Made by a program: the position numbers and the translations under genes
Source of the DNA: Eledone cirrhosa
Lineage: Eukaryota
Assembly: GCA_964016885.1 (NCBI GenBank)
Contig: OZ024749.1
Span: 36,580,001-36,644,000, forward strand
Length of the DNA: 64,000 nucleotides
Direction: 5' to 3'
The notes under the pieces: model-generated
What the model was told of the DNA's origin: nothing
The model's input: only the letters and a program-made list of their open reading frames with translations
Database searches by the model: none
Shown: positions 1 through 64,000 of the stretch, piece after piece
Layout: each line of letters opens with the position of its first letter
Position numbering within the stretch: position 1 is the stretch's first letter

Positions 1-518
1 CCTCTCTCTCTCTCTCATTCTCTCTCTCTCTCATTCTCTCTCTCTCTCACTCATTCTCTCTCTCTCTCTCACTCATTCTCTCTCTCTCTCACTCATTCTC
101 TCTCTCTCTCACTCATTCTCTCTCTCTCTCACTCATTCTCTCTCTCTCTCACTCATTCTCTCTCTCTCTCACTCTTTCTCTCTCACTCTCACTCTTTCTC
201 TCTCACTTTGTCTCACTCTCTCTCTCTCACTTTTTCTCACTCTCTCTCTCTCATTCTCTCTCACACTCTCTCTCTCATTCTCTTTCTCACTCACTCTCAT
301 TCTCTCTCTCTCTCCCTCTCTCTCTCTCATTGTCTCTCTCTCATTGTCTCATATACATATTGTTATATCAATATGGTTGACTTTTCAACAGATTAAATCT
401 GACATGAAATGTTTTCTCCATCTCTCCCTCCCTCTTTCCCTTCCTTCCTTCCTCATTCCTCTCCGTTTCCTATTGGAACTATAAATCACAGATTGTCTAT
501 AGAATATGAAGAAGACAT

Positions 519-560
<42 letters not shown>

Positions 561-780
561 TTATATGGCACCACCCATCATAGCTATGATTCTTTACTAC
601 AAACACAACACTAGTGGTTCTTGTTGTCAAAGCAACAGTTGGTATTTAAATAGATGGTGTTGATGGTGGTGGTGGTGCTGGTGATGGTGGTGGTGGTGGT
701 GCTGGTTTGAGGGTGTAGTTATGTATTGCAGTAAAAGACTACCTATTGTTGACCCAGCAATGGTATATATATGTGTGAGT

Positions 781-873
<93 letters not shown>

Positions 874-1038
874 CGTATGTGTGTATAGTCTAACTTGTGT
901 AAACATAGAAAATAGATGTACAATGTTGATGTTGATATATCAGCAGAAGATGCACACAGAAAAACAATTGCATAATGCAGACAACTGCATCTCTACCTCA
1001 TCAGCCACCTGCTGGCATGCAATTTTGCGTGTTGTGCG

Positions 1039-1320
1039 TGTGGAGTTGCATGGTTTAGTGGTTAGGGTGTTTGGCTTTATGATCATAAAGTCATGAGATC
1101 ATTTCTTGGTGGTGTGTTGTGTCCTTGAGCAGGACATACTCCTTGTAGCTTCAGTCCACTAAATTTGAAAAGGAGTTCTACCTCTAATTTGAGGTCACAC
1201 ACTGTGTCATACTGCTGAATCTCCCTGAGAACTATGTTAAGGCTATACATGCACATTACTTTCATGAACAAGCCAATCCATTTATCAAACAACTGGAGCA
1301 CTTGTCATTGATACTAACAG
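1039..1320 (+). mobile_element. older tRNA/CORE-like SINE (relatives at 2630-2935, 23665-23775, 14948-15055; - strand 53660-53755)
   Basis: tggtttagtggttagg A box, gtgtccttgagcaggaca core, body ctgaatctccctgagaacta shared between copies. Confidence 0.7.
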
Positions 1321-1414
1321 AAGTTCAAATTACAGGCACACACACACATATAGTTTTACTCATCTTCTAGATTACCCTTTATCCAGCAATGGTCAGTGTT
1401 TATGTGTGTGCATG

Positions 1415-2012
1415 TATGTGTAGCTGTTTGAGCCAGTGATGATGTATGTAGCTGTTTCAGCCAGTGATGGTATGAGTAGCTGTTTCAGCCAGTGATGGTA
1501 TGTGTAACTGTTTGAGCCAGTGATGGTATGTGTAGCTGTTTGAGCCAGTGATGGTGCTTGAAGCTGTTTAAGCCACTGAATATGTGTGAAGCTATTTGAG
1601 TCACTGATGGTATGTGTAGCTGTTTGAGCCTGTGATGGTGCTTGTAGCTGTTTAAGCCACTGAATATGTGTGAAGCTATTTGAGTCACTGATGGTATGTG
1701 TAGCTGTTTGAGCCACTGATGGTATGTGTAGCTGTTTGAGCCACTGATGGTATGTGTAGCTGTTTGAGCCTGTGATGGTGCTTGAAGCTGTTTAAGCCAC
1801 TGAATATGTGTGAAGCTATTTGAGTCACTGATGGTATGTGTAGCTGTTTGAGCCACTGATGGTATGTGTAGCTGTTTGAGCCACTGATGGTTTGAGGCAA
1901 TGATGGTGTGTGTAGCTCTTTGACCCAGTTATAGTGTGTATAGCTCTTTGACCCAGTTATAGTGTGTATAGCTGTTAGACCCAGTTATAGTGTGTATAGC
2001 TATTTGACCCAG
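1415..2012. repeat. 28-bp minisatellite with higher-order structure
   Basis: Unit gctgtttgagccactgatggtatgtgta with recurring variant blocks. Confidence 0.9.
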
Positions 2013-2416
2013 TGATGATGTGTGTTTACTATCAACACCATTGATTTTATGTCCCCTTTGCCATGCTTGCATGGGTTACACCAGACTTCTCTGAGGCAGT
2101 AATCTATGAACTTTATACCCTTGATAATATGTGTGTTTATGTCTGTCTGTGCTAGTATGTTGAGGTTTATACTGTATATTTATGTTCATCTATCTGTGTG
2201 TTCATGCTTCTATGTGTGTGTGTATAGGATTCAGATAGAGAATGTATGGAATGTCTAACACATCAGAACTATTTCACAAACTGACTGATTCTGTAGAATA
2301 CAGGATTGTGTTAGGTTAGCCATTCCTCTATTTCACTATTCTAGGTTAATGCTACATCATACAGAAGCAGTTTCTTACAGAGACTGCTGTATCATATATA
2401 TATATACATGTGTGTG

Positions 2417-2456
<40 letters not shown>

Positions 2457-2948
2457 TACACGCACTAGTATACCAATGACTATGTAATACAGGAGTATGT
2501 TAGTTTGCTAATTCCACTATATCTATTCTAGGTTACTACTACTACTACTACTTACACAGTACTGTAGAGACTGGTGTATCAATGATAATATTGGTTATCA
2601 CTGAGAATATACACTCAGGCTCTGTGTGCCTGTGTGACTTAGTAGTTAGGGTTTTTGGTTTATAACCTTAAGGTCATCAGTTTGATTCCTGCTAGAACAT
2701 TGTGTCCTTAAGCAAGACATTTATTTCACATTATTCAAGTTCACTCAGCCAGGGGGAAAAATAAGAAAGCATTAGTTGTACCTGAAATTCAAAGGACCAG
2801 CCTTGTCGCACTCCGTGTCACGCTGAATCTTCCTGAGAACTACATTAAGGTTACATCTGTTTGTGGAATGCTCAGTCACTTGCATGCTAATGTCTTAAAG
2901 TTAAACAACTAGAATACACATTGTCAGAGCAGACAGAGATTTAACATA

Positions 2949-3133
2949 TACCGTATATACGGAATAAGTCGATGGTAGAAGTGGTTAGACTTCTCTTCGG
3001 GGTCAATATTTTGATGATTTTCACCAACCTCAAATTCTACGTAAATAAAGTTTGGAATTTTGTCCACTTCTCAAACACAAAATAGTGGGGTTGGCTTATA
3101 TATGTATAGGTTTATGTTCGAGTATATATGTTA
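2949..3133. mobile_element. Tc1/mariner-superfamily (pogo/Tc2-like) MITE, degraded
   Basis: TA-ccgtatatac ... cgagtatatatgt-TA termini. Confidence 0.5.
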
Positions 3134-4189
3134 TGTTATCATCATCTTGTGGACATTTTTCCATGTTGGCATCGGTAGGAAAAATGTCCATAAGATGATA
3201 ACATAACCAAGTCAGTACTTAACTGAAGTTATTGTCTTCTTAGACAGCTCAAGTGACCACATCTTTCCTAAATATGTTTCATATTGTCATGGTTTTTAAT
3301 GGCTGGATGCCCTTCCTAACACCAATGACATAACAGAATGCACTGGTTGCAGTCTATTGTGGCACCAGCTCTATGGATGTTGTCTTATCTTTGACGCAAC
3401 TGAAGACTTCTCCCAGCCCTTGGTTTAGTATGGTTGCTATGGTTGGGTGCTCTTCCTAATTCCAATGACTTTACAGAGTGTACTGGGTGTGTTTTATCAT
3501 AGCAGCAGCACTAACAGGGTTATCATGTCCTTGATCTAATTGTAGAGTCCTCTCTGCCCTATATTTGCCAAGGTTTCTATAGACTGAGGTCAAGTGTGCC
3601 ATTCATCCTATTGGTAACAGTTGTGGCGTTGAACAGTTGTAGTGGTGGTGGTAGTATAAGCAGTAGTATAGGCAACAGTTGTTCATTCACCGTGTACTTT
3701 TCATAGCAGTTAATCTGGTTTAACATTGTCTTTAATATCCACTAATATTATTGTTGTTGTTGTTGTTGTTACGGTGGTGGTTGTTATTAATCAGTTCCAT
3801 CATTATTATTACTGTGTTGCCTTTCATCCTTACGGGGTCGATAAAATAAAGTACCAGTAATGCACTGGGTAATTGCTGGCCTTGTGCCAAAAGTAGAAAC
3901 AATTATTACTGTGATGGTGTTGTTGATTTTGATGCTGGTGGTGTTGTTGATGGTGGGATGGTGATTATGATGGTGGTGGTGTTGATGGTGGTGGCAGTGA
4001 TGTTGTTGATAGTGTTGATGGCGGTGTTGGTGATGTTGATGGTGGTGGTGTTGCTGCTGCTGCTATAATCCAGTTTAATCAGTTTGTTGTTTCATAAATC
4101 CTTAATTAACTTTGTTCCTTTACACACAACAATTACTGTATCACAATTGATACAGTCACATTCTAGTCATGAACCTTCCTTTATAGTCA

Positions 4190-6360
4190 CAACACACCAC
4201 CACCACTACCACACACTGGACCATTCACCTCTCATCAACACCACCACCGCCACACACTTCAGACCACCACTACCACACACTTCCCAACACCACCATTCAC
4301 CTCTCATCAACACCACTACCACCATCACCACCACACACTTCAGACCACCACCACCACTACCACACACTGCCCAACACCACCATTCACCTCTCATCAACAC
4401 CACTACCACCATCACCACCACACACTTCAGACCACCACCACCACTACCACACACTGCCCAACACCACCATTCACTTCTCATCAACACCACCACTATCACC
4501 ATCACCACCACCACTACCACCATCACCACCACACACTTCAGACCACCACCACCACTACCACACACTGCCCAACACCACCATTCACCTCTCATCAACACCA
4601 CCACCACCACTATCACCATCACCACCACCACCACTATCACCACCACCACTACCACTATCACCACCACTACCACACACTGCCCAACACCACCATTCACCTC
4701 TCATCAACACCACCACTATCACCATCACCACCACCACCACTATCACCACCACCACCACCACTACCACTATCACCACCACTACCACACACTGCCCAACACC
4801 ACCATTCACCTCTCATCAACACCACCACCACCACTACCACCATCACCACCACACACTTCAGACCACCACCACTACTACCACTGCCACACACTTCACATCA
4901 CCAACACCATCCCTGCCACACACTTCAAATCACTATCACCACCACCACCACCACCACCACTTACCTTACATCATCTCCATCAACACCAACAGCAACATCA
5001 CCACTACCACACTACCACACCACCACACCACCACACCACTACCACACAACATCACTACCACACATCACCACACACCTCCCCACCACCATACTCTACCTTT
5101 GTGGCATTGTGAATTGGAATATGTTTTTGCAAATCTGTGTGTACATGTATGTGTATGTATAAGTGTATGTAGGAGCTAGTTGTGCCTATGTGTGCGTGTA
5201 TATAGTAGTTGTGTGTATATGGGTGTAGGTGTGTATGGGAAACTGTTTGTGTGTATGTGTCTATAGGAATCTGTGTATGTGTGTATAGGAATCTGGTGTG
5301 TATGTGTTTGGTATCTCTGTATGTGTGTGAGTGTTGGTGTATGAGCTAGTGTGTGTGTTGTATGAGCTATGTGTGTGTTGGTGCATGAGCTAGTGTGTGT
5401 GTTATCTGAGCTATGTATGTGTGTGTGTTATCTGAGCTATGTATGTGTGTGTGTTGGTGTATGAGCTTGAGTGTGTGTTTGTGTATGAGCTTGTTTGTGT
5501 GTATGCGTGTACGTATGTATGAGCTAGGTGTGTGTTTGTATGAGATAGGGGTGTGTGAGTGGATTGGTGTATGAACTTGTGTGTGTGTGTATGCATGTAT
5601 ATATGAGATAGGGTTGTGTATATACGAGATAGGGGTGTGTGAGCTGGTGTGCATGTGCGTGTGTATATATGAGCTAGGTGTGTGTGTGAGTGTGTGTTGG
5701 CATATGAGCTAGTGTGTGTATGTATATAGTTGTGTATGTATACAGGTGGGTGTGTAAATTCCTTATGGCCCCCCACCCGATTAATACAATAAAAAATATT
5801 TTAAAAAACATTAAAATCGTGTGTAACCAGACAAAGACTCATTCACACATGGAACCCAACATACCAACATAGCTTAGAACGATAATAGGGTGTGTTGTGT
5901 GTGTTTCGATGTATAGTGTGTGAGTTTGTATGTGTAGTGTGTATATTTGTTTGTGTGTGTTTGTATGCCTGTATGTGTGCATCTCTGGGTGTGAATATGT
6001 GCATGTATGTGTCTATGTGCATGTGTGTGCATATGTGTGTTTGTATGTGTCTATGTGTGTATGTATGTGTCTATATGTGTGTATGTATGCATGTTTGTAT
6101 GTTTGATATGCGAGTGTTGTGTGTAGTGTGTGTGTTTGTACGTGTGTAGTGTGAGTGTTTGTATGTGTGTAGTGTGTTTGTATGTGTGTAGTGTGTGTTT
6201 GTATGTGTATGATAGTGTGTGTTTGTATGTGTGCATGTGTGAGTGTTTGTATGTGTAGTGTGTGTGTGTGTGTGTTTGTATGTGTGTAGTGTGTGTTTGT
6301 ATGTGTGTAGTGTGTGTTTGTATGTGTGCATGTGTGAGTGTTTGTATGTGTGTAGTATGA
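4190..6360. repeat. (ACC)n-rich degenerate minisatellite followed by TG-rich low-complexity DNA
   Basis: Recurring cattcacctctcatcaacacc and cacacacttcagacc blocks, then (TG/TATG)n. Confidence 0.85.
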
Positions 6361-7083
6361 GTGTGAGGAGAAAATAGTGTCGTTCTGGGGATCTAAAGGG
6401 TACAGGGCTGGAACACCAAAACTTTGAGTTAAGCACTTTACTTCATGTTGCTTCAGTCGATTCAGCTGAAAGAATTAATACCAGCTGGTGCTACTGGGGG
6501 GGGGGGGGGTCAACCATTGTTGATGTTGTTCTTACTGATATATCAATATCGTTTCCATATAGCTGTATATATTGATGATTGAGATGATGATGATGGTGGA
6601 TCAAAGCTCATATGCCAGTGTCTTTCATTGGAAACGAAAGGGTTAAAGTTTTTATATTTATTTATAAACCTTCCATCATAATTTTATGTAAAAACCTTTG
6701 TCAAGTTATGTTCCAAACATCAGCTTAACCCTTTAGCATTTACATTACTCTATATATACCATTGTTTTCACGGTAAGGGCTTTATCTCACATAATATCGA
6801 TTCAATGAGATTTTGATATTATTTATTTTAAGGACAATACCTTAACATCAGTATGAGTGGCTAGTTACGACCGGATATGGCCGTTTTAAATGCTAATGAG
6901 TTGATAAGGAGAAATTTAGCTATATTGCTAAATCTTTTCAAATTTCTGATTATTTTGAAACCATAAACGTTGTCTTTCATTAGAAATATGGTATCAAATG
7001 GGTTAATAATAAAGATAGATTTAAGTTATGCAGTTGGTTCCATGCACTTGAACTTAATCGTGTGGTGGGTGTAATTTGTTATA

Positions 7084-7117
<34 letters not shown>

Positions 7118-7619
7118 CTTAATCCACTGTTGTTGTTGTTGTATCTGATGGATTTATTCTGTGGCTGTATTGTTGTATATATATACTGATGGTGGTGATG
7201 GTGGTGGTGCTGGTGGCAAGGATGATGGATGTGGTGGGAAAGAAGATGGATGTGGTGGTGAGGATGATCGTTCTGGGAGTGGGGAAGAAAGAACATTGAG
7301 TAGTGGTGGTGGTGATGATGGTGGAGGATGGTGTGGTAGTGTCTTGGTGGTGGTGGTAGAGCTGAAGACGGTGTGGCAGTGATGGTGGAGGTGAGGACGA
7401 TGTTTGTAGTGGTGGGGAAGAGAATGGTATAGTAGTTTGGTAGTGTTCTGGTGGTGCTATTGGTAGCAGTGGTGGTTATGGTGTGTCAACACTAGATCAA
7501 CAGGAGTGGACATTAACTGCTGTAACAAATTGAACCTTTATAATATTTTAAATGAAGTGCAATCACACCCTCTCTATATAATTCTTTAATCTCAGCAGAT
7601 TTAACTTGATTATCCTTCT

Positions 7620-10600
7620 ACTGTGGCCATGCTGGAGCACTGCCTACCTTCTACTGGTTTCAGTCATTTGACTGTGGCCATGCTGCAGCACTGCCTACCA
7701 TCTACCGGTTTCAGTCATTTGACTGTGGCCATGCTGCAGCACTGCCTACCTTCTACTGGTTTCAGTCATTTGACTGTGGCCATGCTGCAGCACTGCCTAC
7801 CTTCTACTGGTTTCAGTCATTTGACTGTGGCCATGCTGGAGCACTGCCTAACTTCTACTGGTTTCAGTCATTTGACTGTGGCCATGCTGGAGCACTGCCT
7901 ACCTTCTGCTGGTTTCAGTCATTTGACTGTGGCCATGCTGGAGCACTGCCTACCTTCTACTGGTTTCAGTCATTTGACTGTGGCCATGCTGCAGCACTGC
8001 CTACCTTCTGCTGGTTTCAGTCATTTGACTGTGGCCATGCTGGAGCACTGCCTAACTTCTACTGGTTTCAGTCATTTGACTGTGGCCATGCTGGAGCACT
8101 GCCTACCTTCTACTGGTTTCAGTCATTTGACTGTGGCCAAGCTGGAGCACTGCCTACCTTCTACTGGTTTCAGTCATTTGACTGTGGCCATGCTGCAGCA
8201 CTGCCTACCTTCTACTGGTTTCAGTCATTTGACTGTGGCCATGCTGGAGCACTGCCTACCTTCTACTGGTTTCAGTCATTTGACTGTGGCCATGCTGGAG
8301 CACTGCCTAACTTCTACTGGTTTCAGTCATTTGACTGTGGCCATGCTGGAGCACTGCCTACCTTCTACTGGTTTCAGTCATTTGACTGTGGCCATGCTGG
8401 AGCACTGCCTACCTTCTACTGGTTTCAGTCATTTGACTGTGGCCATGCTGGAGCACTGCCTACCTTCTACTGGTTTCAGTCATTTGACTGTGGCCATGCT
8501 GGAGCACTGCCTACCTTCTACTGGTTTCAGTCATTTGACTGTGGCCATGCTGGAGCACTGCCTACCTTCTACTGGTTTCAGTCATTTGACTGTGGCCATG
8601 CTGGAGCACTGCCTACCTTCTACTGGTTTCAGTCATTTGACTGTGGCCATGCTGGAGCACTGCCTACCTTCTACTGGTTTCAGTCATTTGACTGTGGCCA
8701 TGCTGCAGCACTGCCTACCTTCTACTGGTTTCAGTCATTATACTATGGCCATGCTGGAGCACTGCCTACCTTCTACTGGCTTCAGTCATTTGACTGTGGC
8801 CATGCTGGAGCACTACCTACCTTCTACCGGTTTCAGTCATTTGACTGTGGCCATGCTGGAGCACTGCCTACCTTCTACTGGTTTCAGTCATTTGACTATA
8901 GCCATACTGGAGCACTGCCTACCTTCTACTGGTTTCAGTCATTTGACTGTGGCCATGCTGGAGCACTGCCTACCTTCTACTGGTTTCAGTCATTTGACTG
9001 TGGCCATGCGGCAGCACTGCCTACCTTCTACTGGTTTCAGTCATTTGACTGTGGCCATGCTGGAGTACTGCCTACCTTCTACTGGTTTCAGTCATTTGAC
9101 TGTGGCCATGCTGGAGTACTGCCTACCTTCTACTGGTTTCAGTCATTTGACTGTGGCCATGCTGGAGTACTGCCTACCTTCTACTGGTTTCAGTCATTTG
9201 ACTGTGGCCATGCGGCAGCACTGCCTAACTTCTACTGGTTTCAGTCATTTGACTGTGGCCATGCTGGAGCACTGCCTACCTTCTACTGGTTTCAGTCATT
9301 TGACTTTGGCCATGCTGGAGTACTGCCTACCTTCTACTGGTTTCAGTCATTTGACTGTGGCCATGCGGCAGCACTGCCTAACTTCTACTGGTTTCAGTCA
9401 TTTGACTGTGGCCATGCTGGAGCACTGCCTAACTTCTACTGGTTTCAGTCATTTGACTGTGGCCATGCTGGAGCACTGCCTACCTTCTACTGGTTTCAGT
9501 CATTTGACTTTGGCCATGCTGGAGTACTGCCTACCTTCTACTGGTTTCAGTCATTTGACTGTGGCCATGCGGCAGCACTGCCTAACTTCTACTGGTTTCA
9601 GTCATTTGACTGTGGCCATGCTGGAGCACTGCCTACCTACTGGTTTCAGTCATTTGACTGTGGCCATGCGGCAGCACTGCCTACCTTCTACTGGTTTCAG
9701 TCATTTGACTGTGGCCATGCTGGAGCACTGCCTAACTTCTACTGGTTTCAGTCATTTGACTGTGGCCATGCTGGAGCACTGCCTACCTTCTGCTGGTTTC
9801 AGTCATTTGACTGTGGCCATGCTGGAGCACTGCCTAACTTCTACTGGTTTTAGTCATTTGACTGTGGCCATGCTGGAGCACTGCCTACCTTCTACTGGTT
9901 TCAGTCATTTGACTGTGGCCATGCTGGAGCACTGCCTACCTTCTACTGGCTTCAGTCATTTGACTGTGGCCATGCTGGAGCACTGCCTACCTTCTACTGG
10001 TTTCAGTCATTTGACTGTGGCCATGCTGGAGCACTGCCTACCTTCTACTGGTTTCAGTCATTTGACTGTGGCCATGCTGGAGCACTGCCTAACTTCTACT
10101 GGTTTCAGTCATTTGACTGTGGCCATGCTGGAGCACTGCCTACCTTCTACTGGTTTCAGTCATTTGACTGTGGCCATGCTGGAGCACTACCAACCTTCTA
10201 CTGTTTTCAGTCATTTGACTGTGGCCATGCTGGAGCACTGCCTACCTTCTACTGGTTTTAGTCATTTGACTGTGGCCATGCTGGAGCACTGCCTACCTTC
10301 TGCTGGTTTCAGTCATTTGACTGTGGCCATGCTGGAGCACTGACTACCTTCTGCTGGTTTCAGTCATTTGACTGTGGCCATGCTGGAGCACTGCCTACCT
10401 TCTACTGGTTTCAGTCATTTGACTGTGGCCATGCTGGAGCACTGCCTACCTTCTGCTGGTTTCAGTCATTTGACTGTGGCCATGCTGGAGCACTGACTAC
10501 CTTCTGCTGGTTTCAGTCATTTGACTGTGGCCATGCTGGAGTACTGCCTACCTTCTACTGGTTTCAGTCATTTGACTGTGGCCATGCTGGAGCACTGCCT

Positions 10601-12270
10601 ACCTTCTGCTGGTTTCAGTCATTTGACTGTGGCCATGCTGGAGCACTGCCTACCTTCTGCTGGTTTCAGTCATTTGACTGTGGCCATGCTGGAGCACTGC
10701 CTACCTTCTGCTGGTTTCAGTCATTTGACTGTGGCCATGCTGGAGCACTGACTACCTTCTACTGGTTTCAGTCATTTGACTGTGGCCATGCTGGAGCACT
10801 GCCTACCTTCTGCTGGTTTCAGTCATTTGACTGTGGCCATGCTGGAGCACTGCCTAACTTCTACTGGTTTCAGTCATTTGACTGTGGCCATGCTGGAGCA
10901 CTACCAACCTTCTACTGTTTTCAGTCATTTGACTGTGGCCATGCTGGAGCACTGCCTACCTTCTACTGGTTTTAGTCATTTGACTGTGGCCATGCTGGAG
11001 CACTGCCTACCTTCTACTGGCTTCAGTCATTTGACTGTGGCCATGCTGGAGCACTGCCTACCTTCTACTGGTTTCAGTCATTTGACTGTGGCCATGCTGG
11101 AGCACTACCAACCTTCTACTGTTTTCAGTCATTTGACTGTGGCCATGCTGGAGCACTGCCTACCTTCTACTGGTTTCAGTCATTTGACTGTGGCCATGCT
11201 GGAGCACTGCCTACCTTCTGCTGGTTTCAGTCATTTGACTGTGGCCATGCTGGAGCACTGCCTACCTTCTACTGGTTTCAGTCATTTGACTGTGGCCATG
11301 CTGGAGCACTGCCTACCTTCTGCTGGTTTCAGTCATTTGACTGTGGCCATGCTGGAGCACTGCCTACCTTCTGCTGGTTTCAGTCATTTGACTGTGGCCA
11401 TGCTGGAGCACTGCCTACCTTCTACTGGTTTCAGTCATTTGACTGTGGCCATGCTGGAGCACTGCCTACCTTCTGCTGGTTTCAGTCATTTGACTGTGGC
11501 CATGCTGGAGCACTGCCTACCTTCTGCTGGTTTCAGTCATTTGACTGTGGCCATGCTGGAGCACTGCCTACCTTCTGCTGGTTTCAGTCATTTGACTGTG
11601 GCCATGCTGGAGCACTGCCTACCTTCTACTGGTTTCAGTCATTTGACTGGCCATGCTGGAGCACTGCCTACCTTCTACTGGTTTCAGTCATTTGACTGTG
11701 GCCATGCTGGAGCACTGCCTACCTTCTACTGGTTTCAGTCATTTGACTGTGGCCATGCTGGAGCACTACCTACCTTCTACTGGTTTCAGTCATTTGACTG
11801 TGGCCATTCTGGAGCACTGCCTACCTTCTACTGGTTTCAGTCATTTGACTGTGGCCATGCTGGAGCACTACCTAACTTCTACTGGTTTCAGTCATTTGAC
11901 TGTGGCCATGCTGGAGCACTGCCTACCTTCTACTGGTTTCAGTCATTTGACTGTGGCCATGCTGGAGCACTACCTACCTTCTACTGGTTTCAGTCATTTG
12001 ACTGTGGCCATGCTGGAGCACTGCCTACCTTCTACTGGTTTCAGTCATTTGACTGTGGCCATGCTGGAGTACTACCTACCTTCTACTGGTTTCAGTCATT
12101 TGACTGTGGCCATGCTGGAGTACTGCCTACCTTCTACTGGTTTCAGTCATTTGACTGTGACCATGCTGGAGCACTGCCTACCTTCTACTGGTTTCAGTCA
12201 TTTGACTGTGGCCATGCTGGAGCACTGCCTACCTTCTACTGGTTTCAGTCATTTGACTGTGGCCATGCTG
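7620..12270. repeat. 51-bp minisatellite, ~91 copies
   Basis: Unit actgtggccatgctggagcactgcctaccttctactggtttcagtcatttg. Confidence 0.97.
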
Positions 12271-13545
12271 TGGCAGTGATGGTTTTGATGCTAGTAGTGG
12301 CATTGGTGTGTAGGACAGTGGTGGTGGTAATGGTGGTGGTAGTAGTTGGTGATGGTTGTGGTGGTGGTAGTAGTTGGTGATGGTTGTAGTGGTGGTGGTA
12401 GTGGTAGTAGTTGGTGATGGTTGTGGTGGTGTTGGTAGTGGTAGTAGTCGGTGGTGGTTGTGGTAGTTGGTGGTAGTGTTAGTAGTAGTAGTTGGTGATG
12501 GTTGTGGTGGTGGTGGTAGTTGGTGGTGGTGGTAGTGGTAGTAGTTGATGTTTGTGGTGGTGGTAGTGGTAGTGGTGGTAGTTGGTGATGGTTGTGGTGG
12601 TAGTTGGTGATGGTTGTGGTGGTGGTGGTAGTTGGTGATGATCGTGGTGGTAGTGGTGGTGGTGGTGGTAGTTTGTGATAATGGTAGTGGTGGTAGTTGG
12701 TTGTGGTGGTGATGGTGGTGGATGTAGTCGGTGATGGTTGTGGCGGTGGCGGTGGCAGTGGTGATGATGGTGGTAGTAGTCGGTGATGATCGTGGTAGTG
12801 GTGGCAGTGGTGATGATGGTGGTAGTAGTTGGTGATGGTTGTGGTGGTGGCGGTGGTGGCAGTGGTGATGATGATGGTGGTAGTAGTTGGTGATGGTTGT
12901 GGTGGTGGCGGTGGTGGCAGTGGTGATGATGATGATGGTGGTAGTAGTTGGTGATGATGGTAGTGGTGATGGTGGTGGCCGTGATGTAGGTGTATATCTC
13001 ATTCTTCTGTATTGATCCTCTGTGGCTGAGATTTAGCTGAGCATTTACAGTCTCCTCTCATGTGGATCTTTGCTCACACACATACAAACATGGCCTTACA
13101 CACACACACACGGTCTTACACACACATACATACATGGTCTCACTCCCTCACACACACATGGTCTTATACATACATACATGGCCTTACTCTCTCTCACACA
13201 CATGGTCTTACACACACATACATGGTCTTACTCTCTCACACACACATGGTCTTACACACATACATACATACATGGTCTCACTCCCTACTCCCTCACACAC
13301 AGTGTACATCTATCACATCTGTTGCCTTCAGACCTTATCCTCCTACTACCTCTCTCACTCCACCCTCTCTCACTAGCTCTTTAAATATATCTACCTCTAA
13401 CACATACCGCCACCACCACCACCATCACTACCACCACCACCACCATCACCACCACCACCACCACCACCACCACATCTATCAGTTCACATCTCATATATCA
13501 TCCATAAACCATCAACCATTATATATATTACACTGTCATGTATGT

Positions 13546-13885
13546 ACCACCACCATTACTATGACCACCACCATTACTATGACCACCACCAATACTATGA
13601 CCATCACCATTACTATGACCACTACCATTACTATGACCACTACCATTACTATGACCACCACCATTACTATGACCACCACCATTACTATGACCACTACCAT
13701 TACTATGACCACCACCATTACTATGACCACCACCATTACTATGACCACTACCAATACTATGACCACCACCATTACTATGACCACCACCATTACTATGACC
13801 ACTACCATTACTATGACCACCACCATTACTATGACCACCACCATTACTATGACCACAACCATTACTATGACCACCACCATTACTA
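13546..13885. repeat. 18-bp tandem repeat within an (ACC/ACT)n field (13400-14520)
   Basis: Unit accaccattactatgacc. Confidence 0.9.
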
Positions 13886-14608
13886 CAACTAGCAACATCA
13901 CCACCATTGCCAAAACCACTACAACTAGCACCACCACCACCACTGCAACTACCATCACGACAACCACAACTTTCACAACCACTACAACTGCAACTACCAC
14001 CACTACCACAACTTTCACTCCTACTGGAACTACCATCACCACTACCACTACGACTACCACCACCATAACCACTACTGCAACTACCACCATCACCACCACA
14101 ACTTTCACACCCACTGCAACTACCACTACCACTGCAACTACTACCACCACCACCACCACAACTTTCACCCCCACTGCAACTACCACTACAACTACCACCA
14201 CCACAACCACTACTGCAACTACCACCATCACCACCACTGCAACTACCACTACAACTACCACCACCATAACCACTACTGCAACTACCACCATCACCACCAC
14301 AACTTTCACCCCCACTGCAACTACCACTACAACTACCACCACCACAACCACTACTGCAACTACCACCATCACCACCACTGCAACTACCACTACAACTACC
14401 ACCACCATAACCACTACTGCAACTACCACCATCACCACCACAACTTTCACCCCCACTACAACTACCACCACCATAACCACTACTGCAACTACCACCATCA
14501 CCACTACAACTACCACCACCATGTCTCCATAAATACAATTCGTTTGATTATGTGATTAATATTCCAACTGAGGTTGAGTTATTTCTGTTACATGTTCACT
14601 GAACTGGC

Positions 14609-14704
<96 letters not shown>

Positions 14705-15115
14705 CTGTGTACACCCCTGAGCTGTCTAGGAGAGTAGTACCTTTGAATAAGAACTGAATCAAAGCTTAACAACCCAGCCAACCCATGCCAGCATAGAAAA
14801 CCTGATATAAGATTATAATGATGATGATATATATATATAGGTATATGTGTATGTGTGTGTATATATGTATATATACACACACATATATCATCACCATTTA
14901 ACGTTGGTTTCCAATGCTTGCATAAGCTTGACATATGTGTGTATGATGTGCTGAATCTCCCTGAGAACTAGATTCAGAGCGTATGTGTTTGTGGAATGCT
15001 CACTCACTTGTACATTAAGCAAATAACTGGAATGCTCATCATCATAACCAACTGAGGTCCAAAACACACACATACACATAGTGCAGCTGAGCATTGTACA
15101 CAATAATTTTCATTA

Positions 15116-15465
15116 TTATCATCATCATCGTCATCATTTCATTTTACGTCCGCTTTTTCCCTGCTTGCAAGGGTGGGACGGGAACTGATTCTGGCTTGAT
15201 TTCTACAGCTGGATGCCCTTCCTAACATCAACCTCATTAACAGTGAGTGCTGGGTGCTTTTTTGCCGTGGCACCTGCACGACCACTTTGCAGTGGAATGA
15301 TATGGACCCCAGTCCCTATGATCTCATTTCTACAGCTGAGTAAACTGGAGCAATGTGAAATAAAGTGTCTTGCTCAAGGAAACAACACATCACCCGGTCT
15401 GAGAATTGAACTCACAACCTTTCGATTGCAAGGCCAATGCTCTAACCACTAAGCCATGTGCCTCC
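15116..15465 (-). mobile_element. tRNA-head / CORE-like / RTE-tail SINE
   Basis: - strand head ggaggcacatggcttagtggttagagc (A box)...gagttcaattc (B box), ccttgagcaagacac core, tail ending in (gat)n. Near-identical copies at 26618-26925 and 42424-42748. Confidence 0.85.
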
Positions 15466-15557
15466 ATATTATATATCAACAAATTAAATACAACTCCTAC
15501 ATATAAATATATATATACATATACACACACAGATATACATTATATATATATAAACAA

Positions 15558-15750
15558 GGGCGGTGAATTGGCAGTATCGGTAGAGGGTTGGACACCATGC
15601 TTTCTAGCATAGTTACGTCCCTTTACAGTCTGAGTTCAAATCCCACCGAGGTTAACTTTGCCTTTCATCCTTACGGGGTCGATAAAATAAAGTACCAGTA
15701 ATGTACTGGGTAATTGCTGGCCTTGTGCCTAAAGTAGAAACCATTATTAT
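15558..15750 (+). mobile_element. second abundant tRNA-derived SINE family (octopus-type)
   Basis: tggcagtatcggtagag A box, gagttcaaatccc B box, body ctttgcctttcatccttacggggtcgataaaataaagtaccagt, (att)n tail. Confidence 0.85.
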
Positions 15751-16135
15751 ATATCATCATCATCATTGTTTAACGTCTGTCTTCCACGCTAGCATGGGTT
15801 AGACGGGTTTGTTCCACTTGAGGCAAGATTGGTCAAGTGACCGTGTCTTGCTCATATAGAACTGTTTCTAGCTGGTTTTCTATGGCTGGATGTCCTTCCT
15901 AACGCCAACCACATTTACAGTGTGGACTGGGAGCCTTTTTACCGTGTCTCCTACAAGACCACTTTACAGTGAGGACTGGGTGTTTCGTGGTGTCAACATA
16001 ACTTTACAGGTGTGGGAGGATGGAGTAGGAGATGTGGGGTGGGGGTGTATATTGGGTTAAGAGGGGCCTGCTGACTAGGTTTAAGTTCATACGTAAGAGA
16101 AGGTGGGTCTTCTGTAATACTGCATAGCACCAAAG

Positions 16136-16169
<34 letters not shown>

Positions 16170-16530
16170 AACACATATACAAAAGTAGTCTTCTATTTTC
16201 GTAAGTTCAAGATTTAACCCATATATGTGTGTGTGTATGTGTGTGTGTGTATGTAATATGTGCATATATGTGTGAATATATAATGTGCATATCATCATCA
16301 TCATCATCGTTTAACGTCCATTTTCCACGCTAGCATGGGTATATGTGTGTATATATAATATGTGCATATATGTGTGTATATATAATATGTGCATATATGT
16401 GTGTATATATATAATATGTGCATATGCGTGTATATGTAACACTCCCTCTCACCCACTCGCATCTTCCATAACTTTTAAATTCATTTCATAAGACAAATTC
16501 TCGTATTTGTAAATCAATTTATTGATATAC

Positions 16531-16568
<38 letters not shown>

Positions 16569-16685
16569 GTATATGTATATATATGTATGTATATATATAT
16601 ATATATATATATATAGGTTACTTTGTTGCTGATTGTGAAACTATACTTTTATTGTATTTTCATTATTTTAATCGACTTTAGTCAT

Positions 16686-16868
16686 TTCTTGTTGTTGTTG
16701 TTGTTCTTCTTCTTCTTTTTCTTCTTTTTCTTTCTTTTTTTTCTTTTTCTTCTTCCTTTTCTTCTTTTTCTTCTTTTTCTTTTTCTTCTTTTTCTTTTTC
16801 TTCTTTTTCTTCTTTTTCTTTTTCTTCTTTTTCTTTTTCTTTTTCTTTTAATTTTTCTTCTTCTTCCC
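16686..16868. repeat. ~170-bp polypyrimidine (CTT/CTTTTT) tract
   Basis: Direct inspection. Confidence 0.9.
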
Positions 16869-18604
16869 ACAACCCCCACCACCAACACCCTCTGCCATAT
16901 TTAAAGATTGCCTAGATTCTAATGGTTTTATTGAAAAAAATTTTGAAAATTAATTTTTTTAAATCATTATTATGATTATTGTTATTATTATTATAAGTAG
17001 TTGTTGTTGTATTGGTAGTTGTTGTTGTTGTTGTTGCTTTATTGGTTGTAGTTGTTGTAGTATTTGTTTTAAATGTGTTGTTAATGAAGAAAGTTTCGTT
17101 TGAGGCATGCCAACAACAGCAACAACAATATTACAGAAACATTAATAGCAAGAACGACCATAGGATATAGTTTAGTTCTGTTCCACAAAGAACAACAACA
17201 ACAGCACCAAAATGTAGTGTAGTCTCCTCCAGGAACATTTCCACCTCACTTCACTCTCCATCTTTTAATTACTTCAATAGAAGATGAAGAAAAAAATATT
17301 AAACCAAATAATTTTTATTCTTTCTGCTCTTCACTTCACTTCTCTGCTTCTGTACGTTACTCTGTGTGTGTGTATCTGTGTATGCCTGTATGTGTGTATC
17401 TGTGTGTGTGTCAGTGTGTGTCAGTGTGACTTGTGACTATGTGTATGTATATTGCTGTCCATTACGGAATGTTATAAGACAAAATATATATAGTTACCCG
17501 GTCCACTCCCTGCTAATAATATGACCACAGCATGCAACATTGCACCATATCACACCACACTACACAATGTTGTATATAAACACTATCACACCACACCATA
17601 AAACACTATCACACCACACTACTTCACAACATGTTATATATAAACTGTTGCCACACCATATATAAACTACCACCACACCATGTCACTCCACTCCACATTA
17701 CACCACACCACACCACTCCACTCCACATTACACCATATATAAACTACCACCACACCATATCACTCTACACTACACCACTCCACTCCACACTACACCACAC
17801 CACTCCACTCCACACTACACCACACCACGCCACTCCACATCACACCACACCACTCCACACTACACCATGCCACTCCACATCGTGCCACTCCACACCACGT
17901 CACTCCACACCACTCCACTCCACACTACACCACACCATATATAAACTAAACCAAATAAAACCTCTCCACATCAATTCTTTCCATCAACTGACATTTTACT
18001 GAAGCTTTTCAATTTAGAAAATTACTGTTTTCTTTAGTTTACTGTTGTTGTGGTTGTTGTTGTGGTAGTTGTTGTTGTGTTGGCGGTAGTAGTCATAGTT
18101 GTTGTGGGGCTGTTGGTGGTAGTGGTGGTGGTAGTTGTAGTTGTTGGGCTGTTTGGTGGTAGTTGTGGTATTGTTGTTGTGGTGGTTATGGTGGTGGTTG
18201 TGGTATTGTGGTGGTGGTGGTGGTAGTTGTGGTGGTGGTAGTAGTAGTTGTGGTGGTGGTAGCAGTTGTTGTTGTTGTTGTGAACTGTGTATTGTAATTG
18301 ACTTACTAGCCACCATGATACAGAAGCTTCACTAGACTGCAATTCCACAAACTGGAACTAAACTCTGGGTTACAATGTACAGGCACCATCACTCTGATAC
18401 CAGCACCAGCTCTCCCACAAATACTATAACCCCCCCCCCCCCCTTACAACAAACATGCCCTCTGATCCCCACCCACCACCAGCAGAGACTACTCTCCCCT
18501 AGTCACCCCCTTCTCCCACTACAGATATACACTATATATCTGCACAGTTCCCAATATATATATATAGACACAATAATATCCTCCTAGTCCTCAATACCCA
18601 TACT

Positions 18605-18925
18605 ATCATCATCATCATCATCATCATCATTTTACGTCTGCTTTTCCCTGCTTGCAAGGGTGGGACGGGTCTTATTCAGCACAGCATCTCTCCACTCGCC
18701 ACAGTCCTTCGTCATCTCCACCGTGAGCTTCAATGATATGAGGTCTGTTATCACCACCTCCGCCCATGTTTTTCGTGGTCTACCTCTACCACGTCTTTCT
18801 TCAACTGGCATTTCCTGGCACTTCTTCACCCATCAGTCATCCTCAATGTGCATCACATGTCCATACCACCTCAGTCTCCTCTCTCGCACACTACATTCTA
18901 TCCCTCTCAGACACAGTTTCTCTTT
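18605..18925 (-). mobile_element. RTE-clade LINE 3' end (decayed ORF2 C-terminus plus (gat)n tail)
   Basis: - strand ...LRWYGHV...RRGRGRPRKTWAEVV...TKDCGEWRDAV; related copy at 59535-59825. Confidence 0.85.
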
Positions 18926-19492
18926 CAACACATATATACATATATATATATATATATCATGTTTACATTCCATCTAACTAACCAACTAGACTGTCCTTCA
19001 CTGTCCTCCATTTTGAGCTCCTACTTCTCCAGTTGTCACACGTACACACATACACACGTGTGCATGTGTAATTTATGTCATGAACTACATCTCTTGACAG
19101 TGTGTATGTATATATATCATCTTGGTTAAGAGAGTGGGACTGGCTTTGTGCAGTGCCTTTGCTCACTATAAAAGCTTCACGGCACAGGCATTGCTTTATA
19201 TCTGAAGATCTCTCTGCACTTGTCGTCACATGGTACCATGGGCCCAGCACTATGTGTCAATAATTGTCACAAGTGTAGTGTTTGTACCAGAGTTTTCAAG
19301 TCGTTGGCTGGACTAAAAAGTCACACACGTTCAGCGCATCGGTAGGGGTTCTCCTACATGGATATAAAGTAGAGGCCGTACTCGAAAAACGAGTTGGCAG
19401 CCACCATATATATATGTATGGGGGTTGTATCAGTGTGTGTGTGTAATATATGTGTAGTTGGTTAGATTATCAATATTAGCATTATTGGGGCA

Positions 19493-19619
19493 CCCACTGA
19501 TGAATTATAGGAGCCCACTTGAATATATATCTATTGATGGTATACAAGCTCCTACATAAATTGGTATAATTTAACCCAAATTGTAGGAATCCTATAATGA
19601 AACGAGACGTCCGTCTGGG
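19493..19619 (+). ncRNA. type I hammerhead ribozyme motif with large branched loop II
   Basis: ccca-CTGATGA(19497-19503)-attatagga...tcctataat-GAAA(19599-19602)-cgagacgtccg-TC|tggg. GUC cleavage triplet at 19613-19615; stems I, II and III all pair. Confidence 0.8.
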
Positions 19620-19804
19620 AAGAGATATATTCGATATGTCTCATATGAAATAATACAGCCAATTTTCCACGCAATACTTTTAGTTAGCACCCCGAACGCA
19701 TAATTGGGAATATAATCACTTATTTCCTAATGTTTGTTGAGTGAGTTGGAATTTGGCCGGAGTATCGCTAAAAAGCTTTCTCCGATATTGTATTTATTTA
19801 TTTA

Positions 19805-19836
<32 letters not shown>

Positions 19837-19838
19837 AT

Positions 19839-20174
19839 ATATATAAGATCAAAAGATGGTTAAATGAGTTCCATGTATTTTATTATGCGCATTTCAAAAA
19901 CAAATATCATCATGCAATAACATTTGTGTTTTCATCAGATAAAATAGGAGGACATGATATGAAGATTAAAAACACTTGTGGATAGTGCAGTTTTAAATCA
20001 ACATATCATTTGTTGATTTAAAACTGCACTATCTACAAGTGTTTTTAACCTTCATATCATGTCCTCCTATTTTATCTGATGAAAACACAAATGTTATTGC
20101 ATGATGATATTTGTTTTTGAAATGCGCATAATAAAATACATGGAACTCATTTAACCATCTTTTGATCTTATATA
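19839..20174. repeat. near-perfect ~165-bp-arm palindrome (7-nt loop) of a hammerhead-bearing element
   Basis: Arms 19839-20003 and 20011-20174 are reverse complements with two differences seen. Followed by tail ctacaataaaactcacctcctaca; flanked by (TA)n. Confidence 0.95.
20068..20138 (+). ncRNA. minimal type I hammerhead motif with palindromic loop III (mirror copy on - strand at 19876-19946)
   Basis: tattttat-CTGATGA-16-bp stem II-GAAA-tgcgca-TA|ataaaata. Perfect 8-bp stem I; TGCGCA palindrome. Confidence 0.8.
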
Positions 20175-20211
20175 TTATGTATACTCCAGTACTACAATAA
20201 AACTCACCTCC

Positions 20212-20255
<44 letters not shown>

Positions 20256-20327
20256 TATTGAAGTTTCTGTTGAAAATTGAAAAAGTCAGAGTAATGAAGA
20301 GTGCTCTATGTAAGTTACAGAGCTAAA

Positions 20328-20454
20328 TATTTAATGTATAATAAACAATACAGTATTGCTTTGTCTGATGAACGAATGCGGACGTGTCTTGTATTCATCT
20401 TATTTGGGAAACCTCTGGTAATGAGGTAATTATACTGTATTGTTTATTATACAT

Positions 20455-20460
<6 letters not shown>
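20328..20460 (+). ncRNA. type I hammerhead motif with ~37-bp stem I (stem II degenerate)
   Basis: CTGATGA 20365-20371, GAAA 20408-20411, cc-tct-gg-TA| (GUA 20418-20420). 20328-20364 pairs with 20421-20460. Confidence 0.65.
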
Positions 20461-20488
<28 letters not shown>

Positions 20489-20674
20489 GAAGTTCTATTT
20501 AAATTGTTGGGATACAATGGGTTATTTAAATCTACTGTGATTTTAAAATATCCGAAACTAATTTACATAATAGTATAAATAAATTTATAACCCCACTATC
20601 CGGGAGCTTCCAACAGAAATGGTCGCATTCTTTAAGGTTATGTCAATATTTATTTATAAAACTGCTCTATATTA

Positions 20675-20739
20675 TATTTTATCTGATGAAAGCACACCAT
20701 AATTTAACTTGGTGTCCTTGAAATATCTATAATGAAATA
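20675..20739 (+). ncRNA. minimal type I hammerhead motif (family shared with 45632-45697)
   Basis: tattttat-CTGATGA(20683)-aagcacacca...tggtgtcctt-GAAA(20720)-tatcta-TA|atgaaata. Lies in a ~290-bp element (20486-20778) between (TA)n tracts. Confidence 0.7.
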
Positions 20740-20802
20740 AATATGGTTTTATAAATATAGTTTCCATTTGTTAATATATCATATATATATATATATATAT
20801 TG

Positions 20803-20834
<32 letters not shown>

Positions 20835-20874
20835 GGGGTTGTATCAGTGTGTGTGTAATATATATATATATATC

Positions 20875-20945
<71 letters not shown>

Positions 20946-21925
20946 GGGGTTGTATCAGTGTGTGTGTAATATATATATATATATATATAATCTCTTGGTG
21001 TTGTAATCAGTAGCTGTCTCATGTCTAGATATTATAGTCTGTCCACCATCACTCTCCCTTCACCCACATTTCAGAGTTTACTGGGTAGGGGATATTGTGG
21101 TGTCACCCTCACTCAGTTCACCCTGTTAACTGGGTAAACTAGATATCCTAGTCTAATCCCCTTGTCTAATCTAGATATCACAGTCTAACCCTACCCTTGT
21201 ACTCTAATATCTAGATATCCTAGTCTAACCCCACCCCTCAGTTCGGGGGGGGGGGGGGGGGGCAGAGTTTACTGAGGGGACATATCTTATTGTTATAGCT
21301 TTATGTCCTAGAAATAGCTAAATGACCACCACAACAGCAACTTGGGTTTTTCAAAGATATTTAGATATCAGAACATCCTTTAAATAAGAACAATTTACCT
21401 TTGTTTAATTTTGACACATAAGCAAAGATTTTCAAGGCATCCAATTAAAGGCCCCAGTATTTGTTCTGGCCCTCTGTGCTCTGAGTTCAAATCCTACCCA
21501 GTTCCTATCTGGCCAGAATTCTCTCACTTTTATCTGTTCAAACCAGCCGTAACCAGCCCCTCACTCTGATGTTAAGGCATTGTCCTCAAAATGAATAACA
21601 GCAAAATCTCATAGATTCAATATTATGTGAAATAATTGAGGTAAAAACCTTTACTGTGAAAAATACACTAGAATATATAGAGTAATGTAAATGCTAAAGG
21701 GTTAATCTTTCAAGGTCAATAAATCAAGTACCAGTTTACTACTGTGGCTGAGTCTTCCTCTCTCTATATTTCTCACTTTCTCTTTTGTTAGTGTATTATG
21801 TACAAGGTTTTCTGCTATTCATTCCAATACTCATAGTTCTGATTTCCAGTTTCTTCTCTTTTTCTTTTGAAGAAATCAGCTGAGTTCCAACAACCTGGAG
21901 GGGGATGGGTTTCACCAGGTTTAAC

Positions 21926-22246
21926 AATTTAGCATTTAAACTGGCCATATCCGGCTAGAATTCTCCCACCTCTTTCTGTTCAAACTAGTTGTAACTGGCC
22001 ATACGGTGTTGTTCTCAAAATAAATAATGCCAAAATTTCGTAGATTCTGTATTATGTGAGGCAAAACCTTTACTGTGAAAATACAATAGTAAATATAGAA
22101 TAATTGATTCTACTTTTGGCACAAGGCTAGCAATAACTCAGTGTATTACTGGTACTTTATTTTATCGACCTCTGTAAGGATGAAAGGCAAAGCTAATCTC
22201 GGTGGGATTTGAACTCAGATTAATAATGTAAATGCTAAAGGGTTAA
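21926..22246. mobile_element. piggyBac-like MITE interrupted by a - strand SINE fragment (~22103-22219)
   Basis: MITE body, then tctacttttggcacaaggc...gggatttgaactcaga, then the MITE end aatgtaaatgctaaagggttaa. Confidence 0.7.
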
Positions 22247-23138
22247 AATATCCAAGGCATGCTGTGTGTTAGGGCTGTGCCCTTACTATACTATCAGGGG
22301 TTAAAGGGGCCATTCTCTTGTTTCCTTCTGCCCACCACCCCCCTTATTACTGGCTCTGTGGTGTTACAGGGTGTATGACTCAATCCCTGTGTAGGAATGG
22401 GTTAATGTATATTTTACTAAATGCCACATCATCAACAGCACCAATAGCACAACCGCTACCACCACCACCACAATCACCACCTCTACTACTACCACCACCA
22501 CCATCACTACTCCCACTACAATCACCAACACCACCACCAACAACACCAGTACCAACACTACTACCAACACCACCACCAATACCACCAACAACACCATCAT
22601 TACCACCACTACCACCACCATCACTGCTGCCACCATCACTACCACAACAATCACCAACAACAACACCACTACCACCACAATCACCAACAACAACACGACC
22701 ATCTCCACCACCACAACCACCAATACCAATACCACCACCATCACCAATAACATACCACTGATACCATCACCACTACCACCGCAATCATCAACAACAACAA
22801 CAACACTACCATCTCCACCACCGCCACAAACAACTCTACAACCACCCCCACCAATATCACCCCCACCACCACCTCCACACTACCCCCACCACCACCTCCA
22901 CCCCACCCCCACCACAATGTTTATAAAACCTTATCAGTCAATTGCAATAAATACCTTTATTTATTTATTTACTTATTTGTTCATTTATTTATTCCCCTTT
23001 TTTCTGTGACCTCTTTTTACTGTACACCTCCTCCTCCTCCCCCTCTCTCTTAATACCTCCTACCACTGCTCACTGTTCATATATGTGTGTGTATGTATGT
23101 ATATATATATATATGTATGTGTGTGTATGTATGTATGC

Positions 23139-23194
<56 letters not shown>

Positions 23195-23334
23195 ATATAT
23201 GTATGTGTATGTATATATATATATACATATATAGCGGTGAATATATATAGTTAACACTGTGTGTGTGTGTATATGTATGTGTATGTATATATATACATAT
23301 ATAGCGGTGAATATATATAGTTAACACTGTATGC

Positions 23335-23367
<33 letters not shown>

Positions 23368-23375
23368 GTTAACAC

Positions 23376-23407
<32 letters not shown>

Positions 23408-23463
23408 ATGCTATATATGTGTGTGTGTGTGTATATGTATCTAATATAGTTAACACTGTATGT

Positions 23464-23520
<57 letters not shown>

Positions 23521-23801
23521 GCTATATATGTGTGTATATGTAGCTATGTCTGTAGTTATTGTCCTGACCAAAATAGCCAGTAATTATACTGCGATCACAA
23601 CAGACTAAATACTTCAGAAATAGGTGTTCTCTATATTAAGTGAGGGTTAACTGGTTAGAACTGTTTGGCCTAGTAGTTAGGGTGTTGAACTTATAATCGT
23701 AAGGTAGTGGTTTCAATTTCTCGACTGAGCAGTGTGTTGTGCTTTTCTACAAGACGCTTCATTTTATGTTGTTCTTCATAATAGGATTGGGGTCTCTATC
23801 A

Positions 23802-24021
23802 TTAACCCTTTAGCATTTAAAGCAGCTGTGTCTGGCCAGAATTCTTTCACTTCTTTCTGTTCAAACTGGCCATACATAACCAGCCACTCATACTGATGTT
23901 AAGGTATTGTTCTCAAAATGAATAATATCAAAATCTCGTAGATTCAATATTATGTGAGATAAAGCCTTTACCGCAAAAATACAATAGTAAATATAGAGCA
24001 ATGTAAATGCTAAAGGATTAA
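23802..24021. mobile_element. piggyBac-like MITE (TTAA target)
   Basis: ttaa-ccctttagcattta...taaatgctaaagga-ttaa. Homologous copies at 54275-54562, 6726-6905 (inverted), 21505-21705 and 21926-22246. Confidence 0.75.
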
Positions 24022-24466
24022 AACGCTTATACTTTGTAAATCAAAAGACCAGCCTTTTGATATGTTTATTGTTGTACTGTATTAAGATGTGTTTATTGTT
24101 GTACTGTTCAGTGTTCATTCATTGATAAAGTTCACTCTTCATTAAGGTGCAGTTATCCTATTGTTTACTGTTCACACATCTATAAAGTTCATACTTCATT
24201 AAGATCTGTTTACCATTACATAGACTACTGTTCATTGTTTACTCATCTATAAAGTCTGTTTACTTTGTTTATTGTGTTATTTACTGTTTACTTTGTTTAT
24301 TGTGTTATTTACTGTTTACTCATAAAGTCTACCTTTTATTAAGATGTATTCATTGTTCACTATTTACTGTTCCATAAAGCCTGTTTTTAAGTTGCGTTTA
24401 TCATTGTATTGTTCACTGTTAACTGTTCACTAAATCCTGTTTCTTTTTCCATTTGTGTGTCTACAG

Positions 24467-24569
24467 AATACAATCGGTTTGAAACCAAAATTCAAGATTT
24501 ACGGGAACAAATCATGAACACAAGTACTGGCAGTTTACGAACAACACAGAAACGAACTCTATATGTCAG
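24467..24569 (+). CDS. dlg1: discs large (DLG1/SAP97-like MAGUK) exon: PDZ3-SH3 linker and start of SH3
   Basis: ctacag|...|gtaagg boundaries; 103 nt, phase 1 to 2. Translates (E)[33 protein letters not shown](R), matching the DLG-family YSRFEAKIHDLREQMMN...SLRTSQKRSLYVR segment. Confidence 0.96.
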
Positions 24570-25025
24570 GTAAGGAAGGACACTTTACTACCTGCTAGTG
24601 GGGGCTTTAGGGGTTACAGTTTGGTGCTGTTTGAATTCTACTGGGACTGGACATGTTACCACCTGATAGTGGGGGCTTTAGGAGTTAAAGTTTGGTGGTC
24701 TGGGAACTATACTGGGACTAAGGAAGGACATGTTACCACCTGATAGTGGAGGCATTAGTGATAAAAGTTAGGTGGTCTGGGAACTATACTGGGATTAAAA
24801 AAGGACACACACATTACCTTTGGATAGTAAAGGTTTAGGAGTTAAGGTTTGGTAGTGTTGGGACTAAGGAAGAACACATTACCACCTGATAAGGGGAGTT
24901 TGATGGTGTGGGAACTCTAATGTGACTAAGGGAAGACACTTTACTACCTGATAGTGGGGTGTATTGTTAAGGTTTCATGGCGTGGGAATTCACTGGGACT
25001 AAGGAAAGACATGTTACCTTATGAT
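24570..25025. repeat. degenerate ~70-bp tandem repeat starting at the exon donor site
   Basis: Recurring (g/c)taaggaaggaca...ttac(c/t)acctgatagtgggg...gggaact...ctgggac. Confidence 0.75.
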
Positions 25026-26467
25026 AGGTTTAAGGGTTGTTTTGAGATTTGGGGACTACTCATAAACCAGACAGATAACCTCCTTACAACCCCTATGTTT
25101 ATATAGCATAATGGTATAGTGCATCATTAGATGCAATAAACTGCATTTATACCAGTTGCATTAACACCATTGTTTGCATGTAAATGCCATTTGATACTCT
25201 CTGCATTTAGTTGTGGTTGTTGTGTGGTGGTTTGTAGTGTGTGTGCGTGCATGTATTTAATGTGTTTTTACTCTGTGTGTAGTGTGATTGGTGAACCCTC
25301 ATCTCTCCCTGCCCCTCAAAAAAACTAGTTGTTTGTCAATGATATATAAACTATATTTCAGAGATGACTCAATTTCACATTACAGCATTGGGTTTGGTAG
25401 GGTACAGTGGGGTGAGAGGGAGTCACCTCCTTCACACCTTATTACATCACCACCACCACCACCACCGACAGAATGGGCTGGAGTGGGGTAGAATCTACTC
25501 CTATCTCTACTCAGCCACAGCTACCCATAATGTGGGGTGGGGTGGAATCAACCCTCTCCTACCCTACAACTACCCCCACCCAGTCAATACTTGCCAGTTT
25601 AGTTGTTGCTTTTCTTTATTTGTGTTTTGTCTCTGTGAATTTGCACTTCCACCACCTCCTTCATCCTCCTCCATCCTCCTCCTCCTTCATCCTCCTCCTC
25701 ATCATCATCCTCAGCTCTCTAGTGAAGCAATGGGTAGCTCCCCTTCTCCTGGCCCCACCCACCCACCCACCATACTGTTTGGTGGAAATGAGTGAGAATG
25801 AAGGTGAAGTGTTATGTTGATATCTAACTTAACCAAGTTTGCAATGGATTTTCTCTCTCCCCCTTTCTCTCTCACTCCTTCTGCTTCTCTTTTCTCCACA
25901 CAAAAACATATGTATATGTGTATATATATATATATATATCATAAAATGCACCTGGTGCACACTGTAGAGTACCTAGTGCACCTCTGAGAGGTCAGTAGCT
26001 TCGACTAAGTACTGACTTGGTCTGTGATGAACCCCGCCAACATTATACTAACATTGAAAAACAGACATGAAATGATGTTGATAATATATGTAAAGTAGTA
26101 GTACTGGTGCCTCAATAAAATGCACCTGGTACACTCTGCAAAGTATTTTGCTTTAGGAAGGGCATCCTGCCATAGAAACCATGTGAAAATGGAACGTATG
26201 TGTAAGACATGGCCATCTGTTTTGTCTAATCTCAGAACATCTCAACCTATGTACATACACTGTAACATGGTTGGTGTTAGGAAGGACATCTGGCTGTTGG
26301 AACCAAGCCAAAATACAGATCCGTGTGAGCAAGATATGGTCTCCAGACCTGACTTGTCTCATAACGTGACAACCCATCTAATCCATGCAAGCATGGAAAA
26401 AAAGACATTAAATGATGATGATATACATATACATACAATATACGAGTATATATATATATATATATAT

Positions 26468-26612
26468 AGGAAAAAGTATGACCCCGACGGCAGAGCTCAA
26501 GCTGTTTCGACGGCTATTTCTGGACTCCATTTCCCACTCTACTACCCTAAGTATTGAGTACTCTGGTGCGTTATGGTCCATTTGGTTCCTTACCACAATT
26601 CCTTTGTTATAT
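26468..26612 (+). mobile_element. copy of the palindrome-plus-tail element lacking the right arm
   Basis: Left arm gaccccgacggcagagctcaagctgtttcgacggcta joined directly to tail cccactctactaccctaagtattgagtac; (TA)n flanks. Confidence 0.8.
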
Positions 26613-26617
26613 ATATA

Positions 26618-26925
26618 TCATCATCATCATTTCATCATTTCATTTTACGTCCACTTTTCCCTGCTTGCAAGGGTGGGACGGGAACTGATTCTGGCTTGAT
26701 TTCTACAGCTGGATGCCCTTCCTAACACCAACCTCATTTACAGTGAGTGCTGGGTGCTTTTTTGCCGTGGCACCTCCACGACCTCATTTCTACAGCTGAG
26801 TAAACTGGAGCAATGTGAAATAAAGTGCCTTGCTCAAGGAAACAACACATCACCCGGTCTGAGAATTGAACTCACAACCTTTCGATTGCAAGGCCAATGC
26901 TCTAACCACTAAGTCATGTGCCTCC
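26618..26925 (-). mobile_element. tRNA/CORE-like/RTE-tail SINE copy (internal deletion)
   Basis: Direct homology to 15116-15465. Confidence 0.85.
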
Positions 26926-26976
26926 ATATATATATAAATAAATATACACGGGTATGTATGATTGTGTATAGAAGAT

Positions 26977-27220
26977 TATATTAATAAAAGGAATTCCAAC
27001 TTTGTCTGATTTACTCGTTTAAAATTATAATGATATTGCAATTGGAAACTTGACTGTCACCACTGAATATGAACCTGAAGATTGTGAAAGCATGAAAGTA
27101 CTTGTTCAATTCAAATTTAATATTCTACCATACTATTTCATTATAATATCATTATAATTTTAAAGGATTGAAAATAAAACGAGTAAATCAGACAAAGTTG
27201 GAATTCCTTTTATTAATATA
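26977..27220 (+). mobile_element. fold-back element with ~45-60-bp inverted arms enclosing a degenerate minimal hammerhead (27070-27108)
   Basis: Arm tattaataaaaggaattccaactttgtctgatttactcgttt and its reverse complement. Inside: tgaac-CTGAAGA-ttgtgaaagcat-GAAA-gtac-TT|gttca. Confidence 0.65.
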
Positions 27221-27384
27221 TATATATACATACATACATACACACACACATACACTGCCATCATTGCATATTATCATCAAACATGACATTTCATGGTTGA
27301 TTTTTATTGTTTTAAAACTGTTTCATTTATTTTGAATTAAATGATACACTGCTCTACTGCTATAGGATATATTATACATACACA

Positions 27385-27426
<42 letters not shown>

Positions 27427-27553
27427 GAATTCATCTTTCATGTACTGTCTTTGTCTCTCTCTCTCTATTGTACACACTATTTCTTTCCTTCTCTGTCTCA
27501 CACACACTTGTACACTCTCTCTCTTTCTCACACATACATTCACTGTATCTATG

Positions 27554-27584
<31 letters not shown>

Positions 27585-27621
27585 TTCACACACTCTCTCT
27601 CTCACACATACATTCACTCTC

Positions 27622-27668
<47 letters not shown>

Positions 27669-27751
27669 TTCACACTCTCTCTCTATCTCTCTCTCACACA
27701 TACATTCACTCTCTATCTATGTCTCTCGCTCTCTCTCCCTCCCTCACACAT

Positions 27752-27782
<31 letters not shown>

Positions 27783-28344
27783 CTCTCTCTCCCTCCCTCC
27801 CTCTCTCCTTAATACAATACCTGTCACTTCCTTATCACCTGTCAACAACATATAAAGCTGTCATACAGGTTTCAATTCTAACTCTAATGTTTGAGTTTTT
27901 GGGGGATTTTTTTTTCAATTCTATTTTAAAATATTTTTCCTTCTTAAACAACAACAACAGCAGCAACAACAACAACACTGCACTTAAGATATTTTACCAA
28001 ATAAACTACTGCCACCACCATCTTCATCCTCCTCATCCTCATCATTTTTATTATTTTTATTATTTTTATTATTAATGCTGGTGGTTGAGGGTGTTGGGGG
28101 AGAGGGGGGCGGTAGGTGTCTGACATTACTGTTGGAGTAGATTGTGGTTGTTGTTGTTGTTGTTGTTGCATCATGTACATCGATTGCTAACAGTGTATCA
28201 AGTGAATCTCTGTGAGACAAGGAAGTGGTTGTGGTGGTGATGGTGATGATGATGGTGGTGGTGTGGTGATGGTGGTGGTGGTGGTGGTGATGGGTTGGTG
28301 GTGGTGGTGGAGAGAAGAGTTTACAATCACATGTTACCCATCCA

Positions 28345-30200
28345 CACACATATATATATATACACTTACACATACATACATATACACTCACACACATACA
28401 TACATACTCACACATACATATACACTCACACATACATACATATACACTCACACATACATACATATACACTCACACATACATACATATACACTCACACATA
28501 CATACATACACACTCACACATACATACATATACACTCACACATACATACATATACACTCACATACATACATATACACTCACACACATACATATACACTCA
28601 CATATACATATACACTCACACATACATACATATACACTCACACATACATACATATACTCACACATACATACATATACACTCACACATACATACATATACA
28701 CTCACACACACATACATATACACTCACACACACATACATATACACTCACACATACATATACACTCACACATACATACATATACTCACACATACATACATA
28801 TACGCTCACACATACATACATATACGCTCACACATACATATACGCTCACACATACATACATATACACTCACATACATACATATACACTCACATACATACA
28901 TATACACTCACATACATACATATACACTCACACATACATACATATACACTCACTCACACATACATATACACTCACACATACATACATATACACTCACACA
29001 TACATACATATACACTCACACACACATACATATACACTCACACATACATATACATACTCACACACACATACATACATATACCCATCCACATACATACATA
29101 TACACTCACACATACATACATATACACTCACACATACATACATATACACTCACACACACATACATATACACTCACACACACATACATATACACTCACACA
29201 CACATACATATACACTCACACACACATACATATACACTCTCACATACATACATATACATACTCACACATACATACATATACACTCACACATACATACATA
29301 TACACTCACACATACATACATATACACTCACACATACATACATACATATACACTCACACATACATACATATACACTCACACATACATACATATACACTCA
29401 CACACACATACATATACACACATGCATACATATACACTCACACATACATACATATACACTCACACACATATATATACACCCTCACACACATACATATACA
29501 CTCACACACACATACATATACACTCACACATACATACATATACACTCACACATACATACATATACACTCACACACACATACATATACACTCACACATACC
29601 TATACACCCACACATATATATACACCCTCACACATACATATACACTCACACATACATATACACTCACACACACATACATATACACTCACACACATACATA
29701 CATATACACTCACACACACATATACATATACACTCACACACACATACATATACACTCACACATACATATACACTCACACACACATACATATACACTCACA
29801 CATACATACATATACACTCACACATACATACATACATATATATACACTCACACATACATACATATACACTCACACACACGTACATATACACTCACACATA
29901 CATACATATACACTCACACATACATACATATACACTCACACACACATACATAAACACTCACATACATATACATACTCACATGCTCCACCCTGTATCCACA
30001 CACGTATACACATACCACTCTCCACACACACACACACTTTCCACATATACCCATGAGCTCCACCCTATATCTACACACACACACACATTCTCTCTCACAC
30101 ATACATACACATACACACACACACATACACACTCCACCCTGTATCCACACACATACATACATATACCCATGTCTTCCACTCTATATCTATACTCACACAT
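28345..30200. repeat. compound CA/TA-rich microsatellite
   Basis: (cacatacatacatatacactca)n variants. Confidence 0.95.
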
Positions 30201-30217
30201 ACAAACCTACCCATACT

Positions 30218-33135
30218 TAATGATGATAATAATGAAAATATTGTGTACAGTGCTCAGGTGCACTACAACTCATCAAAAGTGTATGTATAGTACATAGGGT
30301 AATGTACAAACGTCAGGAAAATATATATCATGAGTCATGATATACACGTGTGCATGTGTATGGAAGGGGGGACATCAGGTCTAGTTTTGGAGAATTTCGC
30401 GAAGCATGAGGGTTTTAAAGGATGCAGTGTCTCAACAGCTAACAACTGATGCAGGTAGTTTGTTCCATGGAGGTTTTAAAGGATGCAGTGTCTCGACAGC
30501 TAACAACTGATGCAGGTAGTTTGTTCCATGGAGGTTTTAAAGGATGCAGTGTCTCGACAGCTAACAACTGATGCAGGTAGTTTGTTCCATGGAGGTTTTA
30601 AAGGATGCAGTGTCTCGACAGCTAACAACTGATGCAGGTAGTTTGTTCCATGGAGGTTTTAAAGGATGCAGTGTCTCGACAGCTAACAACTGATGCAGGT
30701 AGTTTGTTCCATGGAGGTTTTAAAGGATGCAGTGTCTCGACAGCTAACAACTGATGCAGGTAGTTTGTTCCATGGAGGTTTTAAAGGATGCAGTGTCTTG
30801 ACAGCTAACAACTGATGCAGGTAGTTTGTTCCATGGAGGTTTTAAGGGATGCAGTGTCTCGACAGCTAACAACTGATGCAGGTAGTTTGTTCCATGGAGG
30901 TTTTAAAGGATGCAGTGTCTCGACAGCTAACAACTGATGCAGGTAGTTTGTTCCATGGAGGTTTTAAAGGATGCAGTGTCTCGACAGCTAACAACTGATG
31001 CAGGTAGTTTGTTCCATGGAGGTTTTAAAGGATGCAGTGCCTCGACAGCTAACAACTGATGCAGGTAGTTTGTTCCATGGAGGTTTTAGAGGATGCAGTG
31101 TCTCGACAGCTAACAACTGATGCAAGTAGTTTGTTCCATGGAGGTTTTAAAGGATGCAGTGTCTCGGCAGCTAACAACTGACGCAGGCAGTTTGTTCCAT
31201 GGAGGTTTTAAAGGATGCAGTGTCTCGACAGCTAACAACTGATGCAGGTAGTTTGTTCCATGGAGGTTTTAAAGGATGCAGTGTCTCGACAGCTAACAAC
31301 TGATGCAGGTAGTTTGTTCCATGGAGGTTTTAGAGGATGCAGTGTCTCGACAGCTAACAACTGACGCAGGCAGTTTGTTCCATGGAGGTTTTAAAGGATG
31401 CAGTGTCTCGACAGCTAACAACTGATGCAGGTAGTTTGTTCCATGGAGGTTTTAAAGGATGCAGTGTCTCGACAGCTAACAACTGATGCAGGTAGTTTGT
31501 TCCATGGAGGTTTTAAAGGATGCAGTGCCTCGACAGCTAACAACTGATGCAGGTAGTTTGTTCCATGGAGGTTTTAAAGGATGCAGTGTCTCGACAGCTA
31601 ACAACTGATGCAGGTAGTTTGTTCCATGGAGGTTTTAAAGGATGCAGTGTCTCGACAGCTAACAACTGATGCAGGTAGTTTGTTCCATGGAGGTTTTAAA
31701 GGATGCAGTGTCTCGACAGCTAACAACTGATGCAGGTAGTTTGTTCCATGGAGGTTTTAAAGGATGCAGTGTCTCGACAGCTAACAACTGATGCAGGTAG
31801 TTTGTTCCATGGAGGTTTTAAAGGATGCAGTGCCTCGACAGCTAACAACTGATGCAGGTAGTTTGTTCCATGGAGGTTTTAAAGGATGCAGTGCCTCGAC
31901 AGCTAACAACTGATGCAGGTAGTTTGTTCCATGGAGGTTTTAAAGGATGCAGTACCTCGACAGCTAACAACTGATGCAGGTAGTTTGTTCCATGGAGGTT
32001 TTAAAGGATGCAGTGTCTCGACAGCTAACGACTGATGTAGGGAGTTTGTTCCATGGAGGTTTTAGAGGATGCAGTGTCTCGACAGCTAACAAATGATGCA
32101 GGTAGTTTGTTCCATGGAGGTTTTAAAGGATGCAATGTCTCGACAGCTAACAACTGATGCAGGTAGTTTGTTCCATGGAGGTTTTAAAGGATGCATGTCT
32201 CGACAGCTAACAACTGACGCAGGCAGTTTGTTCCATGGAGGTTTTAAAGGATGCATGTCTCGACAGCTAACAACTGACGCAGGCAGTTTGTTCCATGGAG
32301 GTTTTAAAGGATGCAGTGTCTCGACAGCTAACGACTGATGTAGGGAGTTTGTTCCATGGAGGTTTTAGAGGATGCAGTGTCTCGACAGCTAACAAATGAT
32401 GCAGGTAGTTTGTTCCATGGAGGTTTTAAAGGATGCAATGTCTCGACAGCTAACAACTGATGCAGGTAGTTTGTTCCATGGAGGTTTTAAAGGATGCATG
32501 TCTCGACAGCTAACAACTGACGCAGGCAGTTTGTTCCATGGAGGTTTTAAAGGATGCATGTCTCGACAGCTAACAACTGACGCAGGCAGTTTGTTCCATG
32601 GAGGTTTTAAAGGATGCAGTGCCTCGGCAGCTAACAACTGATGCAGGTAGTTTGTTCCATGGAGGTTTTAAATGATGCAGTGTCTTGACAGCTAACAACT
32701 GACGCAGGTAGTTTGCTCCATGGAGGTTTTAAAGGATGCAGTGTCTTGACAGCTAACAACTGACGCAGGTAGTTTGTTCCATGGAGGTTTTAAAGGATGC
32801 AGTGTCTCGACAGCTAACAACTGACGCAGGTAGTTTGTTCCATGGAGGTTTTAAAGGATGCAGTGTCTCGGCAGCTAACAACTGACACAGGTAGTTTGCT
32901 CCATGCTTCAGCAACTCTAAGCGTGAAAAAATGTTTCCGAAAGTCATGGGAGCTGTGCTGTTTTCTGACTTTGTAGGCATGTCCACGTGTGTTAGACACA
33001 TGGAGATCAAAAAGGTGCTCAGGGTTGTTGTTGGCGAGATGGTTAAGACCCATACATCCACCCCTTTATACCACCCAACGGCAATGTCTTCCAATATCTT
33101 TCTATTGATTCCAGTCTCAACAGTTTACTGATTCC
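30218..33135 (-). mobile_element. CR1-clade LINE 3' fragment containing an internally amplified 61-bp minisatellite
   Basis: - strand NTRGHAYKVRKQHSSHDFRKHFFTLRVAEAWSKLPVSVVSCRDTASFK (CR1 ORF2 C-terminal signature). 3' UTR and (att)n tail at 30218-30405. Confidence 0.85.
30405..32904. repeat. 61-bp minisatellite, ~41 copies
   Basis: Unit catggaggttttaaaggatgcagtgtctcgacagctaacaactgatgcaggtagtttgttc. Confidence 0.97.
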
Positions 33136-33224
33136 ATGGCAGAAACTTTCAGGAAATTTTCTTTAAACATTGTCAAAAATAAATGGAGAAAATATCAAAT
33201 TAATAATAGCAATAATGGTTCCTG

Positions 33225-33552
33225 GTTTAGGCACGAAGCCAACAATTTTTTGAGGGGAGAGGGGAAAGTCTGTTAAACCGACCCAAGTGTGTCACTGGTA
33301 CTTTATTTTATCGACCTCCGTTAGGATGAAAGGCAAAGCTAACCTCGGTGGGATTTGAACTCAGAATATAATTGTTTCTACTTTAGGCACAAGGCCAGCA
33401 ATTACCCAGTGCATTACTGGTACTTTATTTTATCGACCCCGTAAGGATGAAAGGCAAAGTCAACCTCGGCGGGATTTGAACTCAGATCATAAAGGGACGT
33501 AACTATGCTGGAAGCATGGCGTCCGACCCTCCACCGATACTGCCAATCCACT
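33225..33552 (-). mobile_element. two tandem/nested copies of the second SINE family
   Basis: Two reverse-complement copies of tactttattttatcgacc...ggatgaaaggcaaag...gggatttgaactcaga. Confidence 0.85.
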
Positions 33553-33579
33553 CAGAATATAATGGGCCGTAACTTTGTT

Positions 33580-35335
33580 ACTAGCTAAACCTACATAGGT
33601 GTGAGCTGTAACAACCACCTGATATGACTGGGTCTCCTATCGTTAAAACACCCAAGAAACCTCCTATGAGATAAAAACCTTATAGGAGGCTACTTAAACC
33701 AACATAGGTGAAAGTTGTAATGGCTTCTTGATAGGAATAGGGGCCTATATTATTAACACACCCAAGAAGACTCCTATGAAATACAACCTTGTAGGAGGCT
33801 AGCTAAACCTACAAAAGTACGAGCTGTAACATGATAGGAGCTGGGCTCCTATCGTTAAAACATCCAAGAAACCTTCTATGAGTGAGCTGTAACAACACAA
33901 CAGGACTTGGGCCCCTATTGTTAAAACATCCAAGAAACCTATGAAATAAAACCTTATAAGAGGCTAGTTAAACCTACATAGTTATGAGCTGTTACAACAT
34001 GATTAGACTAGGGGCCCTTATCATTAAATACCCAAGAAACCTCCTATAGGAGGCCAGCTAAACCTACATAGTTATGAGCTATTACAACATGATTAGACTG
34101 GGGGCCCTTATCATTAAATACCCAAGAAACCTCCTATAGGAGGCCAGCAAAACCTACATAGTTATGAGCTGTTACAACATGATTAGACTGGGGTCCCTTA
34201 TCATTAAATACCCAAGAAACCTCCTATAGGAGGCCAGCAAAACCTACATAGTTATGAGCTGTTACAACATGATTAGACTGGGGTCCCTTATCATTAAATA
34301 CCCAAGAAACCTCCTATAGGAGGCCAGCAAAACCTACATAGTTATGAGCTGTTACAACATGATTAGACTGGGGTCCCTTATCATTAAATACCCAAGAAAC
34401 CTCCTATAGGAGGCCAGCAAAACCTACATAGTTATGAGCTGTTACAACATGATTAGACTGGGGTCCCTTATCATTAAATACCCAAGAAACCTCCTATAGG
34501 AGGCCAGCAAAACCTACATAGTTATGAGCTGTTACAACATGATTAGACTGGGGTCCCTTATCATTAAATACCCAAGAAACCTCCTATAGGAGGCCAGCAA
34601 AACCTACATAGTTATGAGCTGTTACAACATGATTAGACTGGGGGCCCTTATCATTAAATACCCAAGAAACCTCCTATAGGAGGCCAGCAAAACCTACATA
34701 GTTATGAGCTGTTACAACATGATTAGACTGGGGGCCCTTATCATTAAATACCCAAGAAACCTCCTATAGGAGGCCAGCAAAACCTACATAGTTATGAGCT
34801 GTTACAACATGATTAGACTGGGGTCCCTTATCATTAAATACCCAAGAAACCTCCTATAGGAGGCCAGCAAAACCTACATAGTTATGAGCTGTTACAACAT
34901 GATTAGACTGGGGTCCCTTATCATTAAATGCCCAAGAAACCTCCTATAGGAGGCCAGCTAAACCTACATAGTTATGAACTGTTACAACATGATTAGACTG
35001 GGGGCTCTTATCATTAAATACCCAAGAAACCTCCTATAGGAGGCCAGCAAAACCTACATAGTTATGAGCTGTTACAACATGATTAGACTGGGGTCCCTTA
35101 TCATTAAATGCCCAAGAAACCTCCTATAGGAGGCCAGCTAAACCTACATAGTTATGAACTGTTACAACATGATTAGACTGGGGGCTCTTATCATTAAATA
35201 CCCAAGAAACCTCCTATAGGAGGCCAGCAAAACCTACATAGTTATGAGCTGTTACAACATGATTGAACTGGGGGCCCTTATCATTAAATACCCAAGAAAC
35301 CTCCTATAGGAGGCCAGCAAAACCTACATAGGTGT
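33580..35335. repeat. 90-bp minisatellite (~15 copies from ~33960) preceded by longer diverged units
   Basis: Unit aggccagcaaaacctacatagttatgagctgttacaacatgattagactggggtcccttatcattaaatacccaagaaacctcctatagg. Confidence 0.95.
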
Positions 35336-38029
35336 GAGCCTTAAATAATTTAATTTTCAAATATCTTTCACGTTTAGTCTGATGCACTAATAACCCTACA
35401 TCAATCTGCCATCTAGTTTGTAATAAAAGACAGTGGCACGAGGAAGGTGGAGGAATGGAAGACATATTGAAATGTAGTTCGGGATGGGGGAGGGAGGGGT
35501 TGTTTGTTTGTTTTCAATATTTTCTAGACACCAGTGGCAATAAATCACATTGTCAGGAAGTTGGAGAATATTTCATCTGGTGGCAGTGGGCAGTGTGTGG
35601 GGGGGTGTGGGGGAAGGGGAGTCTCTAAACTATCATGGCACCAATAACTAAATATTGGAAATGGTCGATAATCAATAATAGTGGTGATGTGTGGTGGTGG
35701 TGGTGGTGGTGGTGGTGATGTTGTTGATGGTAGTTGTGTAGTACTTGGTCCACTGGCACAACCGGATTTGATTGACTACTACTACTACTACTATTACCAC
35801 CACCACTACTATCACCACCACCACCACTACTACTAATTCCACCATCATTACTATTACTATTACTACTACTAATTACTACCATCACCACTACTTCTATTAC
35901 TGCTTTCTCTACTACTTTCATTCCTCTAGGGGTTGATAAAATATGATACCAGTCATGTACTAGGGTATATTTAGGATATAAAACACATGTATGTATACTA
36001 TGACTAACTTTGTCTTTTATTTTTCTGCGCTCGTCCTATACTGGGGTAGATTTAATATTCATCTTAGATTTGTATGTGAATTATAATAGAAGACTAAGGC
36101 AAACTTTAATATTCTTATGGAGCTGATAAACATATGGTACCAGTTATGTACTGAGTGTCATCTAATCAACTGTTGCTGCTTTCAATATGTGCCAAGAAAG
36201 GTTTTGTTTTAACCCTTCCATTGCCATATTTCTAGTGAAAGATACTGCCTATGATTTTCAAATAATTTTGAAAATATTCAAGAAGTTGCAGGGATTTAGT
36301 TATATAACTAACTTTCTCATTATTATTAATATTTAACTGTTGCAAATAATTTTGAAAATATTAGAATTTTGAAGGGTTTAGTAACACAGGTAAAATTCCA
36401 TTATAATGAATACCATCATAACAAATGTTTCAGTTTAACAAAATTTATGCTCAATCTCATTATAAAAAATTTTTTCGTTACAATAAATTTATTTTTATAC
36501 CCTGTGAATTTCATTGTATACCTAACTTTCACATTATATTTACTATTTAGCTATTTCAAATAATTAAGGATTTTGAGGGGTTTAGTAATATAATTAACTT
36601 TCTCGTTATTCAGCTGGTGTTTGGAGCATAACATAACAATGGTCCTTACTTAACAACAGGTCTTCAATAAAATTATGATGAAAAGTTTTTAGATAAATAT
36701 AAAACAGACATTTCATGATGATAATGATAAAGACTTTAAAATAAATAGCTTTTTATCCTCGAACCAGGGCCAGTTTCAGGCTGTTTGGCATGAAAAGTGT
36801 TATTAATCCATCCCAACAAACAATAGTTACTCCTTCACATGGTGTGTGATATTTTATACACACCATTCACTGTGTGTATGGTCCCCCCCCCCCCCCCCCA
36901 CCTCTTCCTCCTGTTGGACATAAAAGCTGTATATTTTAATAATGCCAGTCTTGAAATGAAATATTAAATTATTCCATACTGTTTCCATGGTAACTGGCTA
37001 GTTTTTCCATTGTCTTCATTTTATTTTAATCATCTCTTAATAACATCATTTCCATATAGCTTGTGTATTGTGTGTGTGTCTATGCATGGATGCATGGACT
37101 GTATGTGTATATTTGTGTGTGTGTGTATGTGGATATATATATATGTGTGTGTGTGTGTGTATGTGGACAGTATATTGACTGTGTCTATGTGCAAGTATTT
37201 TGTATTCACTGTGTCTATGTATGTATGTGTCTGAAGTAAACATGGCCAGTATTTGGTGTGCATTGTGTGTGTGTGTGTGTGTGTATGTGTACCAAATGTA
37301 CTAATTGTAGTCACATTGTATGTGTGTGTGTGTACCAATGTGCTGATGGTAATACATATGTGCATTGTGTGTGTGTACCAAATGTACTAATTGTAGTCAC
37401 ATTGTATATGTGTGTGTGTACCAAATATACTGATGGTAGTACATGTGTGTGTATGTGTGTACCAAATATACTGATGGTAGTACATATGTGTGTGTGTGTG
37501 TGTACCAAATATACTGATGGTAGTACATATGTGTGTGTGTGTACCAAATATACTGATGGTAGTACCTGTCTGTGTACCAAATATACTGATGGTAGTACAT
37601 GTCTGTGTACCAATGTACTGATGGTAATACATACTAGTGTGTATGTGAAAACTGATACCATATTGTTTTACAATAGTCTCCCCTCAATGACTTCAACATC
37701 TGGCAGTGTTTACAATAATACCAAGTCATTGAGTACTCAATACTGCACTGTACTGTGTTGTACTACACTACACTGTACTACACTACACTACACTGCACTG
37801 CACTACACTACACTACACTACACTACACTACACTGCACTACACTGCACTGCACTACACTACACTACATTGCACTACACTACACTGCACTGTACTGCACTA
37901 CACTATACTATACTACACTACACTACACGTAGAGTGTAAACATTGTTATTTATTATAGAAACGGCTTCTACAGGACTAGAACTGTTTCATTCATTGAACT
38001 TACAATTGCTCTAGGCTTGTAATGTTATA

Positions 38030-38420
38030 AGTTGTTATAAGTACATACCTTTAATTAACTGTTTTATAACAGGTACATACCTGTAGCTAGCTATTTTGTG
38101 TCACAGGTAATTAATTGTAATTAACTGTTATGTCACAGACAGGTACATACTTATGATTAGCTATATTATGGCACAGGTGTATACCTTTAATTAACTAAGT
38201 TGTGTCACAGGTACATACCTGTAATTTGCTATATTATGCCACAAGTGTATACCTTTAATTAACTAAGTTGTGTCACAGGTACATACCTGTAATTTGCTAT
38301 ATTATGCCACAAGTGTATACCTTTAATTAACTAAGTTGTGTCACAGGTACATACCTGTAATTAGCTATATTATGACACAGGTTCATACACCTTTAATTAG
38401 CTAATATGTGTCACAGGAAC
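38030..38420. repeat. 68-bp (2 x 34) tandem repeat
   Basis: tgtgtcacaggtacatacctgtaa at 38201, 38269 and 38337. Confidence 0.85.
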
Positions 38421-38519
38421 TTACCAGTAATTTAACCTAAGAAAATATTTTATCATCTAATGTTTATCATCCCCACCCTCTCCATCTCCCTCTCATCATC
38501 ATCATCATTCTCTCCATCT

Positions 38520-38808
38520 CCCTCTCATCATCCTCATCCTCTCTATCTCTCCACTTTCTCCCCCTCATCATCCTCACCCTCTCTATCTCTCCACTATCTC
38601 CCTCTCATCATCCTCACCCTCTCTATCTCTCCACTATCTCTCTCTCATCATCATCACCCTCTCTATCTCTCCACTATCTCCCTCTCATCATCATCACCCT
38701 CTCTATCTCTCCACTCTCTCCCTCTCATCATCATCACCCTCTCTATCTCTCCACTCTCTCCCTCTCATCATCATCACCCTCTCTATCTCTCCACTCTCTC
38801 CCTCTCAT
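38520..38808. repeat. 40-bp pyrimidine-rich tandem repeat
   Basis: ctctatctctccact(a/c)tctccctctcatcatcatcaccct every 40 bp. Confidence 0.9.
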
Positions 38809-38905
38809 AACAAATTACCAATTTTATGTGTTCAATGATTGATTATTACCAATAGCTGTGATATTTACTATTTCATTTCCAATTTCAAAGGTGGGAACAC
38901 AACCC

Positions 38906-38936
<31 letters not shown>

Positions 38937-39659
38937 CTGACTCTCTCTCTCTTCCCCCTCTCCATATCTCTCCCTCTGCTATTACCACTGTTACTGTTAC
39001 TACAATGGCCTGTGTTCCCCCCTCACTATAGTGAACTCTCCCATCTCCTCTCTATCCCATCACCTCCACCCTCTGTATTCAACATGCTTCATTATCACTC
39101 TGCCCCAAAACAACAACAGTGTCCGGGGGGAGGGGGCTCAGGAGATGGTGGTGGGGGAAATTTTGGTTGTAAATGTCACCGAATTAAATATATTGATCTT
39201 GTTCATAACACTGGTGGTGGTGATGATGGTGGTGGTGGTGGTGGTGGTGATGGTGGTGGTGGTGGTGGTGGTGGTGGTGGTGGTGATGGTGGTGGTGGTG
39301 GTGGTGATGGTGGTGGTGGTGATGATGGTTGTGATGGTGATGGTGATGATGGTTGTGATGGTTGTGATGGTGATAGTGAAAGTGTAGGTGGTTGTCATGA
39401 TAATGTTGGTTGTGGTGGTGTTGGTGACGATAATGGTGATTCAGTTGATGATATTGGTGGTGGTGATGATGATGATTATGGTGGTGTGTTATAGTGATGG
39501 CAATGATGGTTGCAGTGATGATGATGATGATGATGTTTATAAAAATTTTGCTTTTGGCGGTAATGATGATGGCGGTGATGATGATGATGTTGATGCAGTA
39601 ATATCTTGTACCCAACACAACCGGTGATTGGTGGATTTTGTGTTGTATTCTCTTAAAAC

Positions 39660-40870
39660 ACCCACCTCCACCTCCACCTCCACCACCACCACTGCCACTG
39701 CACCCTGTTATACCATCACCTCACTTCCACTACCACCACCACCATCACTACCACTTCCACCATCACCTCCACCACCACCACTACCACTGCACCCTGTTAT
39801 ACCATCACCTCACTTCCACTACCACCACCACCATCACTACCACTTCCACCATCACCTCCACCACCGCCGCTACCACTTTCACCGTCACCTCCACCACCAC
39901 CGCTACCACTTCCACCGTCACCTCCACCACCACCACTACCACTGTACCCTGTTATGCCACCACCATCACCTCCACCACCACCACTACCACTGTCCCTGTT
40001 GTGCCACCACCACCACCACTACCACTGTACCCTGTTATGCCACCACCATCACCTCCACCACCACCACTACCACTGTACCCTGTTGTGCCACCACCACCAC
40101 CACTACCACTGTACCCTGTTATGCCACCACCATCACCTCCACCACCACCACTACCACTGTACCCTGTTGTGCCACCACCATCACCTCCACCACCACCACT
40201 ACCACTGTACCCTGTTGTGCCACCACCACCACCACTACCACTGTACCCTGTTATGCCACCACCATCACCTCCACCACCACCACTACCACTGTACCCTGTT
40301 GTGCTACCACCACCACCACTACCACTGTACCCTGTTATGCCACCACCATCACCTCCACCACCACCACTACCACTGCACCCTATTATGCCACCACCACCAC
40401 TACCACTGTAGCCTGTTATGCCACCACCATCACCTCCACCACCACCACTACCACTGCACCCTATTATGCCACCACCACCACTACCACTGTAGCCTGTTAT
40501 GCCATCACCAACATCACCTCCACCACCATCACCACTACCACTGCACCCTGTTATACCACCACCATCACCTCCACCACCACCACTACCTCCACCACCACCA
40601 CTGCACCCTGTTATGCCACCACCATCACCACCACCACCACTACCACTGCACCCTGTTATACCACCACCATCACCTCCACCACCACCACTACCTCCACCAC
40701 CACCACTGCACCCTGTTATGCCACCACCATCACCACCACCACCACTACCACTGCACCCTGTTATGCCACCACCATCACCACCACCACCACTACCACTGCA
40801 CCCTGTTATGCCACCACCATCACCACCACCACCACTACCACTGCACCCTGTTATGCCACCACCAACATCA
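39660..40870. repeat. (ACC)n-based minisatellite punctuated by ctg(t/c)accctgtt(a/g)tgcc
   Basis: Direct inspection. Confidence 0.9.
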
Positions 40871-41934
40871 CCAAAACCCACCCACCACCCTGCTACAACA
40901 CTATGGACCCTAATTAAACACCCTGCATTAATGTGAATTCCCTGCTTGCCTCTGTGTGTGTATGTGTTTATCTATGTATGTATGTGTGTGTTTGTGTATT
41001 TTTGTTTGTATAGATGTGTGTGTGTGTGTTTGTATGCATATGTTTCTATATATGTGTGTGTGTGTAACTTTTGTTAGGTTTTTGTGGATCTGCTTGCCTG
41101 AGTATATTTTAAAGTGTATGTATGTATGAGTGTGTGTATATCTAGGTATGTATGAGTGTGTGTATATCTAGGTATGTATGAGTGTCTGTATATCTATGTA
41201 TGAGTGTCTGTATATCTATCTCACTCTTTCTCTCCCCCTTTCTCTTCCCCCTCTCTCACCCTTTCTCTTACCCTCTCTCTCGCCCTTTCTCTTACCCTCT
41301 CTCTCACCCTTTCTCTTCTCTCTCTCACCCTTTCTCTTACCCTCTCTCTCACCCTTTCTCTTACCCTCTCTCTCTCCCTCTCTCACCATCACTCTTCCCC
41401 TCTTTCTCACCGTCTCTCTCACCGTCTCTCTCACCGTCTCTCTCACCGTCTCTCTCACCGTCTCTCTCACCGTCTCTCTTACCCTCTCTCTCACCCACTA
41501 TCTCACCCTCACTCTCCACTTCTCTCTCACCTCCTCACTCCTTTTACATTGACAAGCAATGAAACTCAATTTTTTCATTAACTCTAACTACCACCCACCC
41601 CATTCATTGTCTTATAGAACCCACCCCACCTCACCTATTTATATTTTTCTCAACAAGGAAACCTGCAGATCTACCCCACTCACTCCATCATACACACACA
41701 TATTCATTAATAGGTTTATTATGTTCACGTTAATAGCTTATACTTTAGAGTTTCTCCTGTAAATAAACATGTGAAAACTCTAGTATAACAGGCTACTGAC
41801 TCGACCATAATAAAACTATTAATTTCTTCTCTGACTTCAGATACTCATTATCATGTTCAGTAATACTAAACGAACAATCATCATTATCGTTTAGTGTCCC
41901 TTTACCTTGCTGGCAGAGGTTACCTATCTCTCTA

Positions 41935-41980
<46 letters not shown>

Positions 41981-42067
41981 CTATCTATCTATATATATAT
42001 ATATATAATACGAAGAGGGTGTTTAACTCCAACACGCTCCAGTATTCTAATCCTTATATATATATAT

Positions 42068-42225
42068 ATAGGAAAAAGAAGTTGAAATGCAATTGGAGTC
42101 TTTAAGGAGGTATATTTACAATAATTTATAAGATTACCAGTTTCACAAGTTTCATGATTTTTGTAAGTTATTGTAAATAAACCTTCTTAAAGACTCCAAT
42201 TGCATTTTCAACTTCTTTTTCCTAT
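42068..42225. repeat. ~65-bp-arm imperfect palindrome (fold-back/MITE-like) next to (TA)n
   Basis: ataggaaaaagaagttgaaatgcaattggagtctttaag... and ...cttaaagactccaattgcattttcaacttctttttcctat. Confidence 0.8.
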
Positions 42226-42267
42226 GTTTACCTGTGTGGGATATATTTAAAATAAACCTTACTTTTG

Positions 42268-42298
<31 letters not shown>

Positions 42299-42357
42299 GT
42301 GTGTGCGTGTATGTATATGTGGGTGTATATGTGTATATATGTGTATATATATATATA

Positions 42358-42413
<56 letters not shown>

Positions 42414-42423
42414 CACATACATA

Positions 42424-42950
<527 letters not shown>

Positions 42951-43195
42951 TATGTAGAAAGGTTGCCAAAACTGGAACATATGTAAGAGAGATGTGATCC
43001 TGTCTGGTCTATCTGGGATAAAAGTAGTTCTTCGTAAGTACTGACTTGATCTGTAACGACATATCCAAACATTGCTAGCATGGGAAAACAGGTTTTAAAT
43101 TATATAAATGTGATTTTATAGTCCATAGCAAGATAGGTAAGAGACAGTTCAGAGTTTAATCCATATATATATATAATCTGTCTGTTGAACATAAA

Positions 43196-43438
43196 TATAA
43201 TAATAATAATAATGAAATTATTGTGTAAAGTGCTCAGGTGCACTACAACTCGTCAAAGGTGTATGTATAGTACATAGAATAATACACAAATGTCAGGGAA
43301 GTACATGTGTGTATGTGTTAGCTGTAGTGTTGGCGGATCTCGAGAAGCATGGAGGCCTTAAAGGATGCAGTGTCTCGACAGCTAACAACTGATGCAGGTA
43401 GTTTGTTCCATGCTTCAGCAACTCTGAGCGTGAAAAAA
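43196..43438 (-). mobile_element. CR1-clade LINE 3' end, unexpanded copy of the 30218-33135 family
   Basis: Same 3' UTR (agtgctcaggtgcactacaactc), one copy of the 61-bp segment, then cttcagcaactctgagcgtgaaaaaa. Confidence 0.85.
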
Positions 43439-43520
43439 TATGGATCATTTATCTATATCTATGTATTGTTTTTATGATGATGTGTGTGTGTTTGTTTATA
43501 TATCTATGCGTGTGTATGTA

Positions 43521-43561
<41 letters not shown>

Positions 43562-43733
43562 TGTAAAATCCCAACTGCAGTTCCAAGTCTGTGTGTTCAG
43601 CAAGCCTTTTCAAGGGTGTAGTCAGGATTTTACACATCTCTATACCCACTATGCATCTACCCATGCATTGAGTACTTCCATGATTAATGTGTGTGTGTCC
43701 CCGTCTCAACACCACAGACTGACTCTCTCTCTC

Positions 43734-43786
<53 letters not shown>

Positions 43787-43792
<6 letters not shown>

Positions 43793-43942
43793 AGAATTAG
43801 GACCCCGACGGCTGAGCTCTGGCCATTTCGACATCCGTCAGGGTCCTAATTCTTTTCATATTACCCACTCAACTACCCCAGGTATCGAGTGCACTAGTGC
43901 ATTATGGTCCACCTGGTATCTTACCACACTCTCTTTGTTATA
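43787..43942 (+). mobile_element. diverged copy of the palindrome-plus-tail element with shortened palindrome
   Basis: atgaaaagaattaggaccccgacgg...ccgtcagggtcctaattcttttcat plus homologous tail; (TA)n flanks. Confidence 0.8.
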
Positions 43943-44009
43943 TATATATGTATATATATATATATATATATATAATATAAGATCAAAAGATGGTTAAAAG
44001 AGTTCCAAG

Positions 44010-44080
44010 TATTTTATTATGCGCATTTCAAAAACAAATATCATCATGAGATGATATTTCCGTTTTCATCAGATAAAATA
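44010..44080 (-). ncRNA. minimal hammerhead motif, second copy of the 19839-20174 family (single arm, element ~43975-44280)
   Basis: Reverse strand reads tattttat-CTGATGA-stem II-GAAA-tgcgca-TA|ataaaata. Same downstream tail ctacaataaaactcacctcctaca at ~44257-44280. Confidence 0.75.
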
Positions 44081-44276
44081 GGGATACATGATATGAAGGT
44101 TAAAAAACACTTGTGAATAGTGAAGTTTTAAATCAACATATGAAAAATAATTTAAGATTGATGTGTGATATTGGGAAAAAAAGAGGGGGAGGGGGTTGGA
44201 AAGGGTAAGGAAGAGGAGGAGATGAGAGTAAAGAATGGTGGGGGAGGAGTATTGTGCTACAATAAAACTCACCTCC

Positions 44277-44309
<33 letters not shown>

Positions 44310-44314
<5 letters not shown>

Positions 44315-44530
44315 AACGCGTAGGACCCCGACGGCTGAGCTCAAGCTGTTTCGACGGCTAATTCTGGATTAAACTCTGGACTAAATTTAGTCCAGAATTA
44401 GCCGTCGAAACGGCTTGAGCTCAGCCGTCGGGGTCCTACTCGTTCCTATTACCCACTCTACTACCCTAAGTATTGAGTACTTTGGTGCGTTATGGTCCAC
44501 CTGGTTCCTTACCACATTTCCTTCGTTATA
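44310..44530 (+). mobile_element. palindrome-plus-tail element (half-hammerhead family) in (TA)n
   Basis: ~65-bp arms ataggaacg.gtaggaccccgacggctgagctcaagc.gtttcgacggctaattctgga and their reverse complement, then an 80-bp unique tail. The right arm has GAAAC-ggct-tgagctc-agcc-GTC. Confidence 0.85.
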
Positions 44531-44781
44531 TATATATATATATAATGTCATAAACAATACATACATATCTATGTAAATAATCCATTTCTATATATACACA
44601 CACAGCCATGTTCAACACACTCACACAAGCATACAAATATATATTATTGTATGTGAGTTTATAGTCATGTCTACAAATGAACACCACTACATCTCCCATT
44701 TTATCACCGTTAACGTGTCATCTGTCTCTGTCTCTCTCTAATTGCTCCTCCCTCTAATTGTTCCTCTCTTTCTAATTCCAG

Positions 44782-44958
44782 AGCTTTGTTTGACTATGAT
44801 CCCACTAAGGACAGTGGGTTGCCCAGTAAAGGTTTAGCATTTAAATACGGTGACATTTTACACGTCACTAATGCCAGTGATGATGAGTGGTGGCAAGCCA
44901 AACGTATCACCCCAGAAGGGGAAGAAGAAGGAATGGGGATCATCCCAAGTAAAAGACG
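44782..44958 (+). CDS. dlg1: dlg1 exon: SH3 domain
   Basis: ttccag|...|gtaaaa; 177 nt, phase 2 to 2, in frame with the previous exon. (R)[58 protein letters not shown](R) is the canonical DLG SH3. Confidence 0.97.
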
Positions 44959-45143
44959 GTAAAATATTCCTTTTCCTATTTTATTCTCTCATCTTGTTGT
45001 TGTCGTTGTTGTTTGTTGTTTGTTAGTGTCCTTACCATTGTTGTCATCAGAGTTCCATAAAAATATCCTCTTTTCTTCCCAATTAAAACATCGTCTATTT
45101 CATACTACTACTACTACTATTACTGAGTTCATCTAAACACTAT

Positions 45144-45176
<33 letters not shown>

Positions 45177-45212
45177 AACTACTACTCTCTTTGTGATGTT
45201 TCTGATCAACAG

Positions 45213-45276
45213 AGTCGAGCGAAAAGAACGGGCACGGTTGAAGATTGTCAAGTTTACTGGCAAAGGGAATGATAAG
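45213..45276 (+). CDS. dlg1: dlg1 exon: start of HOOK region
   Basis: caacag|...|gtaaga; 64 nt, phase 2 to 0. (R)VERKERARLKIVKFTGKGNDK matches DLG RVEKKERARLKTVKF. Confidence 0.95.
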
Positions 45277-45493
45277 GTAAGAAGAAGTGGCCTATATATA
45301 TATCATCATCATCATCATCATCATCATCATTTCCATTCAATGTCAATTTTTCCATGCTTGCATGGGTTAGATGGGTTGTCCACACTGGGGGGCAAGTTTG
45401 GCCAATGTTGGCCATGTGCTGCACCTTGCTCTGGCGAGGACTGTAAATTTGGCTGGACATTTTACTGCTGGATGCTCTTCCTAACACCAACCA

Positions 45494-45532
<39 letters not shown>

Positions 45533-45631
45533 AAGTTATATTTAAAATTGTTGGGTTACAACTAGTAAATATTTATAACTGATATAAAAGCACTCGACAA
45601 ATATTTGGAGTCTATAAAACTGTTTATATTG

Positions 45632-45697
45632 TATTTTGTCTGATGAAGGCATAACATATTGTTAATATGATATCCCCGAAATATATATAATGAAATA
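45632..45697 (+). ncRNA. minimal hammerhead motif (second copy of the 20675 family; element ~45529-45738)
   Basis: tattttgt-CTGATGA(45640)-aggcataacatatt gtt aatatgatatcccc-GAAA(45678)-tatata-TA|atgaaata. Flanks are homologous to 20486-20778. Confidence 0.65.
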
Positions 45698-45854
45698 AAT
45701 ATGGTTTTATAAATATAGTTTTCCATTTATTTAATATTGTATATATATATATATATATATACAAAATTAAATTAAGTGTGTCATGTCTGAGAGACATGCG
45801 CCATATCCACTATAGAATAAGCTCAAAGATTCCAATGAATAGATCCGAGCATTT

Positions 45855-46224
45855 TATATCAACTAGAAATTGATTGACATATATATATATATATCTAAAA
45901 TAAACACATGAAACAATCACAGGGAATAATTTGTAAAGTGTGGAAGCACACACAGCTAGGTAGGTAACTAATGGTATTTCAAATATTTTATATCTATATT
46001 TTCATTTGACCAAACTTCTCAAAGCATTCCTACAAACGATAAATGCATACATAGATTCACACACACATGATTAATCATTTTAAAAGGTATCTATATTTGA
46101 AGTTCTAGTTAAACTTTAATTAGTTACCTACCTAGCTGTGTGTGCTTGCACACTTTACACATTATCCCGTGATTGTTTCATGTGTTTATTTTAGATATAT
46201 GTCAATCAATTTCAAGTTGATATA
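45855..46224. mobile_element. MITE-like element with ~100-bp terminal inverted repeats
   Basis: 45855-45971 is the reverse complement of 46120-46224 (e.g. cacacacagctaggtaggtaactaa / ttagttacctacctagctgtgtgtg). Confidence 0.75.
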
Positions 46225-46630
46225 TCATCATCATCATCATCGTTTAACGTCCATGTTCCACGCTTGCATGGGTTTGGACGGGAGTTTTCCCACTTGAGGC
46301 AAGAGTGGTTGTCTTGCTCGCATAGGACTGTCTGGCGGGTTTTCTACAGCTGGATGCCCTTCCTAACACCAACCACATTTACAGTGTGGGACTGGGAGGT
46401 TTTTACCGTGTTGCCTACACGGCCACATTACAGCGTGGACTGTCTGGCGGGTTTTCTACAGCTGGATGCCCTTCCTAACACCAACCACATTTACAGTGTG
46501 GGACTGGGAGGTTTTTACCGTGTTGCCTACATGGCCACATTACAGCGTGGACTGTGTGTTTTTTGTTGTGACACCTACACGATCTCATTTGTTTCGGCCT
46601 GGATGTTGTGGCACCAACATAACTTTACAT
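46223..46630 (-). mobile_element. RTE-tail-bearing retroelement with an internal 112-bp tandem duplication (relatives at 15753-16010, 45303-45493)
   Basis: (cat)n-cgtttaacgtcc...gcatgggt...ctggatgcccttcctaacaccaacc; the block at 46325 is repeated at 46437. Confidence 0.7.
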
Positions 46631-46737
46631 TGAAAGGGGCGGGGTGGTGGGACGGGGGTGTATTTTGTTAGAGATGCCTACTGACTGTAGTAGGTTTTAT
46701 ATATATATATATATATATTCATACCTTCACACAAACA

Positions 46738-46923
46738 TACGAGAGTCGGCTGAACAATATACTCTCACGGAATGACAGATGAAGTTTCTTTTTCAACATA
46801 ATCCTTGGAAAGAAACAATGCAGTTATTAATAAGAAACTTTGAAATTAATGCCTGCAAGATTTCACAGCCCTAGCAGCAACTCCTTCATAGTCAGCCTAT
46901 GAACTTTTCAGTCGACCCTCGTG
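46738..46923. mobile_element. mariner-derived MITE
   Basis: TA-cgagagtcggctgaa ... ttcagtcgaccctcg-tg TIRs resembling mariner TACGAGGG...AAAAGT ends. Confidence 0.6.
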
Positions 46924-47511
46924 TATATAAATATACACATATACACAGACACACAGACACACACCATAATTGAACACTGTATACATTTGTTTTCATGTGT
47001 GTGTACATGTATGAATATGACTGCAAATATACATGTATGTGTGTACATCAATATATATGACTATGTAAGTATACATGTGTATGTACATGTATGTATATGA
47101 TTGTAAGTATACTTTTTGTGCGTGTGTTGTACATGTATGTATATTTATGTATTTGCCTGCTTGTATACACTCGTGTGTATATATGTGCACATGTATACAT
47201 GTGCATGTGTGTGTATATGTGTGTGTACATGTGTGTGATATCAAAGTGATATCAAGTTCAATGACTAAAACCAGTAAATATTTAAATTTCTTGAGACTGC
47301 CTGCTTTTGGTGGGTCATTGGGGGGGGGGGGGGAGTAAACACTAGTTGTGTATGTCAGTGACATTGCTAATGTATGATCAGCGGTGTGGTGTTGTGTGGG
47401 CGACAGCGGTGTGATGTTGTGTGGGCAACAGCGGTGTGATGTTGTATGGTCAGTGGTGTGGTGTGGTCAGCAGTGATGTTACCAATAATTTCTGTTGTTG
47501 ACCAATTGCAG

Positions 47512-47620
47512 GTGGCGGCGGCAAATGAGAAACGTAAAAGCAATTTCTCATTCTCTCGGAAGTTTCCATTTATGAAGAGCAAGGACCACAGTGGTAGTGA
47601 GGATGTAAGCGCTGATGAAC
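47512..47620 (+). CDS. dlg1: dlg1 exon: HOOK insert homologous to SAP97 I3 (protein 4.1-binding)
   Basis: ttgcag|...|gtaagt; 109 nt, phase 0 to 1. VAAANEKRKSNFSFSRKFPFMKSKDHSGSEDVSADE contains the conserved FSRKFPF motif. Confidence 0.93.
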
Positions 47621-47699
47621 GTAAGTTTGGGATTATTTGGGTACTTTGCTACCCTCTTTCTCTCTTATGTTCCCATCTCTCTCACATTAGTTACCTTCT

Positions 47700-48140
47700 C
47701 TCTTACATGTTACCCTCTTTCTCACATGTTACCCTCTTTCTCACATGTTACCCCCTTTCTCACATGTTACCCCCTTTCTCACATGTTACCCTCTTTCTCA
47801 CACTGCTACTCTCTTTCTACCATATATTACCCCCTTTCTCACATGTTACCCTATTTCTCACATGTTGCCCCCTTTCTCACATGTTACCCTCTTTCTCACA
47901 CTGCTACTCTCTTTCTACCATATATTACCCCCTTTCTCACATGTTACCCTATTTCTTACATGTTGCCCCCTTTCTCACATGTTACCCCCTTTCTCACATG
48001 TTACCTCCTTTCTCACATGTTACCTCCTTTCTCACATGTTACCTCCTTTCTCACATATTACCCTCTTACACTGCTACTCTCTTTCTACCATATATTACCC
48101 TCTTTCTACCATATATTACCCTCTATCTCATATTGTTACC
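47700..48140. repeat. 19-bp pyrimidine-rich tandem repeat downstream of the I3-like exon
   Basis: Unit ctcacatgttaccctcttt with variant blocks. Confidence 0.9.
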
Positions 48141-48354
48141 CTTTGTCTTACTTTTAGTAATTTCTTTCTGCTGTGTGGTACCCTCTTTCTCTCTCACAGA
48201 CAGGTGTGTGTGTGTGATGATGCATTGGTCCAACCCATGGGTAAAAATTGATGTAAAACTTTATGAAATTTGAATTAGCCAATATTGTTGATATTATCTC
48301 TATTATTGGCAGAACCCCTATAAAGAGTCTTCTAATCACAGTGATATCTTCAGT

Positions 48355-49160
48355 TAATTAAATCATTAGAACATTGGATAAAATGCTTTTTAGCTCTTGA
48401 AATTCTGAGTTCAAATCTCTGAGTTCAAATCTCTGAGTTCAAATCTCTGAGTTCAAATCTCTGAGTTCAAATCTCTGAGTTCAAATCTCTGAGTTCAAAT
48501 CTCTGAGTTCAAATCTCTGAGAGATCATTTTGGCCTTTCATCCTTCTGGGGTCAATAAAATAAAAAGTACCGGTCAAGTACTGACGTCACTTTAAATCTA
48601 CTTCTGCTCTTCTTCAAAATTGCTGGCCTTGTAACTAACTAGCCTAGTTACGTCCCTTTACGGTCTGAGTTCAAATCCCGTCAAGGTCAACTTTGCCTTT
48701 CATCCTTATGGAGTCGGTAAAATAAAGTACCAGTAATGTACTGGGTATTTTTTTCTGGCCTTCTGCCTAAAGTAGAAACAATTATTACTATTGTTAACCT
48801 CAAATCCTGCCAACGTTAACTTTGCCTTTTCCACCTTATGGGGTTGATAAAATAAAGTACCAGTAATGTACTGAGTAATTGCTGGCCTTGTGCCAAAAGT
48901 AGAAACAATTATTATTGTTATTGTTGCTAATAAGATGGTCTGACTGAATCGTTAGGGCATTAGTAAAAATGCTTTGCAATATTTCTTTTGAGTTCAAATC
49001 CAGTCGAGATCAACATTGCCTTTCATCCTTATGGGATGAGTAAAATAAAGTGCCAGTCAAATACTGGGGTTGATATAACTGACCCCCCCCCCCCTTTTAC
49101 ACATACATACACCCCACCCCAAAAAAATTGCTGGCTCTGTACTTAAATTAGATACTATTA
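48355..49160 (+). mobile_element. cluster of four copies of the second SINE family
   Basis: Repeated gcctttcatcctt...aaataaagtaccagt...ctggccttgtg blocks. Confidence 0.8.
48404..48520 (+). repeat. 8 tandem copies of a 14-bp SINE B-box segment
   Basis: (ctgagttcaaatct)x8 inside a SINE. Confidence 0.9.
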
Positions 49161-49263
49161 TGAATGTTGTTGTTGTTTTAATCTTTGAAAACCAATAATA
49201 CTATTTCTTTCTTTTATTTTCTACCCTTTTCTTCATGCTGCTGTTCCATTGTATGGATTACAG

Positions 49264-49266
49264 AAG
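49264..49266 (+). CDS. dlg1: candidate 3-nt dlg1 microexon (AAG)
   Basis: Long polypyrimidine tract, then catgctgctg...ggattacag|AAG|gtacgt. Phase 1-1, adds one residue. Confidence 0.6.
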
Positions 49267-49537
49267 GTACGTCCATTTAAGCCTTTACTAAAAGATCTTT
49301 TTTATTGATATTCTCTTCCTTAACAATTCTGCCACAATAAAACTAAATAAACCCTCCCTCTATCTATCTATATATCTATCTCTATATATATCTATATATA
49401 TATATATATATATATGGTAGTCATGGATGCAATTCAATTGAAGCACTCAACGTCCTGTTCTTCAAAATAAGAATAATGGAATATAATTAGAATGAGGAAA
49501 ATGAGTTGTTGTAGATGTTAAAGAGTCCTTTATGACA

Positions 49538-49862
49538 GCCATGATACATTTTTCAATGATGATCTTGCTCACTTGATTATTTAACCACTATCGTGATTTC
49601 ATCAGACAGCAAAATTGAGTAAAAGGTTTTGCTGTCTGATTCTTCTTCTTATCGTGTCCACAAGAATGTCAGCTACAAAGCTTGGCTAGATGTGGTTCTG
49701 CCACAGCTGAACACATTGCTGTCCTTTCTCATTAAACTTTGCCAAGTCCAATGCTGTGCAGGGGTGTTCCAGCAGGGGGCATATCAGTAGGTGCTGCTGT
49801 CTGATGAAATCACAATATTGGTTAAATAATCAAATGTCCAAGATGGTCATTGAAATATGTAT
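49538..49862. mobile_element. inverted-repeat element whose ~70-bp arms each carry a degenerate hammerhead motif
   Basis: 49544-49611 is the reverse complement of 49794-49862. The - strand arm reads gctgt-CTGATGA-...-GAAA-aatgta-TC|atggc; + strand CTGATGA at 49801. Confidence 0.55.
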
Positions 49863-50134
49863 CTATGTATATAGATAGTTACATAGATAGATAGATTATA
49901 GTACCTCTTGTTAAAATACCTGTTGCTTTAAGACTAAATTGATGATTGGAGTTACAGTAGTAGGCTATACTAATAACATTGGTAGTACTGTTAATATAGA
50001 CTACTTCTGTGGTTATAATACTAAGATATTTTAGTTAATGTATGATATCTTATAATCACTAAGAAGAATAATTAGGTTATAATTAATTAATTAATTAATT
50101 AATTACGTGCTGTAAAAATTGGCAGTGGGCCTGT

Positions 50135-50375
50135 GACTTGTCATGGAAGGGGTGGAATGGACACACAAAGATTGTGTATCCCGAGACCCCAAAGTGGGGT
50201 AGACCCAGAGCAAGATGGTTGGGTAACGGCCGTGAGCTTGGCTGGTCTCACTTGGGGGTCCAGCCGAATCTACTTGAGACGGCTTCTTCTGACAGGACCT
50301 GCTGGAAGGAGTATTTGAGGACTCTGCCCCCACAACCACTTTCAGGAATAAGTGGGCTAAGCGGAAGCAGGCCAT
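50135..50375 (+). mobile_element. RTE-clade (Rex3/Expander-like) LINE ORF C-terminal fragment
   Basis: GRPRARWLGNGRELGWSHLGVQPNLLETASSDRTCWKEYLRTLPPQP resembles the GRPRTRW...LAWERLG...R..W...L.LLPPRP terminus. Confidence 0.6.
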
Positions 50376-50832
50376 TTTAACCAACAGTGTCCCCAACTTC
50401 ACCTCTCCATAATGTATTGCTTTCTTCTGTCCCTAGGTTCAATTGTTCTGTATCATATGGGAGCAAACAACACATTTCTGCCTTAATACTCAACATCCTC
50501 TACCACTGCAATACTATTAACTCTTATCCTGTACCACATAAAACCACATTAGCAAGACATTGTAGAAAAAGTACAAAACCACTATGACTGCATCACATTA
50601 AATAATGAAGTCCAATACCGCACACAACAATCTGTTCACCAGTAAAGACACTGTAAACATAGGAATTAACAGACCCCTTTTTAGATATTTTCTGTTAAAT
50701 AATTACAGGATGTTAAGAGTTAAAGTAGAATCACTTTTGAGTTTGTGGCAACAGATGTAGTTAATCAGTCAAAGAGAAACTGAATTTCAAACATTAATTA
50801 ACATATATTAATATTAATTAAAAATAATCCAA

Positions 50833-51690
50833 GGGCAGTGGATTGGCAGTATCGGTAGAAGGTTGGATGCCATGCTTTGACGCATAGAGTTACGGCCCTT
50901 GCCATTCTGAGTTCAAATCCCGCCGAGGTTAACTTTGCCTTTCATCCTTACGGGGTCGATAAAATAAAGTACCAGTAATACACTGGGTAATTGCTGGCCT
51001 TATGCCAAAAGTAGAAACAATAAATATTAATTAAAAATAATCTTTTTTTTTAAATTTAAATGACTGAATTTTTTTAAAATAATTTTCTTTAATTCTGTTA
51101 ATATAATTAGAGTGTCGGACAAAATGCTTTGATGTATTTGTTATGGTTCTTTGTTTTGAGTTCAAATCCCACAGTGGTCAACTTTACCTTTTATCCCTGT
51201 GGGGGTCAATAAAATAAGCTACCAGTGAAATACTGGTTTAATATAATCAGCCATCACTAATCCCGAATTGCTGGGTTTAAGGCTAAGTTAGAAACCATTA
51301 TCATTATTATTATTATTATTATTAGGATGATGGATTGACTGTGTCAGTAGAACATCAGACACCATGCTTTGTAGCATGGAGTTATGGTCCTTTACGTTCT
51401 GAGTTCAAATCCCGCGGAGGTTAACTTTGCCTCTCATCCTTACGGGGTCGATAAAATAAAGTACCAGTAATACACTGGGATCGATTTAATCGATGTTCCT
51501 TTCCCCCCAAAAAAATTACTGGTATTGTGCCTAATGTAGAAACCATTATTATTTGGAGGTATATTGGCAGAATTAGTAGAGTTTCGAATATAACAAAATA
51601 CCGACAAAATACTAGGGTTGTTGATTCAGACAATTTTCCTCTACCCCAAAATTGCTGGTATTGTGTCTAAGTTAGAAACAATTAATATTA
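50833..51690 (+). mobile_element. cluster of second-family SINE copies (50833-51020, 51105-51300, 51325-51548, fragment to ~51690)
   Basis: Same A/B box head and body motif. Further + strand copies at 52560-52742, 56265-56457, 56461-56682 and 58527-58745. Confidence 0.8.
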
Positions 51691-51836
51691 CTACAATTAT
51701 TATTATTATTATTGTTGTTGTTGCTGTTGTTATTATTATTATCATTATTATTTATTTCTTTTTTTTTTTTTTTCTTTACCAATTTCTATTGCGCCAAATG
51801 CTAACCAATCTGATTTCTTGTTTTTTCTGCATGCAG

Positions 51837-51857
51837 AAGGCGATTGCCCCGGCCAAG
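51837..51857 (+). CDS. dlg1: candidate 21-nt dlg1 microexon ((E/Q)GDCPGQ)
   Basis: Branch point ctaac at 51801, then ttttttctgcatgcag|AAGGCGATTGCCCCGGCCAAG|gttttt. GC-rich island in an AT-rich intron, phase 1-1; the donor is weak. Confidence 0.55.
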
Positions 51858-52268
51858 GTTTTTACTCTGTTTGTTTCTAGATTATTGTCAAACCTGCTTC
51901 TTAGCCATGTGTTGTTGTACTCCGCTTCATGCTCACACCTTCCCCCCACCACTATCACTATCACCACTTACTTTTCAAATTTTAAATCACGCCACCACCA
52001 CTATCACCACCACCACCACTATCACCACTACCACCACTATCACCACATCTGCACCCTCACCACCACCACTATATCTGTTTTGTGTGTGTGTATGTGTGTG
52101 TGTGTGTGTGTGTATAAGAAGGAAGAGAAAGAGAGGAGGAAGAGGAAGGCTAAGATTCTGAGTCTGTTGTGTCTTAACAGTTCATATATTTAACAAAAGC
52201 CTTGTGAGTAACGTTTGGTAGAGCGAAACTGTGTAAAGCTGATCCTGCGTGAATGTGTACACATATAA

Positions 52269-52299
<31 letters not shown>

Positions 52300-52337
52300 T
52301 GTGTATATATATATATATATATAATATGTGTGTATAT

Positions 52338-52547
52338 ATAACGAAGGAAATGTGGTAAGGAACCAGGTGGACCATAACGCACCAAAGTACTCAATACTTA
52401 GGGTAGTAGAGTGGGTAATAGGAACGAGTAGGACCCCGACGGCTGAGCTCAAGCCGTTTCGACGGCTAATTCTGGACTAAAGATTTTAGTCCAGAATTAG
52501 CCGTCGAAACGGCTTGAGCTCAGCCGTCGGTCTCCTACTCGTTCCTA
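52338..52547 (-). mobile_element. palindrome-plus-tail element, inverted copy of 44310-44530
   Basis: Tail 52338-52420 is the exact reverse complement of 44448-44530. Same palindrome; (TA)n flanks. Confidence 0.85.
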
Positions 52548-54274
52548 TATATATATGTATTGGCAGTATCGGTAGAGGGTCTGATGCCATGCTTTGCAGC
52601 AAAGAGTTGCGGCCCTTTACGGTCTGAGTTCAAATCCTGCTGAGGTTAACTTTGCCTTTCATCCTTACGGGGGTCGATAAAATAAAGTACCAGTAATGCA
52701 CTGTGATAATTGTCGGCCTTGTGCCAAAGGTAGAAATAATTATATATGTAATAGGTATGTATATGTCTGTATGTATATATATGGATGCATATATATATGT
52801 GTGTGTATGTGTATGCATATATAAATGTGTATGTATGTATATATGTGTGTATATATATATAAATACATACACACACATATATATATATACTTACACACAT
52901 ATACAGGATGCAATTGTGGAAAAATGGATCTAAAAATGATGATGACTGGATGTTTTCAATGCTAGAAAAAGCAATCACTGAAACTTCGAAGTCACTGCCA
53001 AATTATTCTTCAGAATATATATTTAATGGTCCAAGTTTTCCCATCTTATTAGGCATTTTTTTATTGTCAAAAACTTGCATTGAAGCAGTTAGCTTTAAAT
53101 AAACCATATCTCTCTCTCTCTATATATATATATATGTATATACACACAAATAGATGTTATGACTATCACTCATATATATATATATATATACATACATACA
53201 CCTACCTACCTATGTGTCTCATAAACTAGCAGTTTCATTAAAAAAAATGAGATTGATAAAAATTTGTAGCAGACTTGGATTGATATGATTGATTAAATTT
53301 CTTCAAGACTGTGCCCCAGGATGGCCTCAGTCTAATGAGTGAAATGCATGAAAGAATTTTAAAAAAATATTTACACAGTGAAATAGGGCTGTCTAACTGA
53401 AATGCTGTCAACAGACACTGTGTGTTAAGACTGTATATGAAAGGTCCTTCTGCAGGGATTACAGATGATAGATTCCTTGAGTAAGGACCACAACTGCAAG
53501 GTCCATTATATAGGGACCACAAATGATAGGTACCTTTTATAGAGACCTTGTTTATATGTTAACTGTCAACAGACACCTTGAGGATTTAGAAGTGAAAAGG
53601 TACCTTATGCTGTGTACCTGTGTAGGGCTCCTGTCCTATCATGGAAAGCAATGTTAAATGAAGTGTCTTGCTCGCTACACAACACAGTACCTTGTCCCAG
53701 AATTGAACCTACAACATTATACTTGTGAGTCAAACACCCTAACCACTAGGCCACAAGACCTTGTTTATAAATTAAATGCCAAGAATTTGATGTAGATAGT
53801 ATTGAGACATTATAAACATGGATTTGCTGTAAAAACTGAGAAATGAATGAAGTCCACCTATTCTTGTTTTGTCTGGTAACAGAACATATGATGATGGGGG
53901 TGGGGTGCAGAGTTGGTTAACGTGTGTGTATGTGTAGGTGTCATTTAGTCCTAACAGAAGCAGACAGTAAAGGTTTAATATTACTCAGGTACATCCAGCA
54001 TTGAATGATGACAATTGCTGCCCTAAACACCTATCTGTAAAGCCTTCAAAAGAGGTGTTGCAGGGGTTGGGTAAGAGGATAAAACTGTTCTCAGGGCCCC
54101 ATGAGAATTCATACAAAATTCAAGGGTATCACATTCCTTAAATCTGTTGTTACCATCTTTCTAATGAAAGGCACTGTGCTCTATGGTTTTCTAATAATTT
54201 TTAATATAATCAAATTTGTGGAATGATTTAGTAATATAACTTTCTCATTATCAAGCCTGTGTTTAGAACAGAAC

Positions 54275-54562
54275 CTAACCCTTTAGCATTTAAACTGACC
54301 ATATCTGGCCAGAATTTTCTCACCTCTTTCTGTTCAAACCAGCCATAACTGACCACTCTTACTGATGTTAAGGTATTGTTCTCAAAATAAATTATATCAA
54401 AATCTCATAGATTCAATATTATGCGAGATATTAGGTGAGATAAAGCCTTTACCACGAAAATACATAGATTTGATATTGTGTGAGATAATTATGTGATGTA
54501 AAGCCTTTTAACACAAAAAATACAATAGTAAATAGAGAGTAATGTAAACACTAAAGGGTTAA
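54275..54562. mobile_element. piggyBac-like MITE nested in an older element (~54140-54785)
   Basis: ctaa-ccctttagcattta...taaacactaaaggg-ttaa. The host sequence resembles 36210-36800 and 6630-7005. Confidence 0.7.
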
Positions 54563-55254
54563 GGTATCACAAAATTATGATTGAAGGTTCTTAAATAAAT
54601 ATAAACACTTTAATATAAACAATTTTGTTTCACAGAAACAGGGAAGGTTTCAGGTGGTTTGGTACTATAACATAAGGCTCTTACATAACACTATGATGGA
54701 AAGATTTTACATAAATATAAGCATTTCAAAATAAGCAGTTTTGCACCATAGAACCAAGGGTGGTTTGTTATCAAAAGGGCTAACACATCTTTAACAGTAT
54801 TTACTGTTATTTTGATAACCCATTGCTGTCTACAACTGTTTCAACTAACTGACACACACACACGCACACGCACGCACACAAATACACAAATATAGATATA
54901 CATCACAAGTACACATGTACACACACATTTGCTCATTATTTAAATTTATTCTTATTTGCTTGCCTTTGTTTGGTATCATTTTTATTACTTTTTAAAATGT
55001 TTAATTTATTTTTTGTTTAACCCTTTCATTACCATATTTCTAATAAAAGACACTGTTTATAGTTTTGAAAATATTTTCAAAATAATTAAAGGTTCATGTG
55101 AAGTTTCCTTAATGTCACATGTATTGATGCCACAGATGACAAGTACCTCTGTGGGTGCCAGGGTTCAATGATATCTACTATCATGGGTTCATAGCAGCAG
55201 TAGTTTGTATTCAAATGTTTCTCTGCTTATTGGAGTCACTAAGTATCATATTAT

Positions 55255-56215
55255 CCACTACTAACATCAGGTAACTAATATATTCACCTGTTGGTTAATG
55301 TGTCTTATTATTTTCTAACACCAGGTAACTAGTGCTCACCTGTGGGTTAAGGTATCATAATAATTACCACTAACACAAGGTAACTAGTACATTCACCTGT
55401 TAGTTAAGGCATTTTATGATTTAGTACTAACATCAGGTAACTAGTACTCACCTGTGGGTTAAGGTATCAATAATTACCACTAACACAAGGTAACTAGTAC
55501 ATTCACCTGTTAGTTAAGGTATTTTATTATTTAGTACTAACATCAGGTAACTAGTACTCACCTGTGGGTTAAGGTATCAATAATTACCACTAACACCAAG
55601 TAACGAGTACATTCACCTGTTAGTTAAGGTATTTTATTATTTAGTACTAACATCAGGTAACTAGTACTCACCTGTGGGTTAAGGTATCAATAATTACCAC
55701 TAACACAAGGTAACTAGTACATTCACCTGTTAGTTAAGGTATTTTATTATTTAGTACTAACATCAGGTAACTAGTACTCACCTGTGGGTTAAGGTATCAA
55801 TAATTACCACTAACACAAGGTAACTAGTACATTCACCTGTTAGTTAAGGTATTTTATTATTTAGTACTAACATCAGGTAACTAGTACTCACCTGTGGGTT
55901 AAGGTATCAATAATTACCACTAACACCAAGTAACGAGTACATTCACCTGTTAGTTAAGGTATTTTATTATTTAGTACTAACATCAGGTAACTAGTACTCA
56001 CCTGTGGGTTAAGGTATCAATAATTACCACTAACACCAAGTAACGAGTACATTCACCTGTTAGTTAAGGTATTTTATTATTTAGTACTAGCACCAGGCAA
56101 CTAGTATGTCTACTTGTTGGTTAAGGTATCATATTTAATACTAACATTAGTTAACTAGTATGTTTACCTGTTAATTACTATTAACACCAGGCAACTAGTA
56201 CATTCACCTGTTGGT
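55255..56215. repeat. 110-bp dimeric minisatellite (two ~55-bp monomers)
   Basis: ctagtactcacctgtgggtt recurs every 110 bp (55441, 55551, 55661...). Both monomers contain actaac..aggtaactagtac..cacctgt. Confidence 0.95.
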
Positions 56216-56928
56216 TACAATTTAAACTGGAATTCATTTATTATTTTTTTGTTGCATTAATTATGGTTGTGGATTGACAGTATCAGTAGAGGGTCTGACA
56301 CCATGCTTTGCAACGTGGAGTTACGGCCCTTTGCGGTCTGAGTTCAAATCCCGCCGAGGTTAACTTTGCCTTTCATCCTTACGGGGTCGATAAAATAAAG
56401 TACCACTAATGCACTGGGGTAATTGCTGGCCTTGTGCCAATAGTAGAAACAATTATTATAGGGTGGTGGATTGGCAGTATTAGTGGAGGGTCGAACGCCA
56501 TGCTCTGTGGCATAGTTACGACCCTTTACAGTCTGAGTTCAAATCCTGCCGAGGTTAGCTTTGCTTTTCATCCTTACGGGGTCATTGAAATAAAATACCA
56601 GTAACACACTGAGGTCGATTTAATCGACTTTCCCCACCCCACAAAATTGTTGGCCTTGTGCCAAAATCAAAAACCATTATTATTAGTGTTTATTTCCATC
56701 TCACTAAAAGTTCCTGCTCCACTGTGTATTAGCACCCTCTACCACTCCCCCCCCCCCCCCCCACACCCACACCACCACTACCACCAGCTTTCTCCTCTCT
56801 TTAGATTTAGTTTGCCATTCTCCTCAGTTCTGCTTCTTTTGATATGTTGGGTTTAATATATTCTTCATTACAACATGTCCATATTTTTTCCTGAAATTTG
56901 TCTTTCTTTCTCTCTCTCTCTCTCTTCA

Positions 56929-57780
<852 letters not shown>

Positions 57781-58388
57781 TAGATAGTTGTGCTGTATAT
57801 ATGTGCATGTATGTGTGTGCGTAAATATACGTGGTTTGGGAATGTTTGCACTCCAAATGCAATTGCATGCACTGACACAAACACACGTTATATACACATT
57901 ATATATAAATATATATAAGTATTATACATACATATATATACACACACAAACACACATGTATGTAGACATGCCAAATTGTATTAATTTATCTCAATCACTT
58001 TTCTTCGTTAGTTTCTGTGTTTTGGGAAATGTTTTAATTACAAGTCTTAATTCTGTGTTAATTACATAATTAACACAATTTCGAAATTTATTATTTTATT
58101 AAAATATATATTTTTTATTTAATTATATTTTTTCATTTTACTTCATTTTTTTTTTTTTTTTTTTTTTTTTCTCACCTTTTTTTCCTCAATCTCTCTGAAT
58201 TTTCTTTCACTCAGTATTTCTTCAAATGTTGGAATGCAATACTTACACGTCCATATATGCCCATCACCCCTCATAAACACACAATGTGTATATGTGTATA
58301 TGTGTATGTGTATATATATATATATATATACACACAAATTTATATGTATATATATATATGTATGTGTATATATATATGTGTGTATGTG

Positions 58389-58419
<31 letters not shown>

Positions 58420-58749
58420 GTATATATATTCAATGTTATATGAATGTTCATTCGTAGTTTAGACTGCTGTGCTACCTATTCTTATCAATATTGTTATCAT
58501 TGTTTATTATTATTTTTTTTATGTAATTGGCAGAATCAGTAGAGCAACGGACGAAATGCTTTGCAAGCATTTAGTTACGGACCTTTAGGTTCTGATTTCA
58601 AATCCCTTTGAGGTCAATTTTGTATTTCATCTTTCTGTGATTGATAAAGTAAAGTACCAGTCATGTACTGGGGTCAATTTAATCGACTTTATCCCCCCCC
58701 CTCCAAATTACTGGCCTTGTGCCTAAAGTAGGAATCATTATTATAAGTA

Positions 58750-58788
<39 letters not shown>

Positions 58789-59057
58789 GGTGTTCATTGA
58801 CTTAAGATGAGAAATATTCTTGTCCTTTCTTCTATCAAGGCCTTTCCATGATATCTTTTAATTCAGAATTGTTATTACTATATTATTTTTATTATTATTA
58901 TTATCATCATCATCATCATTATCATCATCATCAGTCCTATTTTTATTGTGTGCTGTCACTAATTATTGAGCACAGCTGCGTGTGCCTCGAGTATGTGCAG
59001 TTTTGTTTTTGGTGTTGTTCTTTCCATTGTATTGAAAGTACTTCTTTGCTGTTATTA

Positions 59058-59088
<31 letters not shown>

Positions 59089-59332
59089 CATCATCATCAT
59101 CATCATCATCATTATTATTATCCATCATTATTACTGTTATTATTATTACTGCCTTTATTTCTCAACAAGCTGCCAATTATTTCCATATTTGCCTCAAGTC
59201 CCTCTAGTATCAAACATAAAATAATGATGCTATCAACTTTGTTTATTATGGAGTGCATGTCTTTCTTATACTTGGATGAAATTTTGATGTCACTCAATTT
59301 TTTTCCCCATTTCTTTATATTTCTTATCAAAG

Positions 59333-59350
59333 ACTTCTCACTAGGAATCG
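59333..59350 (+). CDS. dlg1: candidate 18-nt dlg1 microexon ((D/H)FSLGI) with internal alternative acceptor giving a 6-nt form (59345-59350)
   Basis: Pyrimidine tract, then ttcttatcaaag|ACTTCTCACTAG'GAATCG|gtaaat. Both lengths are multiples of 3 and stop-free in phase 1. Confidence 0.45.
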
Positions 59351-59534
59351 GTAAATAACTCATATAAATATATTATTTGTTATAGTTTATATGAAATATT
59401 GTGAGATATGTGTTAAAGAATGTATTAGGAAAGCTGGTACAGTGTGAATAAGTAATATAAAAGAATGACAAAGCAATTTTTATTTCATAATATTTCAAGG
59501 TTATATATAACCTTTTCAATGAAATATCACAAAA

Positions 59535-59825
59535 TCATCATCATCATCGTTTTTAAGTTTTCCACACATGGATTAGACAGGTCCTTCTCAGCATGGCATC
59601 TCTCCACTTGTCGTGACCCTTTGTCTTCTCCTCTGTGAGTTTCAGTGATTTGAGGTCAGCTCTCACCTCTGCCCAGGTCTTTCTTGGTCTACCTCTACTA
59701 CCTCTACTGGCAATTCCTGACACTTCTTCACCCAACAATCATTGTCCATGTAAATATCACATGTCCATACCAAAGCAGTCTTCTCTCCTGCACACCACCT
59801 CGGATTCTTCTTAAACCCAGGTTCT
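59535..59825 (-). mobile_element. RTE-clade LINE 3' fragment
   Basis: GSRGRPRKTWAEVRADLKSLKLTEEKTKGHDKWRDAML, (gat)n tail. Confidence 0.8.
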
Positions 59826-60400
59826 TCCCTCTACTCAGAGTAAAAATACTGTTGAGTTTTGTCATTCTTATTTTATCCAATTCTAGTTCCATCTTTATAT
59901 TTCCTATTCTATTTGCACTGGCTTGTCCAATACTTTCTTTATTACATATTATTATCTGTCATTAACAGCGACTCTTTACTTTAAAGTTTCACCAAACTCA
60001 TTGGCTTTGTTCTGGTTTGGAAAGCTGGTAACTTGGGACAAAACTTCAAAGTCAGGTCACTATTAATAACAAACACCATATTGGCTCTATACACAGTATT
60101 TCAATCCTGCATTCAGTGCATGTTTAGTGTGTTTGTTACCAAAACCCATGAAACGAGTATTTATACCTATCTATCTGTCCATCTGTTATATATATATATA
60201 TATATGCACACACGTATGTTTGGGTTTACAATCAGGACGAAAATGTGCTCAACACGAAAATAGAGAATATCATATATATATATATTATATTATTGAGATT
60301 ACTGTCTGTTAATAAATAATCTGCAAAACTCCGAATAGCAACAGTGTGTTATTGTTATCTTAGTAGTATGCATGTATATATATATATATATATATACATA

Positions 60401-60452
<52 letters not shown>

Positions 60453-60734
60453 TATAACCATGTCAAGACCAGATGTAAAAGCACACAAGAAAATATATAT
60501 TTTATCGAAATTCAATAAAACTATAAAGAGAAAAATGTCCACACAATTTAATTAGTTTTTCATCTTACCATGATTAAATTAATTTAGTTTTGTTTTTGAT
60601 TAATTAATTAGCAATCTAATATTCATTTCTAATGTTAGTTTCACACTTTGTATCAAAGTATGTTTGTCTGTCTGTCTCTGAGTGCGTGATTTCACCAAAA
60701 CTCTACCTGGATTTTTTCATTGCATGTCTCATAG

Positions 60735-60755
60735 GTCCTCCTGAGAAGAAACCAG
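60735..60755 (+). CDS. dlg1: candidate 21-nt dlg1 microexon ((G/R)PPEKKP)
   Basis: ttttttcattgcatgtctcatag|GTCCTCCTGAGAAGAAACCAG|gtaacc. Phase 1-1, purine-rich ESE-like GAGAAGAA. Confidence 0.65.
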
Positions 60756-61057
60756 GTAACCCAAATGTTTAACTGTGATTGTGTGATGTTGTGGCTGTCA
60801 TGCTCATCATTTTTCTGCCATATTTATTACTACCATCTCTCCTGTGATGTTGTGGCTATCATGCTCTCATCTTTTTTTTGCCATATTTGTTACTATCATC
60901 ATCATCATCATCTCTCCTGTGATGTTGTGGCTGTCATGCTCATCTTTTTCTGCCATATTTGTTGTCATCATCAGCATCATCATCATCACTTATGTTTTCT
61001 CACTAAAAATTCATTCAACTGTAACACTTTTAGAACTTGACTTTATCTCTCCTGTTT

Positions 61058-63658
61058 GACCACTGCCAGTCTGTGGTGTGTGACCACTGCCAGTCTGTGG
61101 TGTGTGACCACTGCCAGTCTGTGGTGTGTGACCACTGCCAGTCTGTGCTGTGTGACCACTGCCAGTCTGTGGTGTGTGACCACTGCCAGTCTGTAGTGTG
61201 TGACCACTGCCAGTCTGTGTTGTGTGTGACCACTGCCAGTCTGTGGTGTGTGACCACTGCCAGTCTGTGGTGTGTGACCACTGCCAGTCTGTGTTGTGTG
61301 ACCACTGCCAGTCTGTGGTGTGTGACCACTGCCAGTCTGTAGTGTGTGACCACTGCCAGTCTGTGGTGTGTGACCACTGCCAGTCTGTGCTGTGTGACCA
61401 CTGCCAGTCTGTGGTGTGTGACCACTGCCAGTCTGTGTTGTGTGTGACCACTGCCAGTCTGTGTTGTGTGTGACCACTGCCAGTCTGTGGTGTGTGACCA
61501 CTGCCAGTCTGTGGTGTGTGACCACTGCCAGTCTGTGGTGTGTGACCACTGCCAGTCTGTGCTGTGTGACCACTGCCAGTCTGTGCTGTGTGACCACTGC
61601 CAGTCTGTGCTGTGTGACCACTGCCAGTCTGTGGTGTGTGACCACTGCCAGTCTGTGTTGTGTGACCACTGCCAGTCTGTGCTGTGTGACCACTGCCAGT
61701 CTGTGCTGTGTGACCACTGCCAGTCTGTGCTGTGTGACCACTGCCAGTCTGTGTTGTGTGTGACCACTGCCAGTCTGTGCTGTGTGACCACTGCCAGTCT
61801 GTGTTGTGTGTGACCACTGCCAGTCTGTGGTGTGTGACCACTGCCAGTCTGGGTTGTGTGACCACTGCCAGTCTGTGGTGTGTGACCACTGCCAGTCTGT
61901 GTTGTGTGACCACTGCCAGTCTGTGCTGTGTGACCACTGCCAGTCTGTGGTGTGTGACCACTGCCAGTCTGTGTTGTGTGACCACTGCCAGTCTGTGCTG
62001 TGTGACCACTGCCAGTCTGTGGTGTGTGACCACTGCCAGTCTGTGCTGTGTGACCACTGCCAGTCTGTGCTGTGTGACCACTGCCAGTCTGTGCTGTGTG
62101 ACCACTGCCAGTCTGTGTTGTGTGACCACTGCCAGTCTGTGGTGTGTGACCACTGCCAGTCTGTGTTGTGTGACCACTGCCAGTCTGTGCTGTGTGACCA
62201 CTGCCAGTCTGTGGTGTGTGACCACTGCCAGTCTGTGTTGTGTGTGACCACTGCCAGTCTGTGCTGTGTGACCACTGCCAGTCTGTGCTGTGTGACCACT
62301 GCCAGTCTGTGTTGTGTGTGACCACTGCCAGTCTGTGTTGTGTGACCACTGCCAGTCTGGGTTGTGTGACCACTGCCAGTCTGTGGTGTGTGACCACTGC
62401 CAGTCTGTGTTGTGTGACCACTGCCAGTCTGTGCTGTGTGACCACTGCCAGTCTGTGGTGTGTGACCACTGCCAGTCTGTGCTGTGTGTGACCACTGCCA
62501 GTCTGTGCTGTGTGACCACTGCCAGTCTGTGCTGTGTGACCACTGCCAGTCTGTGCTGTGTGACCACTGCCAGTCTGTGGTGTGTGACCACTGCCAGTCT
62601 GTGCTGTGTGACCACTGCCAGTCTGTGCTGTGTGACCACTGCCAGTCTGTGCTGTGTGACCACTGCCAGTCTGTGCTGTGTGACCACTGCCAGTCTGTGC
62701 TGTGTGACCACTGCCAGTCTGTGGTGTGTGACCACTGCCAGTCTGTGTTGTGTGACCACTGCCAGTCTGTGCTGTGTGACCACTGCCAGTCTGTGCTGTG
62801 TGACCACTGCCAGTCTGTGCTGTGTGACCACTGCCAGTCTGTGCTGTGTGACCACTGCCAGTCTGTGTTGTGTGTGACCACTGCCAGTCTGTGCTGTGTG
62901 ACCACTGCCAGTCTGTGCTGTGTGACCACTGCCAGTCTGTGCTGTGTGACCACTGCCAGTCTGTGTTGTGTGACCACTGCCAGTCTGTGGTGTGTGACCA
63001 CTGCCAGTCTGTAGTGTGTGACCACTGCCAGTCTGTAGTGTGTGACCACTGCCAGTCTGTGTTGTGTGACCACTGCCAGTCTGTGCTGTGTGACCACTGC
63101 CAGTCTGTGTTGTGTGACCACTGCCAGTCTGTGCTGTGTGACCACTGCCAGTCTGTGTTGTGTGACCACTGCCAGTCTGTGCTGTGTGACCACTGCCAGT
63201 CTGTGTTGTGTGACCACTGCCAGTCTGTGCTGTGTGACCACTGCCAGTCTGTGGTGTGTGACCACTGCCAGTCTGTGTTGTGTGACCACTGCCAGTCTGT
63301 GCTGTGTGACCACTGCCAGTCTGTGCTGTGTGACCACTGCCAGTCTGTGCTGTGTGACCACTGCCAGTCTGTAGTGTGTGACCACTGCCAGTCTGTGCTG
63401 TGTGACCACTGCCAGTCTGTAGTGTGTGACCACTGCCAGTCTGTAGTGTGTGACCACTGCCAGTCTGTAGTGTGTGACCACTGCCAGTCTGTAGTGTGTG
63501 ACCACTGCCAGTCTGTAGTGTGTGACCACTGCCAGTCTGTGTTGTGTGTGACCACTGCCAGTCTGTGCTGTGTGACCACTGCCAGTCTGTGCTGTGTGAC
63601 CACTGCCAGTCTGTGCTGTGTGACCACTGCCAGTCTGTGGTGTGTGACCACTGCCAGT
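61058..63658. repeat. 24-bp minisatellite (occasional 26-bp units), >100 copies
   Basis: Unit gaccactgccagtctgtg(g/c/t)tgtgt. Confidence 0.97.
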
Positions 63659-63730
63659 CCTCCACCCATCTATCTCATGACATTGTCACATGTACAGTTG
63701 AATGAATTTTCTGTGTCTCTGCTCTATCTA

Positions 63731-64000
63731 ACAACTGTTGTGAGCTCTATGTTGTTTGTATATATCTGACAACTGTTGTGAGCTCTATGTTGTTTGTATA
63801 TATCTGACAACTGTTGTGAGGTCTATGTTGTTGGTATGTATCTGGCAGCTGTTGTGAGGTTTATGTTGTTGGTATGTATCTGACAGTTGTTGTGAGGTCT
63901 ATGTTGTTGGTATGTATCTGACAGCTGTTGTGAGGTCTATGTTGTTGGTATGTATCTGACAGTTGTTGTGAGGTCTATGTTGTTGGTATGTATCTGACAG
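63731..64000. repeat. 38-bp tandem repeat running off the window end
   Basis: Unit aca(a/g)ctgttgtgag(c/g)tctatgttgtt(t/g)gtat(a/g)tatctg. Confidence 0.9.

Follow-up and report, generated by a model that had tools for sequence, protein, structure and literature searches.

The window, meaning the whole 64,000-nt stretch of Eledone cirrhosa DNA that was analysed, lies within the discs-large gene (dlg), which we identified by protein comparison of the exons and which runs on the + strand. The preceding exon, ending PDZ3, stops 2,485 nt 5' of the window, and the exon frames join with no exon missing; the intron between them spans 26,951 nt. Four sense-strand hammerhead motifs, in modules referred to as M1 to M4, locate in this intron 3.7-5.0 kb 5' of the next exon. 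The original prediction had put such a cluster about 3.7 kb upstream of a coding exon in a dlg intron, and the two exons found in the window bear it out. The layout is as follows.

19406-19451, no strand: TA-rich minisatellite unit, with further units at ~20820-20863 and ~20931-20974
19457-19790, + strand: M1, 5'-truncated copy of a tandem, non-coding, retrozyme-like element, 334 of ~700 bp
19493-19619, + strand: hammerhead 1, with a 4-bp stem I, a branched stem II, a 3-bp stem III, a palindromic loop and GUC at 19615
19791-19845, no strand: (TATT)n/(TA)n tract
19831-20006, - strand: inverted arm of M2, with the minus-strand hammerhead 19876-19946
20008-20214, + strand: M2, 5'-truncated pLTR end assigned to Hydra-type family B, with hammerhead 2 at 20068-20138 (AUA at 20130)
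20215-20253, no strand: (TA)19 tract
20254-20356, - strand: family C inverted tail (20254-20327) and inverted 3' end (20328-20356), creating the apparent long stem I of M3
20357-20457, + strand: M3, 5'-truncated pLTR end assigned to Hydra-type family C, with hammerhead 3 at 20355-20430 (GUA at 20420)
20458-20485, no strand: (TA)14 tract
20486-20517, - strand: inverted 32-nt tail end of family A
20515-20780, + strand: M4, 5'-truncated pLTR end assigned to Hydra-type family A, with hammerhead 4 at 20675-20739 (AUA at 20731)
24467-24569, + strand: dlg exon of the PDZ3-SH3 linker, matching DLG4 393-431 (E 2e-6), the first exon 3' of the cluster
44782-44958, + strand: dlg exon of the SH3 domain, matching DLG1 SH3 (E 1.5e-28)

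Because three minisatellite units flank the cluster, the insertions appear to have split one minisatellite. The (TA)n tracts described between the modules are present at the three listed positions. The two arms of M2 are 176 nt long, 97% identical and 1 nt apart, so the minus-strand hammerhead, which had been counted as a fifth ribozyme, is the inverted arm of M2 and no separate ribozyme. The tail of M2 (~20179-20214) lacks 50 nt. The 30-bp outer stem of M3 is an inverted element 3' end, preceded by an inverted tail, and its length differs among copies. On the left, the cluster adjoins a very high-copy repeat (19111-19409) that ends in a microsatellite tail; this repeat is tandem at ~684 bp in locus L012, and no hammerhead was found in it. 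The dlg introns also contain long homogeneous minisatellite arrays at 7620-12270 (51 bp x 91), 30411-32905 (61 bp x 41) and 33955-35339 (90 bp x 15).

All four sense motifs and the minus-strand mirror copy show the type I order of CUGANGA, GAAA and UH. The CUGAUGA cores start at 19497 (M1), 20076 (M2), 20365 (M3) and 20683 (M4) on the + strand and at 19938 on the - strand, and the cleavage triplets end at 19615 (GUC), 20130 (AUA), 20420 (GUA) and 20731 (AUA), so the four sense cores are where they had been reported. Under a strict descriptor (stem I at least 4 bp, stem II at least 3 bp), four of the five motifs pass. Three core-closing helices form in M1, M2 and M4, as had been claimed for every motif, whereas M3 fails through an A.G at the base of stem II, a feature common to its family. 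The stems had also been described as unrelated, but M2 and M4 share 21 of 22 nt across stem I and core. Loop III homoduplexes are predicted at -14.7 kcal/mol for M1, -10.5 for M2, -5.1 for M3 and +1.4 for the M4 copy in the window, compared with -2.2 and -3.2 for the family forms of M4. The M4 loop III change at 20727, present in 1 of 38 other copies, is predicted to abolish self-pairing. The palindromic loop III, named at the outset as a hallmark of such elements, is present in M1 and M2 and not in the other two.

The motifs share with earlier-described type I hammerheads the type I topology, a weak stem III, in M1 and M2 a palindromic loop III, and copies that are mostly solo and truncated; paired copies on opposite strands, 100-700 bp from each other, are already known there. 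In contrast, the G10.1-C11.1 pair reported as highly conserved in those hammerheads is absent here, being A-U in M1, M2 and M4 and A.G in M3. By eye, G-C occurs at this position in two M1 relatives.

Could such motifs be chance matches in AT-rich repetitive DNA? The 7-mer core by itself is not enriched in the window (23 observed, 21 expected), and the check with Rfam models suggested at the outset recovered no hammerhead family, with 0 matches at the gathering threshold and none among the 44 matches at E<=10. The Rfam miRNA matches were dismissed as hairpin look-alikes of the M2 palindrome. Against chance, dinucleotide shuffles of 19401-20800 produced even one full motif in just 1 of 2000, and block-shuffling the window gave one motif in 1 of 40 runs, where five are observed. 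We also sampled the genome with sixty evenly spaced 10-kb stretches (600 kb, L137-L196; ~40 of them from the four largest contigs), in which 38 hammerhead motifs were present, a single array accounting for 11; the stretches contained 0 in backwards reading. The position of the motifs within pLTRs, described below, and the compensatory changes in their stems likewise contradict a chance origin, which is already refuted and to which we give practically no weight.

For these stem changes, relatives were picked by homology, giving an M1 clan of 5 sequences and an M2/M4 clan of 20 sequences; the latter left out 5 of 20 M4 and 3 of 8 M2 representatives, mostly truncated, chimeric or near-duplicate. 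Covariation across copies, whose absence had been named as evidence against hammerheads, is found: in the M1 clan, 7 of the 32 pairs change at both positions, and in the M2/M4 clan 5 of the 17 do so, in samples that are small and related and with one shuffle measure per set not significant. Slid controls showed far fewer compensatory changes than the true stems, and among the M1 relatives loop III remains palindromic with differing letters. The compensatory changes together with the retained palindrome indicate that the hammerhead folds were selected in the elements. By these comparisons, the motifs are identified as real hammerhead-ribozyme sequence motifs.

The genome-wide copy search proposed with the original prediction found every module at high copy. 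Exact matches to 25-28-nt motifs number at least 828 (M1), 2,422 (M2), 1,960 (M3) and 4,457 (M4), and backwards-read controls of all four gave 0. Each module family has a fixed 3' end, and the modules travel independently, with any given other module present in 1-3 of the 19-24 loci per family. Relative to the column majority of close copies, the window copy differs by 0.3% for M1, 0.6-1.2% for the M2 arms, 1.6% for M4 and 5-7% for M3; within the motif, M1 has 0 differences from its family and M3 has 6. These divergences point to M3 as the likely oldest insertion, with M1, M2 and M4 likely recent.

Sequence comparison identifies M2, M3 and M4 as 5'-truncated pLTR ends of protein-coding, Hydra-type Penelope-like retrotransposons (PLEs). 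The links to Penelope reverse transcriptase (RT) and endonuclease ORFs that had been anticipated are found in longer copies of all three families. M4 corresponds to the pLTR of family A: locus L096 comprises pLTR-ORF-pLTR plus an inverted truncated copy, L117 contains an unbroken 743-aa frame, and of the 30 loci retrieved with the ORF N-terminus, most have a pLTR resembling M4. M2 corresponds to the pLTR of family B, in which arm, tail and ORF start follow one another in L202 and L203 and the ORF end precedes an arm in L206 and L208; family B is ~45% identical to family A. M3 corresponds to the pLTR of family C, found as pLTR-ORF-pLTR copies in L211, L212 and L214. Hammerhead-to-hammerhead units measure 4,091 nt in family A and 3,661, 3,595 and 2,549 nt in family C. 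One ORF encodes the RT and then a C-terminal GIY-YIG-type endonuclease, with the frames of B and C broken but collinear. These domains were assigned by motif, and Pfam gave no match for 4 related PLE ORF fragments. DKT, CxCX5C, CxxC and CxH are present in all three families, and the RWK-type motif reads RWR in A, RW/KW-I in B and RWK in C.

The Hydra-type parents also have the hammerhead in the pLTR, partial tandems, an inverted 5'-truncated copy and a tail. The 3' end has a TA run no more than 30 nt away in 38 of 77 M2, 23 of 60 M4 and 2 of 7 M3 exact-anchor copies, against a background of 8%, and many exact-anchor copies lacking a nearby TA run continue into the tail. In a first look, one 251-aa ORF N-terminus gave 20,894 candidates, which resembles a burst of Hydra-type PLEs; many of the 150 candidates scored lie in open frames of 740-816 aa. 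Other PLE-like ORF fragments occur beside insertions (L016:2044-3345, L223, L225:5317-6501, L230:5085-5999).

According to Craig et al. (2021; PMC8557442), the Hydra clade, which includes Hydra-1_Obim of Octopus bimaculoides, inserts into (TA)n, carries hammerheads and is generally <3 kb. Families A-C share with it the single ORF for RT and C-terminal endonuclease, the DKT, RW[K/R], CxCX5C, CxxC and CxH motifs, the pLTR hammerhead, the (TA)n insertion, the inverted 5'-truncated copies and the tails; the stem II base mismatch of M3 recurs in several of the published Hydra hammerheads (PMC8557442). They differ from that description in that the units of A and C are mostly >3 kb (2.5-4.1 kb), the tails reach ~75-90 nt instead of 30-40 nt and copy numbers are very high (PMC8557442). 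By eye, these families and their hammerheads are also unlike the one Octopus Hydra hammerhead in its File S2. We tentatively place families A-C in the Hydra clade by these motifs and by their by-eye likeness to published Hydra proteins, Hydra-1_Obim among them. A Naiad origin was dropped in view of the C-terminal endonuclease and the motif DKT.

M1 is a different kind of element. Its family forms direct ~700-bp tandems in 10 of 10 multi-copy loci, and 13 same-strand neighbours at 592-708 or 1,407 nt occur among the first 100 matches listed. The longest Met-started frame is 35 aa in sense and 56 aa in antisense, GC content is 34%, and the monomer is predicted to be strongly folded (z -5.5). No coding parent was found in the 10 tandem loci or among weaker matches. 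M1 is a truncated unit of a non-coding tandem family that fits non-LTR retrozymes. Like the metazoan non-LTR retrozymes described by Cervera and de la Pena (2020; PMC7229834) and in the preprint of Li et al. (10.64898/2026.07.22.740005), the family consists of direct tandems with one type I hammerhead per unit, lacks an ORF, and has a palindromic loop III and a strongly folded monomer. Its ~700-bp unit exceeds the usual 150-450 bp but falls within the 51-972 bp of the preprint (10.64898/2026.07.22.740005). It further departs from the published retrozymes (PMC7229834) in the branched 90-nt insertion in stem II, and no parent PLE was found for it. The proposal that independent, ribozyme-carrying mobile families of Penelope or retrozyme kind had entered one TA microsatellite is thus upheld, while their supposed non-coding nature applies to M1 and not to M2, M3 or M4. 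Further tandem retrozyme-like arrays with one hammerhead per unit were noticed at L162:281-3381 (11 units of ~310 bp) and L165:6638-7694 (3 units of 528 bp).

The mirror arms of M2 are informative about how such copies form. Arms at the same locus have 12 variants in common where chance would give 1.4 (0 of 20,000 permutations, 20 loci), and the spacing of 25 inverted M2 pairs ranges from 103 to 3,039 nt. Since the variants are locus-specific and the arm spacing varies, the inversion was likely made at each insertion; gene conversion between the arms might also account for the shared variants. Movement of the whole palindrome in the manner of a MITE was ruled out by the locus-specific shared variants and the varying arm length. 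We notice an inversion hot spot at 19997-20017, a short self-complementary AT-rich stretch at which 8 of the 25 pairs turn, with spacings of 156-162 nt.

Different families cluster about five-fold above chance. Among 279 loci of the four families on C1:0-155 Mb, 5 cross-family pairs lie within 2 kb, compared with 0.9-1.4 expected, and the excess tapers off by 20 kb. In 91 seeded loci, 25 had two or more families within 1.5 kb, namely 22 with two and 3 with three, one of the latter being an overlapping parse. Four families together are the tail of this ordinary nesting, and if the drop from two-family to three-family loci is extrapolated, hundreds of clusters with four families would be expected genome-wide. 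As a counterpoint, none of the 91 seeded loci reaches the four families found here in 1.3 kb, and the main copies all lie in the sense direction of dlg, an arrangement expected about 1 time in 8 by chance, since M2 faces both ways. The shared orientation, and the way in which the modules abut through TA tracts, might suggest one composite element moving as a unit. However, the M1-M2-M3-M4 combination occurs in 0 of 91 other loci, each module has a separate parent and the divergences differ, which leaves the composite a probability close to nil.

The best explanation is four separate insertions, namely the ends of three Hydra-type PLEs and one ~700-bp tandem non-coding element, which probably entered in succession through TA-targeted retrotransposition. 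The element endonuclease would nick (TA)n DNA, and reverse transcription would begin at the pLTR end or the tail and halt early, with fold-back creating the mirror arm; inverted arms and tails are the known signature of PLE insertion. Every insertion would leave fresh TA tracts as new targets, so that families nest. The hammerheads would serve the elements, in tandem precursor processing or circle making, as dimers or with an element protein, and those in the intron would be passengers in dlg. We hold this whole account, nested TA-targeted insertions whose ribozymes are predicted to cut dlg pre-mRNA weakly or never, to be highly probable.

The predicted cost of the hammerhead fold in its context is 104 kcal/mol for M2, 12 for M1, 5.5 for M4 and 4.2 for M3. 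A 176-bp hairpin, whose antisense arm is transcribed first, is predicted to enclose M2, and the high cost is that of opening it. For M3, the inversion lengthens stem I and could aid folding. No stable mixed stem III is predicted among M2, M3 and M4, and each sense motif is single; the strongest mixed stem III, between M1 and M3, reaches -4.1 kcal/mol, and the stems I of these two do not match. Minimal PLE hammerheads are reported to be inactive alone and weak as dimers (PMC4209133), and the hammerhead of the anole PLE is described as acting with the help of a protein and as dispensable in vitro, with no RNA-seq ends mapping to its site (PMC11167929). Inactivity of the cluster in dlg RNA is a prediction from folding.

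Two readings would nevertheless give the cluster some activity. Cuts within introns can be tolerated by splicing. In the first reading, M1 alone, or perhaps M3 as well, might cleave a small fraction of transcripts as a monomer, neutrally, since splicing would span the cut intron. As to origin, this agrees with the best explanation. Of the four motifs, M1 alone is an intact candidate for cleavage, and it may cleave in part: its fold costs 3 kcal/mol in isolation, and invertebrate retrozymes with a 2-3-bp stem III are reported to cleave as monomers, at ~0.1 per min in mussel and ~0.8 per min in coral (PMC7229834). However, the flanks raise the cost to 11-12 kcal/mol, the upstream hairpin competes for stem I, and the 10.1-11.1 pair is A-U rather than G-C; we regard monomer cleavage as possible but unlikely. 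The hairpin in question (19486-19496, 4 bp, just 5' of the M1 core) can tie up the 5' strand of stem I and is not clearly kept in distant relatives.

In the other reading, co-option would have made the cluster cut dlg pre-mRNA co-transcriptionally and so tune dlg output, in the manner reported for the intronic Cpeb3 ribozyme. The four sense motifs upstream of the exon, the intact M1 motif and the precedent itself would favour it; like the Cpeb3 ribozyme (PMC10919898), the dlg motifs are of a self-cleaving type and lie within an intron, a few kb away from an exon, in a gene related to synapses. The Cpeb3 motif, however, is conserved and single-copy with measured activity (PMC10919898), whereas the dlg motifs, as known from sequence, belong to young repeats and show no sign of selection in this intron. 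The insertions are indistinguishable from other copies of their families, M4 and M3 carry damaging-looking changes in the motif, and M2 is predicted to be sequestered. The dlg region holds 7 hammerhead motifs in 84 kb, near the average of ~5 expected from 38 per 600 kb. We therefore consider co-option very improbable. The original suggestion of a self-cleavage cluster meaningful for a synaptic gene is not supported, as the copies resemble their families, folding disfavours cleavage and multi-family clusters are common. As modelled, the motifs likely do little or nothing to dlg, in keeping with nested passenger insertions. Two additional dlg-intron hammerheads were observed, a family B copy at 44010-44080 on the - strand, with its tail nearby at 44253-44270, and an older family A-like sense motif at 45632-45697 on the + strand, 0.7 kb after the SH3 exon.

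It is also conceivable, though we would put little faith in it, that abundant retrozyme or PLE RNAs acting as trans dimer partners, or a PLE protein cofactor, let solo intronic hammerheads cut host pre-mRNAs. If so, transposon activity would lead to cuts at inherited sites in host pre-mRNAs, that of dlg included, and M1, whose palindromic stem III is strong, would be the cut site 4.9 kb 5' of the exon.

Extrapolating from the sixty sampled stretches, we estimate 1.3-1.9 x 10^5 type I hammerheads in this 3-Gb genome. The motifs in the sample belong to many different families, several with a mismatch at the stem II base. The axolotl genome is much larger than 3 Gb. The load estimated here is about that of axolotl, for which 126,247 hammerheads were counted (PMC7229834). 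No description of hammerhead clusters in cephalopod introns was found in the literature searched, an incomplete set, and the families may already be named. What we describe are new families of two known kinds, Hydra-type PLE and retrozyme-like, nested by TA targeting.

For dlg itself, the cluster is probably without importance. The genome, on the other hand, combines hammerheads missed by Rfam with Hydra-type PLE families that are young, high in copy number and have unbroken ORFs, and with a ~700-nt retrozyme-like family. It is thus suited to testing the function of PLE hammerheads and whether solo intronic copies cut host RNA.

Follow-up and report, generated by a model that had tools for sequence, protein, structure and literature searches.

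PLE insertions are described as carrying an adjacent, inverted, 5'-truncated copy and a tail of 30-40 bp at one end (Craig et al., 2021, PMC8557442), with head-to-head inverted junctions that contain palindromes and AT-rich targets (Arkhipova et al., 2013, PMC3846280). How PLEs build such inverted copies is listed as unresolved in the first of these reports (PMC8557442); in vitro, a purified PLE protein cut and extended both strands of an AT-rich target, with two start sites bounding the tail (PMC11167929). A single minimal PLE hammerhead gave no cleavage in vitro and opposite-strand hammerhead pairs 100-700 bp apart are described from Schistosoma (both PMC4209133), while a lizard PLE hammerhead required its protein (PMC11167929). 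For the non-LTR retrozymes a derivation from the PLE pLTR has been proposed, and many of their copies are intronic monomers (bioRxiv 10.64898/2026.07.22.740005). PLEs have been annotated in O. vulgaris, some of them recently active (PMC13282606). Young repeats are given as the main targets of ADAR (PMC9989829), the palindromic Harbinger of Xenopus and Penelope of lizard are reported as heavily edited, and near-perfect dsRNA is unusually common in octopus (4.4e-3 of loci), whose hyper-editing signal is among the two highest of the species compared (all PMC5625713). Inverted PLE junctions, opposite-strand hammerhead pairs and the editing of palindromic repeats are already in print, and each ingredient of the locus described below is known.

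Positions 19839-20215 of the window (the whole stretch of 64,000 nucleotides of Eledone cirrhosa DNA that was analysed) probably represent a young insertion of a short non-coding hammerhead retroelement, mobilised in the fashion of PLEs and forming a hairpin without regulatory role. The unit is 377 bp long and non-coding. It follows a (TA)11 target tract (19815-19836) and opens with the left arm (19839-20003, minus strand; defined by pairing and by alignment to the sister copy described below), a 5'-truncated copy without tail that is antisense to the host transcript. A 7-nt loop (20004-20010), recognized from pairing and from centre variants in run contigs, forms the head-to-head junction with the right arm (20011-20175, plus strand; pairing), a 5'-truncated copy that carries the tail and is sense to the host transcript. 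The one-sided tail of 40 nt (20176-20215, plus strand), delimited by the sister copy and by run joints to 20171-20197, abuts a (TA)19 target tract on the right flank (20216-20253). Both copies of the element in the window (2/2) have TA tracts on both sides, a target-site duplication being unreadable inside (TA)n.

Pairing outward from position 20007 gave arms of 165 bp that are identical at 163/165 positions, with exactly two non-Watson-Crick positions, G19980.T20034 (a G-U pair on the plus transcript) and A19965.C20049. This bears out an earlier note on this DNA, which had described a palindrome with a 7-nt loop and two arm differences, one a G-U and one an A-C at A19965/C20049; the span given there (19839-20174) was right at its left end, stopped one base short of the right end at 20175 and left out the 40-nt tail. 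The palindrome folds at -260 kcal/mol (z -47.8; 0/100 shuffles equally stable) and is the longest of the nine non-simple inverted repeats in the window (arm of at least 25 bp, spacer below 400 nt, simple repeats excluded), the runner-up having arms of 69 bp.

The host gene is discs large (dlg). Exon 44783-44959 encodes an SH3 peptide that is 100% identical to the discs large protein of Octopus bimaculoides and O. sinensis, in keeping with the coleoid host supposed earlier, and SH3 was the sole Pfam family above its curated cut-off in the 86 stop-free frames of the window. Six discs large exons, of which two are matched over just 8 residues, lie on the plus strand from 24466 onward; the nearest downstream of the palindrome (24466-24570, plus strand; protein match) has an AG acceptor and a GT donor, and the PDZ3 exon that precedes it is not in the window. 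Because the downstream exons are on the plus strand and the PDZ3 exon lies outside the window, we infer that the palindrome is intronic in discs large. The antisense arm would then be transcribed first in the host direction, and the earlier statement that the ribozyme is preceded by its antisense holds. Two probable dlg micro-exons (51836-51859 and 60734-60757) each match 8 residues of the Octopus protein. The dlg introns also contain long tandem arrays (7620-12278, 30405-32905, 33583-35339 and 55243-56217; periods of about 51, 61, 90 and 110 nt), the 61-nt unit being present singly as well at 43348-43412, and further MITE-like inverted-repeat elements without hammerhead (26977-27220, 42085-42207 and 45855-46224).

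Alignment revealed a sister insertion (43975-44280, minus strand) that comprises one tail-less arm and the tail end only, with no palindrome and with TA tracts on either side. Its arm extends about 115 nt further upstream than the arms at 19839-20175, and the last 24 nt of the 20176-20215 tail recur in it at 44257-44280. The loop at 20004-20010 coincides with a 6-nt self-complementary site, and the same site is intact in the sister copy. The left arm and the sister-copy arm are identical in 152/167 columns; since the two arms of the palindrome are alike at 163/165 positions and match the sister copy at only 152/167, the two arms share one template. At 19965/20049 the sister copy sides with the right arm, at 19980/20034 with the left, and because it agrees with a different arm at each mismatch, one substitution is assigned to each arm after insertion. 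The extra 115 nt or so on the tail-less side of the sister copy, set beside the tail end alone on its other side, imply that neither side was copied from the other.

Four of 23 sequencing runs (X1, X4, X5 and X21) were aligned to 19828-20228 at 85% likeness, and they place the locus in a large family. Run X1, which may be the source sample of the window's assembly, gave 4141 aligned contigs, with a summed depth of about 0.03-1.26 million over the arm bins versus 48-195 for the joints listed; this depth, which is summed and not a copy number, suggests a family of about 10^4 copies. Nine of the 13 X1 joints listed (there are 48 further ones) depart from the left arm at 20002-20006 and resume on the right side at points within 20062-20197, and among the joints listed sequence is missing mostly from the tail-bearing side. 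The tail-less arm may be near-fixed in length and the tail-bearing arm variable, an asymmetry read from the listed joints, which may be a biased sample. Tandem head-to-tail copies of the element are absent from the window, and at least two tail-to-start joints occur in X1 contigs among the joints listed, so that tandem forms may exist elsewhere.

Recurrent inverted junctions are seen at the palindrome centre as well. Among the X1 variant rows listed (there are 43 further ones) three are centre variants, in 13, 8 and 9 contigs; their summed depth is 38,506, about 4% of the depth that the arms have next to the centre, and the commonest of those listed (13 contigs) is the perfect palindrome. In run X5, from a different organism and study, two centre variants occur, each in a single contig. 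In X21, raw RAD reads, which sample few loci, gave 0/539, 0/257 and 1/179 at the three centre variants, and 275 X21 reads continue past 20006 into upstream sequence resembling the sister copy. Run contigs extend only slightly beyond the palindrome centre and do not imply full-length arms at other loci. At 20189-20197, 1180 X21 reads step back 9 bases, and the letters before 20189 differ in other copies (subfamilies). This suggests a longer form of the tail with a 9-nt direct repeat elsewhere, of which the tail at 20176-20215 may be a deletion form; on these reads, longer tail variants of the element are likely to exist. The element had 0 matches in metagenome contigs, and the family was not found in the literature, judged mostly by titles and abstract openings; supplementary repeat libraries may list it.

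A second, unrelated TA-inserted family (44310-44530, 43789-43940, 52341-52548 and 26469-26610) has the same layout of arm, inverted arm and one-sided tail. Three of its four copies are palindrome plus tail and one is arm plus tail, three of the four are cut at nearly the same point, and the family has a tail of about 79 nt and, of a hammerhead-like motif, just the 3' half.

The element shows the head-to-head inverted 5'-truncated copy, the 40-nt one-sided tail and the TA microsatellite target of PLE insertions, and a PLE-type origin with an inverted partial pLTR, as stated in the earlier note, fits this anatomy. Neither RT nor GIY-YIG was matched in the 86 stop-free frames (at least 70 aa) of the window, which holds no ORF combining the two; we therefore infer PLE membership from the way the element works, as a non-autonomous, PLE-like product. 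In the mechanism that we propose, a PLE protein supplied in trans would nick both strands of the (TA)n tract and prime one cDNA on each, one beginning at the tail end and the other at the tail-less start, both proceeding toward the template 5' end and being joined head to head at their stopping points. At 19839-20215 both cDNAs would have stopped within 1-2 bases of the same self-complementary 6-mer, giving a near-perfect palindrome with a one-sided tail, and one substitution in each arm would have arisen later; in other copies the tail-bearing strand would have stopped early, leaving an arm and a tail stub. Two separate priming events are proposed because, among the joints listed, the tail-less arm is near-fixed and the tail-bearing arm variable.

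The rival that survives best keeps the PLE-type element and derives the mirror arm from fold-back self-priming of a single cDNA (or from a palindromic master read through the loop), with later loss of part of an arm. Self-priming accounts for a junction on a self-complementary 6-mer, for nearly identical arms and for the perfect palindrome being the commonest centre variant listed from X1, and junction palindromes are so explained, by preference, by Arkhipova et al. (PMC3846280). However, the tail-less arm of the sister copy runs about 115 nt past the junction site with only the tail end on its other side, the listed X1 joints lose sequence mostly on the tail-bearing side, and the centres vary among copies; we consider self-priming improbable on these grounds and prefer two-strand priming.

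Each palindrome arm contains, by descriptor and folding, a type I hammerhead motif. Stem I measures 8 bp, stem II is long, and stem III has 2 bp and is capped by a palindromic loop. The right-arm motif (20068-20138, plus strand), whose activity is a prediction from descriptor and folding, has the CUGAnGA core, GAAA, UH and stems I and II, arranged as stem I (20068-20075/20131-20138), core (20076-20082), stem II (20083-20118), GAAA (20119-20122) and the palindromic stem III (20122-20129), with predicted cleavage after 20130. Its mirror in the left arm (19876-19946, minus strand; descriptor) has its predicted cleavage nucleotide at 19884. Descriptor cores at 20076 (plus) and 19938 (minus) thus agree with the earlier placing of one hammerhead on the plus strand of the right arm and one on the minus strand of the left. 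The core motif of the descriptor agrees with the description in PMC4209133. The window holds six type I descriptor cores, from four unrelated families, whereas 40 shuffles averaged 0.2 and never exceeded 2. The element resembled no Rfam hammerhead model either at the gathering score (0 matches) or at E<=10 (36 matches, all to other models), and the ribozyme call is therefore wholly motif-based. An identity as a miRNA was rejected, the 36 weak matches being mostly to miRNA hairpin models below gathering and representing chance hairpin fits.

When the motif is folded free, stem I has a probability of 0.85-0.99 and the base of stem II about 0.5, and no stable stem III forms in the monomer (probability 0.001). 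Two copies of the 8-nt stem III palindrome pair with each other at -10.5 kcal/mol, as in the dimer type described in PMC4209133, and folding indicates that the hammerhead, when free, probably needs a dimer. Five hammerhead cores lie within 1.2 kb at 19490-20790 (19497+, 19938-, 20076+, 20365+, which is degenerate, and 20683+). They belong to four short elements of different kinds, most of them packed between TA tracts, and on its sequence this part of the dlg intron is an insertion hot spot. Related TA-flanked hammerhead elements at 20484-20775 and 45528-45740 have a stem I similar to that of the palindromic element. A second opposite-strand hammerhead pair (49543-49611/49795-49863) has 69-bp arms with 8 mismatches and a 183-nt spacer, and the match of its plus copy ends exactly at the predicted cleavage nucleotide.

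The earlier note had gone further and proposed a functional cage, in which the fold-back shields the dlg pre-mRNA from self-cleavage and ADAR tunes it through loss of core adenosines or loosening of the duplex. The block itself stands in silico, every hammerhead stem having a probability of 0.000 in the full hairpin, where the antisense arm comes first in the host direction; a job for the cage is not supported. A second caged pair at 49543-49611/49795-49863 and the strong octopus hyper-editing signal cited above (PMC5625713) would also suit the cage. The active fold, however, costs 104.5 kcal/mol in the unedited hairpin. In simulations that edited 50% of adenosines but left the core intact, this cost was still 52 kcal/mol on average and at least 39 kcal/mol in all of 30 trials when inosine could not pair (mean 86 and minimum 74 kcal/mol with inosine read as G), and all five core adenosines would jointly survive 50% editing with a probability of only 0.03. 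Editing that opens the cage was rejected on these folding energies, and with it the suggestion that editing could loosen the duplex. Editing of A19965 would in fact stabilize the hairpin by about 7 kcal/mol (from -260.8 to -267.5 kcal/mol); this position lies outside the hammerhead and has a G as its 5' neighbour, a disfavoured and depleted ADAR context in PMC5625713.

Several further observations speak against the cage: stem III reaches a probability of 0.001 even in the free motif, a sense hammerhead at 20683 stands uncaged in the same intron, and the inversion recurs family-wide with variable right arms, many without any sense hammerhead. The 20683 hammerhead, about 500 nt downstream, lacks an antisense partner and, folded in context, retains its stems I and II; the sense core at 19497, with local mispairing predicted, is a weaker control, and the sense hammerhead at 49801 is caged and lacks the 3' strand of stem I. 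We hold a functional, ADAR-tuned cage to be very improbable. The hairpin is probably an ordinary by-product of insertion by a very common small element, and folding makes an editing-controlled ribozyme switch unlikely. No ADAR-gated natural hammerhead was found in the literature, judged mostly by titles and abstract openings.

Editing of a more ordinary kind is another matter. The locus supplies a long near-perfect duplex within a transcript, as an ADAR substrate should, if its position in the dlg intron is as argued above, and by analogy with other such hairpins the palindrome is probably hyper-edited in the dlg pre-mRNA in a generic manner. There the unit would fold to a hairpin of 165 bp and block a hammerhead that probably depends on a dimer in any case, the probable hyper-editing being a passive by-product. 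Counted per 100 A/T sites, places with A>G plus T>C changes numbered 4.1 in X1, 8.4 in X4, 4.7 in X5 and 9.5 in X21, compared with 8.6, 8.6, 7.6 and 13.3 for C>T plus G>A changes per 100 G/C sites; there was no A>G/T>C excess in these four runs, which mix family copies, and none of the 23 runs is recorded as RNA. At position 19918 (mirror 20096), run X4 (88 million letters of contigs, kind unrecorded) showed T>C in 15 contigs, making up 366 of a depth of 1267; the same change accounted for 316 of 551,260 depth in X1 and, in X21, for 19 of 894 reads. On the sense strand of the element it corresponds to A>G in hammerhead stem II and could reflect a subfamily or editing, changes other than A>G being enriched in X4 as well.

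An assembly or library fold-back artefact at 19839-20215 has a very small probability. Such structures are said to trouble assemblies (PMC8557442), the locus's own loop is spanned by none of the contig pieces listed from the aligned runs, and centre-joined forms are almost absent from the raw X21 reads; against this, each arm bears its own substitution in the sister-copy comparison (19965/20049 and 19980/20034), the loop is imperfect, the flanks are unlike, the tail is one-sided, and centre-joined forms occur in two organisms and studies (X1 and X5). The artefact was rejected on the arm-specific substitutions, the flanks, the tail and this recurrence. A tandem non-LTR retrozyme was rejected too, since two or more head-to-tail units do not occur within the window. 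Weakest is a palindromic MITE of Tc1/mariner type with a TA target and a chance hammerhead-like motif, which would be short, palindromic, high-copy and TA-flanked like the element, and which is rejected as scarcely credible because the termini are not mutual inverted repeats, the tail is one-sided, a single-arm copy and asymmetric copies exist, and the junctions vary widely where a constant structure is expected.

The single locus at 19839-20215 carries little weight; the better lead is the family-wide asymmetry of the junctions. As a tentative generalization, which we hold to be possible but short of an even chance, octopus has a non-autonomous PLE-type family (of the order of 10^4 copies) with a near-fixed template 5' end, so that a pair of cDNAs, each primed on its own, would frequently meet at a single self-complementary site. 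If this is true, the family would have seeded hundreds of perfect intronic hairpins with short loops, which would make up a considerable part of the dsRNA that underlies octopus hyper-editing, and its junctions would offer natural data for telling two-strand priming from self-priming in PLE transposition. A palindrome-making retroelement could account for part of the near-perfect dsRNA of octopus. A synaptic gene with a ribozyme gated by editing would be striking; the folding energies speak against it.

Among described systems, the EN+ PLE insertions (Arkhipova et al., 2013, PMC3846280; Craig et al., 2021, PMC8557442) have in common with the octopus element the head-to-head inverted copy with a junction palindrome, a one-sided tail of 30-40 bp, an AT-rich or microsatellite target and a hammerhead in the terminal module. 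Relative to the insertions described there, the octopus element has no ORF, measures 377 bp in all, and has equal arms and a 7-nt loop, with no matching autonomous element in the window. The type I hammerheads of metazoan PLEs, which depend on dimers (Cervera and de la Pena, 2014, PMC4209133), share the conserved core, the short palindromic helix III and the long helix II, whereas helix I is 8 bp in the octopus element and 4-5 bp in theirs. Non-LTR retrozymes (Li, Clavereau and Pollet, 2026, bioRxiv 10.64898/2026.07.22.740005) are likewise short non-coding units with a type I hammerhead, but are defined in that source as head-to-tail tandems, whereas the octopus unit is head-to-head and single. 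The self-folding hyper-edited repeats (Xenopus Harbinger and lizard Penelope; Porath et al., 2017, PMC5625713) resemble it in size (about 200-350 nt), in their short loop and in needing no partner copy. Unlike the palindromic Harbinger of that study, which is a DNA transposon, the octopus unit is the junction of a retroelement, and its editing is a prediction.

Follow-up and report, generated by a model that had tools for sequence, protein, structure and literature searches.

Short palindrome-plus-tail repeats in (TA)n of Eledone cirrhosa: probable truncated ends of a Penelope-like element, cut off within a hammerhead motif

Results

Four repeats in (TA)n tracts

The 64-kb stretch of Eledone cirrhosa DNA analysed here (the window) contains, on the plus strand, an exon in which Pfam identifies an SH3 domain; a basic exon-like stretch lies further on, and we take the two together to resemble a Discs-large/MAGUK gene. 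It also holds long tandem arrays with periods of 51 and about 61, 90 and 110 nt, an abundant SINE-like family of about 190 nt and a C2H2 zinc-finger-like stretch that falls below the Pfam cut-off (Table 1). None of the 113 window frames of at least 55 aa matched a reverse transcriptase or GIY-YIG domain in Pfam, and the two frames that did have matches correspond to the SH3 domain and to a weak C2H2.

Four copies (A to D) of a short repeat lie in the window, and blastn and nhmmer searches of the window returned none beyond them. The first-pass annotation had likewise listed four copies, all of them in (TA)n, and both the searches and the flanks bear this out: (TA)n borders each copy on both sides, an AT-rich microsatellite target within which the target-site duplication of the focal copies is unreadable. 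Just 5' of copy A, a stretch that weakly resembles the beginning of the tail (43643-43677, within 43618-43689) had E values of 0.17-0.5, is possibly a chance similarity and was dropped as a fifth copy. One of the SINE-like copies begins 8 nt past copy D.

The family had been described as a palindrome followed by a tail. This is accurate for A, B and D, in which an inverted copy stands head-to-head with a direct copy, but not for C, which retains the inverted arm alone and is no palindrome; the four are not alike. Outer and inner arms measure 46 and 27 nt in A, 64 and 64 in B, about 61 and 0 in C, and 64 and 64 in D; the junction between the arms differs in every copy (four junctions in four copies), and the tail, 79 nt long, is present at one end only in all four. 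Terminal inverted repeats at both ends were not found: the tail lies outside the repeat and the internal structure is not fixed. The direct arm and tail of D are identical to those of B, from which the tails of C and A differ at 6 and 15 of 83 positions, respectively. Copy C shares one C-to-T change with the outer arm of B, which would suit a grouping of the arms by side; because it falls at a CpG we take it, short of proof, as recurrent. The private changes of B and D all lie on the outer arms, with 3-4 events in about 125 nt against none in 294 nt (p 0.026 or 0.008), in a post hoc comparison of small numbers in which assembly error is possible; they weakly favour a separate synthesis of that arm.

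Table 1. Repeats and other features of the window, with coordinates counted from its first nucleotide.
Feature	Coordinates	Strand	Remarks
Copy A	43785..43940	+	diverged subfamily
Copy A, outer arm	to 43832		
Copy A, inner arm	43833-43861	+	short, no GAAA
Copy A, tail	43862-43940	+	
Copy B	44310..44528	+	
Copy B, inverted (outer) arm	44310..44373	-	tail-less, ends at (TA)n
Copy B, centre	44374..44385		12 nt; short duplication giving a nested mini-palindrome (44375-44396)
Copy B, direct arm	44386..44449	+	3' strand of candidate helix II, GAAA, helix III, UC site, candidate helix I 3' strand
Copy B, tail	44450..44528	+	79 nt, one end only
Copy C	26466..26609	+	inverted arm to about 26526, fused to tail (26531-26609); direct arm absent
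Copy D	52339..52548	-	
Copy D, tail	52339-52417		
Copy D, direct arm	52418-52481		
Copy D, centre	52482-52484		3 nt
Copy D, inverted arm	52485-52548		
F2 copy a	19835..20215	+	two facing 176-nt arms in (TA)n, tail of ~30 nt on one side
F2 copy b	43972..44280	+	between A and B, in (TA)n; long inverted arm, then ~30-nt tail alone, as in C
Other-family hammerhead motifs near (TA)n	20365, 20683, 45640 (+), 49605 (-), 49801 (+)		
Third palindrome-plus-tail element	42068-42285		between microsatellites
Inverted-arm element	26935-27225	-	between (TA)n runs; unpaired middle of ~100 nt, short tail
Degenerate palindrome	45855-46224		370 nt, 72% self-match
SH3 exon	44783-44899	+	Pfam
Basic exon-like stretch	about 47500-47610		
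C2H2 zinc-finger-like stretch	19172-19342	+	
Long tandem arrays	7500-12400, 30405-32905, 33580-35340, 55243-56217		
SINE-like family	15563-15750, 33368-33552, 50838-51027, 52556-52745, 56269-56460, and others		

Half a hammerhead in the arm

In copy B, GAAA (44407-44410) is followed by six helix III pairs, counting A15.1-U16.1, a loop with the palindrome GAGCTC, a UC site (44428-44429) and a candidate helix I 3' strand (44430-44436). On the tail strand this full half-hammerhead occurs in B (44310) and D (52339) only, where GAAA, a helix III with A15.1-U16.1 and a UH site are found as in type I hammerheads. The arm motif had been ascribed to the family as a whole; it is present in these two copies and missing from the tail strand of A and C. 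The CUGANGA core and the helix I 5' strand are absent from all four copies, and no core precedes GAAA, in agreement with the first-pass annotation. The observation that the inverted arm sits in the place of the natural 5' strand was also correct: in sequence this arm complements the direct arm exactly and is distinct from the natural 5' strand, and it is therefore a templated copy. The focal copies themselves are not ribozymes.

Dinucleotide shuffles of the arm, which were carried out post hoc and do not preserve its internal repeat, yielded at least 5 pairs on one strand in 199 of 20000 cases and at least 6 in 73 of 20000; overall, chance produces the half-motif in about 1% of arm shuffles when one strand is counted and in 2.3% when either strand may hold it. 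Across the whole window it is matched 51 times at 5 pairs and 22 times at 6. Among the 150 of 171 Rfam matches listed (E up to 1) there was no hammerhead; these matches were of miRNA type, mostly over simple repeats, with one snoRNA and one tRNA, and none reached the gathering score. As a piece of sequence, the half-motif by itself is thus suggestive, modest evidence for a hammerhead origin, and it probably represents the 3' half of a PLE-type hammerhead.

A family of similar layout with complete hammerheads

Another family of the window, F2, is unrelated to the focal one and alike in layout. In F2 copy a, both arms have their own complete minimal type I hammerhead, one with its core at 19938 on the minus strand and the other at 20076 on the plus strand, with an 8-pair helix I, CUGAUGA, a long helix II, GAAA and a palindromic loop 3. 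Copy b, which falls within the interval that the first-pass annotation had delimited (43787..44530) and went unmentioned there, has its complete minimal hammerhead in minus orientation, with the core at 44072. The arms of copy a match each other against copy b at 15 sites, and grouping by side is backed at 2. A strict scan of the window detected 8 complete hammerhead motifs, 7 of which passed the filters, as against 2 in 20 block shuffles taken together. Given the F2 layout and this excess, the hairpin-plus-tail arrangement in (TA)n accompanies PLE-type hammerheads in this DNA.

Several further elements were observed in the window (Table 1). The centre of F2 copy a lies at a 6-bp palindrome that is also found in the longer arm of copy b, the upstream part of which is pyrimidine-rich. 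Among the hammerhead motifs of other families, those at 20683 and 45640 are related, and those at 49605 and 49801 form an inverted pair, the latter matching a loose pattern only. The third palindrome-plus-tail element has a tail-less end that starts with ATAGGAA, as in the focal family, and no hammerhead core was seen in it. The inverted-arm element and the degenerate palindrome complete this set.

The family in public reads

Four public runs (X1, X20, X5 and X4) were aligned to copy D, which was matched by 21063 contigs of X1, 23796 reads of X20, 536 records of X5 and 3 of X4. The focal family is very abundant; contig depths were not taken as copy numbers. The read tables cover the 40 best-supported of 101 variants, 15 of 85 joints and 20 of 470 loose ends. 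Exact arm and tail patterns had no occurrence in metagenome contigs, viral contigs and prokaryote genomes, collections that are not expected to include an animal repeat. Among the sequencing runs listed as containing the family there was no RNA run, an absence that has no bearing on expression.

The (TA)n tract abuts the tail-less end of the arm at one fixed place in 101 X1 contigs and 3536 X20 reads, and because it precedes that end at a single place, an inverted arm with a fixed outer end is a general trait of the family. A subfamily whose arm start is 2 nt longer shows its variant letters both beside the tail (183 contigs, 2050 reads) and beside (TA)n (70 contigs, 1113 reads). Copy A agrees with this subfamily in length and in most letters and departs from its consensus at three letters, on both arms; these may be private or may mark a smaller subfamily. 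The variants of copy A had been regarded as private to its two arms. They are indeed common to both arms as opposed to B and D, but the reads identify most of them as subfamily markers, with those three letters left over. Arms group by copy or subfamily and not by side, both in the reads and in F2 copy a against copy b, which is the direction that the first-pass annotation had anticipated. Another subfamily diverges from copy D for a median of 80 letters in 1245 X20 reads, which possibly stem from few loci. About 30% of the X1 depth has T52444A, which disrupts the sixth helix III pair, as does the CG subfamily variant.

The centre of the palindrome varies in the reads, with deletions of 1, 3, 4 and 6 letters, and the centre of D itself amounts to less than 1% of the arm depth in X1, a figure to be read with the poor sequencing and assembly of hairpins in mind. 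In 13 of the 15 joints listed (of 85; mirror images across the axis in two cases), the distance between the tip and the end of the inverted arm is 2-9 nt, and the tail-bearing side of those joints ends anywhere from 52378 to 52470 (92 nt), 9 of them inside the tail. Several of the joints listed have 1-4 filler letters only, a structure like that of copy C. Inverted-arm ends hence concentrate near the tip of what appears to be a natural hairpin 5' of GAAA.

The evidence for this hairpin comes from longer relatives. Two contigs of X4, the run of another organism (depth 3-5), continue for 131 and 126 letters unlike copy D, and they are not palindromes, since the depth of X4 shows no second piece on copy D. 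The visible loose letters (two X4 contigs; 28 and 32 X1 contigs) read GGCTATTT and CTAAA and are complementary to the arm, with CCAGG where the palindromic copies have CTGGA. Paired by eye, and with the helix base outside the visible letters, the longer relatives appear to have an imperfect natural hairpin directly before GAAA, which is a candidate helix II. Loose ends are readable to 30 letters, and the place expected for CUGANGA lies beyond.

A sharp drop in X20 depth at 52471, with 7124 molecule ends, was considered as an end of the element and rejected as a biological one. As X20 is a RAD library, the position falls on an AATT, and T occupies 52469 in 2474 of 3417 continuing reads, these ends are read as a restriction cut, and the 804 ends at 52481 in X20 probably have the same cause.

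Discussion

Relation to described elements

The layout of the focal family is not new, for it is the published PLE structure of an inverted pLTR plus tail. Insertions of PLEs have been described with an adjacent inverted, 5'-truncated copy, a tail at one end and palindromes at the junction (PMC3846280; PMC8557442), and the EN+ groups among them (Penelope/Poseidon, Neptune and Nematis) resemble the focal copies, as far as these accounts go, in the tail-less head-to-head inverted copy, the one-end tail, the junction palindrome, the AT-rich or microsatellite target and the hammerhead-like motif in the terminal repeat. The focal copies differ from these elements as described in having no ORF between the arms, a truncation that falls inside the hammerhead, an inverted arm that often exceeds the direct copy and a tail of 79 nt instead of the 30-40 bp given for PLEs (PMC3846280; PMC8557442; PMC11167929). 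Naiads, PLEs that are reported from Octopus, are alike in their preference for (TA)n, their inverted 5'-truncated copy and their tail, but are reported to be without canonical hammerheads, whereas the focal family has a half-motif (PMC8557442). By its SINE-like repeats and microsatellites the window appears octopus-like. In Octopus vulgaris, 31 recently active PLE families have been counted (PMC13282606).

With regard to the motif itself, the minimal type I hammerheads of metazoan PLEs as reported (PMC4209133) are matched in the C before GAAA, the palindromic loop 3, the UH site and, possibly, the long helix II, and motif pairs on opposite strands, 100-700 bp apart, have been noted in the same account. 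The focal copies depart from them in the absence of the 5' half in all four copies and in a helix III of 5-6 pairs against 0-2, in which they come nearer to the variants described for PLEs of fungi and protists (PMC4209133). Animal non-LTR retrozymes are likewise short, non-coding and pLTR-related, but are described as tandem units with a type I hammerhead each (bioRxiv 10.64898/2026.07.22.740005); the focal copies are dispersed and head-to-head, with no tandem units and no complete motif. A description of the focal family was not found in the literature searched, mostly the main texts of freely accessible papers, and an existing annotation elsewhere, Repbase and Dfam included, is quite possible. 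Of 11 papers listed on the subject, none joined 'pLTR' with 'twin priming'.

Truncated PLE ends and the making of the inverted arm

The direct observations are a tail-less inverted arm placed head-to-head with a direct copy and its tail, junctions that vary while the outer ends do not, and longer relatives in which a natural hairpin can be paired by eye. On these grounds the focal copies are probably dead, very short, 5'-truncated insertions of the pLTR of an EN+ Penelope-like element that targets (TA)n. Neither CUGANGA nor a PLE ORF was seen, and hence it is by inference that we posit a parent with a complete type I hammerhead. Membership in the PLEs is a probable assignment based on layout and context. 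The absence of CUGANGA and of the helix I 5' strand, the 79-nt tail and the long helix III all count against it, as does the fact that B and D reach the same tip, which is what an inherited palindromic master would yield.

In such insertions, reverse transcription would stop inside helix II, and the catalytic 5' half would consequently never be copied. The inverted arm was probably made at insertion, and two routes may be envisaged for it. Purified PLE protein has been reported to cut and extend both target strands in vitro at AT-rich DNA, and to start at two RNA sites, one on either side of the tail (PMC11167929). Each of the two cut target ends might prime, one cDNA starting at the outer site and including the tail, the other starting at the inner site and lacking it. 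The two cDNAs would then join head-to-head, a step that we ourselves infer, mostly through the self-complementary tip of helix II and by end-joining if one of the cDNAs is short. The other route is fold-back self-priming at the tip of helix II followed by one-sided deletions. Self-priming has been put forward as a hypothesis for PLE inversion (PMC3846280), and the origin of PLE inverted repeats and tails has been called open (PMC8557442).

Fold-back was also the route favoured by the first-pass annotation. It accounts well for an arm that is templated and ends at the tip of the stem II hairpin, but it cannot give an inverted arm longer than the direct copy, because a folded cDNA copies only what has already been made. 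Longer inverted arms are nonetheless found in A, C, F2 copy b and 13 of the 15 joints listed (of 85). A single fold-back is therefore insufficient, and two-ended priming or a later one-sided deletion fits better; within the PLE model, we lean slightly towards two-ended priming over fold-back with one-sided deletion.

Competing origins

One alternative is an inherited arm. The repeats could be non-autonomous PLE derivatives whose master was already palindromic and was retrotransposed whole, their centres being altered later by breakage and repair at the tip while conversion kept the arms alike. Such a history would suit the identical direct arms and tails and the equally long arms of B and D, the subfamily variants on both arms (as expected of subfamily masters) and the arm ends piled up at the tip in 13 of the 15 listed joints (of 85), where a hairpin would break. 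It sits badly, however, with a difference at the centre between B and D, two otherwise identical young copies, with private changes confined to their outer arms (subject to the post hoc nature of that test and to assembly error), and with the low share of D's centre in X1 arm depth, allowing for the poor sequencing of hairpins. Moreover, truncation of a whole palindromic RNA should shorten the outer end, and yet the outer end is fixed. We regard this history as rather unlikely. Beyond PLEs, an ordinary non-autonomous DNA element in TA, either a MITE or of Helentron type, would leave GAAA and GUC as a coincidence arising from the internal repeat and hairpin of the arm. The focal copies do resemble MITEs in being short, highly repeated, hairpin-forming and flanked by TA, no ORF or CUGANGA was seen, and the half-motif is found in about 1% to 2.3% of shuffles. 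MITEs, on the other hand, have terminal inverted repeats and a fixed structure. Here 79 nt separate the inverted repeat from the end of the element on one side, which leaves it non-terminal; the ends of the element do not match each other in inverted orientation, and the structure varies among copies. Helentron-associated non-autonomous elements have short subterminal inverted repeats, a 3' hairpin and a TT target, unlike the adjacent 64-bp arms and (TA)n flanks of the focal family. The existence of longer, non-palindromic relatives and the occurrence of the same layout in the unrelated F2, with its complete hammerheads, make a DNA element more difficult still to sustain, and we consider it improbable.

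A function for the remaining half was suggested by the first-pass annotation, as a trans-cleavage substrate for a full-length element RNA, which would let host introns bearing it be cut. Trans-cleavage in a helix I/II format is known from the ribozyme literature, and the half retained is the part that a substrate would require. GAAA and GUC show no variant among the best-supported 40 of 101 variants in the read data, and the focal copies lie near the plus-strand SH3 exon and are probably intronic. Nevertheless, the hairpin predicted for copy D has a folding energy of -135.8 kcal/mol (z -16.7), and the predicted unpaired probability of GAAA is 0.001 in B and D, the very copies that have the site on the tail strand. 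With the site locked inside the hairpin, trans-cleavage is unsupported and the suggestion fails for both. As for the others, A has no GAAA on the tail strand and C has no arm there, and their antisense halves, although predicted to be exposed (0.97 and 0.70), have a helix III damaged by changes. In addition, PLE hammerheads are reported to cleave poorly in vitro (PMC4209133) or to depend on the protein of the element (PMC11167929). A substrate role seems very improbable, and the half-ribozyme is probably functionless in the focal copies.

Conclusions

The four repeats are most likely the cut-off ends of a PLE, copied only to the middle of a ribozyme motif, an insertion type that has been described before and is for the most part unremarkable. 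Beyond this, two features are of use, namely the asymmetry between the arms and the accumulation of arm ends at the helix II tip. A further reading, which we hold to be unlikely, would turn the family into a parasite of PLEs, non-autonomous yet self-propagating, whose hammerhead has shed its catalytic half, with an RNA that needs the arm and tail only and a palindrome rebuilt at each insertion by twin-primed cDNAs annealing at the helix II tip. If this were true, twin-primed cDNAs would be joined at helix II, which would then have a role other than cleavage, and the two truncation points of the joining reaction could be charted from thousands of copies. Such PLE stumps are readily misfiled as MITEs. 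In a family as abundant as this, whose outer ends are both fixed and whose junctions cluster at a single hairpin tip, an assembly alone could separate fold-back from two-ended priming.
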